Source: an uncultured Pseudomonadota bacterium
GTDB taxonomy: Bacteria; Myxococcota_A; Polyangia; Fen-1088
Direction: 5' to 3'
Assembly (NCBI GenBank): GCA_963847705.1
Contig: CAWKBC010000029.1
Span: forward strand, 97,278-161,277
DNA length: 64,000 bases
Part shown: piece by piece, positions 1 to 64,000 of the stretch
How positions within the stretch are numbered: the first letter of the stretch is position 1
Layout of the letters: each line of letters opens with the position of its first letter
Translations under genes and position numbers: made by a program
Notes under the pieces: generated by a model
Told to the model about the DNA's origin: nothing
The model's input: the letters and a program-made list of their open reading frames with translations, nothing else
Database searches by the model: none

Positions 1-436
1 CGGGGACTTCCACCTGTCCCTGCATTCGTCGCTGTTTCTGGTGCCCATCGCGGAGCCTGCCGGCGTCATGTGGACCATCGGTCTGGCGGGGAAGGTCCAC
101 TTCACCAACCTGGTCGCGCTCTACTTCGATCCCCAGGTCGGCATCATGCTGGCCCACCGCGACCTCTACAAAGATCAGCTGTTCATCCCCCTCGAGCTGC
201 AGCTCCAGGCGTCGGTCGCCGTGTCCCTGAAGCTCCTCTCCGGGGTCACCGGACAGCTCTCGGCGCTGGGTGACACCTACCAGGTCCCGCTCGGTCTGGG
301 CGTCGTCGCCAATCTGACCGCGCACCTCGATCTCGGGCTGCGATTCAGCTTCGACAACCTGCTGGGGCACACGCTGCCGGGGGTGTCGCGCACCGACGAG
401 CGCTCGATCGGGTTGCTGTTGATCATCCGGTCCTGA
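1..436 (+). CDS. 3' end of a gene entering from upstream; beta-strand-rich secreted or outer-membrane-like protein, function unknown
   Basis: The frame of ORF 41..436 stays open to the window edge. The sequence has an alternating hydrophobic pattern. No family recognised. Confidence 0.35.
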   Translation, partial: GDFHLSLHSSLFLVPIAEPAGVMWTIGLAGKVHFTNLVALYFDPQVGIMLAHRDLYKDQLFIPLELQLQASVAVSLKLLSGVTGQLSALGDTYQVPLGLGVVANLTAHLDLGLRFSFDNLLGHTLPGVSRTDERSIGLLLIIRS

Positions 437-558
437 CCTGCTCAAACCGATGCCGGGTGAGGAACGTCCCGGTCGGGATCACGCTGGCCCAGACGGCGCG
501 ACGAGCGCTCGGTCGGGCTGGTCGCCCGTCTGGCCGGTCCTGTACTACAATCGCCGTC

Positions 559-1356
559 ATGCGACTGACGGCGGGAATGGTGCTCGCGTTCCTGACTCTG
601 GCCAGCAGCCGCGCCTGGGCCGACCCGAGCACCCCGCCGCCCCCCGCAAGCGTGCCCGCGGATGCGCCGCCACCCAGCTACGAGCCGGCGCCGCCGCCAC
701 CGAACACGCCGCCACCCAGCTACGGACCGCCGGCGCCGTCGCCCGGTTACGCGCCGCCACCAGGTTACGCGCCGCCGCCCGGTTACGCGCCGCCACCAGG
801 TTACGCGCCGCCGCCCGGTTACGCGCCGCCGCCCGGTTACGCGCCGCCACCAGGTTACGCGCCGCCACCAGGTTATGCGCCGCCGCCAGGTTACGGATCC
901 AGCTGGGGCGGCGGACGGGCCTACAGTGAGGGGCCCAATCCGAACGCGATCTTCCTCTACGCCGAGCAACGCAAGAGCCCCGCGGTGGCGTTGTTGCTGT
1001 CCATTCTGGTCCCAGGAGTGGGCAACATCTACGCGGATCACGCCATGGGCGCGGTCATCACCTGGGCCCTGATCCTCGGTGGCGTGGTCCTGGCCGCCAA
1101 CAGCGTCCACAACACGACCGACCCCTACGGGTATTCGAGCGGCACCAGCCGGAACTCGACCGAGCTGACGCTGGGGATCTTCATGGCCCTGGGCGGCTTC
1201 ATCTACAGCCCGATCGACGCCTACTTTGCCAGCGAGAGTTACAACCACGCGCTGGCGGAGCGCCTGGGCTTGCCGACGGGATTCGCGCTCGGCCCAGCGC
1301 CGATCCGCACCGATCGGAGCGTCGCCTGGGGACCTGGTCTCAGCTTCCACTTCTGA
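559..1356 (+). CDS. Pro-rich membrane protein with a TM2-like C-terminal domain
   Basis: Internal ATG gives signal peptide MRLTAGMVLAFLTLASSRAWA. A proline-rich region contains 8x GYAPPP. Two C-terminal hydrophobic helices follow (LLLSILVPGVGNIYADHAMGAVITWALILGGVVLAA; LTLGIFMALGGFIY). Confidence 0.6.
   Translation: MRLTAGMVLAFLTLASSRAWADPSTPPPPASVPADAPPPSYEPAPPPPNTPPPSYGPPAPSPGYAPPPGYAPPPGYAPPPGYAPPPGYAPPPGYAPPPGYAPPPGYAPPPGYGSSWGGGRAYSEGPNPNAIFLYAEQRKSPAVALLLSILVPGVGNIYADHAMGAVITWALILGGVVLAANSVHNTTDPYGYSSGTSRNSTELTLGIFMALGGFIYSPIDAYFASESYNHALAERLGLPTGFALGPAPIRTDRSVAWGPGLSFHF
745..896 (+). repeat. 18-bp in-frame tandem repeat (ggttacgcgccgccRccM), 8 full units plus a partial one, encoding (GYAPPP)n
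   Basis: Units start at 745, 763, 781, 799, 817, 835, 853 and 871 (read directly). Only third-position variation occurs between units. Confidence 0.9.
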
Positions 1357-1520
1357 AGCGCGGCCGAGCGGGCGCGCCGTCGCGTTGAAATCGGCTCCTT
1401 GACGGGAGCCCTCCTGTTGCTCGGGTGCGGCGAGCGCTCGCCGCAGCTCGACTCGGTCCGTTCCTCGCTGACGATCACCGGTCCATCCGGGGCCTCCAGC
1501 TGAAATGACGGCCGCCGCCG

Positions 1521-3413
1521 TCAGCCTCGGGCGAGATAGCCCTCAGCCACCTGGCGGTTGCTCCCTGCCGGGTCGGCGTGCGCGACCTCTTCCAGGAGGG
1601 GGCGCAATGCGGGGAGGTCGCCCAGGTGGCTGCCCAGCAGATCGATGGCCGCGCGGCGGACGGTCTCGATCGGATCGTGGCGGGCCACCTCGGCCAGCCG
1701 CACGGCGAACGGTCCGACGTCACGGAACCGGATCGCCGAGATGGCCGCAAAGCGCGTGCTCGTCTCGCCGGTGCGCACCAGGAGAGAGCCGAGTAAGGGA
1801 TCGACGGCGGGATCGGCGATGAAGCGCAGCGCCTCGATGGCCGGCGTTCGCAAGGCGCCCCCCTTCTCGTCGATGAAAGCCCGGAGCGCCGGGAGGCTGC
1901 TGGGATCGCCGGCGTTGCCCAGCGCGACCACCAGATCCTGCCGTGACGTCAGGTCGGAGGCGCGCGCGAGCCGGGTGTTCAGCTCGCCGACGAGCTCGCT
2001 CGTCTTGTCCGGCGCCGTCGGGCGAAGACCGCGGGCGCAGGCGCCGAGCGCCAGCAGCGCGGCCTGGCCGAGCGCGTGGTCGTCGAGCAGCGCGCGCAAC
2101 CCCGCGACCGCGGCGGACGTGGGAGAGGGTTGCAAGCCGAGATACTGAACGGCGGAGAGACGCACCCTCGGGTCCACGGCGGGCTCTGCCGCGATCGCGG
2201 CCAGCCCCGCCTGCGCCTCGGCGGTGCCTGCCCCCGACAGCGCGTCGACCAGCAGCTTGCCCCGGTCCGCGGGCTCGCCGCGCACCAGGCTGGGAAGGCG
2301 GGCGGCGGTGCCCGGCTCCAGCCGGAGCAGCGCCTCCCAGCGTGCCACCAGCGTGGCGGCGGTGCGCTCACCCGGCTCGACCACCGGCAGCGCACGCAGC
2401 TCGGCGATCAGAAACTCCGCCGAGGCGCCGGCCAGCAGCGTGCGATCCCGGCGCGCCGCCTCGGCGGCGGGATCGAGGCCGAGCTGCGCCATCGGGTGGG
2501 GTTCGAACTGCGCCTGCTCCCGCGCGAAGGCGCCGGCCAGCGCGGGATTGCCGAGCAGCCGCCCATCTTCCAGCGTGAAGCGCAGGCTCACGGTGAAGGA
2601 GAGCCCGGAGAGCGCGATGGTGGTGCTGTCGTCGGCGCGCAGCTCCAGCAGGCGGCCCCGGGGGTCGGCCACGAGATCGATGTCTGACCGGTCGATCCGG
2701 ATCTGCGGAGGCGTGGTTGCGTTCGCTCCGGCGGCGCTCGCTCCGGGCGCGGCGCGAGCGCCGGCGGTGTCGTCGAGATAGCGCGCCTTCTGCTTGTGGA
2801 ACCGGTTGGGCTCGGTCTCCTGGTAGGCCGCCAGGTAGGCGCCGTTCACGTCGCGCTCCTCGAGGATCCAGGCCGCCTGCGCCTGCGCCGGCCGCACCAG
2901 CTGCGCCTCGCCCACCAGCGTGAGCAGGATGTTGGCCATCGCCGGCTTCATCCCGCGCGGGAGCCACACTTCGAACACCGCGCCGTTCGCGCGCTGGCGC
3001 ACGAAGAAACGGCGCCCCAGCTCGCTCGCCAGCTCGGCGCCCGTCTCCGCCTGGCGCGCGGCAGCGTCGACGCCCTCCCCCGCGCTGGCCCGCAGCTCTG
3101 CCAGCTCGCAGGCGACCGTGGCCAGCCCATCGTTCACCTCGGTGACGGTGGCGCGCCATTCGCCTTCCAGCTCCATCTCCTGCGGCGGCGCGCCGCCACC
3201 GAGCTCGAGCAGCACCGTCACCTGGGCGCGGCTGCGCACCTCTTCCCCGACGCGGAACGGGCCGAGGACGCTGGCGGTCTGGCCCGCGCCCGGCCGCCGG
3301 TGCCGTGAGGCCCGGGCGGCCGCCAGCCCGAGCGCTGCCGTCCCCAGGAGGGCGGCAGCAGCCAGCGCCAGGCGAACGCGCCGGGGGCTCGTGGTGGAGG
3401 TGGTGGATTTCAC
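1521..3413 (-). CDS. secreted HEAT-repeat protein, function unknown
   Basis: 630-aa ORF. N-terminal signal-like segment RRVRLALAAAALLGTAALGLAAA. The C-terminal third has HEAT-like repeats (AIEALRFIADPAVDPLL, VRRAAIDLLGSHLGDLPALRPLLEE). Confidence 0.55.
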   Translation of the reverse strand: MKSTTSTTSPRRVRLALAAAALLGTAALGLAAARASRHRRPGAGQTASVLGPFRVGEEVRSRAQVTVLLELGGGAPPQEMELEGEWRATVTEVNDGLATVACELAELRASAGEGVDAAARQAETGAELASELGRRFFVRQRANGAVFEVWLPRGMKPAMANILLTLVGEAQLVRPAQAQAAWILEERDVNGAYLAAYQETEPNRFHKQKARYLDDTAGARAAPGASAAGANATTPPQIRIDRSDIDLVADPRGRLLELRADDSTTIALSGLSFTVSLRFTLEDGRLLGNPALAGAFAREQAQFEPHPMAQLGLDPAAEAARRDRTLLAGASAEFLIAELRALPVVEPGERTAATLVARWEALLRLEPGTAARLPSLVRGEPADRGKLLVDALSGAGTAEAQAGLAAIAAEPAVDPRVRLSAVQYLGLQPSPTSAAVAGLRALLDDHALGQAALLALGACARGLRPTAPDKTSELVGELNTRLARASDLTSRQDLVVALGNAGDPSSLPALRAFIDEKGGALRTPAIEALRFIADPAVDPLLGSLLVRTGETSTRFAAISAIRFRDVGPFAVRLAEVARHDPIETVRRAAIDLLGSHLGDLPALRPLLEEVAHADPAGSNRQVAEGYLARG

Positions 3414-3420
3414 CGGCTGC

Positions 3421-5874
3421 TCACATCGGGCAGCCCGAGGCCACGTCGATCGGGATCTCCGTCAGGCCCGTGTGCCCGAGCGTATCGCCGCCGACCAGCC
3501 GGATGATCTTGATCGATTCATCGAGGAGGAGAGGCGCGGTGAGACCCGTGCCGAGCTGGGCACCCCGATCGTTGTTGGGATCGAGGCCCTGGCGGGCGAA
3601 GGAGTCGGAGTACCAGGTGAGAGAGACCGTCTCGCCGTCCGGGTTGTTGTAGGAGGCCATGGCGATGACGCTGGCGGCACCCTGGCAGTTGGTCAAGAAC
3701 TCCTGGTCGACCCCCGGGGCCAGGAGGATCGGGGTGATGGCGGTGGACGACGGGTTCGGGTTGACGTTGATGTGCACGCTGGCCGTACCGCTGCCGGCCG
3801 TCGGGTAGGCGGTGCTGGTCGCCACCACCGTCAGCGTGCGCGTCGGGCAATCGCCATACCAGATGTTTCCGGTCGCGCCGATGAGGTCGCCCGCGCAGTC
3901 CGACGTCCAGACCTGGTGATCGAGCTCGATCGTCTGGTTGCCGCCGCTCGAGTTGAAGGGGATGGTGAACGTGGACCTCATGAACGACCTGTCGTTCTGG
4001 TTGAACGTCTCTCCCTCGAACGGGTAGTCGATCTGCCCCGGGGCGCTGGTGACCGCCGGGCAGACGGTGGCCGTGTCGAGCGGAATGGTCTGGGTGGCCA
4101 GCGGCGTCGCCGGGAGGATGTCGAACGTCTGGCTGTAGCCCGGCCACGAATAGATGTCGCCTTCGTCGCGCCAGCAGAGCTCGACGAAGCAGCCGCAGCA
4201 GATGCCGGCTTCGACGTAGTAACCGATCGTGCCGCTGCCGGCGGTGAGGATCGCCTGCGCGGTCAGCGTCTCGTTGACCTGGACCGAGCAAGACCCCGGC
4301 TGCAGGTTGAGGCTGGCCGAGATGCCGACGTTGATCGGCACGCTGAGGCCGATCAGCTTGGCGGTCACGAAGAGGCCAGCGCCGACGAAGCCGCCGACGC
4401 TCAGGCCGCCGCGCAAGGTGGCGCTGATGCTGGCCGTCGGGTTGATCGCCAGCCCGACGCCGCTGGGCGTGAACCCGCCGGTCAACGTCGCCTGCAGCGA
4501 GAAGTCGATCGACGCGGCGATGCTGAAGATCCAGTAGTTGATGCTGGGGAGCGCGAAGTGCGGGGTGACGTTGGCGATCGGCTGGTTGATGCCGGCCGTG
4601 CCGCTGAAATCCTGGCACACCTGGTCGATGCCAAAGTAGCTGTAGCAGAAGTGGGCGGTGCCGTTCGAGGGGGGGATTGACCCGGCGCTGGGCGCGGGGG
4701 TGTGGCTCTCCGCGTGCCCGGTGAGGCTCACGATCGAGGTCTGGCCGCCGAGCAGCCAGATGTCGGCGCCGACGTCGAGATCGAAGCTGGTGTTTCGGGC
4801 GCCATTGGTGTCGATCGGCGCGTCGATGCTGCCGTTGGCGTGCCAGCCGGCGTCGGCGAGGTCGCTCCCGGTCAGACGTCCGCTCAGGCCGAAGGGCGGA
4901 TCGGTGTTGGAGCTGCGCGTGGGCGGCAGGGCCGTGCCGTTGCGGATCACCGAGTCCTGCACGGGGATGGCGGGCGTCGGCAGGTGCAGCCGCACGAAGC
5001 CGGAGACCTGCCAGTTGCGCTGCGCCTGCACGAACCCGTTCAGCGAGGCCGCCACGTCGGCCGCGCTGGTGCCGAAGTAGGTCGGGATGGGCGGCAGTCC
5101 CGCCAAGAGATCGTCCTCGACCGGGTTGAGCGCGATCTGGGCGCGGACCTTGGTCGTCCCCGCGGCGGAGGCTCCGTTGACGATGGTCAGGCGCACGAAG
5201 CTGGCCGGGACCAGGTCGCCGGCGCGCGCGCCGCCCGCGCACGACGCGAACTTGTAGTCGTGCCCGGTGCTGGCGTCAGCGGTGTACTGGCAGACCACGT
5301 TCGCGGCTGTGCCCAGCGTGTACTCGAAGGTCGCGCTGCCGGTGCCGACGGCGCCGGTGACGGCGTGGAAGCTGGCCGGGATCTGGATGATCCCCTGCGT
5401 GAAGGTCTGCTGCGCGACCGTGGTCGCGGCGGGCGAATACGCCTTCGAGGCCACCAGCAGAATCGACTGCCCCGGCGTGATCTGAGTTTCGTCGGTCGGC
5501 GCCGGCGGCTTCTTTCCCTTGATCCGCAGGTTGTCGAGCCGATAGACGCCGGGGCTGTTGGTGGGGACGGTGAGCGCGATCCCGAAGGTCAGGTCGCTGA
5601 AGGTCGCTCCCTTGATGACGTCCGCGGTGGCGTCGGGAATCTTGAACCGCAAGGTGGAGTAGACCGCGGTGCGCATGCCGGTCAGCTCCACCTGCCCGAG
5701 GTAGGCGTTGTACAGGTTCCGGGACGGGACGCTGACGTACATCTGCAGGGCGCCGGTCCAGTAGGGGCTCACCTGCTCCGTCGGGATCATGAAATCCAGG
5801 GCGGCGTAGGCGCCCCGATCGATCTTCATCAGCTCGGGCGTGCTCGAGGCGAGCTTCGCGCTGTCGATGCGCAC
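3421..5874 (-). CDS. large secreted beta-rich protein, main body; probably one gene with 5892..6116, interrupted by a 1-nt frame break
   Basis: 817-aa ORF from GTG 5874 without its own signal peptide. The frame is open upstream and reads ...QGASALALTKPSGNVRIDSAKL. Composition is Gly/Thr/Ser-rich and extracellular in type. Confidence 0.6.
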   Translation of the reverse strand: MRIDSAKLASSTPELMKIDRGAYAALDFMIPTEQVSPYWTGALQMYVSVPSRNLYNAYLGQVELTGMRTAVYSTLRFKIPDATADVIKGATFSDLTFGIALTVPTNSPGVYRLDNLRIKGKKPPAPTDETQITPGQSILLVASKAYSPAATTVAQQTFTQGIIQIPASFHAVTGAVGTGSATFEYTLGTAANVVCQYTADASTGHDYKFASCAGGARAGDLVPASFVRLTIVNGASAAGTTKVRAQIALNPVEDDLLAGLPPIPTYFGTSAADVAASLNGFVQAQRNWQVSGFVRLHLPTPAIPVQDSVIRNGTALPPTRSSNTDPPFGLSGRLTGSDLADAGWHANGSIDAPIDTNGARNTSFDLDVGADIWLLGGQTSIVSLTGHAESHTPAPSAGSIPPSNGTAHFCYSYFGIDQVCQDFSGTAGINQPIANVTPHFALPSINYWIFSIAASIDFSLQATLTGGFTPSGVGLAINPTASISATLRGGLSVGGFVGAGLFVTAKLIGLSVPINVGISASLNLQPGSCSVQVNETLTAQAILTAGSGTIGYYVEAGICCGCFVELCWRDEGDIYSWPGYSQTFDILPATPLATQTIPLDTATVCPAVTSAPGQIDYPFEGETFNQNDRSFMRSTFTIPFNSSGGNQTIELDHQVWTSDCAGDLIGATGNIWYGDCPTRTLTVVATSTAYPTAGSGTASVHINVNPNPSSTAITPILLAPGVDQEFLTNCQGAASVIAMASYNNPDGETVSLTWYSDSFARQGLDPNNDRGAQLGTGLTAPLLLDESIKIIRLVGGDTLGHTGLTEIPIDVASGCPM

Positions 5875-5891
5875 GTTGCCCGACGGCTTCG

Positions 5892-6116
5892 TCAGGGCCA
5901 GCGCCGACGCGCCCTGGGTGCGGTGGTGGTGAGCGCGACACTCTGCACCTGCCCCTGCGTGACCGTCCAGCCGCCGAGCGCCTCGAACCCCAGCGTGTCA
6001 GCGAACGTCAGCGCGTCGCGCCGGGTCTCGACCTCGGTGGGGCTCTGGCATGCAGCCAGAACGGCGAGTGAGATGAGGGCGAGCCCTTTACCAACCTTCC
6101 AGTCGAATCCAAACAT
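5892..6116 (-). CDS. lipoprotein signal-peptide fragment, likely the N-terminus of the 3421..5874 protein
   Basis: Lipobox in MFGFDWKVGKGLALISLAVLAAC. The ORF ends 18 nt upstream of the next ORF, in a different frame. Confidence 0.5.
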   Translation of the reverse strand: MFGFDWKVGKGLALISLAVLAACQSPTEVETRRDALTFADTLGFEALGGWTVTQGQVQSVALTTTAPRARRRWP

Positions 6117-6178
6117 TCTGATGTCCTCCGGGACCGCGTACGTTTCTGGCGTGAAGCTGCCCGCGCCAGCACAGGGTG

Positions 6179-6198
6179 GCGCGGAGAATCAGTGATCT
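6179..6198. promoter_or_regulatory. perfect 20-bp palindrome tcagtgatctagatcactga in a divergent intergenic region; candidate operator
   Basis: Read directly. It lies 63 bp upstream of the lipoprotein start (6116) and about 400 bp upstream of the plus-strand gene starting at 6603. Confidence 0.4.
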
Positions 6199-6602
6199 AG
6201 ATCACTGACGCAAGCTCGGAATTGGCCCCCGCACCGACGGCGGTGGCGTCACGACTCTCGGCGTTTCAGGACTTCCCGACTTCCTTCGGGCCTGCGCCAC
6301 CGTCCCCTCACGCCTCACGGCGTCTCCCTCGATCGCACGTACATGGTCGGTCGTCCTCCGCGTTTGGTCACGCCCCACGGCGTCGCCGCGAACGTCACCA
6401 GGAGAACCCCCGAGCCACCGATTTCGCGCAAATCTTTTTTCGCGGACGGCGGACGGGCCGGCGGCGATCCTCACGCCGTTCCTCACAGCCGTCTGGCGTG
6501 CCTCGACTTCCCCCCGGGCGGCGTCTGATATCTTTTCGGGATGGGCCTCGCGCGCGCGGACAAGGTCGCCATCGTGGCCGGAAGACGGCCGGGCGTCCGC
6601 GC

Positions 6603-7796
6603 GTGAGCCGACGTTCGGTCCCCGCGGTCAGCATCGCGGTCGTCGGCGGGGCGGGCGCGATGGGTCGGATCGTCGTGCGCGATCTGGCGGAGACCGCCGG
6701 GCCGGCGGTGAAGATCGTCATCGCCGACTCCAACCAGCGGGCGGCCGGGCAGCTGGCGCGCGCGCTGGGCACGCGCGCGCGCGCGATGAAGGTCGACGTC
6801 ACCCAGATCGCCCCGACCGCCCGGGCGCTCGCGGGCGCGTTCGCGATCATCAACTGCTGCCAGCACGAATTCAATCTGCCGGTGATGGAGGCCGCGCTGC
6901 GCGTCGGCGCCCACTACTGCGACCTCGGCGGGCTGTTCCACCTCACCCGCCGGCAGCTCGGGCTGCACGCGCGCTTCCGGCGGGCCGGTCTGCTGGCGCT
7001 GCTGGGGATCGGCGCGGCGCCCGGGATCGTCAACCTGCTGGCGCGCGCCGCGGCCGACGACATGGAGCGCGTCGATGAGATCCACATCCTGGTGGGAAAC
7101 GTCGATCGCACGCCGGGGCGGCAGCCCGGCGTCTTTGGCGCCTCCTATTCGCTGCAGACCATCCTGGATGAGGCCTCGCTGCCGGCGGCCATCTTCACCG
7201 GCGGCAAGTTCGCCTTCGTGGCGCCGATGAGCGATCCCCAGGCGGTGCGATTTCCCGCGCCGGTGGGCCTTCGCCATCCGGCACGAACACTCCACTCCGA
7301 GGTGGCGACGCTGCCGCTCAGCTATCGGGCCAAAGGGGTGCGCGAGGTCAGCTTCAGGATCGCCTTTCCGGACGCGCTGGCCGATCGGTTGCGGTTCCTG
7401 CACGCGCTGGGCATGACCTCGACCATCCCCATCCCGGTCGGAAAGCGCCGGGTGGCGCCGCGCGAGCTGCTGACCGCCCTCCACCGGCGTCTCCCGAGGC
7501 CCGCCCCGGGCGGTCCGCCCGACGAGCACGAGGTCCTGCGGGTGGTGGTCCGGGGCGCGCGACAGGGGAAGGATGTGGAGGAGGTTCTGGATTGCCGCAC
7601 CCACGGAATCGCGGCCTGGGGGCTGGGTGTGGATGTCGACACCGGATGCCCGCCTTCGATCGCCATGCAGCTTCTGGCGGCGGGGGCGATCACGGCGCGC
7701 GGTGTCCTGCCGCCCGAACAGGCGATCCCGGTCGCGCCGTTCTTCGCAGAGCTCGCCAAGCGCGGCATGCGTGTGCACCGCCGTCGGACGCGCTGA
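6603..7796 (+). CDS. saccharopine dehydrogenase family NAD(P)-binding oxidoreductase
   Basis: In-frame GTG 6603 gives VSRRSVPAVSIAVVGGAGAMGRIVVRDL (Rossmann GxGxxG at the N-terminus). The ~397-aa length is typical. The upstream part of ORF 6222..7796 is Arg/Pro-rich junk. Confidence 0.7.
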   Translation: MSRRSVPAVSIAVVGGAGAMGRIVVRDLAETAGPAVKIVIADSNQRAAGQLARALGTRARAMKVDVTQIAPTARALAGAFAIINCCQHEFNLPVMEAALRVGAHYCDLGGLFHLTRRQLGLHARFRRAGLLALLGIGAAPGIVNLLARAAADDMERVDEIHILVGNVDRTPGRQPGVFGASYSLQTILDEASLPAAIFTGGKFAFVAPMSDPQAVRFPAPVGLRHPARTLHSEVATLPLSYRAKGVREVSFRIAFPDALADRLRFLHALGMTSTIPIPVGKRRVAPRELLTALHRRLPRPAPGGPPDEHEVLRVVVRGARQGKDVEEVLDCRTHGIAAWGLGVDVDTGCPPSIAMQLLAAGAITARGVLPPEQAIPVAPFFAELAKRGMRVHRRRTR

Positions 7797-7854
7797 GCGC
7801 GGTTGCGGCGACGGTCGTCGGCCGGCCGGCGAAACCCGTCGGCGCGGGCGACGT

Positions 7855-9321
7855 TCAGATGTTTGGCCGACGGAGCGGCAAGGGTGCGCGCGCGGCGCCG
7901 TATCCCCCGAGGCCGGCCGGGATCAGCGAGAGCCGCACGAGCAAGAAGTAGAGCGCCATGGGCAGCAGCACCGCCGGACCCGAGGCGGTGAGCAGGCGGA
8001 CCGGTCCCCGCGCCGCCAGGCTGACGGGATCGAGCAGCCACAGGTAGACCAGCTGGCCGAGCAGCACGCAGCCGAGGGCGGCAAGGTTGAAGCCGCGGAA
8101 AAATCGGTAGTGCCCGTCCTGGGCGTCCTCGAAGATCTGCGAGACGTTGAGCCGCCCCCGCCTGATGAGCAGGTAGTCGACCAGCACCACGCCCGAGATG
8201 GGTGCAAACATGGTCGCGTTGTACGCCAGGAAGGCCGAGCCCCGGGCGTAGAGCCACTCGGGCGCGACGGCGTAGATCAACACCGGAACGAAGCTGCAGG
8301 CGGTCAGGGCGCGCCACGACAGCTGCCGCAGCGGGCGCACGTGCCGGCAGGCCAGCGCCGCCGTGTACATCATCAGTGCCGAGGCGGAGACGTTGGCGAT
8401 CGCGACCAGCGCCAGCGCCAGCGCACCCAGGATGGGCCCTCCGGCGCGGATCATCCAGATCGTCGGATCGTACGAACGGTAGAGCAGTCCGGCCAGAAGA
8501 CCGGTGCAGCAGACCAGACCCATCCCCAGCCCCAGGGTGAGCACCTGTGGATAGAGGCTGTTGCGTTGCGTGTCGGTGTTGCGCGAGAGAAAGCCGATTC
8601 CCGGCCACCAGGAGAATCCGGCGCCCAGACCGTATTCGAGCGCGATCACGTAGCCGAGCCGCGCGTCCGCCACAGGCGCCAGCGGCGTCTGGCGCACGAG
8701 CGCCGCCCAACCTCCGTGGCGGAAGATGACGTAGAAGAGAAGTCCGGTCACCGCCAGGAGGCCTGGCGTGACGACCGAGTTGAGAACGTTGAGGATGTGG
8801 ACCCCCCGGATGACGATCAGGTAAGCGATCGCAATCCCGGCGCCGACCGCGATGCGCACCACCCACTGGCTCGACGGGCCCACCGGGCCTCCAACCGCGC
8901 CGATCACGTTGGCGGCGCCGCGGCCGAACATGACCAGGATCATTCCCGTCCAGCCGACCTGGTTGATGACGTAGAAAATGAGGATCACCTTGGCGCCGCT
9001 CTGGCCGAAGCAGGACTTGGTGAAGTCGATCTGTTCCAGGCCGTACCGATTGCACGCGAGCGCCGAGCCGGCGGCGGACAGCGTCACCCCGATCACGCAG
9101 CCGGCGATGAGAGCCACCACCCCTTGCACGGCCCCCACCACGTTGGCCGCGTAGCCGCCGATGAGAAAACACCAGGCCGCGACCGCGTAGGTGAACCCGG
9201 TGGCCAGGATCCCTCGGGTCGAGTACTCGCGCTCGCCCCGCAGGAGGGGCAGCCGCCCGAACAGCGCCTGATCACGCAGCCGGGCCGCGAACTCAGGCGC
9301 CGGCTCGGGGGCAGCTCTCAT
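7855..9321 (-). CDS. NCS1-family (cytosine/purine/uracil/allantoin-type) permease
   Basis: ATG 9321 (MRAAPEPAPEF...). About 12 TM segments. Family-like stretch REYSTRGILATGFTYAVAAWCFLIGGY...NRYGLEQIDFTKSCFG. Confidence 0.75.
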   Translation of the reverse strand: MRAAPEPAPEFAARLRDQALFGRLPLLRGEREYSTRGILATGFTYAVAAWCFLIGGYAANVVGAVQGVVALIAGCVIGVTLSAAGSALACNRYGLEQIDFTKSCFGQSGAKVILIFYVINQVGWTGMILVMFGRGAANVIGAVGGPVGPSSQWVVRIAVGAGIAIAYLIVIRGVHILNVLNSVVTPGLLAVTGLLFYVIFRHGGWAALVRQTPLAPVADARLGYVIALEYGLGAGFSWWPGIGFLSRNTDTQRNSLYPQVLTLGLGMGLVCCTGLLAGLLYRSYDPTIWMIRAGGPILGALALALVAIANVSASALMMYTAALACRHVRPLRQLSWRALTACSFVPVLIYAVAPEWLYARGSAFLAYNATMFAPISGVVLVDYLLIRRGRLNVSQIFEDAQDGHYRFFRGFNLAALGCVLLGQLVYLWLLDPVSLAARGPVRLLTASGPAVLLPMALYFLLVRLSLIPAGLGGYGAARAPLPLRRPNI

Positions 9322-9524
9322 CGACAGATCCAGATCGCCAGCGCGGGCGCGAGCAGGCAGAGGATGAACACCAGGAGCGCGTCGCCGAGACCCATCCGCC
9401 CGAACGCCTCGTCGGAGGCCGCGGCGAGCTCGGCCAAGCGACGTTCCAGCTCCGCCCGCAGCGCGCGCCGGTAGCGTTCCTCGCTCGCGCCGGCGCCGGT
9501 TCCCGGATCGTCCGCCTGGGCCAT
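9318..9524 (-). CDS. small single-TM protein, translationally coupled to the permease
   Basis: 68 aa: MAQADDPG...GLGDALLVFILCLLAPALAIWICR. Its stop overlaps the permease ATG (ATGA). Confidence 0.4.
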   Translation of the reverse strand: MAQADDPGTGAGASEERYRRALRAELERRLAELAAASDEAFGRMGLGDALLVFILCLLAPALAIWICR

Positions 9525-9584
9525 TCTGGAAGATGTAGCAACCCCCTGGCCGTTCGGGGACGGCAGCCTCAACAATGATGGGCC

Positions 9585-11150
9585 ATGCGCCGGATCTCGA
9601 TCTGCGTCGCCACGCTGCTGCTGGCGGCCTGCCACGCGCCGGCCGCCGGATCGTCGTTGGCGTCACCTCCCGAGGCGGCCGCGCCCGCTGCGCCTGGGGC
9701 CGCCTCCGAGGTGGCGCCTCGCGTGGTCGTCGTCGGCGGTGGAATCGCCGGTCTGGTCAGCGCCTACGCGCTCGGCAAGCGCGGCATCGCCACCCGGCTT
9801 CTCGAGGCCAGCGAGAGCTGGGGCGGGCGGGTGGCCACCGCGACCTACGCCGACGGCAACTACGCGGAGTACGGGATGCAGGAGATCTGGGCGGACAACC
9901 CGTTGCTCGGCATCGCCCGCGAGCTGGCGGTGCCGCTCGACGAGAAGGTGGAGGATCCGTATTCGAGCGTGGTGCTGGACGGCAAGCTCTTCCCCTTCGT
10001 CCAACCGACGGCGGAGAAGTTCTTGGCCTCGTTCCTGGATCCCGGCGAACGGAAGGCGCTGGCGGCCTTCATGCAAAGAGCGGCGGCGCTGGGCGAGGCG
10101 GCGCACGCGGCCGGGCCCTTGAGCCCGGAGCTGGAGCAGCTCCAGAGCGTGTCGTTCGCGGACTGGGTGGGAACGTTTGGTCTGCCGCCGCGGGTCTCGG
10201 AGTGGATCCGGCTCACCATCGAGTGCGAGCTGGCGACCGACTGGAAGAGCTTCTCCGGGTTGATCGGCCTCATCGAATTTCGGTTCTTTCTCGGTCCCGG
10301 CGAGCCCAATTACCACGTGCGCGGCGGCAACGCGCGTCTCATCGCCGCGCTGGTCGGCGCCATCCAGGGCCCGAAGACGCTGCTGGCCACGGTGACCGCC
10401 ATCGAGCGCTGGAAGACCCCCGATGGGCGCACGCGCGCCCGGGTCTCGTACATGCGCGATGAACGGCTGGAGACCGTGGAGGCCGACCAGGTGATCCTGG
10501 CGGTTCCGTTCTATCGCCTGCACCAGATCCAGATCGATCCCCCGCTGTCGGACCAGAAGTGGCAGGCCATCCTCACGCTCGGCCGCGGCCAGTACACCGT
10601 GGTGCACCTGCTGGTGGACAAGCGCGCGCGACAGATCTGGATGGTGCACGGCCGGTCGCCCTTTCCGGTCCTGACCGACGGCCCCCTCGGCGTCGTGTAC
10701 GGCGTGATGCACGAGAGCCCGGCCTCCCAGCCGCTCGAGGTCTTCTCGCTGCTGATCCACGGCGCCGCGGCGGGCGCCTTTCACATGGTGCCGCGCGAGA
10801 TCAAGGTGCGGGAGATCCTGACCGCGCTGGACAAGCTGTGGCCCGGCCTGTCAGCGCACGTCCGTTCGAGCCAGGTGTTCACCTATCATCCGGCGGCGCT
10901 CCCGGTCTGGCCGCCCGGCCGCTCGCCGCTGGATGAGGGCGCGCGCAGTCTGCGGGAGCCTGAGCTCGGTCTCTACCTGGCGGGCGACTACACGCTGAGC
11001 GGTCACTCCAACGGCGCGGCCGAGAGCGGTCTGGCGGTGGCGGCGCAGATCAGCCGGGACCTCACGGCGACGACGGCAGCGGCAACGACGCCCGCAGAGC
11101 GGTTTCGATCACCGCCAACCCCTCCTCCAGGAGATCTTCGGGCGCCGTGA
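9585..11150 (+). CDS. FAD-dependent amine oxidase family lipoprotein
   Basis: Lipobox MRRISICVATLLLAAC. Dinucleotide fold VVVVGGGIAGLVSAYALGKRGIATRLLEASESWGGR. C-terminal LYLAGDYT motif typical of flavin amine oxidases. Confidence 0.75.
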   Translation: MRRISICVATLLLAACHAPAAGSSLASPPEAAAPAAPGAASEVAPRVVVVGGGIAGLVSAYALGKRGIATRLLEASESWGGRVATATYADGNYAEYGMQEIWADNPLLGIARELAVPLDEKVEDPYSSVVLDGKLFPFVQPTAEKFLASFLDPGERKALAAFMQRAAALGEAAHAAGPLSPELEQLQSVSFADWVGTFGLPPRVSEWIRLTIECELATDWKSFSGLIGLIEFRFFLGPGEPNYHVRGGNARLIAALVGAIQGPKTLLATVTAIERWKTPDGRTRARVSYMRDERLETVEADQVILAVPFYRLHQIQIDPPLSDQKWQAILTLGRGQYTVVHLLVDKRARQIWMVHGRSPFPVLTDGPLGVVYGVMHESPASQPLEVFSLLIHGAAAGAFHMVPREIKVREILTALDKLWPGLSAHVRSSQVFTYHPAALPVWPPGRSPLDEGARSLREPELGLYLAGDYTLSGHSNGAAESGLAVAAQISRDLTATTAAATTPAERFRSPPTPPPGDLRAP

Positions 11151-12384
11151 GCGGCACCAGGAACCGCACGACGTTGCCGTAGGTCCCCGCCGACAGCAGC
11201 AGCACGCCGCGCGCGCGCGCCTCGGCGATCGTCCGCTGGGTCTCGGCCGCCGCCGGCTCGCGCGTGACCGGGTCGCGCACCAGCTCGATGGCCTGCATGG
11301 GGCCCAGGCCCCGCACCTCCCCGATGAGCGGCATCGCGCTGGCCAGGGCCCGCATCCGCGCCTCGATCCGCCGGCCCAGCGCCTGGGGACGGCCGCTCTC
11401 GAGCTCCGCTTCCAGGAGGCGGATCGCCTCCAGCGCGGCGGCGCAGGCGATCGGATTGCCGGCGAACGTTCCGCCGGTGCCGCCGGGCGCCACGGCGTCC
11501 ATGATGCTGGCGCGGCCGACCACCGCGGCCAGCGGCAACCCGCCGGCGATCGACTTGGCCACGGTCATCACATCCGGCCGCAGGCCCAATCGTTCCGATG
11601 CGAACATCGTGCCCGTGCGCCCGAAGCCGGACTGGATCTCGTCGGCGATGAGGACGATCCCGTGTCGGTCGCAGAAGGCGCGCAGCTCGGCGACGAAGCT
11701 CGCCGGCGCCACCAGGAATCCCCCCTCGCCCAGCACCGGCTCCAGGATGACCGCCGCCAGATCCTGCGGGCGCACCAGGGTCTTGAGCGCGGTCTCGATC
11801 CCGTTGCGCGGCCCCTGGCCGCGGTATTCGTAGGGGAAGGGCAACCGATAGATGTCGGGCGCATAAGGACCGAAGCCGGCCTTGTAGGGCAGCGCCTTGC
11901 CGGTCAGGGTGAGGGTGAGCAACGTGCGGCCGTGGTAGCCGTGCTCGAAGCAGAGGATGCCGCCCCGTCCGGTGAAGCCGCGCGCGATCTTGATCGCGTT
12001 CTCGACCGCCTCGGCGCCGGTGGTGATCAGCAAGGCGCGCTTTTCGAAGTCCCCCGGCATCAGCCGGCAGAGCGCCTCCGCGACCGCCACGTACCCTTCG
12101 TAGCCGACCACCTGGAAGCAGGCGTGGGTGCAGCGCCCGGCCTGTTGCTGGATGGCGGCCACGATCTCGGCGCGCGCGTGCCCGAGGTTGAGCACCCCGA
12201 TGCCGCCGGTGAAATCGAGGAAGGTGTTGCCGTCGACGTCGGTGAGGGTGCTGCCCGAGGCGTGCGCGACGAAGATCGGGTGCACGGTGGCGACGCCGTC
12301 CATCACCGCCCTCTGGCGCCGCTGCATCAGGGCCTGGCTCTTGGGGCCGGGGATCGGTCCCGCGATCCGGATGTACCGGCCCAT
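11062..12384 (-). CDS. gabT: 4-aminobutyrate/omega-amino acid aminotransferase (class III PLP enzyme)
   Basis: 440 aa, colinear with E. coli GabT from memory (LMQRRQRAV, LDFTGGIGVLNLGHA, ADEIQSGFGRTG, TVAKSIAGGLPL, GGTFAGNPIACAAAL). Confidence 0.8.
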   Translation of the reverse strand: MGRYIRIAGPIPGPKSQALMQRRQRAVMDGVATVHPIFVAHASGSTLTDVDGNTFLDFTGGIGVLNLGHARAEIVAAIQQQAGRCTHACFQVVGYEGYVAVAEALCRLMPGDFEKRALLITTGAEAVENAIKIARGFTGRGGILCFEHGYHGRTLLTLTLTGKALPYKAGFGPYAPDIYRLPFPYEYRGQGPRNGIETALKTLVRPQDLAAVILEPVLGEGGFLVAPASFVAELRAFCDRHGIVLIADEIQSGFGRTGTMFASERLGLRPDVMTVAKSIAGGLPLAAVVGRASIMDAVAPGGTGGTFAGNPIACAAALEAIRLLEAELESGRPQALGRRIEARMRALASAMPLIGEVRGLGPMQAIELVRDPVTREPAAAETQRTIAEARARGVLLLSAGTYGNVVRFLVPLTAPEDLLEEGLAVIETALRASLPLPSSP

Positions 12385-12386
12385 CG

Positions 12387-13853
12387 TCAGTACCAGCCGA
12401 GCGGGGCGTCGTTCAGGTTGATGTTGATCTGTTTGGTCTCGAGGTATTGCTCCAGCCCGCCTGGCCCGAGCTCGCGGCCGAAGCCGGATTGCTTGTAGCC
12501 GCCCCAGGGCGCCTCGTTGTAGGTCGGGTGGTAGGTGTTCATCCAGAGGATGCCGGCGCGCATCTGCTTCAGCACCCGGATGCCCCGGGTGGCGTCGCGC
12601 GTCCAGACCGCGCCCGCCAGGCCGTAGGGCGTGTCGTTGGCGAGGCGGACGGCCTCCTCCTCGTCGCGAAACGGGATCACCGCCAGCACCGGTCCGAAGA
12701 TCTCCTCCTGGGCGATGCGCGCGCGGTTGTCGACGTCGGCGAAGATGGTCGGTTCGACGAAGTTCCCCTGCCCGAGGCCCCGCCCGCGCGCGCGCCCCCC
12801 GCCGGCCAGGAGCCGCCCTTCGCCCTTCCCGATCTCGATGTAACCGAGCACCTTCGCCAGGTGCTCGGCGGTCACCAGCGGTCCCATCTTGGTGTCGCGC
12901 GCCAGCGGGTCACCCAGCCGGACCCGCGCGACCTTCTCGGTCAGCGCCGCCAGCATGCGATCGTAGATGGCGCGCTCGACCAGCAGCCGCGAACCGGCCG
13001 AGCAGACCTCGCCTTGATTGGCGAACGCGCCGAACAGCGCACCGTCCACCGCCTGCTCGAAGTCGGCGTCGGCGAACACCAGGTTGGGGTTCTTGCCGCC
13101 GAGCTCGATCGACATCCGCTTGATGGTGTCGGCGGCGCTCTTGATGATGCTCCGCCCCGCTTCCCCCCCGCCGGTGAAGGCGATCTTGTCGACGCGCGGA
13201 TCTTCGACCAGGGCCGCGCCGGCGCTCGGCCCATCGCCGGTGACGATGTTGACCACGCCGGGCGGCAGGTCCAGCGACTCGAAGATCTGCGCCAGCAGGA
13301 GCGCCGACAGCGGCGTCTGCTCGGCCGGTTTGAGCACCGCCGTGCAACCGGCAGCCAGCGCAGGCGCCAGCTTCCAGGCCGCCATCAGCAGCGGGTAATT
13401 CCAGGGGATGATCTGCCCGACCACGCCGACCGGCTCGCGCAGGACCATCGACAGCGCGTCGTCGGGAACCGGAAGGGTCTGGCCCTCGATCTTGCCGGCC
13501 AGGCCGGCGTAGTACTCGAAGCAATGTGCCGCGTCCGCCACGTCGAACTCCGCCTCGACGATCGGCTTGCCCATGTTGCGGGTCTCCGTCTCGGCCAGCT
13601 CGGCCGCGCGCTGGCGGATGGCCTCCCCGACCTTGTAGAGCAGGCTCCCGCGCTCGCGCGCCGTCCACTTCGAGAAGGATCCCCTGTCGAACGCGGCGCG
13701 CGCCTGCGCCACCGCCTCGCGCACATCCTCGCGCGCGGCTTCCGGGACGGTCGCCAGGACCGACTGATCGGTCGGGTTCACCACCGCGCGGGTCCGTCCG
13801 CCGCGAGCGTCGATCCAGCGGCCCCCCACCCACATCTTCAGCTGTGCGCTCAT
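12387..13853 (-). CDS. NAD-dependent aldehyde dehydrogenase (betaine- or aminobutyraldehyde-dehydrogenase-like)
   Basis: 488 aa. ALDH motifs FTGGGEAGRSI, ELGGKNP, NQGEVCSAGSR, EEIFGPV. Ends 3 nt before the start of the gabT-like gene. Confidence 0.85.
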   Translation of the reverse strand: MSAQLKMWVGGRWIDARGGRTRAVVNPTDQSVLATVPEAAREDVREAVAQARAAFDRGSFSKWTARERGSLLYKVGEAIRQRAAELAETETRNMGKPIVEAEFDVADAAHCFEYYAGLAGKIEGQTLPVPDDALSMVLREPVGVVGQIIPWNYPLLMAAWKLAPALAAGCTAVLKPAEQTPLSALLLAQIFESLDLPPGVVNIVTGDGPSAGAALVEDPRVDKIAFTGGGEAGRSIIKSAADTIKRMSIELGGKNPNLVFADADFEQAVDGALFGAFANQGEVCSAGSRLLVERAIYDRMLAALTEKVARVRLGDPLARDTKMGPLVTAEHLAKVLGYIEIGKGEGRLLAGGGRARGRGLGQGNFVEPTIFADVDNRARIAQEEIFGPVLAVIPFRDEEEAVRLANDTPYGLAGAVWTRDATRGIRVLKQMRAGILWMNTYHPTYNEAPWGGYKQSGFGRELGPGGLEQYLETKQININLNDAPLGWY

Positions 13854-13983
13854 GGCCTCAAATGCTAGGCAGCGTTGCGCCTTCCGACAGACCCCCGATC
13901 CGGAGCGGCGGTGAGCGCGACCGGTTCGTGGTTCCGGGATTCAGCGGGTAAGTTCCCGGTATGGAGCCACGACGGGATCGCGC

Positions 13984-14186
13984 GACTGCCCCTGCCATTC
14001 GGGGCTTCGGTACCACGCCTGCTGCAGACCTCTGCACCGGGGTGAGGCGGTGGCGGCGCGTCCCGAGGCGCTGATGCGCTCGCGTTACGCCGCCTTCGCC
14101 CTCGGGCTCGGGCCGTACCTTGTCGAGACGCTGGCGGCGCGTCACCCCGATCGGCGCCGTCCCCCCGCCGAGCTGGCGCAGCTTCC
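13984..14186 (+). pseudogene. truncated YchJ/SEC-C-motif family gene remnant
   Basis: Encodes DCPCHSGLRYHACC...PEALMRSRYAAFALG...LVETLAARHP, matching the N-terminal third of YchJ-type proteins. No ATG/GTG/TTG start was found upstream. The remainder of the ORF is antisense to the Hsp70-like gene and is low-complexity. Confidence 0.4.
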
Positions 14187-15464
14187 TCACCCACCTGAGA
14201 ACAGCTGCCGCGCCCGCGCCGCCAGGCCCCACGCCACGGAGGTGAGCTCCTCTCCGCCGGCCAGCTTCGCCTCGCCGAACCGCGCCGCCAGCCGCCCTCG
14301 GACGGCCGGAACCAGGGCGGAACCTCCGGTGGCAAACACGGTGTCCACGTCGGCAGCGCTGACCCCGGCGCGCCCGAGGACGTCGCTGACCACCGCGTCG
14401 ATGTCGTCGAGCTCGGGCGAGACCCATTCTCCGAACGCACCGCGCGTGGCCCGGGCGGCGAGGTCGAGCTGGGGTTGAACGAGCTCCGCGTCGTCGCGCG
14501 CGGACAACGCCAGCTTGCAGCGCTCGACCGCCTGATGCAACGGGAGCCCCAAATCGTCCTCCACCAGCCGCACCAACCGCGCGATCCGGCCCGGCTCGGA
14601 CGAGCCGTGATGGATGTGATCGAGCAGCTCGAGGGTGCTCGCCTCCTTCAAGAACGACAGGTGGTGCCAGCGCCGCAGCCGCAGGAACAGCCAGTGCGGC
14701 ACGGGGGTCATGGCCCCGAAGGCGTCGCGGTAGCTGGTCTCGCGCCCGAGCGCCGGGGCCACCAGCGCATCGATGATCCGCGCGTCGAAGCTGTCGCCGC
14801 CGAGGGCCACGCCTCCGGTCGCCAAGATCACGCCGGCGTCCCCGGGCGCCAGCCTGGGCCCGACCCGCAGGAGCGAAAAGTCGCTGGTCCCGCCGCCGAA
14901 GTCAGCCACCAAGATCAACTCTTCGTGGTCGAGGCGAGCGGCATAGCGAAGGGCGGCCGCGATGGGCTCGAGCTCGAAGACCACCTCGGTGAAGCCTGCC
15001 TCCGCCAAGGCGGCGCGCATGCGCCCCACGGCGCGCGCGTCGTCGTCGGCATCATCGGCGCCCCAGTAACGCACGGGCCGGCCCACCACGGCCCGGGCGG
15101 GCAAGGGGCGCTTCACGGCGCCGCGAAGCTGTTTGAGGTAGGTGGCGATGAGGGTCTCGAGCGTCCAGAAGCGACCGCCGATCATCGTGCGCGTGAACGA
15201 GGCGCTGGCCAGATGCGACTTGATCGACTGGATGAGCCGCCCCTGCCCCTCGTTCTGCACATGGCGGGCGATGGCCGGCGCGCCCGCCAGCGGCGGGGCG
15301 TCCGGATCGAAATGCAGCACCGTCCTCCAGGTCTTGGCCGTGGCCGCCTCGTCTCCCCAGGCCGCGCCCGGCAGGTCGGCCAAGCCCACCTGCCCCTCGT
15401 CCTCGGCGAGCGCGAGCGCGGTGTTGGTGGTTCCGAAGTCGATCCCCACGTGAACGGCCATCAC
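14187..15464 (-). CDS. Hsp70-family protein (YegD-like, no substrate-binding domain)
   Basis: MMAVHVGIDFGTTNTALA, DFGGGTSDFSLL, VFATGGSALVPAVR motifs. 425 aa. Confidence 0.75.
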   Translation of the reverse strand: MMAVHVGIDFGTTNTALALAEDEGQVGLADLPGAAWGDEAATAKTWRTVLHFDPDAPPLAGAPAIARHVQNEGQGRLIQSIKSHLASASFTRTMIGGRFWTLETLIATYLKQLRGAVKRPLPARAVVGRPVRYWGADDADDDARAVGRMRAALAEAGFTEVVFELEPIAAALRYAARLDHEELILVADFGGGTSDFSLLRVGPRLAPGDAGVILATGGVALGGDSFDARIIDALVAPALGRETSYRDAFGAMTPVPHWLFLRLRRWHHLSFLKEASTLELLDHIHHGSSEPGRIARLVRLVEDDLGLPLHQAVERCKLALSARDDAELVQPQLDLAARATRGAFGEWVSPELDDIDAVVSDVLGRAGVSAADVDTVFATGGSALVPAVRGRLAARFGEAKLAGGEELTSVAWGLAARARQLFSGG

Positions 15465-15568
15465 TGGACTTTTACTTCAAGTGGCGCCGCCCCACCCACG
15501 ACCACGCTCCGGGGTCACCGCACGATTCGGAGGCGCCGAGGCGCGTCTCCCGCTTGCGGTGACCGAGG

Positions 15569-17175
15569 TCAGCGTCGCAACAGGCGGCGGGCGCGGCCGA
15601 GCACCACGGAGGCTTCCGCCACCCCCAGCGCTCGCGTGGCGCCGAGGTAGCTGACGCCGAACGGCGCCAGCACCAGCAGCGCGCGCAGGATCGGATGCAG
15701 CGGCGGCAGCAGGTGCTCGATGCCCAGCGCGACCGCCGTCGCCAGCGCTGCGGAGCCCCAGAGCCTGGGCAAGACGCCCTTGGCGATGTGGCAAGCGCCG
15801 ATCCTCCGCGCGATGCCGCGCCGAAGCAGCGCGAACTCGACCCAGGCCGCGACGCCTGCCGAGGCCGTCAGGCCGGCCGCGCCGTAACGGCGAGGCAGCC
15901 CCAGCAGACCGGGCAGGTAGAGGCCGCAGAACACGCCGAGCGCCGCGGTGAGCGCGACCCGAATCACGGCGTACCGCAGGGGCGTGCGGGTGTCGCGCAG
16001 GGCATAGAAGGCGCTCGCGTAGAGACGCGCCATCGTCGCCGCCAGCAAGCCCACCGTGCTCCCCGCCAGGATGATCCAGACGTAGCGCGCGTCATTGGCG
16101 TTGAAGCGGCCGGTCTGGAACAGCGCCGCGCAGAGCACGTCGCCGAGCGCGAGGAACGCGGCGATGGTCGGAACGACGGGGTAGGCGATGGCCCGCAGCC
16201 CGGCCTCCGTCTGGGCGTGCAGGCGCTCGCGAACAGCCGCGTCGGCCGACATCGATGGCAACGCGGCGGCGCTGACCGCCATGCCGAACAGAGAGACCGG
16301 CAGCGTGTAGATCACCTGCGCATATCCGAATGCTGCCACCGCACCCGGGAGCCAACTGGCGATGAACGTATCCACATAGGCAGAGAGCTGCACGACCCCG
16401 CGTCCGGCGGCGACCGGCAGGAAGTTCCGGATCACCTCGGCGACGTGCGCGTTCCCACGCCCCAGCGACAGCCGAGCGCTCCTGCCGAGGAGCCGCAGCA
16501 CCGCGGGGACCTGAACCAGCAACTGGAGCGCGCCTCCCGCCACGGCGCCCCAGGCCGCGCAGAGGGCGATGCGGTTCTGGTCGTGCCGAGCTCCCGTGTG
16601 CGCGCCAAGAATCAGCGCCGCGATGATCGCCGCGCTCCAGACCACCGGTGCCGCATAGCTGAGGAAGAAGCGACCGTGGCTGTTGAGCACGCCGATGCAA
16701 AACGCCGAGAGCACGAGCAGCGCGATGGAGGGGAAGAAGATCCGCACCAGCACGATCGTCAGCGCGCGCGTCTCGCCGTGGAAACCGGGCGCGATGGCGT
16801 CGATCATCCAGGGCGTGGCGGCAACGCCTATCAGCGAGACCACCCCGGTGAGCAGCGTGAACAGCCCCGCCACTGCCCCCGCCACCTTGCGGGCCTCCTC
16901 CTCCTGGCCTGCCGCCCGCAGGCTGGCATAAACCGGGATGAAGGACGCGGAGAGAACTCCCTCTCCCAGGAGGTTCTGCAGGAAGTTGGGGATGCGAATC
17001 GCGGCCGCGTACGCGTCAGCGGCGGCCGCGATGCCGAGGTAATGGCCCAGCACCCGCTGGCGGACCAACCCTGCCAGGCGGCTGAGCAAGATCCCGGCCG
17101 CGACCAGGAGGGCGGCCCTGCCCGTCCCGCGCGCTGGCTTGGCCGGAGCGGCGGTGGTCGCCGCGACCTCGCTCA
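15569..17175 (-). CDS. murJ: lipid II flippase MurJ
   Basis: SRLAGLVRQRVLGHYLGIAAAADAYAAAIRIPNFLQNLLGEGVLSASFIPVY and about 14 TM segments. Start set at in-frame GTG 17175 (535 aa), so it no longer overlaps the neighbouring lipoprotein gene. Confidence 0.8.
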
Positions 17176-17220
17176 CCGGCCCCTGGACGTCGAGGATCGG
17201 CCCCTCATTCGCGAGCCCGC

Positions 17221-17631
17221 CTACTGGCCGCCGCCTGCGGCGGCGCTTGTTCCCGTCCCGCCACCGTGACCGCCGCCCGACCCGCTCGCCTTCCCGATGG
17301 CGCTCTTTGCCTCGAGCGCAGAGGTGATTGCGTTGTAGAACGTGATGGCGACCTTGTCGTTGGGGCCGCAATTCGCGTATTGTCCGTCGATGTGCTGCCC
17401 GCCAACGTCGCCACTGCAAGCCGATCCGTTGACGTTGCCGCATTCATTTGTCGTGGAGACCGACTGATTGAGCATGTACACGGTGTTTCCGGCCTCCTTG
17501 TAGCAGATGCAGGCACACGTATGCTCGGAGCTCTGTTTGGGCTGACACCCGATCACCGATGTCGCGATTGCAATCACCGCACCGGCCGCCAACGACCACA
17601 GACGCGACCTCACAGTTCGGCGAGTCGTCAT
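17221..17631 (-). CDS. small Cys-rich lipoprotein, unknown function
   Basis: ATG 17631: MTTRRTVRSRLWSLAAGAVIAIATSVIGC (lipobox). Nine Cys in total. Gly-rich tail. Confidence 0.5.
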   Translation of the reverse strand: MTTRRTVRSRLWSLAAGAVIAIATSVIGCQPKQSSEHTCACICYKEAGNTVYMLNQSVSTTNECGNVNGSACSGDVGGQHIDGQYANCGPNDKVAITFYNAITSALEAKSAIGKASGSGGGHGGGTGTSAAAGGGQ

Positions 17632-17761
17632 GGCACTGTCTCCTGATGCCCGAGGATAGTCGAGGATAGTCGAAGATAGGCCGCTGCGTCGCTGGCGGCA
17701 AGCTTTCCACCCAGGGCTGCTGGGCGAGAGGACCAGCGTCGAGCGGTGCTCCACGCGCGAG

Positions 17762-19066
17762 CTAGGACGACGGGACGATCACCGAGACCGGCCGCGTGGA
17801 GTCGGTGGTGGTGCCGTCGCCGAGCTGCGCCTTGCTGTTGTCCCCCCAGCACTTGACCGCGCCGCCCGAGAGCAAGGCGCAGGCGAAATAGTCGCCGGCG
17901 GCGATCTCGGTGACGCCGGTCAGCCCCGCGACGGCCACAGGCGTGGGCGAGCCGGTGGTGGTGCCGTTGCCGAGCTGCCCCCGGCTGTTGTCGCCCCAGC
18001 ACGTGACCGTGCCGCCCGCCAGCAGCGCGCAGACGTAGTTGCCGCCCTCGCGCCCTGCCGAGATGGCGGTGCCGGTGGTGATGCCAGAGACCGGATCGCC
18101 CGGCATGGGGACCAGGGTCGGGGTGGTGGCGCCGGTCCCGAGCTCGCCCGCGCTGTTGTCGCCCCAGCAGGTCACCGCGCCGCTCGTGCCGAGCGCGCAG
18201 GTCACGAAGCCGCCCGCCGACACCGCGCTGACCGCGCCCGGAAGGCCGATGACCGCCACCGGCATGCTGGAGTAGTTGCCCGAGGTTCCGACGCCCAGCT
18301 CGCCCAGGTTGTTGTCGCCCCAGCACGCGACCGCGCTCTGCTCGGTCACCGCGCAGGTGCGCTGGTCGCCCGCGGAGAGCCAGGTCGTCTGCCCGAGGCC
18401 GGTGGGCGCCGTCGGGGTCAGGGCGGTCTTGATGGTCCCGTCGCCGATCTGCCCGTTGACGTTGGTCCCCCAGCAGAGCACGCCGCCGGTGGTGGTGAGG
18501 GCGCACATGTGCTGGTCACCCGCGGAGATCGACGCGACGCCGGACAGGCCCGTGACCTTGACCGGCGTGGTGGAGCTGGTGGTGGACCCATTGCCGAGCT
18601 GCCCGTTGGTGTTGTCGCCCCAACACGAGACGGTCATGTCGGCCAGGACGACGCAGGCCCCCCCGAGCCCCGCCGCCACGGCCGTCGCGCCCGTGACGCC
18701 GGCGATCGCGACCGGCGGGCTGCACTTGATCGACGTGCAGTGCAGGGACGAGTCGTTCACGGCGCTGGCCAGCTCGCCGTTGTCGTTCTGCCCCCAGCAG
18801 CGCACGGTGCCGTCGCCGAGCAACGCGCAGGCAAAGTCGGCCCCGGCGGTGATCGCCGTGGCCCCCGTCAGCGGCGTTCCGGCGGCGGCGCCGCCGGTGC
18901 CGCCACTTCCCCCGGTGCCGCCGGTGCCGCCACTTCCCCCGGCGCCGCCGGTGGCGCCACCTCCCCCGGCGCCGCCCGACGATCCCGTTGTTCCGTTGCT
19001 CGACGACGACGAGCAAGCAAAGAGCGCCAGCGTTGAGACGACAGCCATCCGACCGAATTTCCCCAT
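17762..19066 (-). CDS. RCC1-repeat (beta-propeller) lipoprotein
   Basis: MGKFGRMAVVSTLALFAC lipobox, Gly-rich linker, then about 7 repeats of the CALxxxGxVxCWGxNxxGQLG pattern. The exact start among several Met codons (19066-19147) is uncertain. Confidence 0.7.
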   Translation of the reverse strand: MGKFGRMAVVSTLALFACSSSSSNGTTGSSGGAGGGGATGGAGGSGGTGGTGGSGGTGGAAAGTPLTGATAITAGADFACALLGDGTVRCWGQNDNGELASAVNDSSLHCTSIKCSPPVAIAGVTGATAVAAGLGGACVVLADMTVSCWGDNTNGQLGNGSTTSSTTPVKVTGLSGVASISAGDQHMCALTTTGGVLCWGTNVNGQIGDGTIKTALTPTAPTGLGQTTWLSAGDQRTCAVTEQSAVACWGDNNLGELGVGTSGNYSSMPVAVIGLPGAVSAVSAGGFVTCALGTSGAVTCWGDNSAGELGTGATTPTLVPMPGDPVSGITTGTAISAGREGGNYVCALLAGGTVTCWGDNSRGQLGNGTTTGSPTPVAVAGLTGVTEIAAGDYFACALLSGGAVKCWGDNSKAQLGDGTTTDSTRPVSVIVPSS

Positions 19067-19527
19067 GCCCATGTCCATGTCCCCAGCCATATCACGAGAT
19101 GCGTCCTCGGGAGGTGACGCCTGGCGGTGACTCCCCCCAAAAAACAACGGGGGGCGGCGCGCGTTCGTTGGGCGGGCGTTCGAAGGGGTCTCCCGGGAGG
19201 GCGCCTTCCGCGGCAGGGTGCCGAGATCGTCTCCGGGCGTTCGAACCTGGGCGTCGTCGAGAATCTCTCGTGACCGACATCACTCGAGTCCTGCAGAGGC
19301 GCGCGAGCGGAATGTTCGCACCGGCAGGGCCGACCCGGGGCCGGAGCGCTTACGTTGTTGTCCACCCTCATGCCAAGGGTTTCGTCGAACGCCCACCCTC
19401 GCTCCCCTGCTCTTCGGCTCCGCTGGTGTGAGCGCGGGCTGAGGGCACTTCGAGAAGAAGACCCGACGCAGCTGCCGTCCCGCTTCTGACGAGACTTGCC
19501 GCTCTCGGCTCGGTCTCGCGGGAGGGT

Positions 19528-20248
19528 TCAGCGCGGGGCCCGTCGTGAGCGCGCGACTGTCCTTGCGCGCGCGGACGTCTTGGCCCGCACGGGCTTTTTC
19601 AACTCGTCGTCGAACGTCGCCAGAACGGCCTCGTGACCGATCTTCAGATTGCGGGCGAAGAGCGCCTGCATCTTCGCGCCAAGCTTTTGGAGCGCGACGT
19701 CCGGCATCAGCCGGCGCACCGCGGGGAAGAGATCGTGCTCCTCCTCGTGGTGATGATTCGTCATCAACTCCTCGAGGGCTTCGAGCCGTGCCTTGAGCTC
19801 CTTGTCGCCCGCTCTCGTGCCCAGGAGTCGGCGGAGCGCGAAGCGTCCCATGGCGTGCTCCTCGAGCCCTTCGAGGATCAGGTCGGGCTTGATCTTGCGC
19901 ACCGCTGGATAAAACAGATGCTCCTCGATCGAGATGTGCGCCGCGGAGATCGTCGGCCAGCTCGCGAAGCGTTCCGTCGAAGCCCTTCTTCGAAGACTCC
20001 AGGCGCTCGAAGAGCCCTTCGACCAACCGATGCTGATGAACCAACAGATCCGTGGCGCCCGGCGACGGGCCGAGCTCGGTGCTCTTCGTCACCGAGGAGG
20101 CCAGGTCGCGAATCAGCTCTCCCGTCTCGCGCACGACCCCGGCGGCAAAGGAAGCCGTCGAAGCGAGCGCGTTGCCGACCGTCCCGACCGCCGTTTTCTT
20201 CGCCGGGGACTTCGTAGGTCTGGGAGACTTGGCAGCTTTCGTTTTCAT
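19528..20248 (-). pseudogene. hemerythrin-domain protein with a 1-nt frame break
   Basis: N-terminal part (frame of ORF 19280..20248): ...ATDLLVHQHRLVEGLFERL...LRELADDL. It continues in the +1 frame as SAAHISIEEHLFYPAVRKIKPDLILEGLEEHAM...HHEEEHDLFPAVRRL (ORF 19528..19902). The switch is at about 19943-19949. Confidence 0.6.
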
Positions 20249-20522
20249 CGTCGCACGTTAACGGCTGAGTCGCGCTTGGCAAGGACTTCGGCCAGGGGCC
20301 GTCGATGAGACCGCCTGCGAGCCGATCGCGGCTTCTCGCTCGCCGGGGAGTGACGACGCAGGCATTCCTGTCACCGGGCGGTAACTGTCGTCTCAGCAAG
20401 TCCGTCGAAAGTCAGCCGATTGCTGCGGCACGATTGTCGCTTAAGGGAAGTTACCTACGCAGAACCCGCATCTCCTCGCCTAGCTCCACGCCCACCAGCA
20501 ACTCTTTCCAAAGGAAAACGCC

Positions 20523-20786
<264 letters not shown>

Positions 20787-20901
20787 GACCTCCCGGCCGC
20801 CAGGCCGTCGGGGGGCTCGTCGGGCACCACGCCCGGTCGGAACCCCGCCGGCCCGCCATGAAGCCCGTGAGAGAGGGCGCCTGCCCCGAATCGAAGGTCT
20901 T

Positions 20902-21474
20902 TCAGAAGGAGGCCGACAACGACACGCCGCCGGCCGATCGTCCGACCAGCGGAGCCACCTGCCAGGAGACGACGCTGGGAACCACGGGGGGCGGCGCGAT
21001 CAGCGACCTGCGCAGCGCCTTGTTGTGCTGATCGGCCAGCATGCGGGCCTCGGTCTCACCCACCGGATCGAGGTCGATGATGAGGAGGCTCACCCCGACG
21101 GGGACCAAGCCACCTGCCAGCAAGACGTCTCCCGTCGAGTGCCCCTGCACCGCCAGCAAGAGACCGACGGCCGACACCGCAAGCCCGCCGGTCAAGAGAG
21201 TCAGCTTGGCGGCGTGACGGCGCCGGTAGGAGGCGGCCAGGTCCGGGCGATCGACGGCGTCGTAAAAATCCGCGCCGTCCAGCGTCTGCCGGTACTTCCC
21301 ACGGTAGGCGCTCCACGTCCGCCGGCCATTCGAGTCGAGCTCGATCATCTCTCGAAACCCGACGTAGCCGAGCTCCCAGGCCTCGGCCGGCGACTCGGCC
21401 TTGCCGAGCGGGGCCAGCCCCTCGGCGCGGGCGCCATTTCCCGCCAGACCGAATAGCAATATGCTACCCACCAT
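20902..21474 (-). CDS. secreted/membrane protein, unknown function (paralogue of 21537..22217)
   Basis: ATG 21474: MVGSILLFGLAGNGARA signal, central TM (LTLLTGGLAVSAVGLLLAV), C-terminal ...ADQHNKALRRSL...WQVAPLVG. Confidence 0.5.
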   Translation of the reverse strand: MVGSILLFGLAGNGARAEGLAPLGKAESPAEAWELGYVGFREMIELDSNGRRTWSAYRGKYRQTLDGADFYDAVDRPDLAASYRRRHAAKLTLLTGGLAVSAVGLLLAVQGHSTGDVLLAGGLVPVGVSLLIIDLDPVGETEARMLADQHNKALRRSLIAPPPVVPSVVSWQVAPLVGRSAGGVSLSASF

Positions 21475-21536
21475 CAGCGCCGGCCCCCTCACAACTCTCA
21501 CGACGGCGTTGGACGATATCACGGCGGGAGGTTCCG

Positions 21537-22217
21537 ATGATGAATGCAATTCGCATCCTGTGCGGCTTCTTGCTCTTGTCGGCGGCGCTCTGGCCGCGCG
21601 GCGCGCGCGCCGCGGACGCCGAAGTGAGCACGGCGGCCGTGACACCGCTCGAGCCCGGCGACGATGCCGAAGACACCTATGAACGCAACACGCTCGGCGT
21701 CACCGTGAGGGTCGTGATGCAGGCCAACACCAGCCACATCGTCTCCGAGCGCTGGGATCCCACGAAGGGAAAGTTCAAGAAGGCGATCGGCTTCGAGGAT
21801 TTTCTCCTCACGGCCGGCCGGCCCGATCTCTGGGACCACTTCGAGAAGCAGAGCATCCCCATGCGGATCTTGCTGTGGGGCGGCACCGCCCTGGCGTTCG
21901 GCGGCATCATCTGGGAGCTGGAAAGGCACAACGCGCACGGACCGAGCACCGCGCCGCTCGTGGTGAGCGGCATCGGCGTGCTCTCGGTGGCGACCGGTCT
22001 CATCGTGTTCGATCATTTTCCCTGCACCGCCACCCAGGCGGTGGACATCGCCGATCGCTACAACGCCGAGCTGCGCGCCCGGCTCGGCCTGCCCGCGCTG
22101 CCGCCCGAGGGGGTCCCGGCAGCCGCGGCGCCACGCCGCAAGCACCGCGACTGGGTCTTGGCGCCAGCGATCGGCCCCGAGCGTGGCCTGGAGCTGGTTG
22201 GCGCGGCGGTCTTCTAG
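21537..22217 (+). CDS. secreted/membrane protein, unknown function (paralogue of 20902..21474)
   Basis: Signal MMNAIRILCGFLLLSAALWPRGARA, TM ILLWGGTALAFGGIIW, C-terminal ...ADRYNAELRARLGLP...WVLAPAIG. Same layout as the divergent neighbour. Confidence 0.55.
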   Translation: MMNAIRILCGFLLLSAALWPRGARAADAEVSTAAVTPLEPGDDAEDTYERNTLGVTVRVVMQANTSHIVSERWDPTKGKFKKAIGFEDFLLTAGRPDLWDHFEKQSIPMRILLWGGTALAFGGIIWELERHNAHGPSTAPLVVSGIGVLSVATGLIVFDHFPCTATQAVDIADRYNAELRARLGLPALPPEGVPAAAAPRRKHRDWVLAPAIGPERGLELVGAAVF

Positions 22218-22488
22218 TCCAAGCCCTGACTTGCCGCGCCTCCCCATGTTCCGAGTCACGCCCGGGACCACCGGTGCGTAGCGATCGTCGAGTCCTGCAG
22301 TCCGAGGCAACGGGCGTGCTCATCTGCCACAGCAGGCCGACGAGCTTGGATGGTCGATGGGAATCGGCGGGCTGCCGCCCATCGGCGCGTGTCGCGGGCG
22401 GGTCGGACCTCTGGCAACGCCCCGGTCATCCGAAGGTCGCGCGAGTCCAAGCTCAATTCGTGCGGATGGCGGTGCTAGAGATGACGGT

Positions 22489-23403
22489 ATGAGCAACGAT
22501 CGAATGATGGCGCAGATTTCCAGGAAGGAGGGCTTCCTGGCCGCCCTCGATCAGAGCGGCGGCTCGACACCCGGCGCCCTCCGGCAATACGGCGTTCCCG
22601 ACAGCGCCTACAGCGGCGACGCCGAGATGTTCCAGCGCATGCACGAGATGCGGGTGCGCGTGATGACCGCCCCCGCCTTCGACGGCGACAAGGTCATCGC
22701 CGCCATCCTCTTCGAGAACACGATGGAGGGCCAGGCCGCCGGCAAGCCCGTCCCGGCCTGCCTCTGGGACGAGCGCGGGGTGGTTCCGTTCCTCAAGGTC
22801 GATCAGGGGCTGGAGGCGGAGAAGGACGGCGTGCGGCTCATGAAGCCCATCCCCCGGCTCGACCAGCTCCTCCGGCGCGCGCTCGAGCTGGGCATCTTCG
22901 GCACCAAGATGCGCTCGACGATCAATCTCCCCTCGAAGAGCGGCGTCGCCGCCATCGTGGCGCAGCAGCTCGCGGTGGCCGGTCAGATCGCCCGGCAGGG
23001 GTTGGTGCCGATCCTGGAGCCGGAGATCCTGATCACCAGTCCCGACAAGGCCGGGGCGGAGGCCCTTCTCCGGCAGGAGCTGCTGAGCGCCCTCGACGGG
23101 TGGACGTCCAGCCTGCCCGTCCTGGTCAAGCTCACGATCCCTGAGGCGCCGGATCACTATCTGCCGCTGGTCGAACACCCCAAGGTCGCCCGCGTGCTGG
23201 CCCTCTCGGGCGGCTACACGCGTCAGGTCGCCTGCGAACGCCTCTCCCGCAATCACGGCATGATCGCCAGCTTTTCCCGGGTGCTCCTCGAGGATCTGCG
23301 CCGCTCGATGAGCGACGCGGAGTTCGACGCCGCCCTGGCGGCGGCGATCGAGCAGATCTACCGGGCCTCCACGGTGAAGACCCCCGCCGCCTCACCAGGG
23401 TGA
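22489..23403 (+). CDS. fda: class I fructose-bisphosphate aldolase
   Basis: ATG 22489. KEGFLAALDQSGGSTPGALRQYGV...VVPFLKVDQGL...IFGTKMRS...LVPILEPE...LSGGYTR is colinear with the Staphylococcus-type class I Fda (from memory). Confidence 0.85.
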   Translation: MSNDRMMAQISRKEGFLAALDQSGGSTPGALRQYGVPDSAYSGDAEMFQRMHEMRVRVMTAPAFDGDKVIAAILFENTMEGQAAGKPVPACLWDERGVVPFLKVDQGLEAEKDGVRLMKPIPRLDQLLRRALELGIFGTKMRSTINLPSKSGVAAIVAQQLAVAGQIARQGLVPILEPEILITSPDKAGAEALLRQELLSALDGWTSSLPVLVKLTIPEAPDHYLPLVEHPKVARVLALSGGYTRQVACERLSRNHGMIASFSRVLLEDLRRSMSDAEFDAALAAAIEQIYRASTVKTPAASPG

Positions 23404-23498
23404 TCTCCGTGAAGTCGCCGGCGTCAGTCATTGAAACCGCGCGCCGACCACCAGCTCATCGCCCACTGAACGGCGCATCTGCGATAAGGTCCTACGCC

Positions 23499-24527
23499 GT
23501 GAAGACGGAGCGCGCGCAGGGGGCGTGGTGGATTTCGCTGCCGGCGCTGGCGCTGATGGCGGCGGTGGTCGGTTGCGGCGGCGGAAACTCGGCGTCGCCA
23601 GGCGGAGGCAGCACCGGAGGTGGTGGCGGGGGAGCCGGCGCCAGCGGGCAGGCCGGCGCCGGAGAAGCGGGCGCGGGGAGCGCCGGCGCGGCGGGGACCT
23701 CGCCCGATGCCGGGGCCTGCGGCCCGCGAAACATACAGCAGGCGCCGGTGTGGATGGCGACGTCGCTTTCGGCGATGGCCACCATCGTCGACGAGACCGG
23801 GGCGCCCGTCGCCGGCCAGCCAGCGTACATCACCGGCATCAACATCAGCTCGGCGCCCGCCACCACCAGCGCGACCGGCGCGGTGACCATCTCGACCGCG
23901 CTCACCTTCACGGACCCGGTCTTCAAGTACGGAGACAGCATCAATTACGCGCAGCTGACGGTCATGGCGGCGAACGGGACCAATGACTACACCGCCGGCG
24001 GCACGATGACGCTGCTGACGGGCAAGCTGTCCGACAAGCCGGCGGTCGCCCTGACGCCGGGGACGACGGCGATCTCCGGCGACGTGGCGGTCACCGTCCC
24101 GGCCGGCGGCACCGTCCAGATCGACCCCCTGGTGTACGACACCGCAGACAGCCAGAAGCTGCGCACCGTCTCCATGCCGGTCGGCAAGCTGGCGCCGAAT
24201 CTGGGGCAAGCCGGGACGGTGGCCGACTTCGCGCTGGTCTACGGCGTGGCGCCGGCGGAGACCATCTTCTGCCCGGCGGTCTCGGTGGCGGTCACGCTGC
24301 CGCATCAGACCGCGACGGCGTACAACGATCTCGGCTGGGCGCCGGGGACGGCCGTGGAGTTCTGGGTCACCACCACCGACGTCGGCCAGACCTACGCGCC
24401 CTTTGCCGGGTGGTCCAAGATGAGCGACGGCACGGTGAGCAGCGACGGAACGGCGGTCATCACCGCCAGCGGCCCCGGCCAGGGCTTCGTGTTCTTGGAG
24501 ACGTTCGCCATCCGCAAAGGCTCCTGA
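23499..24527 (+). CDS. lipoprotein with Gly-rich linker, unknown function
   Basis: In-frame GTG 23499: VKTERAQGAWWISLPALALMAAVVGC lipobox, GGGSTGGGGGGAGASGQAGAGEAGAGSAGAAG linker, then a beta-rich domain. Confidence 0.55.
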   Translation: MKTERAQGAWWISLPALALMAAVVGCGGGNSASPGGGSTGGGGGGAGASGQAGAGEAGAGSAGAAGTSPDAGACGPRNIQQAPVWMATSLSAMATIVDETGAPVAGQPAYITGINISSAPATTSATGAVTISTALTFTDPVFKYGDSINYAQLTVMAANGTNDYTAGGTMTLLTGKLSDKPAVALTPGTTAISGDVAVTVPAGGTVQIDPLVYDTADSQKLRTVSMPVGKLAPNLGQAGTVADFALVYGVAPAETIFCPAVSVAVTLPHQTATAYNDLGWAPGTAVEFWVTTTDVGQTYAPFAGWSKMSDGTVSSDGTAVITASGPGQGFVFLETFAIRKGS

Positions 24528-24840
24528 CGGACGTCGCCCAGGTGACGGTCGGTCCGGGCGCGCGCGGATCGCTCACCGAACGGGTGAATCGCCCCGAACC
24601 AGCTCAACTGGTCCATCATCGCCTGCATCAACACGGGCGGACGCTCGGGTTGGCCGCCCGGCGGGGATCCGTGGGCGGGCGTGCAGGCTGTGACGAATCT
24701 TGGCAACACGGCGGACGGCTCTGACAGTTCTACCCGTGAGTCTCAAGTCCACGAACTCGTCGCTCCCCGTCATTCTGTCGCCCCTTTTTCGCCCTTCTCA
24801 TTCGAGTGGGCCGCACCAACCCTCGGCGCGGAAGGCCTTC

Positions 24841-26349
24841 GTGACCAAATCTCTCTTGCCTCGCGTCCTGCTCACGGCGCTCTGGAGCATGGGTGTTGTC
24901 GCGTGTTCGACTTCCCCCATCGAGGGAGCGAGCGGAACGGGCGGTAACGAGTCTGGGGGCTCGGGCGGCAGTCGAGGCGGCGGCTCGGGCGGTGTGGCCG
25001 GCGCCGGAGATGGCGCCTCCACGGGCGGCACGCTCGGAACGGGCGGCAACGTCTCGACGGGCGGTGAAACGGGGACTGGTGGCAACCTTTCGACCGGCGG
25101 AGCGACCGGATCTGGGGGGAACGTCTCGACGGGTGGTGCACCGGGGACAGGCGGCCAGGTGTCCACGGGCGGCGTCAGCGGATCGGGCGGCAGGACCGGC
25201 GCCGGAGGGGCCAACGGCGGCAGCGGGGGGACGACTGGTTCGGCCGGAACCTCGGGTTCGGGGGGCTCCAGCTCGAACAACGCGGGACCTTGTGACCTGT
25301 ACGCGACGGCGAACATCCCGTGCGTCGCCGCGTTCAGCACGGTCAGGGTCCTTCTCAGCACCTACAAGGGACCGCTGTACCAGGTTCGTAAAGGGGGGAC
25401 GAACAACGTCTTCAAGGGCAACCAGCCGATCGGCACCGGGGGCGGTACGACAGGTGGAACGACCCAGGACATCGGGGCCACCGCCGACGGCTTCGCCGAT
25501 TCCGCGTCCCAAGACGCGTTTTGCGGCACCGCGACCTGCACCTTCTCCGTCCTCTACGACCAGTCGGGCAAGGGCAACAATCTCACGCAGTCACCCGCAG
25601 GGCAGTACGAGCTTGGACCGGACTACGAGGTGCCGGCGACGCACGCGGTGATGGTCGGCGGCCACAAGGTGTACTCGGCCTATTTCCCAAACCCACCTTC
25701 CTTGCCGTCCGGCTCCGCGCCCTCCGGCTACGGGTACCGGAACAACAAGACCTCCGGTATGGCCACGGGCAGCAACGGCGCGCAGGGCGTTTACATGGTC
25801 GCCGACGGCACTCACTCTGGAAACGGATGCTGCTTCGACTTTGGCAACGCCGAAACCAACAATGGGAGTGGACCCACGGGAGCCATGGCGGCGCTGAACC
25901 TCGGGACCTCCTACTGGGGGACAGGCGCGGGCAGCTCCCCCTGGTTCGAGGGTGACTTCGAGGCGGGAGTCTGGGCTGGAGGTTCGTCGTGCGGCACGCC
26001 AGGTTCGGGCCAGCTCACCTGCAGTGGTCGACAGCCCAACCCTCAAAACCCTTCGATGAAGGCGCTCCCGTACGCGTTCGGCATTCTCAAGACCGGCACC
26101 ACGAACAGCATGCCGACCTGGGTGCTCAAGGTTGGAGACGCCACGGCCAGCACCCTCACGACCGCCTACAGCGGAGCGGCCCCCGCCAAGTGGCAGTTGC
26201 AGGGCGCGGTCCTCCTCGGCACGGGCGGCGACAACAGCAATTCGTCGTGGGGAACCTTCTACGAAGGCGCCATCACCTCCGGCCAGCCGTCCGACGCGAC
26301 CGACGACGCCGTCCACGCCAACATCGCCGCGGCCGGATACGGAAAATGA
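24841..26349 (+). CDS. GH54-type alpha-L-arabinofuranosidase catalytic domain lipoprotein
   Basis: GTG 24841 gives lipobox LLTALWSMGVVAC. A long TGGNxSTGG linker follows. Then GPCDLYATANIPCVAAFSTVR...LYDQSGKGNNLTQ...GYRNNKTSGMATG...CCFDFGNAE...GTGGDNSNSSWGTFYEGAITSGQPSD is colinear with fungal AbfB catalytic domains (from memory). Confidence 0.75.
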   Translation: MTKSLLPRVLLTALWSMGVVACSTSPIEGASGTGGNESGGSGGSRGGGSGGVAGAGDGASTGGTLGTGGNVSTGGETGTGGNLSTGGATGSGGNVSTGGAPGTGGQVSTGGVSGSGGRTGAGGANGGSGGTTGSAGTSGSGGSSSNNAGPCDLYATANIPCVAAFSTVRVLLSTYKGPLYQVRKGGTNNVFKGNQPIGTGGGTTGGTTQDIGATADGFADSASQDAFCGTATCTFSVLYDQSGKGNNLTQSPAGQYELGPDYEVPATHAVMVGGHKVYSAYFPNPPSLPSGSAPSGYGYRNNKTSGMATGSNGAQGVYMVADGTHSGNGCCFDFGNAETNNGSGPTGAMAALNLGTSYWGTGAGSSPWFEGDFEAGVWAGGSSCGTPGSGQLTCSGRQPNPQNPSMKALPYAFGILKTGTTNSMPTWVLKVGDATASTLTTAYSGAAPAKWQLQGAVLLGTGGDNSNSSWGTFYEGAITSGQPSDATDDAVHANIAAAGYGK

Positions 26350-26364
26350 GACCGCGCCGCGGGT

Positions 26365-27192
26365 CTATGCGCCCGCGGCCATCGCGTCTGTGAGGCGGGG
26401 GAACTTGGGCCGAAAGCCCAGGTCTTCGCGGATGCGGCGGCCGTCGAGGAGGGCGTCGAAAGCGCGCGCGGCGTCGGCGTTCGAGCCATCCGGCGGCGGC
26501 GCCCCCACGGAGGCGAACAGCGTGGCGAAGTCGGGGGCCTCGTCGTCGACCACGTTGTAGATGCGATGCGCAGGCGACGGGGCGTCGAGCAAGCGGGCCA
26601 CGGCCTGCGCAACGTCGGCGTGGTGGCCGACCGACATGCGCTGGGTCGGGGAGAAGCTGCGCATCATCGGAATCGCCTCCGCGATGTGCGGATCGCCGTC
26701 GCCGTACACGAACGGCAGCCGAAGCACGCGGACATCGAAACCTTCGCTCGCCAGGAGAAAGCGCTCGGCGGCGAGCTTGCTCACCGGGTAGGCCGCGGTC
26801 GGCGCGCAGGCGTCGTCCTCCTGGGCGAGGCGGCCGCCATTCGAACCGTAGACCAGGCCGGTGCTGGTGAAGACGAAGCGCTTCACGGCGGCGGCCTGGG
26901 CCGCCCGCGCCAGGTGCTGCGTGCCGAGATCGTTGACCGCCTGCGCCTGCTCGGGCGTCGCGCCGCGGAAGAAGGCCGCGCAGTGGACCACGGCCTCGAC
27001 GCCGAGCACCGCCGCTGCGAGCGATGCCGGTTCGAGCAGATCGCCCTCGGCCAGCTCGAGACCAGCTTCGCGCAGGCCGGCGGCGCGCGCCCGATCGCGC
27101 ACCAGGGCGCGCACCTCGTCACCCCGCTGGGCAAGTCGTTTGGCGAGTCGGCTTCCCACCTTGCCGGTCGCTCCCGTGACGAGGATCTTCAT
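26365..27192 (-). CDS. NAD(P)-dependent epimerase/dehydratase-family (extended SDR) protein
   Basis: ATG 27192: MKILVTGATGKVGSRLAKRL (GxxGxxG), YPVSK catalytic motif, 275 aa. The upstream part of ORF 26365..28116 is antisense to the AraC gene. Confidence 0.8.
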   Translation of the reverse strand: MKILVTGATGKVGSRLAKRLAQRGDEVRALVRDRARAAGLREAGLELAEGDLLEPASLAAAVLGVEAVVHCAAFFRGATPEQAQAVNDLGTQHLARAAQAAAVKRFVFTSTGLVYGSNGGRLAQEDDACAPTAAYPVSKLAAERFLLASEGFDVRVLRLPFVYGDGDPHIAEAIPMMRSFSPTQRMSVGHHADVAQAVARLLDAPSPAHRIYNVVDDEAPDFATLFASVGAPPPDGSNADAARAFDALLDGRRIREDLGFRPKFPRLTDAMAAGA

Positions 27193-27351
27193 CTGCCGAA
27201 GATAGCCACCGGCGCTGGTCGGCGATTGGATAAAACGGACAAGCGTGCCCGGAGGGTTGCGCGACGTCGCGGGCGCAATCAAGCTCATCTCGTGTACGCC
27301 AGCGCCGTCCATCGCGACCGCCTTGCGCCGAGCGCGTCGACCGCGCCCGCC

Positions 27352-28074
27352 GTGTCGGCCCTGTTCACCTACGACTGCGATCGCGACGGCCCCGGCGTCG
27401 CGATTCCCCGTCCGGAGATCCAGCTCGTCGTTCGCTTCGGCCCGTCGGCGCGAAGTGGCCTCGACGTGCACGCGTTCGGCGCCCGCCAGAGCGTGCATCG
27501 AAAGCTCATTCGCCGCGGGCAGCGTTCCTTGACGGCGCGCCTTCGGCTGGGCGCGCCGGAGGCGGTGCTGGGCGTGCCCGCCTCCGCGATGGCCGGGCGC
27601 ATCGTCGCGCTCGAGGACCTGTGGGGCGACGTTGACACGCGCCGACTGTGCGCCCGGCTGGCCGACGCGCGCGACATCGCCGCTGCGGCTGCAATCCTGG
27701 AGAGCGCGATCGCCGATCGCCTGGCGACCGCGGAGGGCCGCCCCGCCCGCGCGCAGCTCGCCCGCGCCGCCGCCGACAGGCTGACCAGCGCCAGCGTGAA
27801 CGCCGTCGCCGCCGACCTCGGCGTGAGCGAGCGGCACCTCCGTCGCGTGTTCCACGAAACCGTGGGCGTGAGCCCGAAGGCGTTCGCCAAGCTCGCCCGC
27901 TTCCATCGCGCGCTGAGCGCCGCGCGGCAGGACGCTCACGCGGGCTGGGCGAGCATCGCCGCCGCGGCCGGCTACTACGATCAAGCGCACCTCATCGCCG
28001 AGTTCCGTGCGATCGCGGGCGTGACGCCGCGGGCGCTGGTTGCGGAGATGGGGGCGGCGCCCATGGTTGGCTGA
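27352..28074 (+). CDS. AraC/XylS-family transcriptional regulator
   Basis: C-terminal HTH region VNAVAADLGVSERHLRRVFHETVGVSPKAFAKLARFHRAL...GYYDQAHLIAEFRAIAGVTP. Divergent from the SDR gene. Start is GTG 27352, or alternatively GTG 27292. Confidence 0.7.
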   Translation: MSALFTYDCDRDGPGVAIPRPEIQLVVRFGPSARSGLDVHAFGARQSVHRKLIRRGQRSLTARLRLGAPEAVLGVPASAMAGRIVALEDLWGDVDTRRLCARLADARDIAAAAAILESAIADRLATAEGRPARAQLARAAADRLTSASVNAVAADLGVSERHLRRVFHETVGVSPKAFAKLARFHRALSAARQDAHAGWASIAAAAGYYDQAHLIAEFRAIAGVTPRALVAEMGAAPMVG

Positions 28075-28132
28075 GCAGATCGGAGGGGCCGGAGGCATCG
28101 ACCGATTGACCGGCATTGGCTACGCTCCCGCC

Positions 28133-29026
28133 ATGAGCAACCCTCAAGCAGGTATTTTTGCCCTGGGAACGGCGTCTCATGCCTATCTGGAATTCGATCT
28201 GGCGCATGGCCGAGACGGGCACGCTCTGGTCGCGGCGGTCTCGTCGTTGCGGGAGCCGAGGACGACCATGGGAGGCGTCAACCTGGTGGCCGGATTCCGT
28301 CCCGAGCTGTGGGCCCAGGTGGCGCCTGACGACGCACCGGCCGCGATGGTGGGATTCAATCGCGATCTGGTCGGAGCGGATGGATTCGTCATGCCCGCCA
28401 CTCAGCACGATGCCGTGCTCTGGATATCGGGGAGCGCGTACGACGTGGTCTTCGACGTGGCCCGAAGGGTGATCGCCGAGCTGACCGGACTGGCCGTCGT
28501 GGCCGACGAGACCTCGAGCTGGCCGTATCAGCGCGATCGCGATCTCACGGGTTTTGTCGACGGCTCGGAGAACCCCACTCTGGTCGACGCTCCAGAGGTG
28601 GTCGTGATTGCGGAGGGACACCCTGGCGCCGGAGGCACGGTCTTGCTGCTTCAGAAATGGGCGCACCGAACCCCGCTCTGGCAGTCCCTTTCGGTGGCGG
28701 CACAAGAGGCGGTGATCGGCCGGAAGAAGCTCGACAGCGTGGAGATCGAGAACAAAGCGCCAGATTCCCACGTGGCGAGCACCGACCAAGATCGGTTCGG
28801 CAAGATCTTTCGGCGGAACATGCCGTACGGAACGGTCACCAACCACGGCACCATGTTCGTCGGGTTCAGCTCCGAGCAGCGGCGGCTCTCCCAGATGCTG
28901 GACAGCATGGCGGGGCTGGTGACCGGCGTGCGAGACTCCCTCACCCGGTACACGACCCCGCTCAGCGGCGCGTACTACTTCGTTCCGTCGGTCGAAAGGC
29001 TCCGCGGCGGTTCAGGCAGTCGGTAG
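28133..29026 (+). CDS. Dyp-type peroxidase (YfeX-like)
   Basis: ATG 28133. RDLTGFVDGSENP, VIGRKK, FRRNMPYG, HGTMFVGFS and GGAYYFVPS-type motifs, colinear with E. coli YfeX (from memory). Confidence 0.85.
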   Translation: MSNPQAGIFALGTASHAYLEFDLAHGRDGHALVAAVSSLREPRTTMGGVNLVAGFRPELWAQVAPDDAPAAMVGFNRDLVGADGFVMPATQHDAVLWISGSAYDVVFDVARRVIAELTGLAVVADETSSWPYQRDRDLTGFVDGSENPTLVDAPEVVVIAEGHPGAGGTVLLLQKWAHRTPLWQSLSVAAQEAVIGRKKLDSVEIENKAPDSHVASTDQDRFGKIFRRNMPYGTVTNHGTMFVGFSSEQRRLSQMLDSMAGLVTGVRDSLTRYTTPLSGAYYFVPSVERLRGGSGSR

Positions 29027-29108
29027 CAGGAGTGCCCGGGCCTCCCTCCTCAGCGTCAAGAGCGGAATGATTGCAAGTTACTGACGTTGGCGTCATTATT
29101 TTACAGTC

Positions 29109-29867
29109 ATGATTTCGACGCCGAGCGAGGCCATAGAGGCCTTCCACCTGACCTTCCTCGCACACCTGTCGAAGGACCCGAGCAAGGCCGTCATCAAAGG
29201 GGGGCAGAACCTCAGGCTCTTCTTCGAGAGCGTGAGGCACTCGGACGACCTCGACATGGATGTGTCCGTCACGTCGAAGGAGACGCTCAAGAAGAAGGTC
29301 GACAAGATCCTGGCCTCGCCGCGCTTCAGGACGGCGCTCCTGCTCTACGGGATCGGGATCGAGCAGGTTTCGACGCCGAAGCAGACCGACACCACGCAGC
29401 GGTGGAAGATGACCCTGAAAGTGAAGGGTCTGCGCGAGCCCGTTCACACCAGGATCGAATTCTCACGCCGAGCGTCCACCGGGAAGGCCGTGCTGGGTCC
29501 GGTGGCCAAGCCGATAGCAGACTCCTACGGTGCGAGCCCCTTCTCAGCCTCACACTACGGGCTCACCGAAAGCATCGCCCAGAAGGTATCGGCGATGGCG
29601 GGTCGGGACAGGACGCGCGACCTCTTCGACCTGGCCATGCTCCTGGAGCGCTACGCAAAGGACGTGGGTTCGGTGACCGCCCTGCACCCACCGAGCGAAC
29701 GGGCGCGCGCCGCCCTCAAGAGAGCGTCGGGGATGACCTTCGACGCGTACAAGGCCGAAGTGTTGCCGTACCTCGAAAAGTCCAAGAGGAAGGAGCACGG
29801 CAGCCGGCAGAGCTGGGAAGAGAAGAAGGCGCTCGTCGTCCAGGGCCTGGAGATCTTCAGCCGATGA
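29109..29867 (+). CDS. AbiEii/AbiGii-family nucleotidyltransferase toxin (type IV TA)
   Basis: 252 aa. N-terminal IKGGQNLRLFFESVRHSDDLDMDV matches the KGGTAL...R.S.DLDF signature of the DUF1814/AbiEii family. GC is locally lower. Confidence 0.75.
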   Translation: MISTPSEAIEAFHLTFLAHLSKDPSKAVIKGGQNLRLFFESVRHSDDLDMDVSVTSKETLKKKVDKILASPRFRTALLLYGIGIEQVSTPKQTDTTQRWKMTLKVKGLREPVHTRIEFSRRASTGKAVLGPVAKPIADSYGASPFSASHYGLTESIAQKVSAMAGRDRTRDLFDLAMLLERYAKDVGSVTALHPPSERARAALKRASGMTFDAYKAEVLPYLEKSKRKEHGSRQSWEEKKALVVQGLEIFSR

Positions 29868-30473
29868 GCGCCCTCGACCTCACGCTCTTGCTGAAGGACT
29901 TCCCCTCTCCGGTGGTGACGACCTCCGAGGTCGCCGTCCTCATGCGAGGACGAGTCGACTCAGCGAACAAGATGCTCGGCAGGCTGGCGACCAAAGGCGT
30001 CGTCAAGCCGCTCGCCAGGGGCTTGTGGGCCCTCGGCCGGGACCTCGATCCGAAGGTTCTGTCGCGCTACCTGGCCGCGCCCTCCCCCAGCTACCTCTCT
30101 CTCCTGTCGGCGCTGAGGTTTCACGGGATGATCTCCGCAGATCCCGCGCTCGACGTACGTGGTGACGCTCGGCAGGCCCCAGGAGGTCGAGACGTCGTTG
30201 GGCGACTTCTCCCTCCACACCGTGGCGCCCGAGGTCTTCGGAGGATTCGTGGCGACCCCCGAAGGTGCGCTCATCGCCTCGCCGGAGAAGGCCCTCTTCG
30301 ACGTCTTCTACCTGTCCGGGACGAGGCCGCGCACCTTCTCGTCGCTGCCCGAGGTCGAGCTGCCCGACGACTTCGACTTCGGGAAGGTGAGGAGCTGGAC
30401 GCGCAAGGTGCCGTCCAAGCGCCTCCAGACGATCGTGGAGCGCAGGACGTCAGAGCTAGAAGCGGCCCAATGA
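29864..30473 (+). pseudogene. AbiEi-family antitoxin/transcriptional regulator with a 1-nt frame break
   Basis: The ATG overlaps the toxin stop (ATGA). MSALDLTLLLKDF...TTSEVAVLM...ARGLWAL...PSYLSLLSALRFHGMI runs to about 30133. It then continues in the +1 frame as PQIPRSTYVVTLGRPQEVETSLGDFSLHTV... (ORF 30159..30473). Confidence 0.6.
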
Positions 30474-30665
30474 CTCACGTGAGCGGCTTGCTCGGCTGTG
30501 GACATCCGATCTTACTTGCCGCGCGAGGCGGCGTCGGCGGAGCCGAGCTCGATGTCGCGTTGCCGTTGGCAGCACGGGAAAGGGCAACGATACAGGGTCC
30601 GCCGTAGATTGACCGCGCACATCCAAGATCCAGGTTTCTCCGGGTGTGACGGAGGGAGTACAGAG

Positions 30666-31922
30666 ATGACCGGACGGGGGATGGCTGGAGCGGTGGTCGG
30701 TCTTCTTTTATCAGCCCCGGCCTGCGGCGGGCGCAACGAGGCAGCGCCGGCCGGCCACGATGCGGGAGCGGTCGCGACTGGCGGTGAAACCGGGGCCGGT
30801 CCTGTCGCGGGCGGGCAGGCACCGGCGGTCGACGGCGGCGTTGCTGCCAGCTCCACCCCGCCAATGAGCCCGCCGGCGCGCACCTGTCCGGCAGCGCTGC
30901 CACCCGGCGCGACTTGGACCGATGTTCCGCCGCCTGCGGGCCTCCCCAGCGGATTCTTTGCGACGGATGCTTGGTCAGCCGGCCCCGACGACCTCTTCTT
31001 CGTCGGCGCGGATCCCGCGGACGCCATCGGCGATCCGTCGGCGGTTCGTCGCGTCCTCCACTGGTCGGGCGGGTGCTGGACGATCGAGCTCGCCGTCACG
31101 GGCAGTCTCGACGCACCGGCACAGATCTCGGGCACCTCGCCCAACGATGTCTGGATCACCACCGGCGACGCCATCTATCACCGCGATTCCACCGGTTGGT
31201 CGCCCGCCGCGCAACTGAACGCGGCGCTGGCCCCCGCGCCCGGCAACCTGCTGATTCTCGAAGACGTCCAGGCGCGCACGCCCGACGACGTCTGGTTCAC
31301 GACCTCGGGGATGATCGTGCACTTCTTGAATGGCCAGGTGACCACGACCGAGATCCCGGCGCCGCCGCCGGCCGACCCCTCCGTCCCCCCCATCGCGTTC
31401 GCGTACAGCGCCATCTCCATCCTCGACGCGAACGACGTGTGGATCGGCGGGTCCGCCGAGCAGAACGCCAACACGATGCCACCGGCTTTTCTCTTTCACT
31501 TCGACGGTCAGACCTGGACCGTTCACGGGCCAGTCGGTCCAATCACCGTGAACGTGCTCTGGCCGGCCGGTTCGCCCGACGCGTTGTGGGTCGCGGTTCC
31601 AGCGGCCTCGAGCCAGCTGTTTCCGATTGTCGCGTTCGCCAACGACACGGTCACGCAGACGACCATCGCGAACTGGGAGGCGGGCGCCGACCTCATTTCG
31701 CTCTGGGGCCGCGCGCCGAACGACATCTGGGCGGCCGGAAAGGACATCGCGCACTTCGACGGCACCAGCTGGTCGCAGGTCGCCGACGCGCCCGCCTCGG
31801 TGCGCGACAACACCGACGCGACGGTCTTCGACAACGCGGTGGTCGTGGGCGACGCCACCACCACCTGGTTGACCAACGCGGGTCCGGTCTTTGTCCGCAA
31901 GGCGGCGAGCGCGAGTCCGTGA
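30666..31922 (+). CDS. lipoprotein with repeated xxDVW...G.W motifs (propeller-like), unknown function
   Basis: ATG 30666: MTGRGMAGAVVGLLLSAPAC lipobox. Repeats PNDVWITTGDAIYHRDSTGWS, PDDVWFTTSGMIVHFLNGQ, ANDVWIGG...FHFDGQTWT, PNDIWAAGKDIAHFDGTSWS. Confidence 0.55.
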   Translation: MTGRGMAGAVVGLLLSAPACGGRNEAAPAGHDAGAVATGGETGAGPVAGGQAPAVDGGVAASSTPPMSPPARTCPAALPPGATWTDVPPPAGLPSGFFATDAWSAGPDDLFFVGADPADAIGDPSAVRRVLHWSGGCWTIELAVTGSLDAPAQISGTSPNDVWITTGDAIYHRDSTGWSPAAQLNAALAPAPGNLLILEDVQARTPDDVWFTTSGMIVHFLNGQVTTTEIPAPPPADPSVPPIAFAYSAISILDANDVWIGGSAEQNANTMPPAFLFHFDGQTWTVHGPVGPITVNVLWPAGSPDALWVAVPAASSQLFPIVAFANDTVTQTTIANWEAGADLISLWGRAPNDIWAAGKDIAHFDGTSWSQVADAPASVRDNTDATVFDNAVVVGDATTTWLTNAGPVFVRKAASASP

Positions 31923-31926
31923 GGGG
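31839..31926 (+). repeat. 88-bp repeat copy A (3' end of gene 30666..31922)
   Basis: Near-identical (2-3 mismatches by eye) to 33281..33368. Confidence 0.85.
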
Positions 31927-31929
31927 GCA

Positions 31930-32350
31930 GCGAGCTTCGAAGCTCAGGTACTTCTGCCAGCGAGCGCCGCTCGGATGCACCGCCTGAAGTTGGTGGTGGC
32001 CTGGCGGCAGCGACTGGTGCACCGTCGACCCAGTACCGACGGGACGGCTATCAACGTAAAATGAGGTTCCCCGTGCGGCGGTGGTGAGGGGTACGAAGGC
32101 AACCTCCGGCGGCTCATTCCCCTCGGGCTGCGCCGGTGTCGCGCGCTCAGAGTGACGGCTCCCCCTGGGGTGAGATCGCCTCAGCCCTCGGCGGTGCCAC
32201 CAGGTGGCCGGCTCTCAGTCGGGCGCGATGCCGGTGGCGCACCGCGGCTCTGGACGCCGGCATTGCGCTCGCCTCCGCGCCTCCGCCCGACATCGACAGC
32301 AGGAGGCCAAGCACCACCGCCAAGAACCACCCCCGTCCTGCACTCCTCAC
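31930..32350 (-). pseudogene. degraded copy of the PEGA-domain gene 35922..36374
   Basis: About 460 bp of DNA similarity (31932-32395 versus 35955-36415). The N-terminal 67-aa ORF (MRSAGRGWFLAVVLGLLLS...) and the C-terminal part (HQSLPPGHHQLQAVHPSGARWQKYLSFEA) lie in different frames, and the 3' end is lost. Confidence 0.5.
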
Positions 32351-32539
32351 GAAATTCCAAGTTAGATCCTCGACACCCCAGCACCATGAGGGGCGGCGGC
32401 GATCGGGTGACGTGAACTCGCTGCGGCCGCTGCGGTCTCGTGCACGAGGCGGTCGAACTCTTTCCGCGCGCGGCGACCGACCCGCAACCCGAGGTCCGCG
32501 CTCATTCCGAAAACCGAGGCGTGGTTCTCCGGACCGAGA

Positions 32540-33148
32540 CTACGTCCCTTTGGCCAGCTGCACGACGAAGCTGTCGAAACAGAGCTGGCACGCGCTGCTC
32601 GTCGGAAGGAAGAGTCGATAGAGGATGGTGGGTGGCCGCATTCCTGGCACGGGCGTCGAAAAGATGCCCGACGGCGCGCCGCCCGAAATGAGGGCGAAGG
32701 CATAGGCCCCGTCACAGCCATTCACCGAGACGTTCTCCGCCGAATAGATGATCGATTGGTCGCGCGCGACCTGCGCGCTGACGCTCGGATCGGTAGAGTC
32801 GGACACAGCGATGATCGGTGCTGGAACGGCGATGGTCTTCGCCTCGATCAACTGACAGTTCTTCGTCCCGTTGTCGACCGTTCCTGCGGTCCTGAACTCG
32901 ACCGAAGCGCCCTGGACCAATCCATCGTTGCCCGGACAGGGGCTCGTCAACCCAAATCCATACACCACCTGCGGATCGTAGGTGAAATCACCGTTCGGGG
33001 TATACGGCTCCACGATGGTCGCCGACAGGACCTCTCCGCTCGTGGTGAGGCCCTCCGGCGCGCAGAGGCGTGAGGCGCATCCGGCCACAGCCACGCCCAC
33101 GACGACAATTGCGTTCGCGACAATGAATGAACGACGCAGGCTAACCAT
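32540..33148 (-). CDS. lipoprotein, unknown function
   Basis: MVSLRRSFIVANAIVVVGVAVAGC lipobox. 202-aa beta-rich protein. Confidence 0.5.
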   Translation of the reverse strand: MVSLRRSFIVANAIVVVGVAVAGCASRLCAPEGLTTSGEVLSATIVEPYTPNGDFTYDPQVVYGFGLTSPCPGNDGLVQGASVEFRTAGTVDNGTKNCQLIEAKTIAVPAPIIAVSDSTDPSVSAQVARDQSIIYSAENVSVNGCDGAYAFALISGGAPSGIFSTPVPGMRPPTILYRLFLPTSSACQLCFDSFVVQLAKGT

Positions 33149-33280
33149 CCAGCGATCCTAGCGTAGAACGACCCAGCAGCCGACGCGAAAGAGGTCGGGT
33201 CGGCAGTCAAGTGTTCAGGATACAGAGGTTCAACGTGGCGCCCTGGGAGGTGTGAACCTCCTGGCAGCCCTTCCCCGTCG

Positions 33281-33368
33281 GTGGTCGTTGGCGACGCCAC
33301 CACCACCTGGTTGACCAACGCGGGTCCGGTCTTTGTCCGCAAGGCGGCGAGCGCGAGCCCGTGAGGGG
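33281..33368 (+). repeat. 88-bp repeat copy B (orphan 3' gene fragment)
   Basis: Encodes ...VVVGDATTTWLTNAGPVFVRKAASASP-stop without any upstream gene body. It abuts the vapC stop. Confidence 0.85.
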
Positions 33369-33369
33369 C

Positions 33370-33780
33370 TCACGCGAACGGGTCGACGATCTCGATGCCT
33401 TCGATTCGCTGCCCCGCCTGCAGCTCCTCGGTGATCAGACGATCGCAGCCGGCACGGCGGGCGGCATGGACGATGAGCGCGTCCCAGAAGCTGAGACTGT
33501 AGAGCCGATGCAGCTTGATGCTTTCGATGATGTGGTCGGCGTCGACTGTGACGGCGACGAGCACGGAGAGAACCTCGACCTTCTTCTGGGCCGCCTCGGC
33601 CGCCACGGAGAGCTTCCGCGTGACAACTGCGAAATACTCCTGCAGCACCTGCGTCGAGATCACCGCATCCCCGTTCGCCAGCGCGCCGATGAGCAGCGCC
33701 TGCGCCTTCGCTCGCTTCGCTCCGGCGTCGGCATCGTCCGCGTAGACGAGGATGTTCGTGTCCAGAAAGGCGCGGGCCAT
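33370..33780 (-). CDS. vapC: PIN-domain toxin VapC
   Basis: MARAFLDTNILVYADDAD..., with acidic residues at the expected positions (D7, E48, D100 region). 136 aa. Confidence 0.8.
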   Translation of the reverse strand: MARAFLDTNILVYADDADAGAKRAKAQALLIGALANGDAVISTQVLQEYFAVVTRKLSVAAEAAQKKVEVLSVLVAVTVDADHIIESIKLHRLYSLSFWDALIVHAARRAGCDRLITEELQAGQRIEGIEIVDPFA

Positions 33781-34022
33781 CAGGACCGCCGGGGATCGTA
33801 GGCGTCCGATCGACGGATTCGCTTGCCCCCCGAGCGACCGGCCGATTGGGCCCAGAGTTTTCGGAGCTCGTCCGCGAGCGCTTCACCCGTCCGGCGTCCG
33901 GCGACCAGCTCGAGCTGTCGGCGGACGAGCTCGTTGAGCGTCGTCCCCTGGCGCTGCGCAATTTCGCGCACGCGAGCGACCAGGTCGTCGGAGAGAGCGA
34001 TCGTCACGTTCATCGTGTACAC
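33780..34022 (-). CDS. vapB: VapB-type antitoxin (RHH-like)
   Basis: MNVTIALSDDLVARVREIAQRQGTTLNELVRRQL. Its stop overlaps the vapC ATG by 1 nt (TGATG). Start is 34022 or 34013. Confidence 0.6.
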   Translation of the reverse strand: MYTMNVTIALSDDLVARVREIAQRQGTTLNELVRRQLELVAGRRTGEALADELRKLWAQSAGRSGGKRIRRSDAYDPRRS

Positions 34023-34179
34023 GGGATAAGTGTGCGCATGATACGTGTCAACCCGAACTACAGAAGGACATGAGGACCAGCCGCACCTCCGCGAAGCGCC
34101 CGATCGATCACACCGTCCCAGGCGTCACCGAGGCCTTTCTGCCCCGTCAGGAGAAGGTGATACGGTCGGCGCCAAGCCA

Positions 34180-35919
34180 ATGACCCGCAAGCGGCAGCGC
34201 GCGTGTCTGGGGACCTTGACCGCGGCCATCGTGGTGGCCGCCGTCGCCTGGACGGTCGGCTCGGCCACGTCGCTCTCGCACACGTTCGATGAGCCGCATC
34301 ATCTGGCGACCGGGATCGAATGGTGGCAGTTCGGCACCTATCGGTGGTGGACCGAGAACCCGCCGCTGCCGAAGGTGGTGACGGCGCTCGTTCCGTATCT
34401 CGCAGGCATGCGGTTGCCGGCCAACCCGACGGCGCTCAATCGCCGACCGTGGATTCCGGGCATCGAGTTGCTCGAAAACGCCCCCAGCTACGAGCGTGCC
34501 CTCATGCTGGCCCGGCTGGGAACGGCGAGCTTCCTGCTGCTCACTTTGGGGCTGACGTTCGCGCTCGCGGGCGGGCGCAAGCGCCTGTTGTCGGCGTTCG
34601 CGGCCACCGCCCTGGTGGCCACCTACCCGCCCCTCCTCGGGCACGCGGGACTGGCCACCACCGACATGGCTGCGGTGGCCACCGTGCTCTTGTTTCTGTT
34701 TTGCCTCGATCGCTGGGCCGACCATCCCTCACCCGCACGCGCGGCCGGGGTGGGCGCGGGCTTTGCGCTGGCAACGCTCTGCAAGCTGACGGCGCCAGCG
34801 TTTTGCCTGGTGTTGGGGGTCGCTTGGATCGGCGCCCGGCGCTGGGCGCTCGGCATGTGGACCGGTGGCCCGGCCACACGATGGCGCGCGCGCCTCGCTC
34901 AGGTGGCGAGCGCAGGCGCCGCTGCATTCACGGTCGTGTGGGCGGGTTATCGCTTCTCGGTCGGACGTCTCGACGATCTGCCGCCCATAGATTACCTCGG
35001 AACGCCCGTCCTACCGCCTCTGGGACAGCGGTCCGCGCTCTTGGCCTGGTTCTGCCGCTTGCGGTTGCCAATGCCCGAATTCTGGCACGGCTTCTTCTTT
35101 CTCAAAGCCCATGAAATCCATGGGCACTCGGCCTTTCTGTTCGGACGGGTCCACGATCGCGGCGGGTTCTGGGACTTCTATCTGGTCGGCCTGTTGTTGA
35201 AGTCACCGCTCCCGTTTCTCCTGTTGCTGGCGGCTTGCCTACCTGCCCTTCTGCGCAGAGGCCGCGCCCCTCTCGACGCGCGGGCGCTCGGCAGCGGGTT
35301 GGCCGCGCTGGCGGCGTTGGCGCTGTCGACACGGCTCCCCGTGAACATCGGGCTGCGCCATCTCCTGATCGTCGTGCCGCTGCTGGCGATCTTCACCGCC
35401 GGCTCCCTGACGCCCTGGCTCGAGGACCTCGCAGGCCGCTCTCGGATCGTCGCCGCGATCGCGTTCGGCGCGCTGCTGGTGTCGGGCGTGGTCACGGTCG
35501 AGCGGGCCCGCCCGCAGCTCATGGCCTACTTCAACCCGCTCGCCGGGCGCGAGCCGGGGCGCGCGCTCATCGATTCCGACCTCGACTGGGGCCAAGACTT
35601 CCTTCTGCTCGAGCGCGAGCTTCGCGCGCGCCGGATCCCGTCGGTGCACTACGGCTTCTTCGGAACCGTGAACCCCTGTGACTCCGACGGGCCGCAGCTC
35701 TTACCGCTCGTCCCCAAGGTGCCTGTGACGGGGTGGATCGTGCTCAGCGAACAGTTTTACCGCTCCGATTTCTTCGTGAGCTTCCGCCGCGAATCCTGCG
35801 CTTCGCCCCACTACAGTTTCAACATGGCTCCCGGAGACTCGTTCGACTGGCTCAAGGCCTACCAGCCGATAGCCCGGATCGGCGCCACGCTCCGGCTCTA
35901 CCACCTGCCCGAGCGCTGA
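34180..35919 (+). CDS. GT39/ArnT-like dolichyl-phosphate-mannose-type membrane glycosyltransferase
   Basis: ATG 34180. SLSHTFDEPHHLATGIEWW...ENPPLPKVVTAL N-terminal motif region and more than 10 TM segments. 579 aa. Confidence 0.65.
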   Translation: MTRKRQRACLGTLTAAIVVAAVAWTVGSATSLSHTFDEPHHLATGIEWWQFGTYRWWTENPPLPKVVTALVPYLAGMRLPANPTALNRRPWIPGIELLENAPSYERALMLARLGTASFLLLTLGLTFALAGGRKRLLSAFAATALVATYPPLLGHAGLATTDMAAVATVLLFLFCLDRWADHPSPARAAGVGAGFALATLCKLTAPAFCLVLGVAWIGARRWALGMWTGGPATRWRARLAQVASAGAAAFTVVWAGYRFSVGRLDDLPPIDYLGTPVLPPLGQRSALLAWFCRLRLPMPEFWHGFFFLKAHEIHGHSAFLFGRVHDRGGFWDFYLVGLLLKSPLPFLLLLAACLPALLRRGRAPLDARALGSGLAALAALALSTRLPVNIGLRHLLIVVPLLAIFTAGSLTPWLEDLAGRSRIVAAIAFGALLVSGVVTVERARPQLMAYFNPLAGREPGRALIDSDLDWGQDFLLLERELRARRIPSVHYGFFGTVNPCDSDGPQLLPLVPKVPVTGWIVLSEQFYRSDFFVSFRRESCASPHYSFNMAPGDSFDWLKAYQPIARIGATLRLYHLPER

Positions 35920-35921
35920 GA

Positions 35922-36374
35922 TCACCAATGGATGATCAACTCGCGATCATCGCCCGCTTCGAAGCTCAGAAATTTTTGCCAGCGAGCGCCGCTCGGATGC
36001 ACGGCCTGAAATTGGTGGTACCCCGGCGGCAGCGACTGGTGCACCGTCGAGCCCGTCCCGATGGGACGGCTATCAACGTAAAACGAGGTTCCCTGCGCGG
36101 CGGTGCTGAGGGTAACGAAGGCAACCTCCGGCGGCCCATTCCCCTCGAACTGCGCCGGTGCCGCGCGCCCAGGGTGACGGCTCCCCCTAAGCCGAGATCG
36201 CGTCAGCCCTCGGCGGTGTGCCACCAGGTGGCCGGTTCTCAGTCGGGCGCGATGCCGGTGGCGCACTGCGGCTCTGGAAGCCGGCTTGGCGCTTGCCTCC
36301 GCGCCTCCGCCCAACACCGACAGCAGCAGGCCGAGCACCACCGCCAAGAACCGCCCCCGCCCTGCACCACTCAC
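35922..36374 (-). CDS. secreted PEGA-like domain protein
   Basis: Signal RGRFLAVVLGLLLSVLGGGAEA. C-terminal VAFVTLSTAAQGTSFYVDSRPIGTGSTVHQSLPPGYHQFQAVHPSG resembles a PEGA domain. Confidence 0.5.
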   Translation of the reverse strand: MSGAGRGRFLAVVLGLLLSVLGGGAEASAKPASRAAVRHRHRARLRTGHLVAHRRGLTRSRLRGSRHPGRAAPAQFEGNGPPEVAFVTLSTAAQGTSFYVDSRPIGTGSTVHQSLPPGYHQFQAVHPSGARWQKFLSFEAGDDRELIIHW

Positions 36375-36458
36375 GAATGTGCAAGGTAGATCCTCGACGC
36401 CAGAGCACCATGGGGATCGTGGACATTCTGACGCTCGCCGGGCTTGGGCGCGGCCAAC

Positions 36459-36716
36459 CTCTACGCGCCCGCCGCCATCGCATCCGCCAGGCGGGGGAAC
36501 TGGGGCCGAAAGCCGAGGTCTTCGCGGATGCGGCGGGCGTCGAGGAGCACGTCGAAGGGGCGCGCGGCGGCGGCGTTCGACCCGTCCGGCGGCGGCGCCC
36601 CCACGGAGGCGAACGGCGTGGCGAGGTCGGGGGCCTCGTCGTCGACCACGTTATAGATGCGATGCGCGGGCGACGGGGCGTCGAGCAGGCGGGCGACGGC
36701 CTGGGCGACGTCGGCG
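36459..36716 (-). pseudogene. remnant: 3' third of an SDR gene paralogous to 26365..27192
   Basis: DNA and peptide similarity to 26364-26630 (MVDDEAPDLATPFASVGAPPPDGSNAAAARPFDVLLDARRIREDLGFRPQFPRLADAMAAGA). No N-terminal part is present. Confidence 0.75.
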
Positions 36717-36809
36717 ACTACGTCACGCCAGCCAGGTACGAGAAGGCTGCGCGAGCCGCAGTGGCAACTGCGTAATCAACCTGTCCACCGGATCGGATCA
36801 AGTTCAGTC

Positions 36810-36988
36810 GGCGCTGTTCACGTACGACTGCGACCGCGACAGCCCCGGCGTCGTGATTCCCCGTCCAGAGCTCCAGCTGGTCGTTCGCTTCGGCCCGTCC
36901 TCGCGAAACGGTCTCGACGTCCACGCCTTCGGCGCCCGCCAGAGGGTGCACCGAAAGCTCATCCGCCGCGGCCAGCGGAGCGCCCTAC
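36810..36988 (+). pseudogene. remnant: 5' end of an AraC-family gene paralogous to 27352..28074
   Basis: Encodes SALFTYDCDRDSPGVVIPRPELQLVVRFGPSSRNGLDVHAFGARQRVHRKLIRRGQR, matching 27355-27532. Similarity stops abruptly at about 36988. Confidence 0.75.
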
Positions 36989-38010
36989 GGTCTTGGGGCT
37001 CCCCTGCGGCGACTGATCCGTGGCTTGGCTGGGTCGCCGGATTCGTGCGCGTGCCAGACGCGCTTGGCGTCCTTTTCCGCCTCTGCAAGCACGCGCTTCT
37101 CAGCAATCAGGTAGTTGCCCGCTTTCACGCCGCCGTTTGAAGACCAGCCGAGCCACTTCCCAAGTAGGTACTGGGGCCGATGTCGCAACTGGAACTGGGC
37201 AAGCCCTTCATAGCCGACTTGCGCCGGATCCCACCAGTGCCCCGTTACCAAGCGCCCGCCTTGGAGACGGGCGCACACCTCGTAGTGGCGGTTATCCTCT
37301 TTCCATTTGTAACGACCACGCAGCCGGTCGCCGAACACGGCGATTTTGACGGGCTGCTCGTGCCGAACCGAACCCTCGATCCACACGCAACGCATCTCCC
37401 CATCCCCACCTCCGATTGTCCTGCCCCACCGCCTGCGGAGCTTCCCTTCGGCACGTTGCATATGCCTCTGCAACCCACGGACGCCGTCTGCAGTCAGGTG
37501 GAACGCCCGACGGCTGCCGACTATCGTCATCTCCGCATCCAAGCCGACCCACGTAATACCTTCGAGATCGCTGATCGGCGCACCGCTCGACCGCATCTTC
37601 CAAGGCTCTCTGGGTGGTGAGATCGAATAAGGCTTCGGCACCGCGATACTCGCACCCATCGCGGGATCCCACCCAGCCGACCCCGCCTTCAGGACGAGCT
37701 GGAGGCAGTTGGCCATGCCCAGGGCCCCGCCGAACATACCCAGTTCGTACAGTACGTTGCCGCGGGGAAAATGACCCACTTCGTCTCTCGAGAACAAGAG
37801 ATCATCCGGAGAGAGCAAGAAAAGCCCGCCATCATAGCGCCGCAGCCCGCGCTCGATGGTCTCGACTGTCATATTTCCGGGTACGAAGAATCCATCGGTC
37901 CATATCTCGCAGTCCGCCCACTCACGGATCGCCCCCTTTACCTGCTCGGCAGCCTTCTTTGCTTCAATTGAACTAGCGACGAATACTCTCGGTTTCATGA
38001 GTGCCGTCAC
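36985..38010 (-). CDS. TIR-like (bacterial nucleotide-binding TIR-like fold) domain protein with an unknown C-terminal domain
   Basis: 341 aa. N-terminal KPRVFVASSIEAKKAAEQV...LFLLSPDDLLFSRDEV...RGNVLYELGMFGGALG matches the remembered signature of PF10137-type TIR-like domains (hydrophobic strand, SPDD, NVxxExGxFxGxLG). The C-terminal ~220 aa are unrecognised. Confidence 0.55.
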   Translation of the reverse strand: MTALMKPRVFVASSIEAKKAAEQVKGAIREWADCEIWTDGFFVPGNMTVETIERGLRRYDGGLFLLSPDDLLFSRDEVGHFPRGNVLYELGMFGGALGMANCLQLVLKAGSAGWDPAMGASIAVPKPYSISPPREPWKMRSSGAPISDLEGITWVGLDAEMTIVGSRRAFHLTADGVRGLQRHMQRAEGKLRRRWGRTIGGGDGEMRCVWIEGSVRHEQPVKIAVFGDRLRGRYKWKEDNRHYEVCARLQGGRLVTGHWWDPAQVGYEGLAQFQLRHRPQYLLGKWLGWSSNGGVKAGNYLIAEKRVLAEAEKDAKRVWHAHESGDPAKPRISRRRGAPRP

Positions 38011-38111
38011 ATTAGAACATCGAGCGCGCCGGCCGGGCTCTGTCTTTCGACAGCCTCTGACACTGTCGGCACACTATGGCTAGTACACGAGATCCCAAGT
38101 TCCTATCCAGG

Positions 38112-38426
38112 CTAAGGGGTTGATGCGAGAAGCCAGGTGAAGTCCTGGTGGAGCCAGGCGACCATGTTGCCGCGTGGACCGACGAAGGGGATGGGCTCCC
38201 AGCGGTTGGAGTGGGTGCGTACGTCGACACGCCAGTTGTCGCGTTCCAGAAGGCGGAAGCGGAGCCGGACCTCGGGGTCTGTGGTCGGGCCGGACTCTAC
38301 GAAGACGGCGTTTCGCACGACGCGCGCGCGAAGGTGCTTGTAGCCCAGGATATGCAGCAGCCGCTCGATTCCGGCGGCATCGTCGGCAAGGGTGGCGGGG
38401 GGCTTCTTACTCGTGGCTTTGGGCAT
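38112..38426 (-). CDS. small hypothetical protein
   Basis: ATG 38426: MPKATSKKPPATLADDAAGIERLLHILGYKHLRARVVRNAVFVESG...RWEPIPFVG...; 104 aa. The start lies 20 nt from the IS630 transposase stop. Confidence 0.4.
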   Translation of the reverse strand: MPKATSKKPPATLADDAAGIERLLHILGYKHLRARVVRNAVFVESGPTTDPEVRLRFRLLERDNWRVDVRTHSNRWEPIPFVGPRGNMVAWLHQDFTWLLASTP

Positions 38427-38429
38427 CAG

Positions 38430-39600
38430 GGCCGGCCGAGCCACATCAGGCGGCGAGGCGCGGACGTTGATGCTGATCGAACCGGCCCCGGAAAGTCCAG
38501 CGGAACGGATGGGCTTCCTGGCGGTTCCAATGTTCGATGAACGACAGGAGGCGCTTTTCCAGTTCACCAGGCGTCCGGAAGTCTCCGAAGCGAATCACGC
38601 GGCGCTGAAGAATCCCGAACCAGATTTCGATCTGGTTCACCCACGATGCGTGGATGGGTGTGTACACAAAATGAAAGCGATTCCCGTGGCGGCGGTTGAA
38701 ACGGGCCCACTCTGCGCCGCAGTGAATGTTGAGGTTGTCCCAGACGATATACACGTCGCCGGTCGGGTAGCGACGGGCAAGATCCTCCATGAAGGCCAAG
38801 AGGTCCGCTGCAGTTCGACGTGCGCGAACATGCGCGAAGACCTCGCCGGTGCGGATGTCGAACGCCCCGATCAGCGTCCGGGTGCCGCGCCGTACGTACT
38901 CACATTCGAATCGATTGGGTTGGCCTGGCCGCCCGGGACGCATCGGAAACCGGCGGCCCAGCGCCTGAATGCAGGTCTTCTCGTCGACGCACAGGACCGT
39001 CGCCCCTTTTGGGGGTCGAAGTGTACAGGCGGCAGATTCGGCGCACCTTCGGGCGGAACTTTGGGTCTGGGCTGTGTAGCCACAAGCTGACCCGATGCGG
39101 TCGCATTCCCTCGGTTCGAAGAATCCTGCCAATCTCGCTTACGCTGAGCGTGTGCCCGGTTTCGCGCCGGAGGGCCTCTCGGAGCGTTTTGTAAGTCCAC
39201 GTATCCCGAAACCGCATGCGCTTCTCGTCCGGCCGAATGCAAGCCAGCTTCACGAGTTCGAGGCGCACCTCCATCGGCACCCTCGACGGGCGCCCGCTAC
39301 GAGGCATGTCGCACAGATCATCGAGGTCCCCGCTCCCCATGAACCGATCCCGCCACTGGCGAACCGTCACCCGCGTCGTGGAGAGCCGCCGAGCCACTTC
39401 CGCCACCGAAATCCCCGACGCCAGCATCAGGATGATCCGCGCCCGTAGGCCAGTCCGATACTCCACCCGCTGGCCGCGCACCAACGCCATCAGCGCCTTT
39501 CGCTGCTGTCGCGTCACCTTCAGCCGACCTTGCTGCGGTCTTGCCATACCGCAGCGATCGATCTCGCCTCGATTCTATTCCCGACGGTCAGGAACTTTCG
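38430..39600 (-). mobile_element. IS630-family insertion sequence (ends not resolved)
   Basis: Contains the transposase frames below. Terminal inverted repeats could not be identified by eye, so the boundaries are approximate. Confidence 0.55.
38446..39547 (-). CDS. IS630-family DDE transposase, in two frames joined at an A4 tract
   Basis: The N-terminal HTH part (ORF 38900..39547: ...SGISVAEVARRLSTTRVTVRQW...RICRLYTSTPK) continues in the +1 frame (ORF 38446..39132: GATVLCVDEKTCIQALGR...VWDNLNIHCG...YTPIHASWVNQIEIWF). The junction is at CCCCCAAAAGGGG (39004-39016, minus strand). Confidence 0.75.
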
Positions 39601-39610
39601 GTCTCACGAA

Positions 39611-42600
39611 CTAGTTACTCGTAAGCAGGCGGCGCACGTCTGGAACCTGGAGCGCTTTATACTCAACGCCAAGAAGAGTGCACATTCGCTGTTTGAGCGC
39701 CCTGTCTCCTCCAAACAGGTAAAAGTGTTCGACTACAATTCGCCCGACAGCGTCACGCGCAAGAGCGTTGTCCTTGAGATCCCGAGCAAGCTCCTTAACC
39801 AGACCTTCGGGGAATGTCCCATTATTCTCCAGCGCGATCGCCACGTCGATAAGCCTCACTGCCACCGTCGGCGAATCAGACAGAAGACGTTCGTAAGTTG
39901 TAGTCAGCGCCGGCGATCCCACCGACGATGCAACTCTTTTGACCAGGCCGAATGTCACCATCCTCGCGAGCATTACCAGCGTGGCCTGCGCCCGCTCTCT
40001 TACCTCATCATCTTTGAACGTTGGAAATCGTTCACGTACCATTGCGATAACGTCCGCGACTATCTCCTCTTCATTGTTTTTAAGCAGACGAAACACCATC
40101 CCCAGCGCCCGAAGCCCGATGCCATAACATTCCTTGGCGATTTCGAATTTCGTATCCGCCTCGAGCGATCCAGGAAAGTTCTTGAGGCTCTGCCCGAGGA
40201 CCTGGAGAGTCTTCAGCGCTCCGTTCATCCGCATTATCGGGTCGACAGCCGCGCGCGCCGGATCGATTGCATCTCCGTCGCGGTCGTCCTCCGCCTCCGT
40301 CCCTTGCACATGCTCGTCTCTCGCAAGCGCAAGTTCGCGCCTCGCGTCCGACACCGCCTTCTCTTCATAGACCAAGTCACCAACGAGTGCCTCGAGGTCA
40401 TTTATGAACCCAACGTCGTCCGCCAAGCGAGCCGAATCAATGTCGCTAAATGAGTCACGTGCCGCGTTCAACATTTCCCGAACGATAGACGGGTCTTTCG
40501 ACAGATGGGCCAAAAACAACATGATATTCGCATAGCGCGTCCGATAGAGCGCACGTGCCATCGTCTTTATTTCGACCTGGATATCCGATCGCGATATGTG
40601 GTCGCGCATATAGTTGGCGGTGAAATAGTAAAGGAGATAGCGATGCTTAAACTGATATCTCTCACCCGACTTGCTTATCACTCTTTGATCCATCAGTTCA
40701 TCACGAACCCGCTCGAACGGACGCTCAATTTCATACCGTTCGACATACTCCGCATTGATTCGACGCCACTCGTCTTCAGCTAACTCGGTCACTCCCATGC
40801 CATGCAGACGATGCGCGAAAAACGACAAATACCCGACTGCGATATCGTAGTCGCCCTTCGACCTGTTCTTCGACAGCGCCAGCCGAACGAACAGCTCGAA
40901 GAAATAGCCGTGGGTACTAGCATTTGTATCAATTGGCGTGGCCGCCTCCGCGCCTTGCAAGATCGCCAATATGTAGATCGGGAATGGCGGAACAAAGTTC
41001 TTGCCCAGGATGACATCTAGCTGCCGATCGATTTCAACGAGACGTCGAGCAACTTCAGGACCGTCAGCATCGTAGTTATCTGACAGCGAGAACCACTTCT
41101 CGATCATCTCATTTCTTTGAACGCGCCCGAACGGCTGAATGTGATAGTGAGAAAACGTCGCGTCGCCGGACGGGCGCATGACGTCGGTTAGATTCTGGGC
41201 GACGTCATCGGCCAGCAAAACGACGGTGTCGGCCAGCATTGCCAAATTCGACACAAAAGCGTGTCGCGCCTTTCCGTTGAGCGGGATCTTATGGAAATCG
41301 TCCACGATGATGGCCTTTTTTCGCCGATCGTGCTGCGAATATCGATCCAGGGATCCCGGTTCGTACTGTTCCGAAAACTCTCCTTCGACGTAGCGCGAAA
41401 GCCCGTCGCTCTGTGGCGGGCGGCGCTGGCCTCGTAGCCATACGGGCACGATTCCTTGGTCGAGAAGCCTCGAGAAGAGCATTTTCCCCAACGAGGTGCG
41501 TCCCGACTGACTTTCACCGGAGAGGAGCAATTTTGGTTTTTGCTTTAGCAAACCAATAATCCCGTCTGCCTTTACTAACTCGCCTTGCTGTTGAGTCAGC
41601 AGTCGAATCTCACGAACGTCCGGAAACACAAACACATCTGAGAGTTTCAGCACACCCCGGTCGCGATGAGTGAGGTCCACCCCCGGGGATTCGATGAACT
41701 CTATCGTCTTCGGCTTGAGCTGAAACTCGCTTCCCTTTCGGTGCCGTGTTCGAAAGCCTTCCCAGTCCTTGGCGGAAGCCGCGAGGTACCGCTCGCCGTT
41801 CCACTTGACGCTGAGGACCTTCTGCTTTTGGGCTGTGGTGTCTACGAGGATGAGGTTAAAGGCGCTTCGTGTTGGATCGTCGCGATCCTGCAGCACGTGG
41901 CCCTCGACGTAGGAGACGTCCCCCGAAACTGTCTCGACCTTCCGATGCGAGTGCTCGTGTTCGTGCCCGGTCAAAATCACGTCGGAGATACGCTCCAATT
42001 GCGAACGAACGACGCGGGCATTCGACGGTTCGAGCCAGTTCATCGGATGGTGGAGTAGCGTTACGACGACATCTTCCCCTGCCTTTTCGGCGACAGCGTG
42101 AGGAGGGAAAAACAGAGAGCCGGGTCGTTCCTGGCGCCGGGACAGCGAGGCCGTATTGCAGCACAGAAAGCGCACCGATTCCCCACCGGCCTCAACGGCA
42201 ATCTCGTATGCGATACGTGGATCAAGGGGCCCGCTCGGCCGCCTTGCGGGCGACTGAACTGAATCGAGAAACTCAAAGAAATTGTCCTGGGCTTTCAGAA
42301 GGACCTGCCACATCGACGGATCATTTATGCTAGACGACTCCCGCAACATTGCGTCAGCGACATAGCCACGAGCTCCATCAACTTCTGGGAGTACACAGTC
42401 GTGATTGCCGGGCACCACAATCACCGACACAGGGACCGACGTCCCTGTACCCGGCTTCGCACTCAATGTTGAGGCTAGTTCCTTGGACAGCCAATCGACA
42501 AGCTCCTCGGCGACGGTAAACTCCTCGTCTCGGCCAGCCTGTACGACGTCGCCTGTAATCGCCAGGACAGCCGCATCCAGACCATATTCGGTGTTTTGAA

Positions 42601-42691
42601 TTGCTTGAACGATTGCTTTGCGACGCGAGAGGACGGGATCCGTCTCTGTCGCGAGATGAATGTCGCTAAGGTGAACTATTACAAGTTTCAA
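39611..42691 (-). CDS. metallophosphoesterase / P-loop NTPase / helical-repeat (STAND-like) multidomain protein
   Basis: TTG 42691 preceded by GGGAGG. Metallophosphoesterase motifs HLSDIHL, ITGDVV, VPGNHD, LLHHP, LTGHEHEH. Walker A GESQSGRTS (41492-41518). Walker B KKAIIVDDF. About 550 aa of C-terminal alpha-helical region. GC is roughly 52-55% in hand-counted lines. Confidence 0.7.
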   Translation of the reverse strand: MKLVIVHLSDIHLATETDPVLSRRKAIVQAIQNTEYGLDAAVLAITGDVVQAGRDEEFTVAEELVDWLSKELASTLSAKPGTGTSVPVSVIVVPGNHDCVLPEVDGARGYVADAMLRESSSINDPSMWQVLLKAQDNFFEFLDSVQSPARRPSGPLDPRIAYEIAVEAGGESVRFLCCNTASLSRRQERPGSLFFPPHAVAEKAGEDVVVTLLHHPMNWLEPSNARVVRSQLERISDVILTGHEHEHSHRKVETVSGDVSYVEGHVLQDRDDPTRSAFNLILVDTTAQKQKVLSVKWNGERYLAASAKDWEGFRTRHRKGSEFQLKPKTIEFIESPGVDLTHRDRGVLKLSDVFVFPDVREIRLLTQQQGELVKADGIIGLLKQKPKLLLSGESQSGRTSLGKMLFSRLLDQGIVPVWLRGQRRPPQSDGLSRYVEGEFSEQYEPGSLDRYSQHDRRKKAIIVDDFHKIPLNGKARHAFVSNLAMLADTVVLLADDVAQNLTDVMRPSGDATFSHYHIQPFGRVQRNEMIEKWFSLSDNYDADGPEVARRLVEIDRQLDVILGKNFVPPFPIYILAILQGAEAATPIDTNASTHGYFFELFVRLALSKNRSKGDYDIAVGYLSFFAHRLHGMGVTELAEDEWRRINAEYVERYEIERPFERVRDELMDQRVISKSGERYQFKHRYLLYYFTANYMRDHISRSDIQVEIKTMARALYRTRYANIMLFLAHLSKDPSIVREMLNAARDSFSDIDSARLADDVGFINDLEALVGDLVYEEKAVSDARRELALARDEHVQGTEAEDDRDGDAIDPARAAVDPIMRMNGALKTLQVLGQSLKNFPGSLEADTKFEIAKECYGIGLRALGMVFRLLKNNEEEIVADVIAMVRERFPTFKDDEVRERAQATLVMLARMVTFGLVKRVASSVGSPALTTTYERLLSDSPTVAVRLIDVAIALENNGTFPEGLVKELARDLKDNALARDAVGRIVVEHFYLFGGDRALKQRMCTLLGVEYKALQVPDVRRLLTSN

Positions 42692-43406
42692 CGTGACCTC
42701 CCAGGGGCTAGGGACGGAGGAGATGATTCCTAAGGTGGATAGACTCGTCCGAGCGCCGTTCAAATGGCGGGCTGAGCTGCGGGTCCCGCTACATTTCATC
42801 AATAGCTTGCTCGTTGGTCAAGAGATAGGCGGCGGTTTGCGCGTTTTCGGGCCCGCGCATTTCCTGCCTCTTGGCCAAGGGCCGGACACCTCCCAGACTC
42901 AATCCCCAGACGTGATACGATGCGCTTGGCTATCAGTTGCGGCTCGCAGCCAAAGGGGCGAGCTTGAAACGAATCATGATCTCGGGCGTGATGGCTCTCG
43001 CAGTTCGGGTCAGGGTAGGGACGTACTCAAAAGCCCTCGCCTCCTCCAGTCGAGCATCGGGGCTGCTGTTCACACCACGGCGGCGAGTGCGGGTGCGATA
43101 GCGGTCATGACAAGGGCTGCGACGGCACCGTTAGTCCTACCTGCGGCTGTGACTAATATAGGCGTCCCAAGCCTCGCTGAGGCTCGACGTGCTGGCCCGA
43201 TGGTGGCCCCCGTACTCGTTCGTAGCGGGCGTCGCTGCTGCGCGCGTGCCACTGAAGGTAGCGGCCTCAGATCGCGATCCTTACGGCCATTCGTTTACAG
43301 CCGCGTCGCGCCAAGACAGGCTGTGTTCGTCGAGCGGATCAGGCCGCCAGATCTCGGGACACCGAAGCAGGATCGCTGAAGAAGCGGGCGAGCCTAGCCC
43401 CGTCTC

Positions 43407-43428
43407 TGTGACCCCATCGGGAATTGAA
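43407..43428. repeat. attL: 22-bp direct repeat tgtgaccccatcgggaattgaa (copy of the tRNA-Glu 3' end)
   Basis: Identical to 57739..57760. The bases on both sides differ. Confidence 0.8.
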
Positions 43429-43791
43429 AGCACCCCAAGCGTCACGAAACGGAGCGAGGATCTGTCATCTCCGACGGAAAACCGAGGAACGAGGTCGTCG
43501 AAAAGGCGCCTCGTCGCGCTGAGCGGTAGCAAAGTAGCAAAAATCGCTGCAATTGCGCGAAATGCTGTAGAAAATTACGATCTGACTCGGGCAATCGAGG
43601 TACTAGAGGAGCTGCGGCGGCTCGGCGAAGGGCGATCGCGCTGAAGGCACTGAAGGCCGCGATCCGGTTGCTAGAATCCTTCAAGGACGCGCCGGAGAGC
43701 CCCCTCGGTGCCACGCGCAGGTGACGAAGAATCGGGACACGGCGCGCAATCTATAGCGCGAACCCCGGCTCTGCCAGCGCGGCCGTGCGAT

Positions 43792-44625
43792 TCAGGCCGC
43801 CGGCCAGTGAATGGCTACCCAGGCGTCGATCTCGCGCCAGGCATCGGCGTTGAGCGCGTCGTTGTGACCGACGCCCGGCACCAGGAGTAGCTTCTTCGGT
43901 CCCGCGAGCGCGCGGGTGATGCGTTCGGAGTGGGCGGGTGGCGTCTCCCGATCGTTAGCGCCGTGAATGACCAGGACCGGGACCCGAATCCGGGCGGCGG
44001 CCGCGGCGGGATTCACCTCATCGGCGCGGAACCTCGCCTCCGCTTCGGCGAGCCGGAACGCCTCGTCGATGTTGCCGCGGCTGGCGAAGAAGGGCGCGCG
44101 CTCGGCGGCCACCGTGCGCAGGTCCGAGAACGCCGAGACCGCGACCACCAGCGCGATCCGCGGATCGTCGGCTGCGGCCTGCAGCGCGACCGCCGCGCCA
44201 AGCGATGCCCCGAGCGCCAGAACCGGCCCACCCCCCACCTTGTCGATAGCTCGGCTCAGATCCTTCTTCTCGTAGAACCCATACGTGCAGGCATCGCCGC
44301 CCGACTCGCCGTGGGCGCGGCTGTCATAAGCGAGCACGTCGAACCCGAGCGCGGTGAAGTGCGCCGCCACGCCGATCCCCGAGGCGCGGTTATCGCCGAC
44401 GCCGTGCAGGTAGACGACCAGGCCGCGGCGCGGCCGCTCGGTGCGAAACAGCCAACCGCGCAGGTGGACCCCAACGTCGAGGTCGACGTTCTCGTATTTC
44501 GCTACCGGCACCTGGGAGACCGGTCGCCGCGGCGGGTGAAGCAACGCGTTCGCCGCCCAGGAGGGCGGCATGCACGACGGCAGCAGCGCCGAGACAACGA
44601 CGACGGCGACCCGAAGAGAGCGCAA
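43792..44625 (-). CDS. alpha/beta hydrolase (dienelactone hydrolase / S9-like) lipoprotein
   Basis: TTG 44625 gives MRSLRVAVVVVSALLPSC. YLHGVGDNRASG, nucleophile elbow GASLGAA, VLVIHGANDRETPP, and a GVGHND histidine. Confidence 0.7.
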   Translation of the reverse strand: MRSLRVAVVVVSALLPSCMPPSWAANALLHPPRRPVSQVPVAKYENVDLDVGVHLRGWLFRTERPRRGLVVYLHGVGDNRASGIGVAAHFTALGFDVLAYDSRAHGESGGDACTYGFYEKKDLSRAIDKVGGGPVLALGASLGAAVALQAAADDPRIALVVAVSAFSDLRTVAAERAPFFASRGNIDEAFRLAEAEARFRADEVNPAAAAARIRVPVLVIHGANDRETPPAHSERITRALAGPKKLLLVPGVGHNDALNADAWREIDAWVAIHWPAA

Positions 44626-44935
44626 CGCGAGAACTCTACCGCGCGCGCGTGGAAGACGCGATCTCAGTGCGGCGTGATACGCGCGACCACGTCCAGCCGG
44701 GTCCGGGCCCAGCCGCGGCGGAGGACGAGGGCGCGGTAGGCGCCGTCGAGTTCGCCCTCCAACGCCGTGAGCAACTTGTCGGCCTCCGCGAGATCGCGCG
44801 CGGCCACCCTCCGAGCCGCTCTCTTCTTTCGAGGTGCTCGTTCGCCTCGGTCGTGTTCCAAACACGCCTGATCAGCTCGTTTCCTGTCAGACTCGATCCG
44901 AACCTTGTCGCATCGTGGCTCGCGCGCCCTCGGCC

Positions 44936-45463
44936 TTACTTGCTGTAGATGCGTAACGGCGGTGCTGAGGCCTGCGAGACCTCGCGATAAGAACCCTTCA
45001 GACTGCTTTCTCCGAACCAAAACAGATACCAGATCGGGCCCTTGATTGTTGATCGGGTCTTATCGGCGGCGGTCCCGACCGCAACAATCCACCCCTGCCA
45101 TCGCAGCACAGAGTCGAGTAGTCCAACCCCGAGGCCGAGCTCGACGGGCTTGCCACGGTAAAAGAGGCGTCCGTCCCTTTCAACACGAACGTCGCTTCTC
45201 GCAGACTTTGCAGCATCGTTTTCTTTGATCATCTTCCAGAACTTCTGGTCGTCGAGGAACTCGACGCCATCGACGACTTCGACCGCGCGTTGCTCCTTTG
45301 CGTCCCATCGATGCCCGCAGCGCCGCAGCGCCGGCACACCGTCGATGAATTCGACCGAATGATTGCTCAGCATCAAAAACGCCCGGTTGGCTGCAACGCC
45401 CGCGTCGGCCGTCCCTGACATCATCACTGCCGCTCCGAGCAGAATAGCGACATGCAGTTCCAT
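44936..45463 (-). CDS. putative immunity protein for the upstream RHS toxin (secreted, unknown family)
   Basis: Starts 13 nt after the RHS stop. Signal MELHVAILLGAAVMMSGTADA. 175 aa. Lower GC, like the RHS tip. Confidence 0.45.
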   Translation of the reverse strand: MELHVAILLGAAVMMSGTADAGVAANRAFLMLSNHSVEFIDGVPALRRCGHRWDAKEQRAVEVVDGVEFLDDQKFWKMIKENDAAKSARSDVRVERDGRLFYRGKPVELGLGVGLLDSVLRWQGWIVAVGTAADKTRSTIKGPIWYLFWFGESSLKGSYREVSQASAPPLRIYSK

Positions 45464-45475
45464 TAGCCCTCCTCA

Positions 45476-47968
45476 TCACTTGGCTGGGTGGTAGTTCCAA
45501 CTGAACAGCAGGGGCCCAAACCCCCAATAAGACGCAGCCGGATCGTAGTTCATGGGAATCCCCGCCGCTGTAGCAAACCAGTGCGCGAAGTAGTTGCTGT
45601 TGGTTCCCGACCAATCGTACGTCAGCTTCTGGGCATTGAACGGATCGATAAGTGCTTGAAAATCCTGGAGCACAACGGGCGCGGATCCGTGAAAGAAGAC
45701 CGGTGTGCCTGGGGGGTTCTCGTTAACGAAATGTTTGGCCGCATCTCCCACTGTATCATACTTGTTGGCAGTAGCATAGAGAGTGCCCCCCTGCCCGTTC
45801 TTGTCGCACCCGGAGCATCCGGCCTCGATGAGAACGGCTGTGCCATCGTCCGTCTCAATTATCCAGCCGGCGTGTGATGCGTCGAAGAACGAGACGATGA
45901 GCTGCTTCCACCACACGAACGAGGACGAGTCGATCTGGCGCGACATCAAGAGCGCAGTGCCGGTCCTCGGGATAAGGCCGTTGCAAGCTGGGTCACCGGT
46001 CTTACAAGCTATGAACGTGCCGTCGTGCTTCTTCGCCGCGTCGGCCCCCTCGCCGTTGCCCTGCGACAGCTGAATCACCTTCTGTAGGCCCAGCGTTGCG
46101 GCCCCCTCCCCAGCGCTAAGGAGCGCGGCCCCCAGAAGATCGTAACCTGAGACGTCTCTTCCGGACAGCCCCTCGGACCAGGCGGTCACGTACGCGGCCG
46201 ACGCCGACCCGAAAATAAGGTTGGCCAGTGGGCTGCCGCCAGGCCCCCCGAACTCTACGCCGCCTACGAATCCCAGGCCGAGCCCGAGCGCAGTCGTAAA
46301 CAACGTTTGGGCAACTCCCGCCCCATCCGATATTGCGATAGCGGCATTGAGTGCCGCAAATTCCAGTCCAAGGGCCAAGCAGCCGACCTCGGTGGTTGCA
46401 CACGCCACTATGGACGCGGCTACCTCAATATCGGTGAGCGGATTGCCGAAGACAAACTCGAAGTAGTTGCCGAGCTTGCTCCAGAAGTAGCCCGTCGGGT
46501 CGTTGTACCGGAGGGGGTTATTCCCGACGTAACTGTAACGGTTGTAGTTCTGAAGGTCGTCTGTGAACTGGACATTCGGATCTGGTGAGAGAAAGCGAGC
46601 GAGCACGGGGTCATACACCCGCCCATTCATGTTCACGAGGCCGACGTCCGGGATCTGCTCTTGTCCCGTGAATTCGCGGTCTCCGGGCGGCAGGGGGAAC
46701 GACGCCGGATCCGCGAGCGTCCCGTCGGGATTCCGCCGGGCCCCCCATGCGTCATAGCTCAAGACGGTGGCGCTGGTTCCAGCGGACTGGACGCTGGCAA
46801 CCCGGCCATTGTCGTCGCTCATGGAGGACACGGAGCCGAGGTGATCGAAGCTGTAGTACTTGCTGTCGGTCGGCTGCCCGTTATCGTCCAGAACGCGGAG
46901 CGCGAAAGCATTGTCGTTGTGGAGGTTGCCCGCGTAGATGAAATGTACATTCTTGGGTGTGGCACCGGGAGTCGTCGTTCGCTCGTAGAGACTCTTTCCC
47001 GTGGCTCCCAGACCGACGTACACCGTCCGCGTCGTGACCCCTCCACTCGTCGCGGTCTGAAGGACGCGGTTCCCGTCGGCGCCGTACGCGAAACCGACGC
47101 TGGCGCCGCCGCTGCCGACGGTTTCGATGGTCGTCACCTTGTTCGACGGGTTGTAGCCCACCGAACGGCTCCCGTTCGAAGTCAGGTTGCCATTGTCGTC
47201 GTAGGCGTAGGCCGTGCCATTTCCCACGGTGCAGACGGCGTGTGGTCCGGCCGTGCGGCCTCCTGCCTGACAGCCCGAGCCGTAGGTGTAGTTGTTGTTG
47301 TCCTTCTGGGTTAGGTTGCCCACGTTGTCGTAGACATAGGATTTACTGACGGGCCCCGAAGACGTGAAGGTCACGGCGTTCGTGAGTCGGTTCGTGAGGT
47401 CGTAAGCGAAACTCTCTTGCGAGATGTTTCCGCTGGCGGCGTCGTTCCGGTTTCGATTCAACAGGTTGCCGATCTCGTCGTACCCGTACCCCTGACTCTG
47501 GATCACGTTGTCGTGGTCTGCGTGGGCCGTCCCTGTCGATGCCATCAGCCATCCGGTGATCGAGTTGCGCGTTGAAGCGATCTCGACGCCGTTCTTCATC
47601 TGCTCGTCGATGACCTGGCCGAGAACATTCTCGGCCTTCGCCTGCCACAGCACCGAATAGTCCGTCGACTCGTCGGTCAGGTACTGAAGGTAGCCCGAGC
47701 TCGTATAGTGATAGCCGACCGCAAGCTGGCTGGTGTTCACCACAGGGTAACGAATCAAGCTCTGCCGCCCCAAGCCGTCGTACTGGTAGGAGGTCGCGAA
47801 GGAGGTGCCGTCGGCGCACTCGTCAACCTCTTGCAAATCACCCAGCGGCGTATAGACGTATGACTTGACGGCTACCTGGCCGCCGTTACCCGGCGCGCCT
47901 TGGGAGAAAACAAAGACCCCGATTTTCGATGAAATCCTCGGCAGGCAAGACTCTCCTTCTTCGAGCAT
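45476..47968 (-). CDS. RHS repeat-associated core protein, N-terminally truncated, with a C-terminal polymorphic toxin domain
   Basis: YD/RHS repeats (YQYDGLGRQ, YGYDEIGNL, YAYDDNGNL, ...). Core-end motif RYSYVGNNPLRYNDPTGYF at about 46481-46540. About 335 aa of C-terminal tip follow. The ORF is only 830 aa, with no N-terminal secretion or PAAR-type region. Confidence 0.8.
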   Translation of the reverse strand: MLEEGESCLPRISSKIGVFVFSQGAPGNGGQVAVKSYVYTPLGDLQEVDECADGTSFATSYQYDGLGRQSLIRYPVVNTSQLAVGYHYTSSGYLQYLTDESTDYSVLWQAKAENVLGQVIDEQMKNGVEIASTRNSITGWLMASTGTAHADHDNVIQSQGYGYDEIGNLLNRNRNDAASGNISQESFAYDLTNRLTNAVTFTSSGPVSKSYVYDNVGNLTQKDNNNYTYGSGCQAGGRTAGPHAVCTVGNGTAYAYDDNGNLTSNGSRSVGYNPSNKVTTIETVGSGGASVGFAYGADGNRVLQTATSGGVTTRTVYVGLGATGKSLYERTTTPGATPKNVHFIYAGNLHNDNAFALRVLDDNGQPTDSKYYSFDHLGSVSSMSDDNGRVASVQSAGTSATVLSYDAWGARRNPDGTLADPASFPLPPGDREFTGQEQIPDVGLVNMNGRVYDPVLARFLSPDPNVQFTDDLQNYNRYSYVGNNPLRYNDPTGYFWSKLGNYFEFVFGNPLTDIEVAASIVACATTEVGCLALGLEFAALNAAIAISDGAGVAQTLFTTALGLGLGFVGGVEFGGPGGSPLANLIFGSASAAYVTAWSEGLSGRDVSGYDLLGAALLSAGEGAATLGLQKVIQLSQGNGEGADAAKKHDGTFIACKTGDPACNGLIPRTGTALLMSRQIDSSSFVWWKQLIVSFFDASHAGWIIETDDGTAVLIEAGCSGCDKNGQGGTLYATANKYDTVGDAAKHFVNENPPGTPVFFHGSAPVVLQDFQALIDPFNAQKLTYDWSGTNSNYFAHWFATAAGIPMNYDPAASYWGFGPLLFSWNYHPAK

Positions 47969-48240
47969 ACGGGTGAAGAGGAAGCGTCTTGGTAGGGGTC
48001 GGGCGGTCGGGATGGCGCGTCTCGGCCAGGAACGACCTCCAGTGCGCTTGCAAAGTGGTGTAGAGGACGATCTCTTCTGGGGCGGTACCGGTCATAGCTG
48101 CCAGGAGGGAGACGAGGCGCCCCTCGGCGCGGCACCAGGCGCGGCCACCCCGATTCATCGGAAGCGAGCCGACCAAGGTTTCGTCCTTGGCCGCGGTACC
48201 GCCCCGAATGGGTCCCGCGCCCGGTACAGTGGCGACGCTG

Positions 48241-50250
48241 CTAGCGTCCGGGGCCAAACCGCGCGAGAGGGTCGCCAAGCGGTAGGCGTTCTGGCTCGTC
48301 GCGATGGCGCCCTTCGAGCCTGCGCAATCGGTCGTCCTGCCGTCTGAGGTGTTCAGCGAGGCGGTCTCCTGGCACACCAAACGCAACGGCCGCCGTCCGC
48401 TTCGCGTACGCATCCCAATCGCGCATCTCGTCTGGCCGAACAGCAGGCGCGGCCTCCTTGATCGCCCGCACGATCTCGCCCCGGTGGTGGCCAGTAAGGC
48501 GCATGCGGACAGCGATCTCGGCATCGACCCGCGACGGGTGGATGGGCTGACCTGGGTGCTCCCGGGTGACATCCGCGAGGTGACGCCGATAGACCGCCGC
48601 CGCCGTGCGAGTCTCCGCTATCCCGGCCGGTCGGCGATCGCGATCCGTCCGGTGCTCTCTTGCGGGTGTGCGAATCCGCTCCCGCTCCGCGGCAAGGGCA
48701 TGCTGGAGCTCCGGGTTCGCGATATTGAAGCCGTGCTCTGCAGCCAGTTCGACGCACATTCTCTGGAACAGCTCTTTTCCGCGGACGGTGAAGGCACCCC
48801 ACTTCTGGGCGCTCAGTTGAAGGGCGGCGAGGACGCTTTCCCTTCGGTTGCTGTCATAGATGTCGATCTTCTTACCCCTGTCCGTGAAGGCCGGGGAGGC
48901 GCGCTCGCCGACGCGATGATAGTGGACGTGCCAACCTTCAGCGAGCGCAGCGAACGCCCGGATGTCCTGGGGCGCCGGGCGCTCGAAGGTCAGCCCCTCT
49001 ATGCCGGCCGGCTGTCGTTCTCGATGTCGCCACTCCTGCGCGAGTTCGTGGTCCCTGTGACGCAGCCATTCCTCGTAGCTCGGGAACCGTCCCAGTTCCC
49101 TTTGCGGCTCGCCGCACTCCAGTTTTTGGCGATCACGCTGCTCCGCCCTTTCCTGCGCCTGACGGGCGGCGAGCATGCTCCGGGCCGCGTTGAGGAGCGC
49201 CCCACGACCTTTCCACGACCCGCGGAAGATCTCGGTCCGCTCCCGCCGATGCCGGGCGGCCATGCGTCTCCCGTCCTCCCGCTGCTGCTCCCGGTGAGCC
49301 CCACGCTCTCCGTAGTGACGGCCACGCGCCTCGATGTACTGCTTCCAGCCATAAGCGCTCGGTGTGATCGGCTCTGGAGTTCGGAGGGGTGTCATCACCC
49401 TGGCGGCATCCTTCGTCAGCTCGAACTCTCCGAGGCGCTTCTGCAGCGCCGACATCGAGCAGTCGCGGCCGGCGCTGCTGGCCTTCACCGGCTGATCGCC
49501 GACCCACAGAATCGCTCCCGAGCCCTTCCTCTCGAAGCGCATTCCCTTCTCGGCCAAGACCTCATGCATCTCCCTCCAGCTCCGAGCCGCGCGGATAGCG
49601 GGCGCTCCGTCCTCGATGGCCACCCGCTCGGCGCTCCGCGCGCCCACCCGCTCTTCGAAATTGCGGGCTCGGGCGGACGGTTTGCGTTCTTCCTCGCCGC
49701 GCGGTCGATCGCGCTCAACGCGCCCGTCCTCCTGCACCCGGAACAGACCGCGGTCCTCCCTCTGCCACCCCTGAGAGTTCTCGATGCGAGCGATCGCCCG
49801 GTGGGCGACCTCGTGGTCGAACCCGTTGTTCACGGTGGCTAGCTTCTCGGTCTCTGGGTGAACACGGTTGACGGCCATGTGGAGGTGCCAGTTCTCCGTG
49901 TCGCGGTGCAGCCCGTAGAGCGCCTGGTGCTCGGCCAAGCCCATCTCATCCAGGAACATCCTCGCCGCCTGATCAGCCTGGGCCGACGTCGGCTGCTCTC
50001 CCTCCTTCCAGCTCATGATCCAGTGCTGTACTGGCTGGGGGCTGCCCATGGCCAGGTCCGCCAAGTCGATCATCTCCTGCACCTGTTCCTCGTGATCGAG
50101 GTTCAGGAGGTTCAGGGAGCCCCGGTGCTCCACCTTCTCACCAGCGCCGCCGGCACCGGGGCCGGCGATGTAGTCGGCCAGGGCGCGCACGTGGGCAGCC
50201 TTGCTCTTGGGCGCCCCGACCTTCGATCGCGCGACCTTCTTGACGATCAG
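48241..50250 (-). CDS. traI: IncP TraI-type relaxase (MobP family)
   Basis: LIVKKVARSK...ALADYIAG (catalytic Tyr region), HWIMSW, HRDTENWHLHMAVNRVHP (HxH motif), colinear with RP4 TraI from memory. The longest canonical start (GTG 50190) would remove the conserved N-terminus, so the start is placed at CTG 50250 / ATC 50247. Confidence 0.75.
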   Translation of the reverse strand: MIVKKVARSKVGAPKSKAAHVRALADYIAGPGAGGAGEKVEHRGSLNLLNLDHEEQVQEMIDLADLAMGSPQPVQHWIMSWKEGEQPTSAQADQAARMFLDEMGLAEHQALYGLHRDTENWHLHMAVNRVHPETEKLATVNNGFDHEVAHRAIARIENSQGWQREDRGLFRVQEDGRVERDRPRGEEERKPSARARNFEERVGARSAERVAIEDGAPAIRAARSWREMHEVLAEKGMRFERKGSGAILWVGDQPVKASSAGRDCSMSALQKRLGEFELTKDAARVMTPLRTPEPITPSAYGWKQYIEARGRHYGERGAHREQQREDGRRMAARHRRERTEIFRGSWKGRGALLNAARSMLAARQAQERAEQRDRQKLECGEPQRELGRFPSYEEWLRHRDHELAQEWRHRERQPAGIEGLTFERPAPQDIRAFAALAEGWHVHYHRVGERASPAFTDRGKKIDIYDSNRRESVLAALQLSAQKWGAFTVRGKELFQRMCVELAAEHGFNIANPELQHALAAERERIRTPAREHRTDRDRRPAGIAETRTAAAVYRRHLADVTREHPGQPIHPSRVDAEIAVRMRLTGHHRGEIVRAIKEAAPAVRPDEMRDWDAYAKRTAAVAFGVPGDRLAEHLRRQDDRLRRLEGRHRDEPERLPLGDPLARFGPGR

Positions 50251-50570
50251 GACGCGCCTCCGTCGCCGACCGCGAGGCGGGCAATGGCGGCGCGCAAGCC
50301 GGCTAGTGCGGCAGCTGTCTCACGGCTGTAAGCGCCACAGCTCTCGCCGTGGACCAGCTTGAGCAGGCCACCCAGGCGCCGCAGCTCACGGATGGTCGTC
50401 GCGTCGGTACGCGATACGACGGGCCGGCCCAAAGCGCGCGCCCGCACGAGCTCCGCGACCGCAACGCCCGCGGTATCGGCTACCTCGCGGAGCCTGGCCT
50501 TCTCGGCGGGCGCCACGCGCACGTCGAGACGCACCGTGAGCCCGGAGGCACCCTTCTTAGCGAATGGCAT
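50247..50570 (-). CDS. traJ: TraJ/MobC-family relaxosome accessory protein
   Basis: ATG 50570: MPFAKKGASGLTVRLDVRVAPAEKARLREVADTAGVAVAELVRARALG...LRRLGGLLKLV, like RP4 TraJ (LGRLGGLLKLW). Confidence 0.7.
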   Translation of the reverse strand: MPFAKKGASGLTVRLDVRVAPAEKARLREVADTAGVAVAELVRARALGRPVVSRTDATTIRELRRLGGLLKLVHGESCGAYSRETAAALAGLRAAIARLAVGDGGAS

Positions 50571-50696
50571 CGGCGTCGCTTCCGATCTGACTGCTGCGAG
50601 AAGCGAATGCGCCGAGCAGCTCCGGGGCCGCCTCTGACGGCGCCTCGAACGAGAGAAGCGAAGCGCCGAGCGGTCGGGGCGTCGCGGGGCTTGGGA

Positions 50697-50745
50697 GGAC
50701 ACGTGCGGCGCCAGCCGCATGTGTCCGGACAAGCCCCCATCCTGC
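50697..50745 (+). promoter_or_regulatory. candidate oriT: imperfect 13-bp inverted repeat plus an IncP-type nick consensus ATCCTGC
   Basis: ggacacgtgcggc (50697-50709) / gccgcatgtgtcc (50714-50726), 12 of 13 bases complementary. ATCCTGC follows at 50739-50745. It lies in the traJ-traK divergent intergenic region. Confidence 0.55.
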
Positions 50746-51048
50746 TATCCGCCTCCCCCCACTCGGTGATGGCAGCGGTGAATGCGCGTTCGTCACCATC
50801 TTCTAATCGGCCAGATGCAACGAGATGTTTCTGCCAGCGGTGGCTCTTGGCCTTCGGTGGCAGGGCTGAACGCAGCTAACGGATCGGCGGTAGGAGAAAA
50901 GGATCCGCAGTGGCGACCCTCGTCACGTCGCTCCGGTGGCCGGATCCACATCGGAGAGGAAACATTGCTCGTCGTCTGGCCGATAAGTCATTGAGAGCCG
51001 AAACGCAGATTCCTGTCCTGCGGCTCGAGGAATTAACCGGAGACACCC

Positions 51049-51456
51049 ATGACGTACACGCTCGAACAGACCGAGGGAATGGTGAGCGCGCTCCGCGCTC
51101 TGCCGGCGATGGACAGCTCGACACGCAGGCTGACCAAACAGGCGGTGGTCAAACGCCTGGCACGGGAGATCGCAGCCCTGCAAACCCGCGGATACACCAT
51201 TGAGAAAATCGTCGGATGCCTACACGGCATCGGACTCGAGATCACCACTCCGACGCTGAAGAGCTATCTGCAGAGGGTCAAGAAACGGCGTGGCACCGAC
51301 GCGCCCAAGAGGCAGAGCCGTCGCGTGTCGGCGGCTACGCCGCCGACGCGCGAGCGGGAGACGCCGGCACCCGCGGTGACGGAGCCGAAGGCCGACGGGG
51401 CCGCACAACGGAGCGGCAAGGATGCATTCCTCGTGAAGGACAAAGACACCTACTAA
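51049..51456 (+). CDS. traK: TraK-like oriT-binding protein
   Basis: 135 aa. ...RLAREIAALQTRGYTIEKIVGCLHGIGLEITTPTLKSYLQRVKKRR then a Pro/Ala-rich tail ending AFLVKDKDTY. Layout and position resemble RP4 TraK. Confidence 0.55.
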   Translation: MTYTLEQTEGMVSALRALPAMDSSTRRLTKQAVVKRLAREIAALQTRGYTIEKIVGCLHGIGLEITTPTLKSYLQRVKKRRGTDAPKRQSRRVSAATPPTRERETPAPAVTEPKADGAAQRSGKDAFLVKDKDTY

Positions 51457-51470
51457 CGAAAGGATCGGAC

Positions 51471-52154
51471 ATGTCGAAATCAATCCTTCTGGTCGGCGGT
51501 GGCAAGGGCGGAGTCGGCAAATCGCTGCTCTCGATGACCGTCGTGGACTACCTGGATGGCGCCGGAAGCGGACCATTCCTGGTCGAGACGGATACCTCCG
51601 TCCCCGACGTCTACAAGACTTACAAGGACGCTGTCGGTGGCGAGTTGGTGAACCTCGATGAACGCGAAGGTTGGATCGACCTGGTGAATCTGGTCGAGAG
51701 CAAGCCGGAAAGCACCATCGTCATCAACACGGGGGCACGCAATCAGACCGGCATCAGCAACTTCGGCAGGACCCTCGGGAAGGCGTTGCCGCAGCTAAAG
51801 AGGAAGCTCGTCGTCCTCTGGCTGATAGATCGAAAACGGGAGAGCCTGGAACTGCTGGCGGATTTCACGGAGGCACTCCCGGAGGCAGAGATGCACGTCG
51901 TCCGGAACATGTACCTAGGGACGGAAAGGAAGTTCGAGCTCTACAACGGCTCGAAGATGAAGGCGACGATCGAGAAGTCAGGGGGCAAGTCACTGAACTT
52001 CCCGGAGCTGGCGGATCGGGTCACGGACGCGATGAACAAAGGACGGCTGACGATCGCGAAGGCCTCTGTGGAGCTGTCGCTGGGGGATCGGATGGAGCTG
52101 GAACGGTGGCGGGAGGAATGCAGGGTGATGCTCACGGAGGCAATCCGTGAGTGA
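51471..52154 (+). CDS. traL: TraL-like P-loop ATPase (ParA/MinD fold)
   Basis: ATG 51471 after AAAGGA. MSKSILLVGGGKGGVGKSLLSMTVVDYL...FLVETDTSVPDVYKTYK. Same position as RP4 traL. Confidence 0.7.
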   Translation: MSKSILLVGGGKGGVGKSLLSMTVVDYLDGAGSGPFLVETDTSVPDVYKTYKDAVGGELVNLDEREGWIDLVNLVESKPESTIVINTGARNQTGISNFGRTLGKALPQLKRKLVVLWLIDRKRESLELLADFTEALPEAEMHVVRNMYLGTERKFELYNGSKMKATIEKSGGKSLNFPELADRVTDAMNKGRLTIAKASVELSLGDRMELERWREECRVMLTEAIRE

Positions 52155-52794
52155 GTTGGATGACAGCTTCGCGGCGCTTCTGGGGAGGCAACCGAGCGAC
52201 CGCGAGCGGCAAAATCTCTACCGGGTCCGCGACGCTCTGAAGCTCAAGAACAACGACGCCGTATGGCTGCTGCTGATGGCGCTCGAACACTACGACACGC
52301 GCTACAGCCAATATCCCGCGTACATGGTGGCGGCTGCGAAGGAGATCACCAAGGACGTCCGAGAGACGGCTCTGGCGCAAGCTCGCGCCGCCACGGCGGA
52401 GACGACTAAGGCCCTCGCGCACGCGGTGGCGGCAGCCGCCACTGCATCGGCCAAGAAGGCAGCCGGAGCGCAGATGTTGAAGTGGGCCACGGGTTGCTTC
52501 CTGGCGGCGCTGGGATGCATCTCGACGATCGGTTGGTGGGCACACGGCAGGGGTCATCGGGCGGGGTACGCCGTCGGGTACGAGGCAGCCAGAGACAAAT
52601 ACGAGAATGCCGCTGCGATAGCGTCGTGGGCGAACACCCCGGAAGGACGGCTCGCGTACGGGCTCGCGAAGGGAGGCGGCCTCCGCGAACTCGCAACGTG
52701 CTCCGGCCACGGATGGGTGGAGCGAGAGGGAATGTGCTACCCGAGTAATAAGACGCACGGCTGGCGGTTACCCGCGGGCTCCCCCGACCAATAG
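52147..52794 (+). CDS. TraM-position membrane protein (relaxosome/leader operon), weak similarity
   Basis: GTG 52147 overlaps the traL stop. N-terminal NNDAVWLLLMALEHY resembles RP4 TraM RDDPILILQTMNDRLL. One TM (CFLAALGCISTIGWW). Confidence 0.45.
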   Translation: MSELDDSFAALLGRQPSDRERQNLYRVRDALKLKNNDAVWLLLMALEHYDTRYSQYPAYMVAAAKEITKDVRETALAQARAATAETTKALAHAVAAAATASAKKAAGAQMLKWATGCFLAALGCISTIGWWAHGRGHRAGYAVGYEAARDKYENAAAIASWANTPEGRLAYGLAKGGGLRELATCSGHGWVEREGMCYPSNKTHGWRLPAGSPDQ

Positions 52795-52948
52795 CTAGAG
52801 CGCCGCTTGGGCGGGTGACTCGTCGAAGGCTCTCGCCGCGAGTACCAGCGGACCACGCCGGGCTGGTTTCGCGCAGATCGGGCCGGTGCTTCCTAACCGC
52901 GGCGGATCCTCGAGAATGAGACCGCGGTGGGTCGAGTTTACGGACGCT

Positions 52949-53488
52949 CTATGAGCGTGTGACGGTCACCGTCCCGGTCACGCCCTGACCGGTGACATAG
53001 AGGGAGGTATTCATGACCGTTCCATCGCGAAGCAACGACGCCTCGATTTGATAAGAATCAACCCACAGTTCAAGCGAGCCCCCGTCGAACGTCGTCCCGA
53101 AGACGATGAAGTCCCCGGAGAGTGGAGCGTTCATCAGCGACGGATCGCCGGAGATGAAGGTGATTGCCAGAGGCATCGAGCTGATGTCTTCGCAGGCGGC
53201 TGCGCTCTTGACCAGCGTCCGGCTACCACAGGCTTGGGCCGCGCGGATCAACGAGCGCCCCGACGCCTGTGCAGTCGCACCCGGCGGGTTGTCCGCCTCG
53301 TCGAACCGAACGGTCATCGCGGTCGACGTACCACCGTTGGGCGTGATGGTGAACGTCCAGTTCCCGGTGATCGCCGCTACCATCTCGGTCGCGCCGTACT
53401 GAAACTGCGGCTCGTCAGGGCTGGCGCAACCGAGGTTGGGATTGAGCAAGAAGGCCGCGATAGGGACAAGCCACAATAAGTTACGCAT
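52949..53488 (-). CDS. lipoprotein, unknown function (IME cargo)
   Basis: MRNLLWLVPIAAFLLNPNLGC lipobox. 179 aa. Confidence 0.5.
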   Translation of the reverse strand: MRNLLWLVPIAAFLLNPNLGCASPDEPQFQYGATEMVAAITGNWTFTITPNGGTSTAMTVRFDEADNPPGATAQASGRSLIRAAQACGSRTLVKSAAACEDISSMPLAITFISGDPSLMNAPLSGDFIVFGTTFDGGSLELWVDSYQIEASLLRDGTVMNTSLYVTGQGVTGTVTVTRS

Positions 53489-53637
53489 GAGCCGATTGTG
53501 CGCTGGCGGGGATCCCGGCGCAACCGCCGCGGGACGACGCCCCGCCCTGTTTCAGGCTTTCTCCGCGAGACGGTGAGTGCCCGCCGGTCTTCCGATACCG
53601 CCCACGCGCCACACCTGGTCCGAAGGATTGGTTCGGG

Positions 53638-54390
53638 TCAGATTGCTTGGCAGGCAATCATTGCAAAGCCACTCGTCTCGCTGCACTGGCACTGCTCCCC
53701 GCATGCGAACCCAGAATTGCAGAAGCAAGCGCAAGTTGGATCGTGTGCGCAAGCGGGTTCCACGCCGGTTTCAAAGGCTCTGCATGACGCAGTCGCTCGG
53801 CCGGTGGTGTTCGGATGCGGGAGGGCGATGTAGCAATAGGTCTGCCCGACGACGCAGGTTGGCGGCGAGCCGGCGTCGGGGGCGGCCACCATGCCCCCGT
53901 CCGCCGTGAAGCCGAATCCGCCGGCGCACGCGTAAGGCGTCCCCTGCGCGGCGGCACCGTCCCCGCCGGAAGAGCCGGAGAGCCCAGCGGCACCGCCGGT
54001 CGCTCCCCCGAGGCCGCCGACCCCTCCGGACCCTGAGCTCCCACCAATCCCGCCGCCGCCTCCGGAACCGACGCTCCCGCCGGTCGCGCCTCCGGTGCCG
54101 CCGATGATGCACTGGGATATCGACGGTTCCTCAATCGTGCCCGCGGGGCAGACCCAGGTCCCTGTGCTCGCGCAAATGTAAGGTTCGGTCACAGGGTCGT
54201 GGTCTACGAGCGCCAGGCAGCAGACGCTCGACAGGAGGGTCTTAGGGCAGACACTCGAGCCGCCGCTCCCGCCGCTTCCGCCCGACAAAGAGCTTCCGCA
54301 CCCGATGGTGAAGAGGAGCGCCGCGAGATGGACGACGCGTCCACGGGGACCGCGTTCGAACGATCGGCGACCCGGCACGGAATTAGCCAT
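53638..54390 (-). CDS. Cys-rich lipoprotein with Gly-rich linker, unknown function (IME cargo)
   Basis: HLAALLFTIGC lipobox, GGSGGSGGS and GGTGGATGGSVGSGGGGGIGGSSGSGGVGG linkers, and 20 or more Cys. Confidence 0.5.
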   Translation of the reverse strand: MANSVPGRRSFERGPRGRVVHLAALLFTIGCGSSLSGGSGGSGGSSVCPKTLLSSVCCLALVDHDPVTEPYICASTGTWVCPAGTIEEPSISQCIIGGTGGATGGSVGSGGGGGIGGSSGSGGVGGLGGATGGAAGLSGSSGGDGAAAQGTPYACAGGFGFTADGGMVAAPDAGSPPTCVVGQTYCYIALPHPNTTGRATASCRAFETGVEPACAHDPTCACFCNSGFACGEQCQCSETSGFAMIACQAI

Positions 54391-55188
54391 TTCCGATTGT
54401 GAAGCAACAACCGGACCCGAGATAACCCCCCCGAAACTCCGGGCCCGGCGCCGAGATCAACCGGACAAGCGCCGGCACAACGCGACAGAACTGTCGCGGG
54501 TCCGTGATGAAGCCTGCGGCGACGGAACAACAGGGACGTCTAGGCTCATGCCGCTTTTTACCGCCGACGCCCGTCGCGTCTTCCGATCTCGGCCGGGCAC
54601 TACGCCTGGGTCGAAGGGCTAGGAGCCGCGCACCGATAGCCCCGGCGGAAATCGGGAGCCCCCGCAAAACAAGCGGCTCAATTTCCTGCGAGTTGCCGAG
54701 AAGTTGGACAAAGGCGATCGAAGACCTCACCCCCCCAAAAGAGTTCGTCGCTTTCGCTGTTCAGTTGTCGAGAACTCCGTTTGAAGGACCAGATCTCATG
54801 AGAAACAGGAATAGGACCGGTCTGATCGGTCTCTTCCAAGGTTTTCGAAGGGGAAACACTGGAAAAGAAATGGGAAAGCCGCTTTCCGCCGCCAACCCGG
54901 CATTCCTGTTGACCGCAAGCCGACCCAATCCTCGGCACGGCGGCTGCGACCACTCTCGCCCGGATGAACGGCAGGACGCAGAACGAGGCCTTGCCGGCCG
55001 AGGCTCTCGGAGGCTTGCGACCCCGCTAGGTCAAAAATTCTGCGGTTGGCCGAGAACCCCCGGTGGAAGGAGATTCCCATGAGGACCGGCAACCCAGCTC
55101 GATCTCGCCCGAAGGACGATCACGACGGCCCATCCAAGCAGGGTCGGGGCCATTTCATCCGTTGTTTCGTGAGACGGGGTGAACAGCC

Positions 55189-55986
55189 ATGAAACCCAAG
55201 ACGAACGCCGTGCGTGACGAATTGATCACGTCTCATCTGCACATCGCCCGATCGCTCGCTCGTACTCTCCACTCCTCGATCGGAAAGTGTGTGGCGCTTG
55301 AAGATCTTGTCGCCTATGGCGACAAAGGTCTTGTCGAAGCGGCCTCCCGATTCGATTGCACCAAGGGCGTTCCTTTCAGCGCATTTGCGTGGCGCCGTGT
55401 TGAAGGATCGATCGTAGACGGGATCCGCGCCCACAGCCCTCTTAGCCGCCGCGCCTACGAGCGTCTTCGCACCAAACAGGCGCGCCCAGCGAACGATACT
55501 GGGACCGAGGTCCTCCTGACACCTGATCTCCCCGCGAAGGAAGACAGTGACTCCCGGCGCGCCGAGACAACCGAACCAGGCGAGGCTTGCCACGACGCCC
55601 GCTGGAACGGCCGCCGAATGGCTCACCTCCCAGTCGCTGAGGACGATTCGCTAGAGGTGCTCGTCGTCGCCGAGCTCCGACGCCTGCCCGAACGCGAGCG
55701 GCGCGTCCTCCATCTCTGTTACTACCGCGGCAAGACCCTGACAGGGGCCGCCCTTGAGATGGGGAATGGCCGCTCGTGGGCCTCGCGCCTGCACGCCGAG
55801 GGACTTGCCACCCTCCGGGCCGCCATCGAAACGAGCGATTCCGTCTCCCTACCGTCAACGCACGCCTCGCGGAAACATCGGCTCGCGGCAAGCCGACATC
55901 AGGAGAACACCACCGACCGAGAGGACGCCGACCGCGACGGTCGGTCACTCGCCACGCCAAAGCCAGGCGACGGGGATCCGCTGTGA
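55189..55986 (+). CDS. sigma-70 family RNA polymerase sigma factor (FliA/group-3-like)
   Basis: Region 2: DLVAYGDKGLVEAASRFDCTKGVPFSAFAWRRVEGSIVDGIR. Region 4: LRRLPERERRVLHLCYYRGKTLTGAALEMGNGRSWASRLHAEGL. Confidence 0.7.
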   Translation: MKPKTNAVRDELITSHLHIARSLARTLHSSIGKCVALEDLVAYGDKGLVEAASRFDCTKGVPFSAFAWRRVEGSIVDGIRAHSPLSRRAYERLRTKQARPANDTGTEVLLTPDLPAKEDSDSRRAETTEPGEACHDARWNGRRMAHLPVAEDDSLEVLVVAELRRLPERERRVLHLCYYRGKTLTGAALEMGNGRSWASRLHAEGLATLRAAIETSDSVSLPSTHASRKHRLAASRHQENTTDREDADRDGRSLATPKPGDGDPL

Positions 55987-56134
55987 CACTTGCGGCATTT
56001 CCACCGGGATTGACTTGCGATGCCGTCCGGTGGGAGCTGCGGACATTGAATCGCGAGCATGTTCTTCTATCGGCGACGGGCGGCGCCGGTTGCGCGACCG
56101 ATCCCCAGATTCGGCAGGGATTGGAGGTCTCGCG

Positions 56135-56485
56135 GTGAGCCTGTTCGACGAAAAGGTGCTCCGAGACATCGTGGCCGACGAGCTCCGCCGAGTCCTGCGC
56201 GAAGAAAGAGGCGAGTACAGGCGACCGGCCAATGACGGTGAATACCTGCCGGTTGCCGAAGCAGCAGGCCGAGCGGCCGTCGCGCCAGCGACGATCCGAA
56301 CATGGATGGCCCAAGGAAGACTTGGTCGTTACCACGCAGGACGGGAACTGCGGGTTCTCTGGTCAGAGCTGGCCAGCTTGATGCGCAAGCCGCCCAAGAA
56401 GTCGGATGGCGCCGAGGGCGACCGGATGACGCCCGAAGAGGAAGCGGCCGTCTACCTTCAGCGACGGCGCAAGCGAGCGACGTGA
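56135..56485 (+). CDS. xis: excisionase-family (MerR-like HTH) DNA-binding protein
   Basis: GTG 56135 preceded by GGAGG. EYLPVAEAAGRAAVAPATIRTWMAQGRLGRYHAGRELRV. Lies immediately upstream of the integrase. Confidence 0.6.
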   Translation: MSLFDEKVLRDIVADELRRVLREERGEYRRPANDGEYLPVAEAAGRAAVAPATIRTWMAQGRLGRYHAGRELRVLWSELASLMRKPPKKSDGAEGDRMTPEEEAAVYLQRRRKRAT

Positions 56486-56548
56486 GTCGCAAAGGTGATC
56501 TCCATCGACGACAACGCCGACGAAGATCGGCAGACTAGGAGGTGAGCC

Positions 56549-57778
56549 ATGGGAAGCCTTTACACCAAAGGGGACAAGCTCTGGATTCGCTACAAGGACG
56601 AGACCGGCAAGTGGGTCGGTGCGCCGACACAGTCGAGGCCGGGTGAGGAGAAGCGAGCCCTGCGGCACCTCGCCGCGGTGGAAGCGCACGTGAAGGCCAT
56701 GACGGAGGCGAAGACAAAGGCGGACGTGGAGCCTGGCGCGCCGCTGACAGTGGCGGCGTACGTGAATCGCTGGCTCTCCGATCGAAAACGTCTCGGCCTG
56801 CGTTCCATTCCTGACGATACGTCCCGGATGAATCTGCACGTGCTTCCACATATCGGCAGCATGGAGCTGCACGAGGTTCGTCCCCGCCACCTGCGCGAGC
56901 TCGTCTTGCGACTCCGAGAGAAAGGGAAACTCGCGCCTCGAACGATCCACCACGTCTATCATCTGACGGCGACGCTGTTCCGGACCGCGGTTGCAGAAGA
57001 GCTGATCGATGCCACTCCCTGTGTGCTTCAGCGTGGCGTTCTTCCGAAGAAGGTCGACAAGGATCCAACCTGGCGGGTCACCGCTATCTACACGCGAGAA
57101 GAGATCGAGAAGTTGATCTCCGATCGGCGCATCCCGGAGGACCGGCGCGTCCTGTATGCGCTCAAGGCGCTCGGCGGCCTTCGTCACGGAGAGGCGGCAG
57201 GTCTCCGCTGGCGGCAGTACGACCAGACGCTGGAGCCGCTCGGCGGCCTGTCTCTCGAGCAAACGAAGACGCAGGTGCCGCGACGTGTTCCCGTCCACCC
57301 TACCCTGGCCCGCGTCCTCAGCGAGTGGAAGTCAGCCGGCTTCGAGAGGACCTATGATCGAGCGCCGACCGCGATCGATCTCGTCGTTCCGACGCGCAAC
57401 TTCACCGAGCGCTCTGCGCAGGAGACGCCGAAGCAGCTGCACGGTGATCTCAGAACGCTCGGGCTGCGCGAGCGTCGTGGCCACGACCTTCGTCGCACGT
57501 TCGTCACGCTCGCTCAGGTCGATGGCGCACGCCGCGATCTCCTCGAAACGATGAGCCACGGGCCTCGGGGAGACATCGTATCCGTGTACACCACCTTCCC
57601 CTGGCCGGCGCTCTGCGCCGAGATCGCGAAGCTGAAGATCGAACTGCGATCCGACGGAGTTCACGACGGCAGTAGCAAAGCCTTTGCTACCGCGTTTGCT
57701 ACCGGTCACGTAAAAGGTCGGAACCGCTGGATAAAAAGTGTGACCCCATCGGGAATTGAACCCGAGATTTCGCCGTGA
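56549..57778 (+). CDS. int: tyrosine-type site-specific integrase
   Basis: 409 aa. RHGEAAGLRW, HDLRRTF, SHG, IVSVYT (R-H-R-Y catalytic set). The 3' end runs through attR into tRNA-Glu. Confidence 0.85.
   Translation: MGSLYTKGDKLWIRYKDETGKWVGAPTQSRPGEEKRALRHLAAVEAHVKAMTEAKTKADVEPGAPLTVAAYVNRWLSDRKRLGLRSIPDDTSRMNLHVLPHIGSMELHEVRPRHLRELVLRLREKGKLAPRTIHHVYHLTATLFRTAVAEELIDATPCVLQRGVLPKKVDKDPTWRVTAIYTREEIEKLISDRRIPEDRRVLYALKALGGLRHGEAAGLRWRQYDQTLEPLGGLSLEQTKTQVPRRVPVHPTLARVLSEWKSAGFERTYDRAPTAIDLVVPTRNFTERSAQETPKQLHGDLRTLGLRERRGHDLRRTFVTLAQVDGARRDLLETMSHGPRGDIVSVYTTFPWPALCAEIAKLKIELRSDGVHDGSSKAFATAFATGHVKGRNRWIKSVTPSGIEPEISP
57739..57760. repeat. attR: 22-bp direct repeat within the tRNA-Glu 3' end
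   Basis: Identical to 43407..43428. Covers tRNA positions 53-72 plus 2 nt downstream. Confidence 0.8.
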
Positions 57779-57812
57779 GAGGGCGACGTCCTAACCGCTA
57801 GACCATGGGGCC
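57741..57812 (-). tRNA. tRNA-Glu (anticodon CTC)
   Basis: Folded by hand: acceptor GGCCCCA/TGGGGTC, D stem GTCT/GGAC, anticodon stem TCGCC/GGCGA with loop CTCTCAC, T stem TCGGG/CCCGA with loop TTCAATT. 72 nt, no encoded CCA. Confidence 0.9.
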
Positions 57813-57830
57813 GCTATTCAGTTTTCAGAG

Positions 57831-57901
57831 TTCGGGGACAAGGATTCGAACCTTGATAGCCACATCCAGAGTGTGGCGTCCTGCCATTAGACGATCCCCG
57901 A
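57831..57901 (-). tRNA. tRNA-Gln (anticodon CTG)
   Basis: Folded by hand: acceptor TCGGGGA/TCCCCGA (U1-A72), D stem GTCT/GGAC, anticodon stem CCACA/TGTGG with loop CTCTGGA, T stem CAAGG/CCTTG with loop TTCGAAT. 71 nt. Confidence 0.9.
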
Positions 57902-58050
57902 TCACGTACCCCCGCCGCTCCGGAAGGCGGGACGCACATATCTAAAGAGGCGGGGCCCGCCTGTCAAGCCCGCGAAATCTGTCGGCGATTCGGGTTTGGT
58001 GGTTCCCCGGTTTCATGATAGCGATCGAAGGCTCGGGAGAGACCCGCCGC

Positions 58051-59346
58051 ATGGAGCTATCCTTCTGGGCTGCCACCGATGTAGGCAAGAAGCGCGAGGC
58101 GAACGAGGACAATTTCCTCGTCGACAAGAAGCTGTCGCTCTTCGTGGTGGCCGACGGCATGGGCGGGCATGCCTCGGGCGAAGTGGCCTCGCAGCTGGCC
58201 GTGCACGAGTTCCGCAACGCGGCTGACGCGGGGCGTGAGCTGCTCGAGCACTACGCCAAGGCCGACGGGAAGACCCGGCCGACCGAGATCCTGGCCATGC
58301 TGGAGAACGCCATCCAGACGGCCGGGCAGACCATCTATCAAAAGGGGGTCGCCGAGCCGGAGAAGCGTGGGATGGGGACCACCTGTTCGGCGCTGCTCAT
58401 CGCCGGGGACCGCGGGTTCATCGCCCACGTCGGCGACAGCCGGATCTACATGTTGCGGGCCGGGCAAGTGGTTCAACTGACCGAGGACCACTCGCTGATG
58501 AACGAGCTCATCAAGCGCGGCCGCGTGACCAAGGAGGGGTTCGAGACCTCCGCCTACAAGCAGTACAAGAACGCGGTCACCCGCGCGGTCGGCGTCTACG
58601 AGACGGTCCAGCCCGACACCATCGACTTCGAAATCTTCCCCGGCGATCAGTTCCTGCTCTGCTCGGACGGCCTGCACGCCTACCTGAACGACACGCGGAT
58701 CATCGATTCGCTCAAGGGCGACGACGTCAAGCTGCTCCCCAAGAAGTTCATCGATCTGGCCAACGCCGGGGGTGGCCACGACAACATCACCGCCATCGTC
58801 ATCAGGGTCGAGGGGGCCGAGGCGGTGGCCGGGGCGCCGGCCGACGATCGCGCCGCGGAGCTGGCGCGCAAGGTCGACGTCCTGCGGAAGATGCCGCTCT
58901 TCCGGCACCTCATCTACAAGGAGATCCTGCGGGTCCTCAACGTCACCCAGGTGCGCGAGTACGCGCCGGGCGAGGAGATCCTCAAGGAGGGGACGACCGG
59001 GGACGAGATGTTCGTGCTCCTGCGCGGCAAGATTCGCCTCCACAAGAACGACGCCTTCATCACCCACCTCGAGCCGGGGTCGCACATCGGGGAGATGGCG
59101 CTCATCGATCGCCGCCAGCCCCGCTCGGCCAGCGCCACCGCCGAGGAGCGCTCGCGTGTGCTATCGCTTTCCCGCAAGGATTTTTACGAGATCATTCGCA
59201 AGGAGCCACAGCTGTCGACCAAGTTGCTCTGGGCGTTCACCCAGGTGCTGGCCGACCGCCTGCGCAAGACCACGGCGGAATTATCGGGGGCGCGACTGGA
59301 GGCGGGGGCAGAGGATTTGACCGCCGACATCATGTTCGAGGAGTGA
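58051..59346 (+). CDS. PP2C-family Ser/Thr phosphatase fused to a cyclic-nucleotide-binding domain
   Basis: MELSFWAATDVGKKREANEDNF...VVADGMGGHASGEVAS...CSDGL...GGHDNITAIV. Then PLFRHL...GEEILKEGTTGDEMFVLLRGKIRL...GEMALID...RSASATA. Confidence 0.8.
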   Translation: MELSFWAATDVGKKREANEDNFLVDKKLSLFVVADGMGGHASGEVASQLAVHEFRNAADAGRELLEHYAKADGKTRPTEILAMLENAIQTAGQTIYQKGVAEPEKRGMGTTCSALLIAGDRGFIAHVGDSRIYMLRAGQVVQLTEDHSLMNELIKRGRVTKEGFETSAYKQYKNAVTRAVGVYETVQPDTIDFEIFPGDQFLLCSDGLHAYLNDTRIIDSLKGDDVKLLPKKFIDLANAGGGHDNITAIVIRVEGAEAVAGAPADDRAAELARKVDVLRKMPLFRHLIYKEILRVLNVTQVREYAPGEEILKEGTTGDEMFVLLRGKIRLHKNDAFITHLEPGSHIGEMALIDRRQPRSASATAEERSRVLSLSRKDFYEIIRKEPQLSTKLLWAFTQVLADRLRKTTAELSGARLEAGAEDLTADIMFEE

Positions 59347-59352
59347 CCACCG

Positions 59353-60744
59353 ATGTCCGACCAGTTCCGTATCGAAACCGATTCGCTCGGTAACGTCGAG
59401 GTTCCGTCCGCCGCCCTCTACGGCGCGCAGACCCAGCGCGCCCACCAGAACTTCCCGGTCAGCGGGCTGCGCCTCCCCCGCCGGGTGATCCGCGCGCTGG
59501 CGCTGGTGAAAAAGGCCGCCGCCGAGGTGAACCGCGACAGCGGCAAGCTCGACGCCAAGCTGGCCGACGCCATCATCAAGGCCGCCCACGAGGTCGCCGC
59601 CGGCCAGCACGACGACAACTTCGTGGTCGACATCTTCCAGACCGGGTCCGGCACCTCCAGCAACATGAACACCAACGAGGTGATCTCCAACCGCGCCATC
59701 CAGCTCCTGGGCGGAGTGGTCGGCAGCAAGAAGCCGGTGCACCCCAACGACCACGTCAACATGGGGCAGTCCTCCAACGACGTCTTCCCGACGGCGGTCC
59801 ACATCGCCGCCGTCGAGGCGATGGAGCGCGATCTGCTGCCGTCGCTGGAGGCGCTGGAGGGGGCGCTCACCGCCAAGGCCAAGGCCTTCGACCACATCGT
59901 GAAGATCGGGCGCACCCACCTGATGGACGCGGTGCCGATCCGCCTGGGGCAGGAGTTCGCCGGCTACGCCCAGATGCTGACCAACACCATCCGCCGCGTG
60001 AAGGCGGCCACCGGCGCGGCCTCGGAGCTGGCGCTGGGCGGCACCGCCGTCGGCACCGGCCTCGGGTCGGAGCCCTCGTTCGCCCCCAAGGTCATCGGGA
60101 TCATCTCCCGGGAGATCGGCATTCACCTCAAGCAGGCGCCCAACCTGTGCGAGGCGCTGTCGGCGCGCGACGGCCTGGTGGAGGCGTCGGGGGCGCTCCG
60201 CTCGGCGGCGGTCAGCCTGACCAAGGTGGCCAACGACATCCGCTGGCTCGGCTCGGGGCCGCGCTGCGGGATCGGCGAGATTCACCTGCCCGATCTGCAG
60301 CCCGGCAGCTCGATCATGCCGGGGAAGGTGAACCCGGTCATGTCCGAGATGCTGCTGATGATCTGTGCGCAGGTCATCGGGAACGACGCCACCGTCGGGT
60401 GGGGCGGCGCCGCCGGCAACTTCGAGCTCAACGTGATGATCCCCGTGATCGCCTACAACCTGCTGCACTCCATCGGCATCCTGGCCAACGGCTGCCGGCT
60501 GTTCGCCGCGCGCTGTGTCGAGGGGATCGAGCCGAACGAGAAGCGCTGCAACGAGCTCATCGAGCAGAGCCTGGCCATGGTGACCGCGCTCAACCCGCGC
60601 ATCGGCTACGACGCGGCGGCGGCCATCGCCAAGGAGTCGGTCAAGACCGGGAAGACCGTGCGAGAGCTCTGTCTGGAGAAAAACGTGCTCCCCCCCGACG
60701 AGCTGGCGCGACTTCTCGACGCCCGCTCGATGACCGGGTCCTGA
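59353..60744 (+). CDS. fumC: class II fumarate hydratase (fumarase/aspartase superfamily)
   Basis: ETDSLGNVEVPSAALYGAQTQRA, QTGSGTSSNMN, NDHVNMGQSSNDVFPTA, GSSIMPGKVNP. A few positions are aspartase-like, so the fumarase-versus-aspartase call is not absolute. Confidence 0.7.
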   Translation: MSDQFRIETDSLGNVEVPSAALYGAQTQRAHQNFPVSGLRLPRRVIRALALVKKAAAEVNRDSGKLDAKLADAIIKAAHEVAAGQHDDNFVVDIFQTGSGTSSNMNTNEVISNRAIQLLGGVVGSKKPVHPNDHVNMGQSSNDVFPTAVHIAAVEAMERDLLPSLEALEGALTAKAKAFDHIVKIGRTHLMDAVPIRLGQEFAGYAQMLTNTIRRVKAATGAASELALGGTAVGTGLGSEPSFAPKVIGIISREIGIHLKQAPNLCEALSARDGLVEASGALRSAAVSLTKVANDIRWLGSGPRCGIGEIHLPDLQPGSSIMPGKVNPVMSEMLLMICAQVIGNDATVGWGGAAGNFELNVMIPVIAYNLLHSIGILANGCRLFAARCVEGIEPNEKRCNELIEQSLAMVTALNPRIGYDAAAAIAKESVKTGKTVRELCLEKNVLPPDELARLLDARSMTGS

Positions 60745-60867
60745 GGACTGGCCACCGCCGACCGCCGCCAGAAAACTGCGTCCGAATGGCGGGAAGTGAA
60801 AATATCGCGCGCCCCGGCACTCATTTTTCGTCCGAGCCCCCCATTAAGAAGACGAAAGGAATCACCT

Positions 60868-61455
60868 ATGCAGTCACCTCTTCGCAGTCAGGTCTCGGGA
60901 TGGGTCGGGTTCGCCGGCGCCGCGGGCGCGCTGGTGGCCGTCTTGATGGTGTCGGGCTGTCCCGGCACGCTCGACCCGTCGATGTTCAAGAACACGGGGG
61001 GAAGCAACGGAACCGGGGGGAGCGGGAATGGGACCGGGGGCAGCGGCCAGACGGGCGGAACGCCCGGCACCGGCGGGACCTCCGTCAGCTGCACCGGCGG
61101 CAATGACGGCGCCTCCATTTTGAACGTCAACTGCGCGACCTCCTCCTGTCACATTCCCGGCGCGACCAACGACGGCACGGCCGGTGGCCTCGACCTGACC
61201 CCCGACGCCAACATCGGCTCGCGCCTGGTCGGCGTCACGTCGGTGGGAACGGCGGACAACGGATCGATGTGCGTGGGCAACTCCACGCCGTACCTGAACG
61301 CAGGCTCGAACCCGGCCACCGGTCTCTTCATCGACAAGTTCACGATGACCCACCCACCCTGCGGCGCCCAGATGCCCTTCGACTCGCCGTTTCCCCTGAC
61401 CTCCACCCAGCAGAGCTGCCTGATACAGTGGGCCACGACGCTGACGTCGCCGTGA
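60868..61455 (+). CDS. lipoprotein with a CX4CH motif (cytochrome-c-like domain?), tandem paralogue 1
   Basis: ATG 60868. LVAVLMVSGC lipobox, Gly-rich linker, NCATSSCHIPG...GGLDLTPDANIGSRLVG...CGAQMP...QQSCLIQWATTL. Confidence 0.6.
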   Translation: MQSPLRSQVSGWVGFAGAAGALVAVLMVSGCPGTLDPSMFKNTGGSNGTGGSGNGTGGSGQTGGTPGTGGTSVSCTGGNDGASILNVNCATSSCHIPGATNDGTAGGLDLTPDANIGSRLVGVTSVGTADNGSMCVGNSTPYLNAGSNPATGLFIDKFTMTHPPCGAQMPFDSPFPLTSTQQSCLIQWATTLTSP

Positions 61456-62039
61456 TGATGACCGACCCTCAATCACCCACGCGCGGGCCGTTCCCGGAGG
61501 GCGTTGGGTTCGCCGGCGCCGCCGGCGCGCTCGTGACCCTCTTGATGCTGTCGGGCTGCCCCGGCACGCTCGACCCGAATCAGTTCCCAACCGGGACGGG
61601 GGGAAGCACCGGGAGCGGCGGGACCGGCGGCAGCGGCCCGACGGGCGGAGTGCCCGGCACCGGGGGAACCGCCCTCGACTGCACCGGCGGTAACGAGGGC
61701 ACCGCCATCCTGACCAACTCCTGCGCCGTCTCCAACTGCCACATCCCGGGCTCGGCCAACGACGGCGTGGCCGGTGGTCTCGACCTGACCCCCGACGCCA
61801 ACATCGCCTCGCGCCTGGTCGGCGTCATGTCGGTGGGGACGGCGGACAACGGCTCCATGTGCATGGGACAAGGACCGTACCTCGACGCCCATTCGAACCC
61901 GGCCACCGGTCTCCTGCTCGACAAGCTCAAGCCAAGCCGCCCTTGCGGCGCCCAGATGCCTGCGGACTCGGCATTCTTTCTGACTCCCACCCAGCAGAGC
62001 TGCCTCACCCAGTGGGCGACGACGCTGACCTCGCCATGA
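61455..62039 (+). CDS. lipoprotein with a CX4CH motif, tandem paralogue 2
   Basis: The ATG overlaps the previous stop (TGATG). LVTLLMLSGC lipobox, SCAVSNCHIPG...GGLDLTPDANIASRLVG...CGAQMP...QQSCLTQWATTL. Confidence 0.6.
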   Translation: MMTDPQSPTRGPFPEGVGFAGAAGALVTLLMLSGCPGTLDPNQFPTGTGGSTGSGGTGGSGPTGGVPGTGGTALDCTGGNEGTAILTNSCAVSNCHIPGSANDGVAGGLDLTPDANIASRLVGVMSVGTADNGSMCMGQGPYLDAHSNPATGLLLDKLKPSRPCGAQMPADSAFFLTPTQQSCLTQWATTLTSP

Positions 62040-62154
62040 AAAGCGCGATGAAAGGCACCATGGTCTCCAGAACCCAGTCCCCGCAGCAGCGCACCGTCGG
62101 TCGTTCGCAGTCCCACAGACAACCGGCGGAAGGTCTCGTCTGGGCGGCCGCCCG

Positions 62155-63708
62155 ATGAGAGGGGCGACGCGGGTTTCACGGCTGGTTTGGCTGCTGCCTT
62201 TGGCCCTTCTGTTCTCCTCGGCCGCAGCCGAGGCGGCCGGCAAGCGCATCGGCGTCCCCAAGTTCGAGGGGGCGCAAGAGGCGCTGGTCCGCAAGGAGGT
62301 GATGAAGGTGCTCAAGGCGCACGGCTTCGAGGTGGTGGGCTCGCGCGCCATGGCTGACGCCATCAGCAGCACCGGCGCCAGCCTCGACGCCGACGACGGC
62401 CTCAAGACGCTGGCCAAGGAGCTGGCGCTGTCGGCCATCGTGACGGGCGAGGTCGGACCGAAGCGGGCCAAGCTCGTCGTCCACGACGGCGGTGAGGGCT
62501 CGATCCTGGGCGACGGCTCGTTCAGCGGCGCCAACCCGCGCAAGCTGGGGACCGAGGTGGGGCTGACGTTCTGGAAGAAGCTTGGTCCCGACGTCGGCCG
62601 CGGGCATGTCCCGTCCGGCGCCAAGAAGCCCTCCGGGGCCGCGGCGGCCGAGGACGAGACCGGCGCTCCGGGGAGCGAAGCCGAGGCCAAGCCCAGGGAC
62701 GATTCGTCGGGCTCCGAGGCGGCCGCCGCATCCGACGAGGCGGCCTCAGCGGCGAAGAAGAAGAAGTCGAAGGTGAAGATGGAGGAGACGCCCGCGGAGG
62801 CCGCGGCGCCGGCGATCCCCTCGGGACGCGCCTGGCTCGACTTCGAGCTGGGGATCGGCGGCTACAACCGCAGCCTGACGTTCAACCAGAACCTCAGCCC
62901 CAGCCTGCTCTCCTACACGCTCGGCGTGGGACCAATCGCGGTGGCGAACATCGTGATGTACCCGCTCGACCCGCTCTGGGGCGGCTTGCTCGGCAACATC
63001 GGCCTCGAGGCGGAGATCCAGCAGGGATTCGGCATCTCCTCGACGCTGTCCAACGGCGGCCCCAGCTTCAAGGACGTGGTGCACGACTACGCGGGCGGCG
63101 GCCGCTACCGCTTCACGTTTGGCGCCGAAAACGACTTCTACCTCTCGTTCACCGGCGGCGAGGACGCCTTCACGTTCACGGGGCGAAGCGGGACGAATAT
63201 GCTCAACATCCCCGACACCATCTACCACTACGTTCGCCCCGGCCTCGGTGTCGACATGGCGATTGGCTCCGGACTCTCGCTCGCCTTGAGCGGCGGATAC
63301 CGGGTGGTCCTCAACAACGCCGGCCCGCAGTTCCTGCAATTCTTCCCCCATTCGACCGTGGCCGGCGCCGACGCCGAGCTCGTGGCCCGCTACGCGATCT
63401 CCGAGAGGTTCCAGGTGCGCGCGGGCCTGGAGTGGCGCCGCTACTGGTTCGCCATGCATTCCCTGCCCAGCGACGTCAACAGCAACGGGGTCTTCATCGC
63501 GGGCGGCGCGGTCGATCAGTCGTTCGCCTTCACGGCGCGCCTCGCGATCCTGATCGGCAGCAGCAACGTCCCCAAGGCCGAGGGGGGCGCCGGCGCCGAG
63601 GAGGCACCGCCGCCAGCGCCGCCCCCCACCTCCAAGGGGCGCGGGAGCAAGTCCGACGAGGACTCGGGCGGCGACAGCGACGCGGGGACGGCTCCGTCCG
63701 TCGAGTAG
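62155..63708 (+). CDS. secreted protein with an N-terminal LpoB/CsgG-like module and a C-terminal beta-barrel-like region, unknown function
   Basis: Signal [30 protein letters not shown]... Acidic and Lys-rich linker. The C-terminal 300 aa have alternating beta-strand patterns. Confidence 0.5.
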
Positions 63709-63709
63709 G

Positions 63710-64000
63710 GTGCCGCGCGCGCTGATTCACCTCGACATGGACGCGTTCTACGCGTCCGTCGAACAGCGCGACGACCCTTCCCTGCGCGGCCGACCGGTCA
63801 TCGTCGGCGGTCACGCCCACCGCGGGGTCGTGCTGGCGGCGTCGTACGAGATCCGCCCGTTCGGCGTGCGGAGCGCGATGCCGATGGCCCAGGCGCTGCG
63901 GCTCTGCCCCGACGCGGTGGTGGTGCGGCCCCGCTTCGACGTCTATTCGGACGTCAGCAGCCGCGTGTTCGACATCTTGCAGACGGTGACCCCGCTCTAC
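63710..64000 (+). CDS. dinB: DNA polymerase IV, 5' part (runs off the window)
   Basis: GTG 63710: [34 protein letters not shown]...[28 protein letters not shown]. Open to base 64000. Confidence 0.85.

Follow-up and report, generated by a model that had tools for sequence, protein, structure and literature searches.

A full-length DS-8 ortholog and a TIR–β-barrel fusion gene lie side by side in a low-GC islet split by an IS630-family element

The analyzed window, a 64,000-nucleotide stretch of DNA with an overall GC content of 67%, contains three co-oriented open reading frames on the minus strand, at 39611..42691, 38112..38426 and 36985..38010. The coordinates agree with those of an earlier sequence-only reading, and the low GC content described there was confirmed by the composition analysis. 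In windows of 400 nt, the GC content was 49–60% across 39.4–43.0 kb and 58–65% across the 36985..38010 gene and an insertion sequence (IS), as compared to 69–73% in the immediate flanks (36.2–36.8 kb and 43.8–44.8 kb). The low-GC patch (about 49–65%) extends over 36900..43750 and encloses the two large genes, both of defense type, and the IS. The individual values are 55.2% for the 39611..42691 gene, 61.4% for the 36985..38010 gene and 63.4% for the IS. To the right of the locus lies a mobile element, as had been proposed, with a relaxase at 48241–50190 and an integrase at 56549–57778 beside tRNA-Glu and tRNA-Gln. Taken together, the data support a horizontally acquired low-GC patch adjoining a mobile element. 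Neither a cyclase nor a SIR2 or ThsA partner is present at the locus, in agreement with the earlier reading.

The largest gene (39611..42691, minus strand) encodes a protein of 1026 aa, which had been regarded as uncharacterized. This view was overturned by the profile searches. The protein scored 886.7 bits against the NCBIfam equivalog model NF053861 ("DS8_antiphage"; curated cut-off 790 bits), with a match spanning model positions 1–993 of 994, and 3.2e-100 against the PADLOC model PDC-S60. Judged by these matches, its motifs and its start site, the protein belongs to DS-8 (DefensePredictor system 8) over its whole length. Experiments in E. coli have validated DS-8 as an anti-phage system made of a single protein (DefensePredictor, Science 2026; PMC13092281). 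In E. coli, one gene was enough, residues of both the metallophosphatase (MPP) and the NTPase were needed, and a cyclic-nucleotide substrate was put forward by the authors (PMC13092281).

The Pfam analysis identified a Metallophos domain at aa 4–246 (1.4e-12) and nSTAND_NTPase4, confirming the calcineurin-like phosphoesterase and the P-loop NTPase recognized earlier. The N-terminal metallophosphatase (aa ~1–290) is followed by a P-loop STAND NTPase, with the Walker A motif GESQSGRTS at aa 392–400 and the Walker B residues DD at aa 463–464, and by a C-terminal helical half of about 550 aa; the proposed effector–NTPase–repeat layout is supported. All five phosphoesterase motifs (D10/H12, G47-D48, G95-N96-H97-D98, H214-H215 and G242-H243-E244-H245) are present, and they are invariant in an alignment of 21 family members. 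In the Walker A motif, R398 replaces the lysine of GK[TS]; the GR[TS] form also occurs in 5 of the 21 intact relatives in the alignment. No frameshift or premature stop interrupts the reading frame, which is complete and keeps all catalytic residues. The start codon is the TTG at 42691, preceded at 5 nt by a Shine-Dalgarno sequence (GGGAGG), and the N-terminus fits the family consensus MKLxxVHLSD. The public gene call (P0008) covers only 810 aa, which looks like a start-site choice of the gene caller, since the TTG has a strong Shine-Dalgarno sequence and the longer N-terminus fits the consensus.

The architecture corresponds end to end to that of DS-8, with an SMPDL3A-like metallophosphatase at the N-terminus, then a NACHT/STAND P-loop and finally the helical C-terminal half in a protein of about 1000–1050 aa, the relatives of which are found as stand-alone genes. 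The copy differs in its host, a 67%-GC metagenome-assembled bacterium rather than E. coli, in the arginine of the Walker A motif and in the TIR gene that comes after it. The family is very rare (86 clusters), and identity to the nearest relative in the databases is only 42%. Avs and other STAND anti-phage NTPases are likewise composed of three parts, an effector, an NTPase and a repeat sensor. However, the effector of DS-8 is a metallophosphatase instead of a nuclease, a protease or a SIR2/TIR domain, its NTPase is of the nSTAND4 type, and the PADLOC Avs models did not match the copy.

The IS, a 1529-bp element of the IS630 family on the minus strand (38083..39611), is bounded by imperfect terminal inverted repeats at 38083–38104 and 39590–39611. 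The repeat has 18 matches in 24 positions and is the best pair between the two end regions, a value reached in 1.3% of 300 shuffles. The transposase is split over two frames, with an HTH part at 38900–39547 (Pfam HTH_32/HTH_23) and a DDE part at 38446–39132 (DDE_3), and blastn gave distant matches annotated as "IS630 family transposase". The repeat arms abut the TA target duplication (39612–39613 and 38081–38082), each copy of which lies within CTAG, showing that the element spans 38083..39611 and holds the 104-aa reading frame. It landed in the TAG stop codon of the DS-8 gene, and the stop was exactly regenerated. Thus, the IS630 of the sequence-only reading is real, but it does not simply lie between the large gene and the 104-aa reading frame. 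The latter (38112..38426, minus strand) is enclosed by the IS, lying after the transposase stop and before the right inverted repeat, and is therefore no part of the defense locus of which it had been considered a member. A GC3 of 0.81 would fit a coding sequence. No significant match was obtained in Pfam, PADLOC or NCBIfam, and tblastn detected no homolog next to the TIR–β-barrel gene in any of the TIR homolog loci. The reading frame is a passenger or cargo of the IS. With the IS removed, a spacer of 70–82 nt (37999..38082, minus strand) separates the two large genes. The spacer contains no convincing promoter-like or terminator-like site, and its predicted fold is no stabler than that of shuffles (z = −0.12).

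The gene at 36985..38010 (minus strand) encodes 341 aa if translation starts at the GTG at 38010 and 337 aa if it starts, as is more likely, at the ATG at 37998; the 337-aa product is identical to the public protein P0001. This frame, too, is complete: it contains neither frameshifts nor stops, and every catalytic residue is intact. Pfam PF10137 matched at aa 8–106 (1.9e-19), and PADLOC returned the CBASS "Effector TIR" (9e-24) and PycTIR (6e-15) models, both covering the TIR part only. Sequence matches in the PDB were to Cap12 (9LMQ and 7UN8). In the 341-aa numbering, a TIR domain of the Cap12/Pycsar type (aa ~5–160, with a disordered insert at 108–143) is followed by a helix (aa 174–198), an eight-stranded up-and-down β-barrel (aa ~206–305) and a C-terminal helix. 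The NAD-pocket residues F10, S14, W37, F41, R83, N85 and E89 correspond to F6, S10, W33, F37, R78, N80 and E84 of SfSTING, and the pocket and the catalytic Glu are invariant across the family. The TIR-like N-terminus noted earlier is a genuine Cap12/Pycsar-class TIR, predicted to be an NADase with an intact active site.

The C-terminal barrel was modeled by AF2 with a pLDDT of 88.4. Foldseek matches to avidin, lipocalin and designed β-barrels were weak (E-values 1e-4 to 1e-2) and indicate the fold class only. This class is that of small-molecule-binding barrels, suggesting that the domain may bind a ligand. No Pfam family and no PADLOC model covers the barrel, which is found fused to a TIR domain, an N-terminal transmembrane (TM) helix or an HTH domain. 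The confident model, the fold likeness and the varied fusions suggest that it acts as a modular sensor. The family, with about 8 long-form members (clusters), is an undescribed and very rare fusion of a TIR domain and a small β-barrel.

The protein resembles known effectors in part. It shares with Cap12/TIR-STING of CBASS (SfSTING; 7UN8, 9LMQ) an N-terminal PF10137-class TIR (24–33% identical across that region in the Foldseek alignments), all of the NAD-pocket residues and the catalytic Glu, and the order of effector before sensor. However, an eight-stranded β-barrel takes the place of STING at the C-terminus, no CD-NTase is adjacent, and the scores of the Cap12 NCBIfam models, 62.6 and 41.6 bits, fall far short of the cut-off of 450. 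The Pycsar effector PycTIR (8JSJ) has the same TIR class (PDB match 1.5e-3), but its cNMP-binding sensor is N-terminal and its TIR C-terminal, the reverse of the order found here, where the sensor has another fold and no Pycsar cyclase is present. The S-2TMβ effectors (Cap15 of CBASS, OptE of Panoptes) likewise combine a small soluble β-barrel sensor with a killing module, and relatives of the barrel carry N-terminal TM helices. These relatives have apparently one hydrophobic segment instead of two, and no synthase partner was seen. Cap15 was absent among the top 50 Foldseek matches of the barrel, and since the Pfam scans over the barrel were empty, they gave no sign of a relationship to the nucleotide-binding S-2TMβ barrels.

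The sequence-only reading had paired the two large proteins, and this was not supported by the genomic contexts of their relatives. DS-8 stands alone in its four closest relatives with usable context (L008, L010, L012 and L013), and a PF10137 TIR or barrel gene was found within 5–6 kb in none of 13 other DS-8/MPP loci, where positive controls worked. No metallophosphatase lies within 10 kb of the closest TIR–β-barrel homolog (L001; 62% identity), and L001, L029 and all of the short-form loci were without a match to the MPP HMM. Instead, the neighbors in these defense islands vary, with PD-T7-3 in L001 (3e-139), GmrSD/HEC-06 in L029 (1e-169) and FRG/PDC-S15 beside a short-form relative in L020. 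The sole exception is L003, an independent genome with a TIR protein of 41% identity, where a DS-8-type MPP with a P-loop (HMM 5e-25; PDC-S60 1e-27) adjoins the TIR–β-barrel gene. The architecture of that MPP protein is permuted, and about 950 nt separate its gene, which is divergently transcribed, from the TIR–β-barrel gene. A DS-8-type metallophosphatase with a P-loop is thus the immediate neighbor in 2 of the 4 informative contexts (the window and L003), which is more than expected for random defense-island neighbors, given the great rarity of the two families (86 and about 8 clusters). The two genes may therefore be functionally linked.

Such a link could mean that the two proteins work together, the phosphodiesterase responding to phage by making a nucleotide, or by depleting a standing inhibitory one as in Panoptes, and the barrel reading the change and turning on the TIR NADase. 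The short co-oriented spacing before the IS arrived, the common low-GC patch, the pair in L003, the cyclic-nucleotide substrate proposed for DS-8 (PMC13092281) and the precedent of OptE, a β-barrel nucleotide sensor acting via ligand loss, all agree with this scheme. We nevertheless consider it unlikely, as DS-8 alone suffices to protect E. coli (PMC13092281), the other DS-8/MPP loci lack a TIR or barrel gene, no MPP is near the TIR gene in L001 and L029, the one in L003 is permuted and divergent, with about 950 nt in between, the GC contents are unlike (55% and 61%), and the sample comprises four contexts only.

The adjacency to DS-8 would be irrelevant if the TIR–β-barrel protein served a CBASS-, Pycsar- or type III CRISPR-like signaling pathway as an orphan effector, with the cyclase elsewhere in the genome. 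The TIR class and an effector–barrel logic like that of Cap15 and OptE point in this direction. Effectors of CBASS and Pycsar are, however, almost always in an operon with their synthase, and no cyclase or CD-NTase adjoins family members in the window, L001, L003, L029, L020 or L021. With a barrel lacking Pfam matches and a Cap12 score far below the cut-off, this explanation is improbable. It is similarly doubtful that the locus is decaying and that one or both genes are non-functional. The IS sits directly between the genes and may have separated the TIR gene from its promoter, the remaining spacer has no promoter-like site, R398 makes the Walker A motif non-canonical, and the public DS-8 call is a fragment. 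Against this, both frames are complete with intact catalytic residues, the IS regenerated the DS-8 stop, GR[TS] occurs in intact relatives, and the 810-aa call appears to reflect the choice of start.

We favor, with a probability of about 60%, a small defense islet in which two self-sufficient single-gene immune systems stand side by side, and between which the IS630-family element inserted later. The proposal of a candidate defense system was right in that both large proteins are of defense type, but most likely they are two separate immune genes and not one new paired system. Given their co-orientation and the 70–82 nt between them before the insertion, the genes may have been co-transcribed, which for adjacent defense genes does not alone imply a single mechanism. 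Points counted against two separate systems are the MPP neighbor in 2 of 4 contexts, the shared low-GC patch and the co-oriented spacing, and further the GR[TS] Walker A motif and the weak Foldseek matches of the barrel.

As two separate systems, each protein would sense infection by itself. For DS-8, the role shown for the family in E. coli would extend to this copy, with the C-terminal helical half presumably sensing infection, the P-loop NTPase driving assembly and the SMPDL3A-like metallophosphatase providing the effector chemistry. In the TIR–β-barrel protein, the calycin-like barrel would be the sensor, most likely recognizing a small anionic molecule, for example a nucleotide; since no dedicated signal synthase is encoded nearby, this molecule would be a metabolite of the host or the phage. 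Upon infection, a change in barrel occupancy would allow the TIR domains to pack against each other, so that their active sites become complete in the manner of TIR-STING and TIR-SAVED, and the resulting destruction of NAD+ would abort the infection.

The GC content in 400-nt windows was 49–60% across the largest of the three minus-strand ORFs and 58–65% across the TIR gene and an insertion element, as compared to 69–73% in the immediate flanks, bearing out the GC trough described in the sequence-only reading. Per gene, the values were 55.2% for the large gene (39611..42691), 61.4% for the TIR gene (36985..38010) and 63.4% for the insertion element, with a mean of 67% for the window. All three ORFs, including one of 104 aa (38112..38426), are present as that reading described them. 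A search for direct and inverted repeats marking the ends of the island revealed nothing convincing.

The proximity to an integrated mobile element was also confirmed. To the right of the locus are an RHS-repeat protein fragment with a variable C-terminus (44936–47968, 830 aa, GC about 60%, RHS_repeat match), a MobA/VirD2 relaxase/primase with TraI-middle, LPD7 and RepB-primase domains (48241–50190), and a tyrosine integrase (56549–57778) that overlaps the end of a tRNA-Glu gene (57740–57812), which is adjacent to a tRNA-Gln gene (57830–57901). The segment 48241–57901 represents a mobilisable element integrated at a tRNA site. A fusion of a PP2C phosphatase and a cyclic-nucleotide-binding domain is located just outside the integrase/tRNA junction (58015–59346), and the RHS fragment is followed by a 175-aa ORF with no matches, which could be an immunity gene. 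At lower coordinates, an ORF at 29087–30607 contains an AbiEi-like domain (residues 268–350; PADLOC, 1.7e-8) and is followed by an overlapping 474-aa ORF with no matches (region 29087–31922); the two lie about 6 kb from the locus and may constitute an AbiE-type toxin-antitoxin or abortive-infection pair. A VapBC-like pair, consisting of an RHH antitoxin and a PIN toxin, is encoded at 33370–34022 (minus strand).

The large protein had been taken as uncharacterised, but profile matches identify it as a new member of DS-8, a known and validated system. The NCBIfam equivalog model NF053861 (DS8_antiphage) scored 886.7 bits, above its curated cut-off of 790, aligning residues 7–1008 to model positions 1–993/994, and the PADLOC candidate PDC-S60 matched at 3.2e-100. 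Pfam identified a Metallophos domain at residues 4–246 (1.4e-12) and an nSTAND_NTPase4 domain. DS-8 is among the systems validated in the DefensePredictor study (PMC13092281), according to which one protein combines an SMPDL3A-like metallophosphatase with a NACHT domain, protects as a single gene and requires both enzymatic domains; defence was abolished by mutating two metallophosphatase catalytic residues or an NTPase residue, and the authors leave the substrate open.

An alignment with 20 relatives (n = 21) showed that the metallophosphatase motifs DxH, GD, GNHD, HH and GHEH are invariant and present in the large protein, at D10/H12, G47-D48, G95-N96-H97-D98, H214-H215 and G242-H243-E244-H245, respectively. 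The Walker A residues G392 and G397 and the Walker B residue D464 are invariant in the family alignment and also present here. The Walker A motif (GESQSGRTS, residues 392–400, window 41494–41520) has Arg at the usual Lys position, where K, R, G or S is found across the family. Because 5 of the 21 sequences carry Arg and another 2 carry Gly or Ser, the Arg probably represents within-family variation and is no obvious sign of decay. The motif here is GxxxxGR[TS], as compared to GK[TS], and such variability of the Lys position is not usual among STAND NTPases, given that an NTPase residue of DS-8 is reported to be essential.

The DS-8 gene starts at TTG 42691, five bases downstream of a GGGAGG Shine-Dalgarno sequence, and the N-terminus MKLVIVHLSD fits the family consensus. 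The DNA at 39611–42691 is an uninterrupted ORF of 1026 aa, whereas the public gene call (P0008) covers only 810 aa and misses the whole metallophosphatase catalytic domain, which looks like a start-site error of the gene caller. Since the catalytic domain is absent from the public call, annotation-based defence finders would miss or mis-score this DS-8. A genome scan with the DS-8 protein as a single query identified at least one locus. Full-length relatives with 21–26% identity are found on IMG/VR contigs classed as viral (L030–L034), so DS-8 appears to travel also on phages or prophages.

The DS-8 and TIR genes are separated by an IS630-family element of 1529 bp (38083..39611) with terminal inverted repeats at 39590–39611 and 38083–38104. 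The repeats were identified by comparing the sequence ahead of the transposase start with that beyond its stop and taking the best pair; the match of 18/24 positions was reached by 1.3% of 300 shuffles. A TA inside CTAG precedes both arms, and CTAG is the classical target of IS630 elements. An end located just after the transposase stop was rejected, as no inverted-repeat match was found there with up to 6 mismatches allowed. The element encodes an IS630-type transposase in two overlapping frames, which contain HTH_32 and DDE_3 domains; it shows the features of the family, namely DDE_3 with an N-terminal HTH, terminal inverted repeats and a duplicated TA within CTAG, and its transposase needs a frameshift. 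The HTH frame (38900–39547) and the DDE frame (38446–39132) overlap by 233 nt, and the split is due either to programmed frameshifting or to a mutation that inactivates the transposase.

The insertion site lies within the TAG stop codon that ends the DS-8 gene. As the element begins with a G, this codon is restored and the protein is unchanged. The boundaries of the element define the exact sequence without the element, in which 70 nt separate the DS-8 stop from GTG 38010 and 82 nt separate it from ATG 37998. No terminator or promoter was recognisable in this original spacer, and its predicted fold was no better than those of shuffles. The 104-aa ORF, which the sequence-only reading had counted as a member of the locus, lies inside the boundaries of the element and is IS cargo outside the defence locus. 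It had no significant match in Pfam, PADLOC or NCBIfam, and was rejected as a conserved partner since tblastn found no counterpart beside the TIR homologues. Other copies of the element were sought to confirm the passenger ORF, and only short and distant transposase matches in plasmids were retrieved.

The TIR protein matched PF10137 (CAP12/Pycsar TIR) at residues 8–106 (1.9e-19). The PADLOC CBASS "Effector TIR" models and PycTIR matched the TIR part only, as did the NCBIfam Cap12 models NF050172 and NF050171 (62.6 and 41.6 bits, respectively, against a cut-off of 450). Sequence matches in PDB were to Cap12 (9LMQ, 7UN8) and PycTIR (8JSJ), and a Foldseek search with the full-length model again returned TIR-STING entries. 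The cryo-EM analysis of TIR-STING (PMC9402430) assigns F6, S10, W33, F37, R78 and N80 of SfSTING to the NAD pocket and identifies E84 as catalytic. In the HMMER alignment, their counterparts in the window protein are F10, S14, W37, F41, R83, N85 and E89. Because all seven are invariant across the TIR-barrel family, the TIR domain is predicted to be a competent NADase.

The C-terminal domain was poorly modelled from five sequences (pLDDT 66). When a profile of its alignment was searched exhaustively, 27 proteins were identified, and the model built from the 27-sequence alignment reached a pLDDT of 88.4. In the predicted fold, an eight-stranded up-and-down β-barrel is preceded by a β-hairpin and a long helix and followed by a C-terminal helix. 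In PDB, Foldseek matched the barrel to designed β-barrels, avidins, lipocalins/FABPs, nitrobindin and NHBA/TbpB barrels, with E-values of 1e-4 to 1e-2 and target-normalised TM-scores of 0.5–0.7. These matches establish a fold class, that of the calycin-like ligand-binding barrels, with no specific relative. No family in Pfam (E ≤ 0.1 for the window protein), PADLOC or NCBIfam covered the barrel, nor did any Pfam family at E ≤ 1 in relatives where it is fused to a transmembrane segment (P0097, P0100, P0104–P0106). A profile search against PDB sequences returned nothing (best E-value 0.25), and a viral structure library contained nothing below 1e-3. A STING, SAVED or cNMP sensor as the C-terminus was excluded by the Pfam and NCBIfam scans, the barrel model and Foldseek. 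The protein is an undescribed variant of the TIR effector theme noted in the sequence-only reading, and the C-terminal domain that this reading had left unrecognised is a new putative sensor domain.

The barrel occurs in four arrangements. In two of them it follows the same TIR domain, giving a long form (about 8 clusters: P0001–P0005, P0094–P0096) and a short form (about 265 aa); in the other two it follows either one N-terminal hydrophobic helix, in proteins 160–230 aa long, or an HTH, in actinobacterial proteins. Strand glycines and tryptophans, which are structural, are invariant in all forms. In the long form, five arginines on the barrel strands (R229, R231, R248, R276 and R278) are invariant as well, which may hint at an anionic ligand. 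The HTH fusions in P0121 (L015/L016, 6001–6939), L025, L026 and L028 are of the XRE type and encoded in housekeeping contexts, which implies that the barrel is not limited to killing modules. A metagenome scan with a three-sequence barrel alignment yielded 10 contigs, most of them short, a search of the 5.8-billion-protein set with alignment A3 gave few additions among the matches listed, and a scan of viral contigs for the TIR-barrel family found none.

The protein shares with Cap12 (TIR-STING) a PF10137-class TIR domain in which E89 corresponds to the catalytic E84 of SfSTING. In contrast, the C-terminal STING domain, a cyclic-dinucleotide receptor, is replaced by the modelled eight-stranded β-barrel, and the adjacent CD-NTase of CBASS Cap12 is found neither at the window locus nor at the homologue loci. 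Unlike PycTIR of Pycsar, which has an N-terminal cNMP-binding domain and an adjacent pyrimidine cyclase, the protein lacks PF00027, which is carried only by distant TIR-only relatives (P0006, P0007), and there is no cyclase nearby. No PADLOC match to ThsA or ThsB of Thoeris was obtained among the window proteins. These results agree with the earlier claim that the locus contains no partner from a named system. Regarding the nucleotide-binding S-2TMβ barrels (Cap15/OptE), no Pfam family covers the barrel and membership by sequence is thus not given. The domain is predicted to be a β-barrel (pLDDT 88) whose nearest PDB folds are ligand-binding, and Cap15 was outside the top 50 Foldseek matches.

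The sequence-only reading had paired the large protein with the TIR protein, an arrangement that is not conserved across the homologue loci. The four closest DS-8 relatives with usable contigs (37–41% identity) stand alone with no conserved neighbour, being surrounded by toxin-antitoxin pairs, transposases and housekeeping genes. TIR and barrel HMMs that recovered every positive control gave no match in 13–14 loci with DS-8 or related metallophosphatases, five of which are full-length copies from IMG/VR viral contigs. Conversely, the TIR homologue with 62% identity (L001) has PD-T7-3 as a neighbour (3.4e-139) and no metallophosphatase within 10 kb, and a GmrSD/HEC-06 gene (1e-169) adjoins the TIR-barrel gene at L029. 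A short-form relative at L020 starts 14 nt after an FRG/PDC-S15 gene. This same-strand arrangement (L019 78–1800, L020 133–1804; PDC-S15, 3e-46) is possibly a two-gene unit. The contexts of L005 and L006 were too short to inform. The TIR-barrel family is always found among defence genes, except for one short-form relative located among housekeeping genes (L021). Taken together, neither of the two genes requires the other, and what their contexts share is a location in defence islands.

We consider the TIR-barrel protein to be a putative one-gene abortive-infection NADase gated by its barrel. Ligand-driven filament formation completes the NADase site of TIR-STING (PMC9402430), and β-barrel sensors are described in the literature as acting via gain or loss of a nucleotide ligand. 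Alternatively, the barrel may read the chemistry of a neighbouring phosphodiesterase. At L003 (41% identity; GCA_035902635.1, JAMHOP010002573.1), the divergent upstream neighbour is a 1006-aa protein (6031–9051, minus strand) of permuted DS-8-like make-up, with a weak ThsB-like TIR match at residues 191–283, an nSTAND3/PDC-S59-like P-loop and a DS-8/PDC-S60-type C-terminal metallophosphatase; it adjoins a 1648-aa NACHT-HEAT protein (1072–6018, plus strand). A DS-8-type metallophosphatase is thus present in 2 of the 4 informative TIR-barrel contexts, which for two rare families exceeds our chance expectation, although four contexts are much too few for a firm conclusion. An occasional two-gene signalling module, in which a DS-8-type metallophosphatase/STAND protein makes a signal that the barrel reads and the TIR NADase fires upon, seems to us unlikely. 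In such a module, the signal would arise from a phosphodiesterase instead of a cyclase, through formation of a linear or cleaved nucleotide or through loss of a standing one.

The locus is real yet largely explained, and with its main gene already described it is no new system in the sense first proposed. The novelty lies in the TIR-β-barrel family, a one-gene candidate that by its sequence joins an intact Cap12-class NADase to a sensor outside all Pfam and PADLOC models, one that is reused with transmembrane and HTH partners. With about 8 long-form clusters in 5.8 billion proteins, the family is absent from catalogues because it is so rare. The main interest lies in this family and in the recurrence of metallophosphatase neighbours, the adjacency in 2 of 4 contexts being the sole genomic hint to the chemistry of DS-8; the two-gene module, if true, would also point to the DS-8 substrate.

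Follow-up and report, generated by a model that had tools for sequence, protein, structure and literature searches.

A probable integrative mobilizable element at tRNA-Glu in a Polyangia genome, with an IncQ-2/IncP-6-type mob module and no mating-pore genes

We analysed a 64-kb stretch of DNA (the window) from a Polyangia / myxobacterium-like genome, and we consider it very probable that its segment 43407-57760 (14.35 kb) is a canonical integrative mobilizable element (IME). It has attachment repeats at a specific target, a recombinase of its own, and its own relaxase and oriT, with neither a type IV secretion system (T4SS) nor a coupling protein (T4CP). An earlier note, made from the sequence alone, had described this segment as a mobilizable element integrated at tRNA-Glu, and the repeats, the integrase, the complete relaxosome and the lack of mating-pore genes all support that reading; the order of genes that it gave from the tRNA end was correct as well.

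Boundaries, target site and recombination genes

The 64-kb window contains exactly two copies of the 22-mer TGTGACCCCATCGGGAATTGAA, the distal one at 43407-43428 (attL, + strand) and, at 57739-57760 (attR, + strand), one that makes up the 3' end of tRNA-Glu. ARAGORN and Rfam place the tRNA-Glu(CTC) gene, the integration target, at 57740-57812 on the minus strand, and the right repeat therefore comprises the last 21 nt of this tRNA plus one base, so that the gene is kept intact by the repeat; a tRNA-Gln(CTG) gene, found by the same two tools, lies at 57830-57901 (-). No additional copy of the 22-mer with up to three mismatches was found in the window, where none was expected from 100 shuffles, nor was there any with up to six mismatches. 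Candidate arm-type integrase-binding repeats, GGTAGCAAA GTAGCAAAA, are located at 43525-43542 (+), about 100 bp inside attL, and further ones, GTAGCAAAG followed by two copies of TTTGCTACC, at 57672-57703, 35-65 bp inside attR. GGTAGCAAA has three copies in the 64 kb against 0.1 expected, all of them within 120 bp inside the att ends.

Within the element both GC and GC3 drop (GC3 of 0.73-0.79, as compared to 0.82-0.96 in flanking host genes). The right flank is conserved host DNA (tRNAs, PP2C, fumarase), and its homology to five related genomes begins at 57721-57740, no more than 20 bp from the attR repeat; in three loci (L019, L020 and L022) it begins exactly at the tRNA 3' end (57738-57740). 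The five genomes that align to the right flank carry other islands at that tRNA end.

The tyrosine integrase (409 aa, 56549-57778, +) matches PHROG_1 integrase at 3e-35, its scores with Pfam Phage_integrase, Phage_int_M and SAM_3 are at or just under the cutoffs, and the R...HxxR...H...Y residues are visible by inspection. The reading frame runs through attR and stops within the tRNA gene; in the circular form a protein of 475 aa is predicted. As for the excisionase claimed in the earlier note, a candidate gene is indeed present (116 aa, HTH_17-like, 56135-56485, +, with a GTG start preceded by GGAGG), but its family match is weak and below threshold (Pfam HTH_17 with E = 0.0011 and 19.6 bits, the cutoff being 27, aligned over positions 3-49 of the 51 in the profile). 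HTH_17 genes adjoin int in two related loci, L017 and L020. The next gene, at 55189-55986 (+), encodes a sigma-70-family factor with FliA/WhiG-like regions 2 and 4 (Pfam Sigma70_r2 and r4; NCBIfam TIGR02937 above cutoff), which is the only non-Mob gene common to the element and its relatives. Its homologues adjoin the integrase in five loci (L001, L004, L006, L013 and L018), and it is probably the element's own regulator.

A five-gene relaxosome and its origin

Five mob genes are arranged around a predicted oriT, which bears out the earlier proposal of traM-, traL- and traK-like genes on one side of an oriT-like site and traJ and traI on the other. The oriT itself (50686-50745, +) consists of an imperfect inverted repeat (50686-50709 and 50714-50737) and the IncP-type nick motif ATCCTG|C that comes after it, at 50739-50745; the predicted nick falls between 50744 and 50745 on the + strand, and the mobC-D-E side would consequently be the first to enter a recipient. 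For the DNA hairpin, the folding energy is -25.3 kcal/mol (z = -4.8). The oriT sequence hardly varies among 11 related loci, pTC-F14 has a similar one, the 34-nt core has exact matches in 47 metagenome contigs, and the same layout is present in R751.

To the left of oriT lies mobB/traJ (50247-50570, -, ATG at 50570), encoding a NikA-like ribbon-helix-helix relaxosome accessory protein of 107 aa (Pfam NikA-like 2.5e-17; NCBIfam MobA 3.8e-17 and TraJ 2.3e-7) that is 56% identical to pTC-F14 MobB across the full length of the pTC-F14 protein. Its stop codon overlaps the start of the relaxase gene (CTGA). The latter, mobA/traI (48241-50250, -), encodes a MOBP relaxase recognised by Pfam and by NCBIfam NF041893 TraI/MobA(P) (268.1 bits, cutoff 250), with Relaxase, TraI_middle, LPD7 and RepB_primase_C domains, and both the motif HRDTENWHLH (HxDxxxxHxH) and the LADYI tyrosine are in place. 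Its length is 669 aa from a CTG at 50250, or 649 aa from the next GTG, at 50190, that is, about 20 N-terminal residues fewer.

On the other side, mobC/traK-like (51049-51456, +, 135 aa) was recognised by tblastn, in which 58-64% of the protein aligned to 'protein mobC' of IncP-6/IncG-type plasmids at 47-53% identity, 173 of its 223 plasmid matches being on mobilizable plasmids, and it agrees in position and size with pTC-F14 MobC. The mobD/traL product (about 51471-52154, +, approximately 227 aa) is a ParA/MinD-like P-loop ATPase with the Walker A motif KGGVGKS (NCBIfam TraL 8e-6); as it is 42% identical to pTC-F14 MobD over the full length, we place its start at M86 of the long ORF. The protein in the mobE/traM position (52147-52794, +, 215 aa) matches Pfam DUF6753 weakly, is 50% identical over 97% of its length to the DUF6753 protein at the MobE position of IncP-6/IncG-type plasmids, and is 28% identical to the N-terminus of pTC-F14 MobE (E = 2.5e-10).

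The closest counterpart of this module is the mobE-mobD-mobC / oriT / mobB-mobA arrangement of the IncQ-2 plasmids pTC-F14 and pTF-FC2 and of IncP-6/IncG plasmids (Rms149, pCOL-1, p10265-KPC), and all five homologous genes are found here in that arrangement. Identities amount to 42-56% with MobA, MobB and MobD of pTC-F14 (46% for MobA) and to about 50% with MobC and MobE of IncP-6/IncG, and the oriT design is common as well, with a hairpin followed by ACAAG(C/T)CCC-ATCCTG. In pTC-F14 and pTF-FC2, mobA, mobB and mobC are essential whereas mobD and mobE stimulate mobilization, and the Rms149 mob cluster is functional (summarized in PMC4785139). The element and these plasmid modules both do without a coupling protein, and since the MobABCDE type is typical of plasmids that have no T4CP, the reading of the element as mobilizable is strengthened.

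The earlier note had described the arrangement as a copy of the Tra1 core of IncP plasmids. The layout and the MOBP family do agree with IncP-1 Tra1 (RP4/R751), which has the same gene order and orientation and in which an inverted repeat likewise precedes the ATCCTG|C nick motif, but the direct homologues are MobA-E of IncQ-2/IncP-6. The element relaxase is only 24% identical to R751 TraI, R751 TraJ, TraK, TraL and TraM were undetectable by tblastn against the element, and of the IncP-1 profiles TraJ and TraL appeared solely as sub-threshold HMM matches, with TraK and TraM undetected. Moreover, TraG (the IncP-1 T4CP), TraF, the TraC primase and the entire Trb pore are missing. With no TraG or TraF and no close TraI/J/K/L/M homology, the element does not belong to the IncP-1 Tra1 core.

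As the best characterized homologues of all five mob genes reside on small mobilizable plasmids, and as the relaxase retains the C-terminal helical domain of the RepB primase, one could suppose that the segment is a chromosomally captured IncQ-2/IncP-6-like plasmid and not a dedicated integrative element. We regard this as improbable. The plasmid module sits on a replicon, while here it sits on a tRNA-integrating element, and ORF scans between the repeats revealed no IncQ or IncP-6 replicon genes (repA/repC or repA-par) and no iteron-type replication genes. MobA of IncQ-2/IncP-6 is a relaxase-primase fusion, with PF16793 at residues 551-741 in pTC-F14; residues ~532-746 of that protein (the RepB_primase domain) have no counterpart in the element relaxase, where only PF22448, the C-terminal helical domain, is matched. 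Judging from this comparison, the catalytic domain of the RepB primase was lost from the relaxase, and in precomputed Pfam lists all 120 of the listed relaxase relatives are devoid of the primase N-terminal domain. Furthermore, family members adjoin tyrosine integrases at tRNA genes and have flanking repeats. The hosts differ too, being Pseudomonadota for IncQ-2/IncP-6 and Polyangia for the element. The mob module of this IME goes back to the relaxase-primase mob cassette that small broad-host-range plasmids carry, and all replication genes were lost on the way.

Search for a coupling protein and a mating pore

The claim that neither a traG-type coupling protein nor a T4SS is present was borne out. 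Every sizeable ORF of the element was scanned and no T4SS or T4CP gene was found; the large ORFs in the rest of the window belong to housekeeping genes, and no VirB4-type ATPase, T4CP or mating-pair formation gene of the kind that defines an ICE was seen in either. Likewise, R751 TrbB, C, D, E, F, G, I, J and L, TraF and TraG gave no tblastn match in the window, and none in related loci totalling 501 kb, although T4SS types that diverge strongly from IncP-1 could escape such a BLAST search. Pfam-annotated 10-kb flanks of eight relatives contained no T4SS or T4CP, and in three loci (L004, L006 and L011) the ORF sizes leave no space for a T4SS and the largest ORFs have no T4SS domain.

A transfer apparatus could nevertheless lie next to the element, which would then be one arm of a larger ICE with its T4SS and T4CP outside the repeats or the window. 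The DNA directly left of attL (36983-43406) is in fact also foreign-looking and of low GC. However, it is a separate defence-type island and not host core, it codes for a PDC-S60-type STAND NTPase and small ORFs, and no transfer genes were found in it. As the right flank is conserved host DNA, no T4SS or T4CP match turned up in the window or around the relatives, and two relatives are bounded at 19 kb, which leaves no space for a T4SS, we find this explanation hardly credible. One of them, a 19.2-kb element (L017), carries this Mob module and occupies the same tRNA-Glu between copies of a 24-bp repeat; the other, a 19-kb element (L006), is integrated at tRNA-Gly, where its repeats measure at least 54 bp.

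Among described IMEs, the MOBP elements of Bacteroides (NBU1/NBU2, Tn4555) similarly combine a site-specific integrase, their own relaxase and oriT with the lack of a complete T4SS, and likewise require the T4CP and pore of a helper; NBU-type elements can be mobilized by IncP plasmids (Guedon et al. 2017, PMC5704250). The NBU-type elements have, however, one mob gene instead of a relaxosome of five genes. In Burkholderia glumae, the 'IncP island' likewise joins an integrase to its own relaxase and oriT without a complete T4SS, depends on a helper, and moreover shares TraJ- and TraK-like accessory factors with the element, but it codes for TrbJ/K/L pore subunits that are missing here (PMC5704250). 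Neither Proteobacteria nor myxobacteria are represented among the canonical IMEs listed in the same review. The earlier remark on how little is described of such systems in myxobacteria agrees with the literature searchable here, which amounts to absence of evidence only.

Cargo, capacity for transfer and the element family

Between the mob genes and attL, the RHS tip and the hydrolase noted earlier were confirmed by Pfam and NCBIfam matches. The Rhs/YD-repeat protein (45476-47968, -, 830 aa; Pfam RHS_repeat 1e-8, NCBIfam Rhs_assc_core 1e-17) is 5'-truncated, with the Rhs-associated core at residues 405-493 followed by a C-terminal region of about 330 aa, which has no Pfam or PDB match and is presumed to be a toxin; in two relatives (L018 and L011) full-length YD/Kelch toxins of 2941 and 2436 aa occupy this slot. 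Directly downstream, a small secreted ORF (44936-45463, -, 175 aa) with an N-terminal signal-like segment has no significant family match and is, by its position, a putative immunity or partner protein of Rhs. The alpha/beta-fold hydrolase (43792-44865, -; Pfam Hydrolase_4 and Abhydrolase_1, E ~1e-18) has a longest ORF of 357 aa, whose first ~77 codons, rich in Arg and Pro, have a non-coding appearance; the real start is likely near 44634, before a lipoprotein-like signal peptide. Sequence inspection further predicted two lipoproteins on the minus strand, one of 179 aa with an NLGC lipobox in its signal peptide (52949-53488) and a Gly- and Cys-rich one of 250 aa with a TIGC lipobox (53638-54390), neither of which matched any family.

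It is conceivable, though we think it unlikely, that the segment is an immobilized relic, i.e. an IME that integrated once, is now unable to transfer and persists as a genomic island, either as its relaxase is poorly or not expressed or as its lineage has no helper. The relaxase start position is a CTG here instead of the ATG or GTG of its relatives, which may make its expression poor, the Rhs cargo is truncated, and a T4SS is absent from all sequence examined. In addition, no excision junction, no empty attB for the exact locus and no near-identical copy was found in the public data searched; with the best relaxase match being 84% identical, recent mobility is unproven. Yet both repeats are still perfect, int, the five mob genes and oriT are intact and uninterrupted, and the relaxase is full-length and free of frameshifts. 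CTG is also able to start translation, especially when coupled to an overlapping stop codon such as that of mobB.

For a functional IME, the following route seems plausible. The tyrosine integrase, perhaps with the HTH_17 protein as a helper, would recombine the 22-bp cores using the GGTAGCAAA arm sites, thus releasing a 14.3-kb circle and restoring tRNA-Glu. MobB and MobC would bind the oriT hairpin, MobA would cut at ATCCTG|C and remain covalently on the 5' end, and MobD together with MobE may raise the efficiency of this nicking step. As the element has no coupling protein or T4SS, the relaxase-ssDNA complex must be taken over by the T4CP and pore that a conjugative element in the same cell provides, most plausibly one of the MPF_T / IncP-like type, as holds for IncQ-2 and IncP-6 plasmids. 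Once in the recipient, the strand would be recircularized, copied and integrated at tRNA-Glu.

Related elements have different integrases and occupy tRNA-Glu, Gly, Leu and Asp, and no relatives were found in a viral contig collection, which indicates that the element is not phage-linked. It is part of a widespread Polyangia family, and it is a "hitchhiker" of an ordinary kind, whose conjugation pore has to come from another element.

Boundaries of the element and its tRNA-Glu target site

The 22-mer TGTGACCCCATCGGGAATTGAA is present in the window in two exact copies, at 43407-43428 (attL) and 57739-57760 (attR); no other copy was found there with up to 3 mismatches allowed, nor was any found in 100 shuffles. 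As ARAGORN and Rfam both place a tRNA-Glu(CTC) gene at 57740-57812 on the minus strand, the right repeat is the 3' end of this gene, which bears out the perfect direct repeats that the earlier note had read from the sequence alone. Both programs also place a tRNA-Gln(CTG) gene at 57830-57901 (minus strand). Tandem accretion to the left of attL was considered and rejected, degenerate extra att copies being absent there at up to 6 mismatches.

GC3 between the repeats is 0.73-0.79, versus 0.82-0.96 in the host DNA, whose overall GC content is about 70%. In addition, the window contains three copies of GGTAGCAAA (0.1 copies expected), each no more than 120 bp inward of one of the att ends, and degenerate similar copies adjoin the three exact ones. 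Arm-type integrase sites usually look like this, and we regard these copies as candidates for such sites. Thus, attL is supported by the perfect repeat, the candidate arm sites and the shift in composition. The predicted attP junction of the circle reads ...GGATAAAAAG-TGTGACCCCATCGGGAATTGAA-AGCACCCCAAGCG..., and the predicted attB runs from the left flank ...CCCGTCTC through the repeat to CCCGAGATTTCGCC; neither was found for exactly the genome of the window.

The right boundary could be compared among five related genomes (L019-L023), all of which have the tRNA-Glu locus. The PP2C/cNMP gene to the right of the element is a conserved Polyangia gene, and in a database comparison its product in L019 was 100% identical to that of the window. 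Alignment to the window starts at 57721-57740 in 5 of 5 genomes; for L019, L020 and L022 the start falls precisely on the 3' end of the tRNA (57738-57740). Left of this point, a different integrase accompanies an AIPR gene in L019, a DUF3363-type relaxase is encoded along with an integrase and an HTH_17 gene in L020 and L021, a 4.3-kb remnant lies between flanking repeats in L023, and no integrase is present in L022. As content differs to the left of a shared breakpoint, the tRNA-Glu site is a hot spot of repeated integration, with a well-defined attR. Altogether, in related Polyangia the tRNA-Gln/tRNA-Glu(CTC) locus beside PP2C-cNMP holds no fewer than four different islands, whose four integrases are only distantly related (L017, L019, L020/L021, L022, L023), and in L020 it is the site of a second IME type, the one with the DUF3363-type relaxase. 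In the search for an empty attB, the left flanks of all five genomes were not alignable with the window, and tblastx of these flanks was swamped by GC-composition noise. The L022 locus may be unoccupied, as no integrase lies within 8.6 kb; it was rejected as the empty site for the window's genome.

Directly to the left of attL, a separate low-GC (53-63%) island occupies 36983-43406, with no att copy and no integrase of its own. It encodes a 1063-aa protein with Metallophos (calcineurin-like phosphoesterase) and STAND NTPase domains (39611-42802, minus strand), assigned by PADLOC to the candidate defence system PDC-S60 (E = 3.5e-100). The start of the island coincides with the end of L019 homology at 36982, and the 109-bp fragment at 36874-36982 marks a rearrangement or deletion boundary at that position. 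This fragment shares 96% identity with the beginning of a gene whose intact copy lies in L019 (26-702); the gene is a 79% paralogue of window 27421-28077. L019 is the public contig ERZ26871208 contig_164571; positions 1-25 of it (GTACTTCGTTCAGTTACGTATTGCT) are presumably Oxford Nanopore adapter sequence, and with such a start and an integrase split by a frameshift, its assembly appears to be error-prone.

Integrase, regulatory genes and cargo

ORFs inside the repeats were annotated with Pfam, NCBIfam, PHROGs and PADLOC scans. An int and a xis gene had been proposed previously, and the first of these stands: a tyrosine integrase with visible catalytic residues is encoded at 56549-57778 (PHROG_1, 3e-35; Pfam scores borderline). 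The second is reduced to a weak Xis candidate, a 116-aa HTH_17-like protein (56135-56485, E = 0.0011) with a GGAGG ribosome-binding site. A 78-aa ORF at 56302-56538 was rejected as xis, being Arg-rich, out-of-frame noise with the HTH_17 candidate in another frame. The integrase ORF crosses attR and stops within the tRNA gene (409 aa), while in the predicted circle, joined to 43429 onward, it would extend across attP to 475 aa; the C-terminus of the integrase would therefore differ between the two states.

A FliA/WhiG-like sigma-70-family factor is encoded at 55189-55986. This is the only non-Mob gene common to the family members L001, L004, L006, L013 and L018, and in L001, L006 and L018 it adjoins the integrase; a sigma-54-activator-like HTH_8 protein is also found in L001 and L006. 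The sigma factor may be the regulatory switch of the element. Two predicted lipoproteins lie between it and the relaxosome genes.

Downstream of the relaxase there is a 5'-truncated orphan Rhs gene, whose 830-aa product comprises the Rhs-associated core and a C-terminal region of about 330 aa and is devoid of the N-terminal half. It is followed by a 175-aa ORF with a signal segment, and the last gene counted from the tRNA end encodes an alpha/beta hydrolase. The Rhs C-terminal region and the 175-aa ORF received no Pfam, PADLOC, PHROG or PDB assignment. The slot just downstream of the relaxase, occupied by the Rhs fragment in the window, holds giant full-length Kelch and YD-shell (teneurin/Rhs-like) toxins in two relatives: a 2941-aa protein in L018 (12858-22001), with an SMI1_KNR4 immunity-type gene after it, and a 2436-aa protein in L011 (13036-20346). 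The cargo of the relatives includes AbiE, GmrSD, HEPN, Fic, HtrA and OmpA genes besides the giant Kelch/YD-shell toxins with SMI1_KNR4. In L014 (7490-16561) and L004 (15220-20809) the Mob module lies beside an ATP-synthase operon, which may be cargo as well; that of L014 has ATPase_gene1 and is N-ATPase-like. The ORFs at 47886-48572, 54504-55082 and 42693-43379 were discarded as spurious high-GC artefacts with biased composition and no matches.

The relaxosome module and its oriT

The relaxase (mobA/traI; 48241-50190/50250, minus strand) has the domains Relaxase, TraI_middle, LPD7 and RepB_primase_C and passes the NCBIfam TraI/MobA(P) cutoff (268 vs 250). In a tblastn search of 72,556 plasmids, its best matches (44-48% identity, with at least 89% of the protein covered) were on small plasmids, namely the IncQ-2 plasmid pTC-F14 and plasmids of about 11-57 kb from Aeromonas, Pseudomonas, Citrobacter and Klebsiella that include members of the IncP-6 group, e.g., pCOL-1 (NC_022346). 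The annotation of pTC-F14 reads mobE(220)-mobD(226)-mobC(131) / oriT / mobB(103)-mobA(889), and the layout in the window is the same. Identity to pTC-F14 is 46% for MobA, 56% over the full 103 aa for MobB, 42% over the full length for MobD and 28% at the N-terminus for MobE; the full-length matches place the starts of mobB and mobD at 50570 and 51471, respectively. MobC is about 50% identical to a 'protein mobC' and MobE about 50% to a DUF6753 protein, both of IncP-6/IncG-type plasmids, and the majority of plasmids matching MobC/MobE are typed mobilizable. Identity to TraI of IncP-1 R751 is 24%, R751 TraJ, TraK, TraL and TraM were not detected in the window by tblastn, and TraJ and TraL gave only sub-threshold NCBIfam matches. 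Thus, of the IncP Tra1 arrangement claimed in the earlier note, the gene layout around oriT holds, and the kinship is refined to mob cassettes of mobilizable plasmids that carry no T4CP.

In pTC-F14 MobA the RepB_primase catalytic domain occupies residues 551-741; the window relaxase and its listed relatives have lost this domain and keep the C-terminal helical domain only. ORF scans found no replication genes between the repeats. The 9.9-kb contig L009, which carries the module, shows no terminal overlap that would mark a circle, and no relatives were found among viral contigs. The relaxase start position has a CTG overlapping the mobB stop (CTGA, 50247-50250), where six relatives have ATGA or GTGA. 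Judging from the sequence, translation would begin either at this weak CTG (669 aa) or at the next GTG (649 aa, with about 20 conserved N-terminal residues lost), and it is possible that the CTG is a down-mutation of relaxase expression. According to one report, a 5.6-kb MOBP module of this kind is functional, the Rms149 cluster mobilizing a plasmid in E. coli, and in pTC-F14/pTF-FC2 genetics mobA, mobB and mobC are essential, while mobD and mobE raise mobilization frequency (PMC4785139).

The oriT (50686-50745) lies between mobB and mobC and consists of an imperfect inverted repeat (50686-50709 / 50714-50737) followed by CCCCC-ATCCTG-C (50739-50745). The single-stranded hairpin of the repeat has a predicted energy of -25.3 kcal/mol (z = -4.8), and the nick motif directly follows on its 3' side. 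GCCGCATGTGTCCGGACAAGCCCCCATCCTGCTA is identical in 11 of 11 related loci, whose relaxases are 48-84% identical, and an exact 34-mer of oriT occurs in 47 JGI metagenome contigs of soil type. A sequence resembling GCCGCATGTGTCCGGACAAGCCCCCATCCTGCTA is found in pTC-F14 (...CATGTGTATGACAAGTCCCATCCTGT), and the R751 oriT has the same design of inverted repeat, spacer and ATCCTG/C. With the predicted plus-strand nick, the mobC-D-E side would enter the recipient first, and a leading mobC-D-E side matches the IncP 'leader operon'.

Absence of a mating pore and the standing of the family

Pfam and NCBIfam scans covering every sizeable ORF between the repeats gave no T4SS or T4CP; outside the element, the window's ten largest ORFs either are housekeeping genes or have no T4SS/T4CP domain. 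R751 TrbB, C, D, E, F, G, I, J and L, TraF, TraG and TraC had zero tblastn matches (E <= 1e-3) in the window and 69 related loci (501 kb), whereas R751 TraI matched 42 of those sequences. The Pfam-annotated 10-kb flanks of relatives contained integrases, sigma factors and cargo and never T4SS genes. The complete 19-kb element L006, located at tRNA-Gly between repeats of 54 bp or more, and the 19.2-kb element L017, at tRNA-Glu with 24-bp repeats, are too small to fit a T4SS. The earlier claim that the element has neither coupling protein nor T4SS was therefore upheld, and none turned up outside it, in the rest of the window or in the related loci.

A canonical IME carries a recombinase, a relaxase and an oriT of its own and lacks a T4SS/T4CP (Guedon et al. 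2017, PMC5704250), and by these definitions the element is one; by structure, we consider this assignment highly probable. Whether it is currently active could go either way. That review describes Bacteroides MOBP IMEs mobilized by IncP plasmids among others, a Burkholderia 'IncP island' in which TrbJ/K/L accompany TraI, TraJ and TraK, and, as of 2017, no canonical IME in Proteobacteria (PMC5704250). In the literature searched, nothing specific on such IMEs or on native conjugative systems in myxobacteria was found, in agreement with the earlier impression that they are poorly described there.

The element is part of a numerous Polyangia family, for which over 120 clusters of relaxases were found at >=58% identity; Polyangia MAGs carrying relatives include CAVSAG01, CAWIGZ01 and DASRLC01. 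It is modestly new, combining a five-gene IncQ-2/IncP-6-type relaxosome with an integrative backbone, a lost primase domain and an invariant oriT. We see no hint of a new mechanism. We give an even chance to the broader reading that tRNA-integrating IMEs of soil Polyangia form a large family not described before, in which a domesticated IncQ-2/IncP-6 relaxase-primase mob cassette has lost its primase and kept an almost invariant oriT, integrases and tRNA targets are swapped, and polymorphic toxins and anti-phage genes are ferried.

To our knowledge, essentially no native conjugative systems have been characterized in the myxobacterial phylum, and myxobacteria are known mainly as recipients in laboratory IncP matings from E. 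coli. They accept IncP-mobilized DNA from E. coli, and their sole shuttle vector is described as derived from pMF1, the first self-replicating plasmid from myxobacteria (PMC11610982). Toxin traffic in Myxococcus has so far been ascribed mainly to prophage-like elements (PMC10047993). The cargo described here, Rhs/YD toxins with immunity genes and, in relatives, AbiE, GmrSD and HEPN, ties the vehicle to kin discrimination and defence-gene turnover. The invariant oriT and the relaxase offer handles for finding the missing helper, as well as tools for native mobilizable or integrative vectors in the poorly tractable Polyangia and Sorangium-like strains. The wide distribution and good conservation of this mobilizable family (more than 120 relaxase clusters, 47 contigs with the oriT core) point to natural conjugative traffic in the phylum. 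If the broader reading is true, the abundance of the family would imply a regularly active conjugative helper in myxobacteria, either native or a transient IncP-like broad-host-range plasmid, and conjugation would genuinely contribute to gene flow in the myxobacterial phylum.

Follow-up and report, generated by a model that had tools for sequence, protein, structure and literature searches.

The question raised by this locus is whether an integrase gene whose reading frame runs through its own attachment site specifies two different proteins, one in the circular and another in the integrated state of a mobile element. The window, i.e. the whole stretch of 64,000 nucleotides that was analysed, contains a perfect direct repeat of 22 nt, TGTGACCCCATCGGGAATTGAA, at positions 43407-43428 and 57739-57760, which constitutes the att core. 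No further copy with up to three mismatches was present in the window, nor did one appear in 100 shuffles. The right copy lies within the integrase gene int and is at the same time the 3' end of a tRNA-Glu(CTC) gene (57740-57812, minus strand), which is the integration target and is adjoined by a tRNA-Gln gene. The left copy is a displaced 3' fragment of tRNA-Glu and marks the int-distal junction. The element bounded by the two copies comprises 14.3 kb. It encodes a MobA/VirD2-type relaxase (48241-50190, minus strand; Pfam PF03432, E 5e-25) and is therefore classed as mobilizable. Besides the relaxase it contains an RHS fragment, an alpha/beta hydrolase and a sigma factor, and the integrase is located at its right end. 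Judged from the sequences compared below, we put the probability that this integrase carries a conserved C-terminal extension limited to the circular form at roughly 0.85 to 0.9. The module as a whole very probably represents an int-attP arrangement of the Mx8 type on an integrative mobilizable element of an uncultured Myxococcota bacterium. The DNA to the left of the left att copy (36985-43406) has a lower GC content of 0.51-0.58 and includes a giant metallophosphoesterase/STAND NTPase gene at 39611-42802, in keeping with a remnant of an older island at this tRNA.

In its integrated form, int (56549-57778, plus strand) encodes a protein of 409 aa that belongs to the Mx8 Int family. The gene passes through the right repeat in the frame gtg-acc-cca-tcg-gga-att-gaa and then takes its last five codons (PEISP) and its stop, TGA at 57776-57778, from the tRNA-Glu gene. 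This frame also passes through the left repeat (ORF 43189-43644) and stays open behind it for 71 more codons at 43429-43641, in frame with the core and reading STPSVTKRSEDL...EELRRLGEGRSR on the plus strand, before it ends with TGA at 43642-43644. The length of the circular-form integrase computed from the sequence is thus 404 + 71 = 475 aa. The initial annotation had already described the int frame across the repeat, the tail frame and the stops, and translation and repeat search confirmed every coordinate that it gave. It had also proposed that the excised circle would encode an integrase of about 475 instead of 409 aa, and this is supported by the frame at both repeats and by the conservation of the tail.

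In comparisons with Pfam, the integrase exceeded the cut-offs for Phage_int_M and Phage_int_SAM_3 and scored 25.8 bits with Phage_integrase, just below the cut-off of 27.1 bits. It possesses the R-K-H-R-H-Y catalytic set and the fold of a tyrosine recombinase. The catalytic residues R212, K240, H312, R315, H337 and Y347 are all located upstream of residues 398-404, which are encoded by the core, so that integration exchanges a non-catalytic tail only. A second, partial int of the Mx8 family is present outside the window in the same genome (G000:C12:14136-14546) with 59% identity to residues 277-404, and no match to the tail was found beside it.

We then asked how the C-termini of related integrases compare with the peptide encoded by 43429-43641. 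Among the best 120 int homologues, most have 404-409 aa and end with ..TPSGIEPEIAP or tRNA-encoded equivalents such as GFEPAFMP and GLEPEITP. These are integrated copies. In named genomes, which are MAGs labelled Myxococcales, Myxococcota or Kofleriaceae, the short-form gene abuts a tRNA-Glu gene (CTC or TTC) in the same orientation, and the int genes of the relatives end within it with PEIAP, PEITP and similar sequences. A minority of the 120 homologues runs past GIE or GFE into tails that share the motif A..A.NA..N.D..RA..L. Nine long-form homologues with this tail motif were identified, in agreement with what a conserved extension would lead one to expect. The tail of P0111 (..SPTENPKAAPTSRRLVRGDSSKVAKLALLASNAVKNLDLSRAQELLGELLRI) is clearly the same peptide as that of the window (..SPTENRGTRSSKRRLVALSGSKVAKIAAIARNAVENYDLTRAIEVLEELRRL), and P0124 and P0125 have the window's tail peptide at 81-85% identity. 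A second tail subtype (CNEC..ARRLA.VA.NA..NGD..R....L) is found in P0029, P0094 and P0087, and in P0092, P0099 and P0104 the helical motif is recognisable in more distant versions.

A profile built from seven tails was searched against 101 related genomes and matched in 31 of them. Apart from the window's own tail, 12 matches in nine genomes lead from the core to the helical motif in frame and without a stop (E 3e-25 to 2e-8), and three more are truncated tail relics. An exhaustive phmmer search with the 78-residue core-plus-tail sequence against 1.84 billion cluster representatives yielded 51 protein clusters with the tail at E <= 0.001. Across these clusters N52 and R61 are invariant, and S41, A44, A50, A53, N56, D58 and A62 are nearly so. 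In annotations, most of the clusters figure as short ORFs that stand alone (41-200 aa) and have variable and unrelated N-termini, which is the output of gene callers at the int-distal end of integrated elements. In the library of representatives at 50% identity, long-form integrases are hidden behind short-form representatives, and its length distribution is unfit for counting long forms. With the reconstructed 475-aa protein as query, a word-indexed search limited to the tail matched one protein, P0124. No Pfam family was assigned to any of 19 tails, and no relative was found among plasmid records.

The layout of the window's element recurs in another complete element (L059), which belongs to a Myxococcales MAG from a fen. 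It comprises 10.1 kb between copies of a 19-nt core repeat, its int is 66% identical, and a tail of 83 residues follows in frame after the distal core. A run of 11 N is present behind its int-proximal core (10634-10644) and no tRNA was detected there; the junction with the target is unreadable in this assembly. Two further arrangements were encountered among the tail matches. On L008 (G049:C153, 1512-4727) core and tail follow in frame behind a 586-aa frame resembling a large serine recombinase with zinc ribbon and coiled coil, which could be a tandem mosaic or a chance read-through. Four tail-like matches lie within 9 kb on G008:C1 (203804-212594, covered in part by L015), in a genome without an Mx8-type int at E <= 1e-20, and this cluster has the appearance of relic element ends arrayed at a single locus.

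The long form was also found outside integrated elements. P0099 (470 aa) is encoded on contig L062 by an int gene that follows an excisionase gene; next come, on the opposite strand, genes for a holin and a minor tail protein. The gene for P0092 (480 aa) is located on contig L061 between an excisionase gene and primase genes. No tRNA is present on either contig. Both represent phage-like or replicon-like genomes that encode the long integrase and are in the attP configuration. Their excisionase genes, of the HTH_17 type, occupy the position in which the window has a 78-aa ORF directly 5' of int (56302-56538, plus strand), a putative excisionase gene by position that was without a match in Pfam and PHROG searches. 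In a close relative of the window's element, represented by an environmental contig of 581 bp (L064), the 3' end of int is joined through the core to the tail. In L064, as in P0087, P0111, P0124 and L007, int is truncated upstream at the junction, and such junctions may be the remains of tandem insertions at the tRNA instead of circles. In L064, unrelated low-GC DNA is located upstream of int residue ~353. Truncated int genes were also seen at the junctions in L002 and L003, the latter cut by an IS of the rve family.

To gain insight into the structure of the long form, P0029 was modelled with AlphaFold on the basis of an alignment of 49 sequences (mean pLDDT 83). In the model, a three-strand N-terminal domain is followed by the core-binding and catalytic domains, by residues 394-434, which are disordered and include those encoded by the core, and by two helices at 435-453 and 457-469 with pLDDT >90. 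For the tail of the window, modelled from an alignment of 39 sequences, residues 1-37 are predicted to be disordered and helices are predicted at 42-55 and 59-73 with pLDDT 93-98. This predicted two-helix hairpin (43531-43626, plus strand) is the most conserved part of the tail, with nearly invariant residues N, A, N, D, R and A, and it exceeds pLDDT 90 in both tail subtypes. In Foldseek searches, the best match of the long-form model was full-length lambda integrase (1z1b_A, E 5e-9), followed by the integrases of Tn1549 and Brujita. The tail model had no match in the PDB with E <1.

Among the alternatives, the one that fares best holds that the tail was once part of the integrase and is now a decaying relic, the 409-aa enzyme doing all of the work and the switch being without consequence. 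Decay does occur in this family, as tails are kept in three genomes without an Mx8-type int (G034, G019 and G008) and the tails at four loci (L014, L016, L017 and L022) are truncated or interrupted by a stop. The dN/dS values for the whole tail in the four closest sequences, 0.35-0.66 with few substitutions, are just moderately below one. The element in the window, however, has an intact int and an intact relaxase gene, and its tail is itself intact, has all of the nearly invariant residues and shares 81-86% identity with tails from other genomes and assemblies. We therefore regard a mere relic as improbable and favour a tail that is maintained as part of the circular-form integrase.

Somewhat less probable still is that 43429-43641 is non-coding DNA of an attP arm, free of stops by chance and conserved for its DNA-binding sites only. 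The open frame in itself was rejected as evidence against this reading. The stretch 43429-43644 has a GC content of 57% compared with ~65% nearby, a run of 71 stop-free codons has a probability of ~0.14 given the local base composition and is thus compatible with chance, and, whether taken over the window or the island, 28-43% of all positions are followed by at least 71 open codons. A homologue on a metagenomic contig of 608 kb (P0005; 84% identical, 474 aa) even continues past GIE-S into a tail of 70 residues that is unrelated to the conserved one, which means that tails of this length do arise accidentally in GC-rich DNA. The decision consequently rests on the comparative evidence.

DNA-level constraint does exist within the stretch. 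The window has six copies of the octamer GTAGCAAA where 0.25 are expected (24-fold), and five of the six flank the att core. Three of them, one direct and two inverted, are located at the 3' end of int (57672-57702) in the codons ..SKAFATAFAT.., a layout that recurs in L002, L059 and L064. Two more are arranged in tandem within the tail (43526-43541, plus strand) in the codons S-K-V-A-K and are conserved in relatives. With distances from the core of -67 to -37 upstream and +98 to +113 downstream, this clustering on both sides indicates that the attP arms are probably contained within the long ORF, the upstream group being candidate P arm-type sites and the downstream pair candidate P' arm-type integrase sites. 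We infer that the integrase binds the octamers through its N-terminal domain as arm-type sites. The sixth copy (45570-45577), a solitary one within the RHS gene ~2 kb from the left att copy, is probably a chance occurrence. In the variable linker, the short motifs TCTCCGACGGA(A/G)AA (S-P-T-E-N; 43474-43488 in the window) and ACGAAAC (T-K) show conservation of the DNA itself among diverged elements (L005-L011) and may be further protein-binding sites of attP, e.g. for an excisionase or a host bending factor.

Conserved binding sites do not account for the pattern of variation in the hairpin, however. In a codon test with 15 DNA sequences that were anchored on the helical motif, the GTAGCAAA codons being excluded, the mean column entropies at codon positions 1, 2 and 3 were 0.90, 0.62 and 1.49 bits, and for 18 of 23 codons the most variable position was the third. 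In the helical part, pairwise dN/dS was mostly 0.09-0.3, with dS often >1, in a set of sequences found via protein similarity, which biases dN downward. Amino acids are thus retained at saturated synonymous sites, a pattern that constraint at the DNA level cannot produce. Both other plus-strand frames are interrupted by stops in all four closest sequences. In L009 the downstream octamers are one base further apart and the frame from the core to the hairpin is nevertheless kept, which implies that the DNA sites and the peptide are constrained separately. Tails of the second subtype keep the helical motif without octamers in the ORF, and the hairpin is predicted with confidence by AlphaFold. Chance read-through is thereby largely refuted, and we consider it very improbable. 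The option left by the initial annotation that the open frame may be chance is rejected, given that the tail peptide is conserved in relatives and that the coding signature of 43429-43641, in codon-position pattern and dN/dS alike, is positive. As far as sequence comparison goes, the 71-codon tail is conserved coding sequence; its hairpin is under clear constraint at the protein level, and its linker is barely constrained as protein, conservation there being partly at the DNA level (octamers).

Least probable of all is that the tail is a separate small gene at the end of the element, starting at the core GTG or read from the opposite strand (43442-43714): most assemblies do call it as a stand-alone ORF, a GTG is present at 43408 within the core and a minus-strand ORF of 90 aa overlaps the stretch, yet the window offers no ATG, GTG or TTG in frame from the core to the hairpin, the called ORFs begin at variable, unrelated upstream sites, and int and tail are fused on the non-integrated contigs. 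The core GTG is replaced by GCG or CCG in L007, L009, L010, L011 and L016 and was therefore rejected as an independent start, and the minus-strand ORF was excluded since its second codon positions would be the most variable sites.

The reading that we prefer, a conserved extension of the circular-form integrase, implies a simple cycle. In the circular element, after excision or transfer, int would encode the 475-aa protein, a lambda-type tyrosine integrase followed by a flexible linker of ~37 residues and the two-helix hairpin. Recombination with the 3' end of tRNA-Glu would cut the gene at the core and leave the 409-aa enzyme with five terminal codons derived from the tRNA gene; all catalytic residues would be kept, and linker and hairpin would be lost. 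Excision would restore the long gene. By analogy with phage Mx8, from which this part of the proposal is taken, the long form would be the efficient integrase of the free element, and the short form would be less active or altered in site preference, which would keep the integrated element stable. We consider such a division into an efficient long and an attenuated short form somewhat better than an even bet. The tail switch may have a role in integrase stability or directionality. More speculative, and rather unlikely in this specific form, is that linker and hairpin constitute an undescribed module, common to the whole family, that records the integration state and is needed for the integrative synapsis, e.g. 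by contacting the partner protomer or the P' arm complex specified by its own coding DNA, so that its loss would leave a weak or excision-biased recombinase. If this were true, phages and mobilizable elements across the Myxococcota would have directionality control encoded in the recombination site.

The type of switch has already been described for Mx8. What the present comparison adds is modest, namely a widespread family of hairpin tails with the 51 protein clusters mentioned above and putative arm repeats embedded in its coding sequence. It indicates that an integrase that is rewritten by its own integration is not confined to one phage and is conserved in many phages and mobilizable elements of uncultured Myxococcota. 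The tail domain is currently annotated as orphan 'hypothetical proteins' at the ends of islands. Its recognition would allow a better delimitation of islands at tRNA genes and explains int genes that end inside a tRNA. A compact natural switch with a long, presumably active and a short, presumably attenuated form would also be a candidate for genetic tools in myxobacteria. Vectors with Mx8 int-attP are already standard in these organisms.

Several known systems are suited for comparison. The lambda integrase is the best fold match of the long-form model, with which it shares the three-strand N-terminal, core-binding and catalytic domains, and the octamers are located at arm-like distances from the core. 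In lambda, however, attP is located outside int and the protein is unchanged by integration. In mycobacteriophages BPs and Brujita, immunity depends on integration, by which a gene extending across the attachment site acquires a new 3' end, and the remodelled gene there encodes the repressor and not the integrase. Integration of the archaeal virus SSV1 splits int well within the gene, so that no complete integrase gene is left. For archaeal integrases of the SSV type in general, an attachment site within the integrase gene and an alteration of the gene upon integration have been described (PMC4383910). Here, in contrast, all catalytic residues including Tyr347 precede the core (residues 398-404), only the tail is exchanged and the catalytic domain is untouched, and assignment to the split integrases of the SSV type was therefore rejected. 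Streptococcal ICEs in rumA also have the attachment site inside the integrase gene, whose 3' end is rewritten to give two forms of the protein (PMC4701971), the enzymes there being serine recombinases.

The closest parallel, and the published precedent for the same integration-dependent exchange of the C-terminus, is phage Mx8, which the initial annotation had not mentioned. The window's Int has 42.7% identity with Mx8 Int over residues 1-366 (tblastn, E 3e-70), the best match among 50,697 phage records. For Mx8, whose Int is named IntP in the phage and IntX or IntR in its prophage form (Tojo et al. 1996 and Magrini et al. 1999, as summarised in PMC6070905 and PMC4701971), attP lies within int (PMC6070905, PMC4701971, PMC4383910), and integration replaces 112 C-terminal residues by 13 and yields a modified integrase that is less active or changed in site preference (PMC4701971, PMC6070905). 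In both systems the attP core is located within the int ORF, the tRNA T-loop is read from its reverse complement in one and the same frame (G-L/I/F-E; ..STGLEPV.. in Mx8), integration takes place at the 3' end of a tRNA gene, and a long C-terminal tail gives way to a few residues encoded by the host. Both also have a short repeat on either side of the core inside the int ORF. In Mx8 int (L001, AF396866; 2662-2683 and 2875-2883), the core is preceded by a tandem pair of TGTGACAGCGG and followed by a single GTGACAGCG, which suggests that these repeats are candidate arm sites inside the ORF, mirroring the layout of GTAGCAAA. Mx8 has uoi (excisionase) directly upstream of int, the position taken here by the 78-aa ORF. 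The systems differ in that Mx8 is a phage and the present element is mobilizable and bears a relaxase gene, in that the target is tRNA-Asp there and tRNA-Glu here, and in that 71 and not 112 residues are exchanged, for five and not 13. Similarity between the tail of the window and the 112-aa tail of Mx8 was not detectable (hhalign probability 0.2%), the former belonging to a conserved family of its own with a predicted two-helix hairpin, and the functional data for Mx8 therefore carry over by analogy only. Judged in this way, membership in the Mx8 type is based on the body of the integrase and on the architecture of int and attP, and not on the tail.
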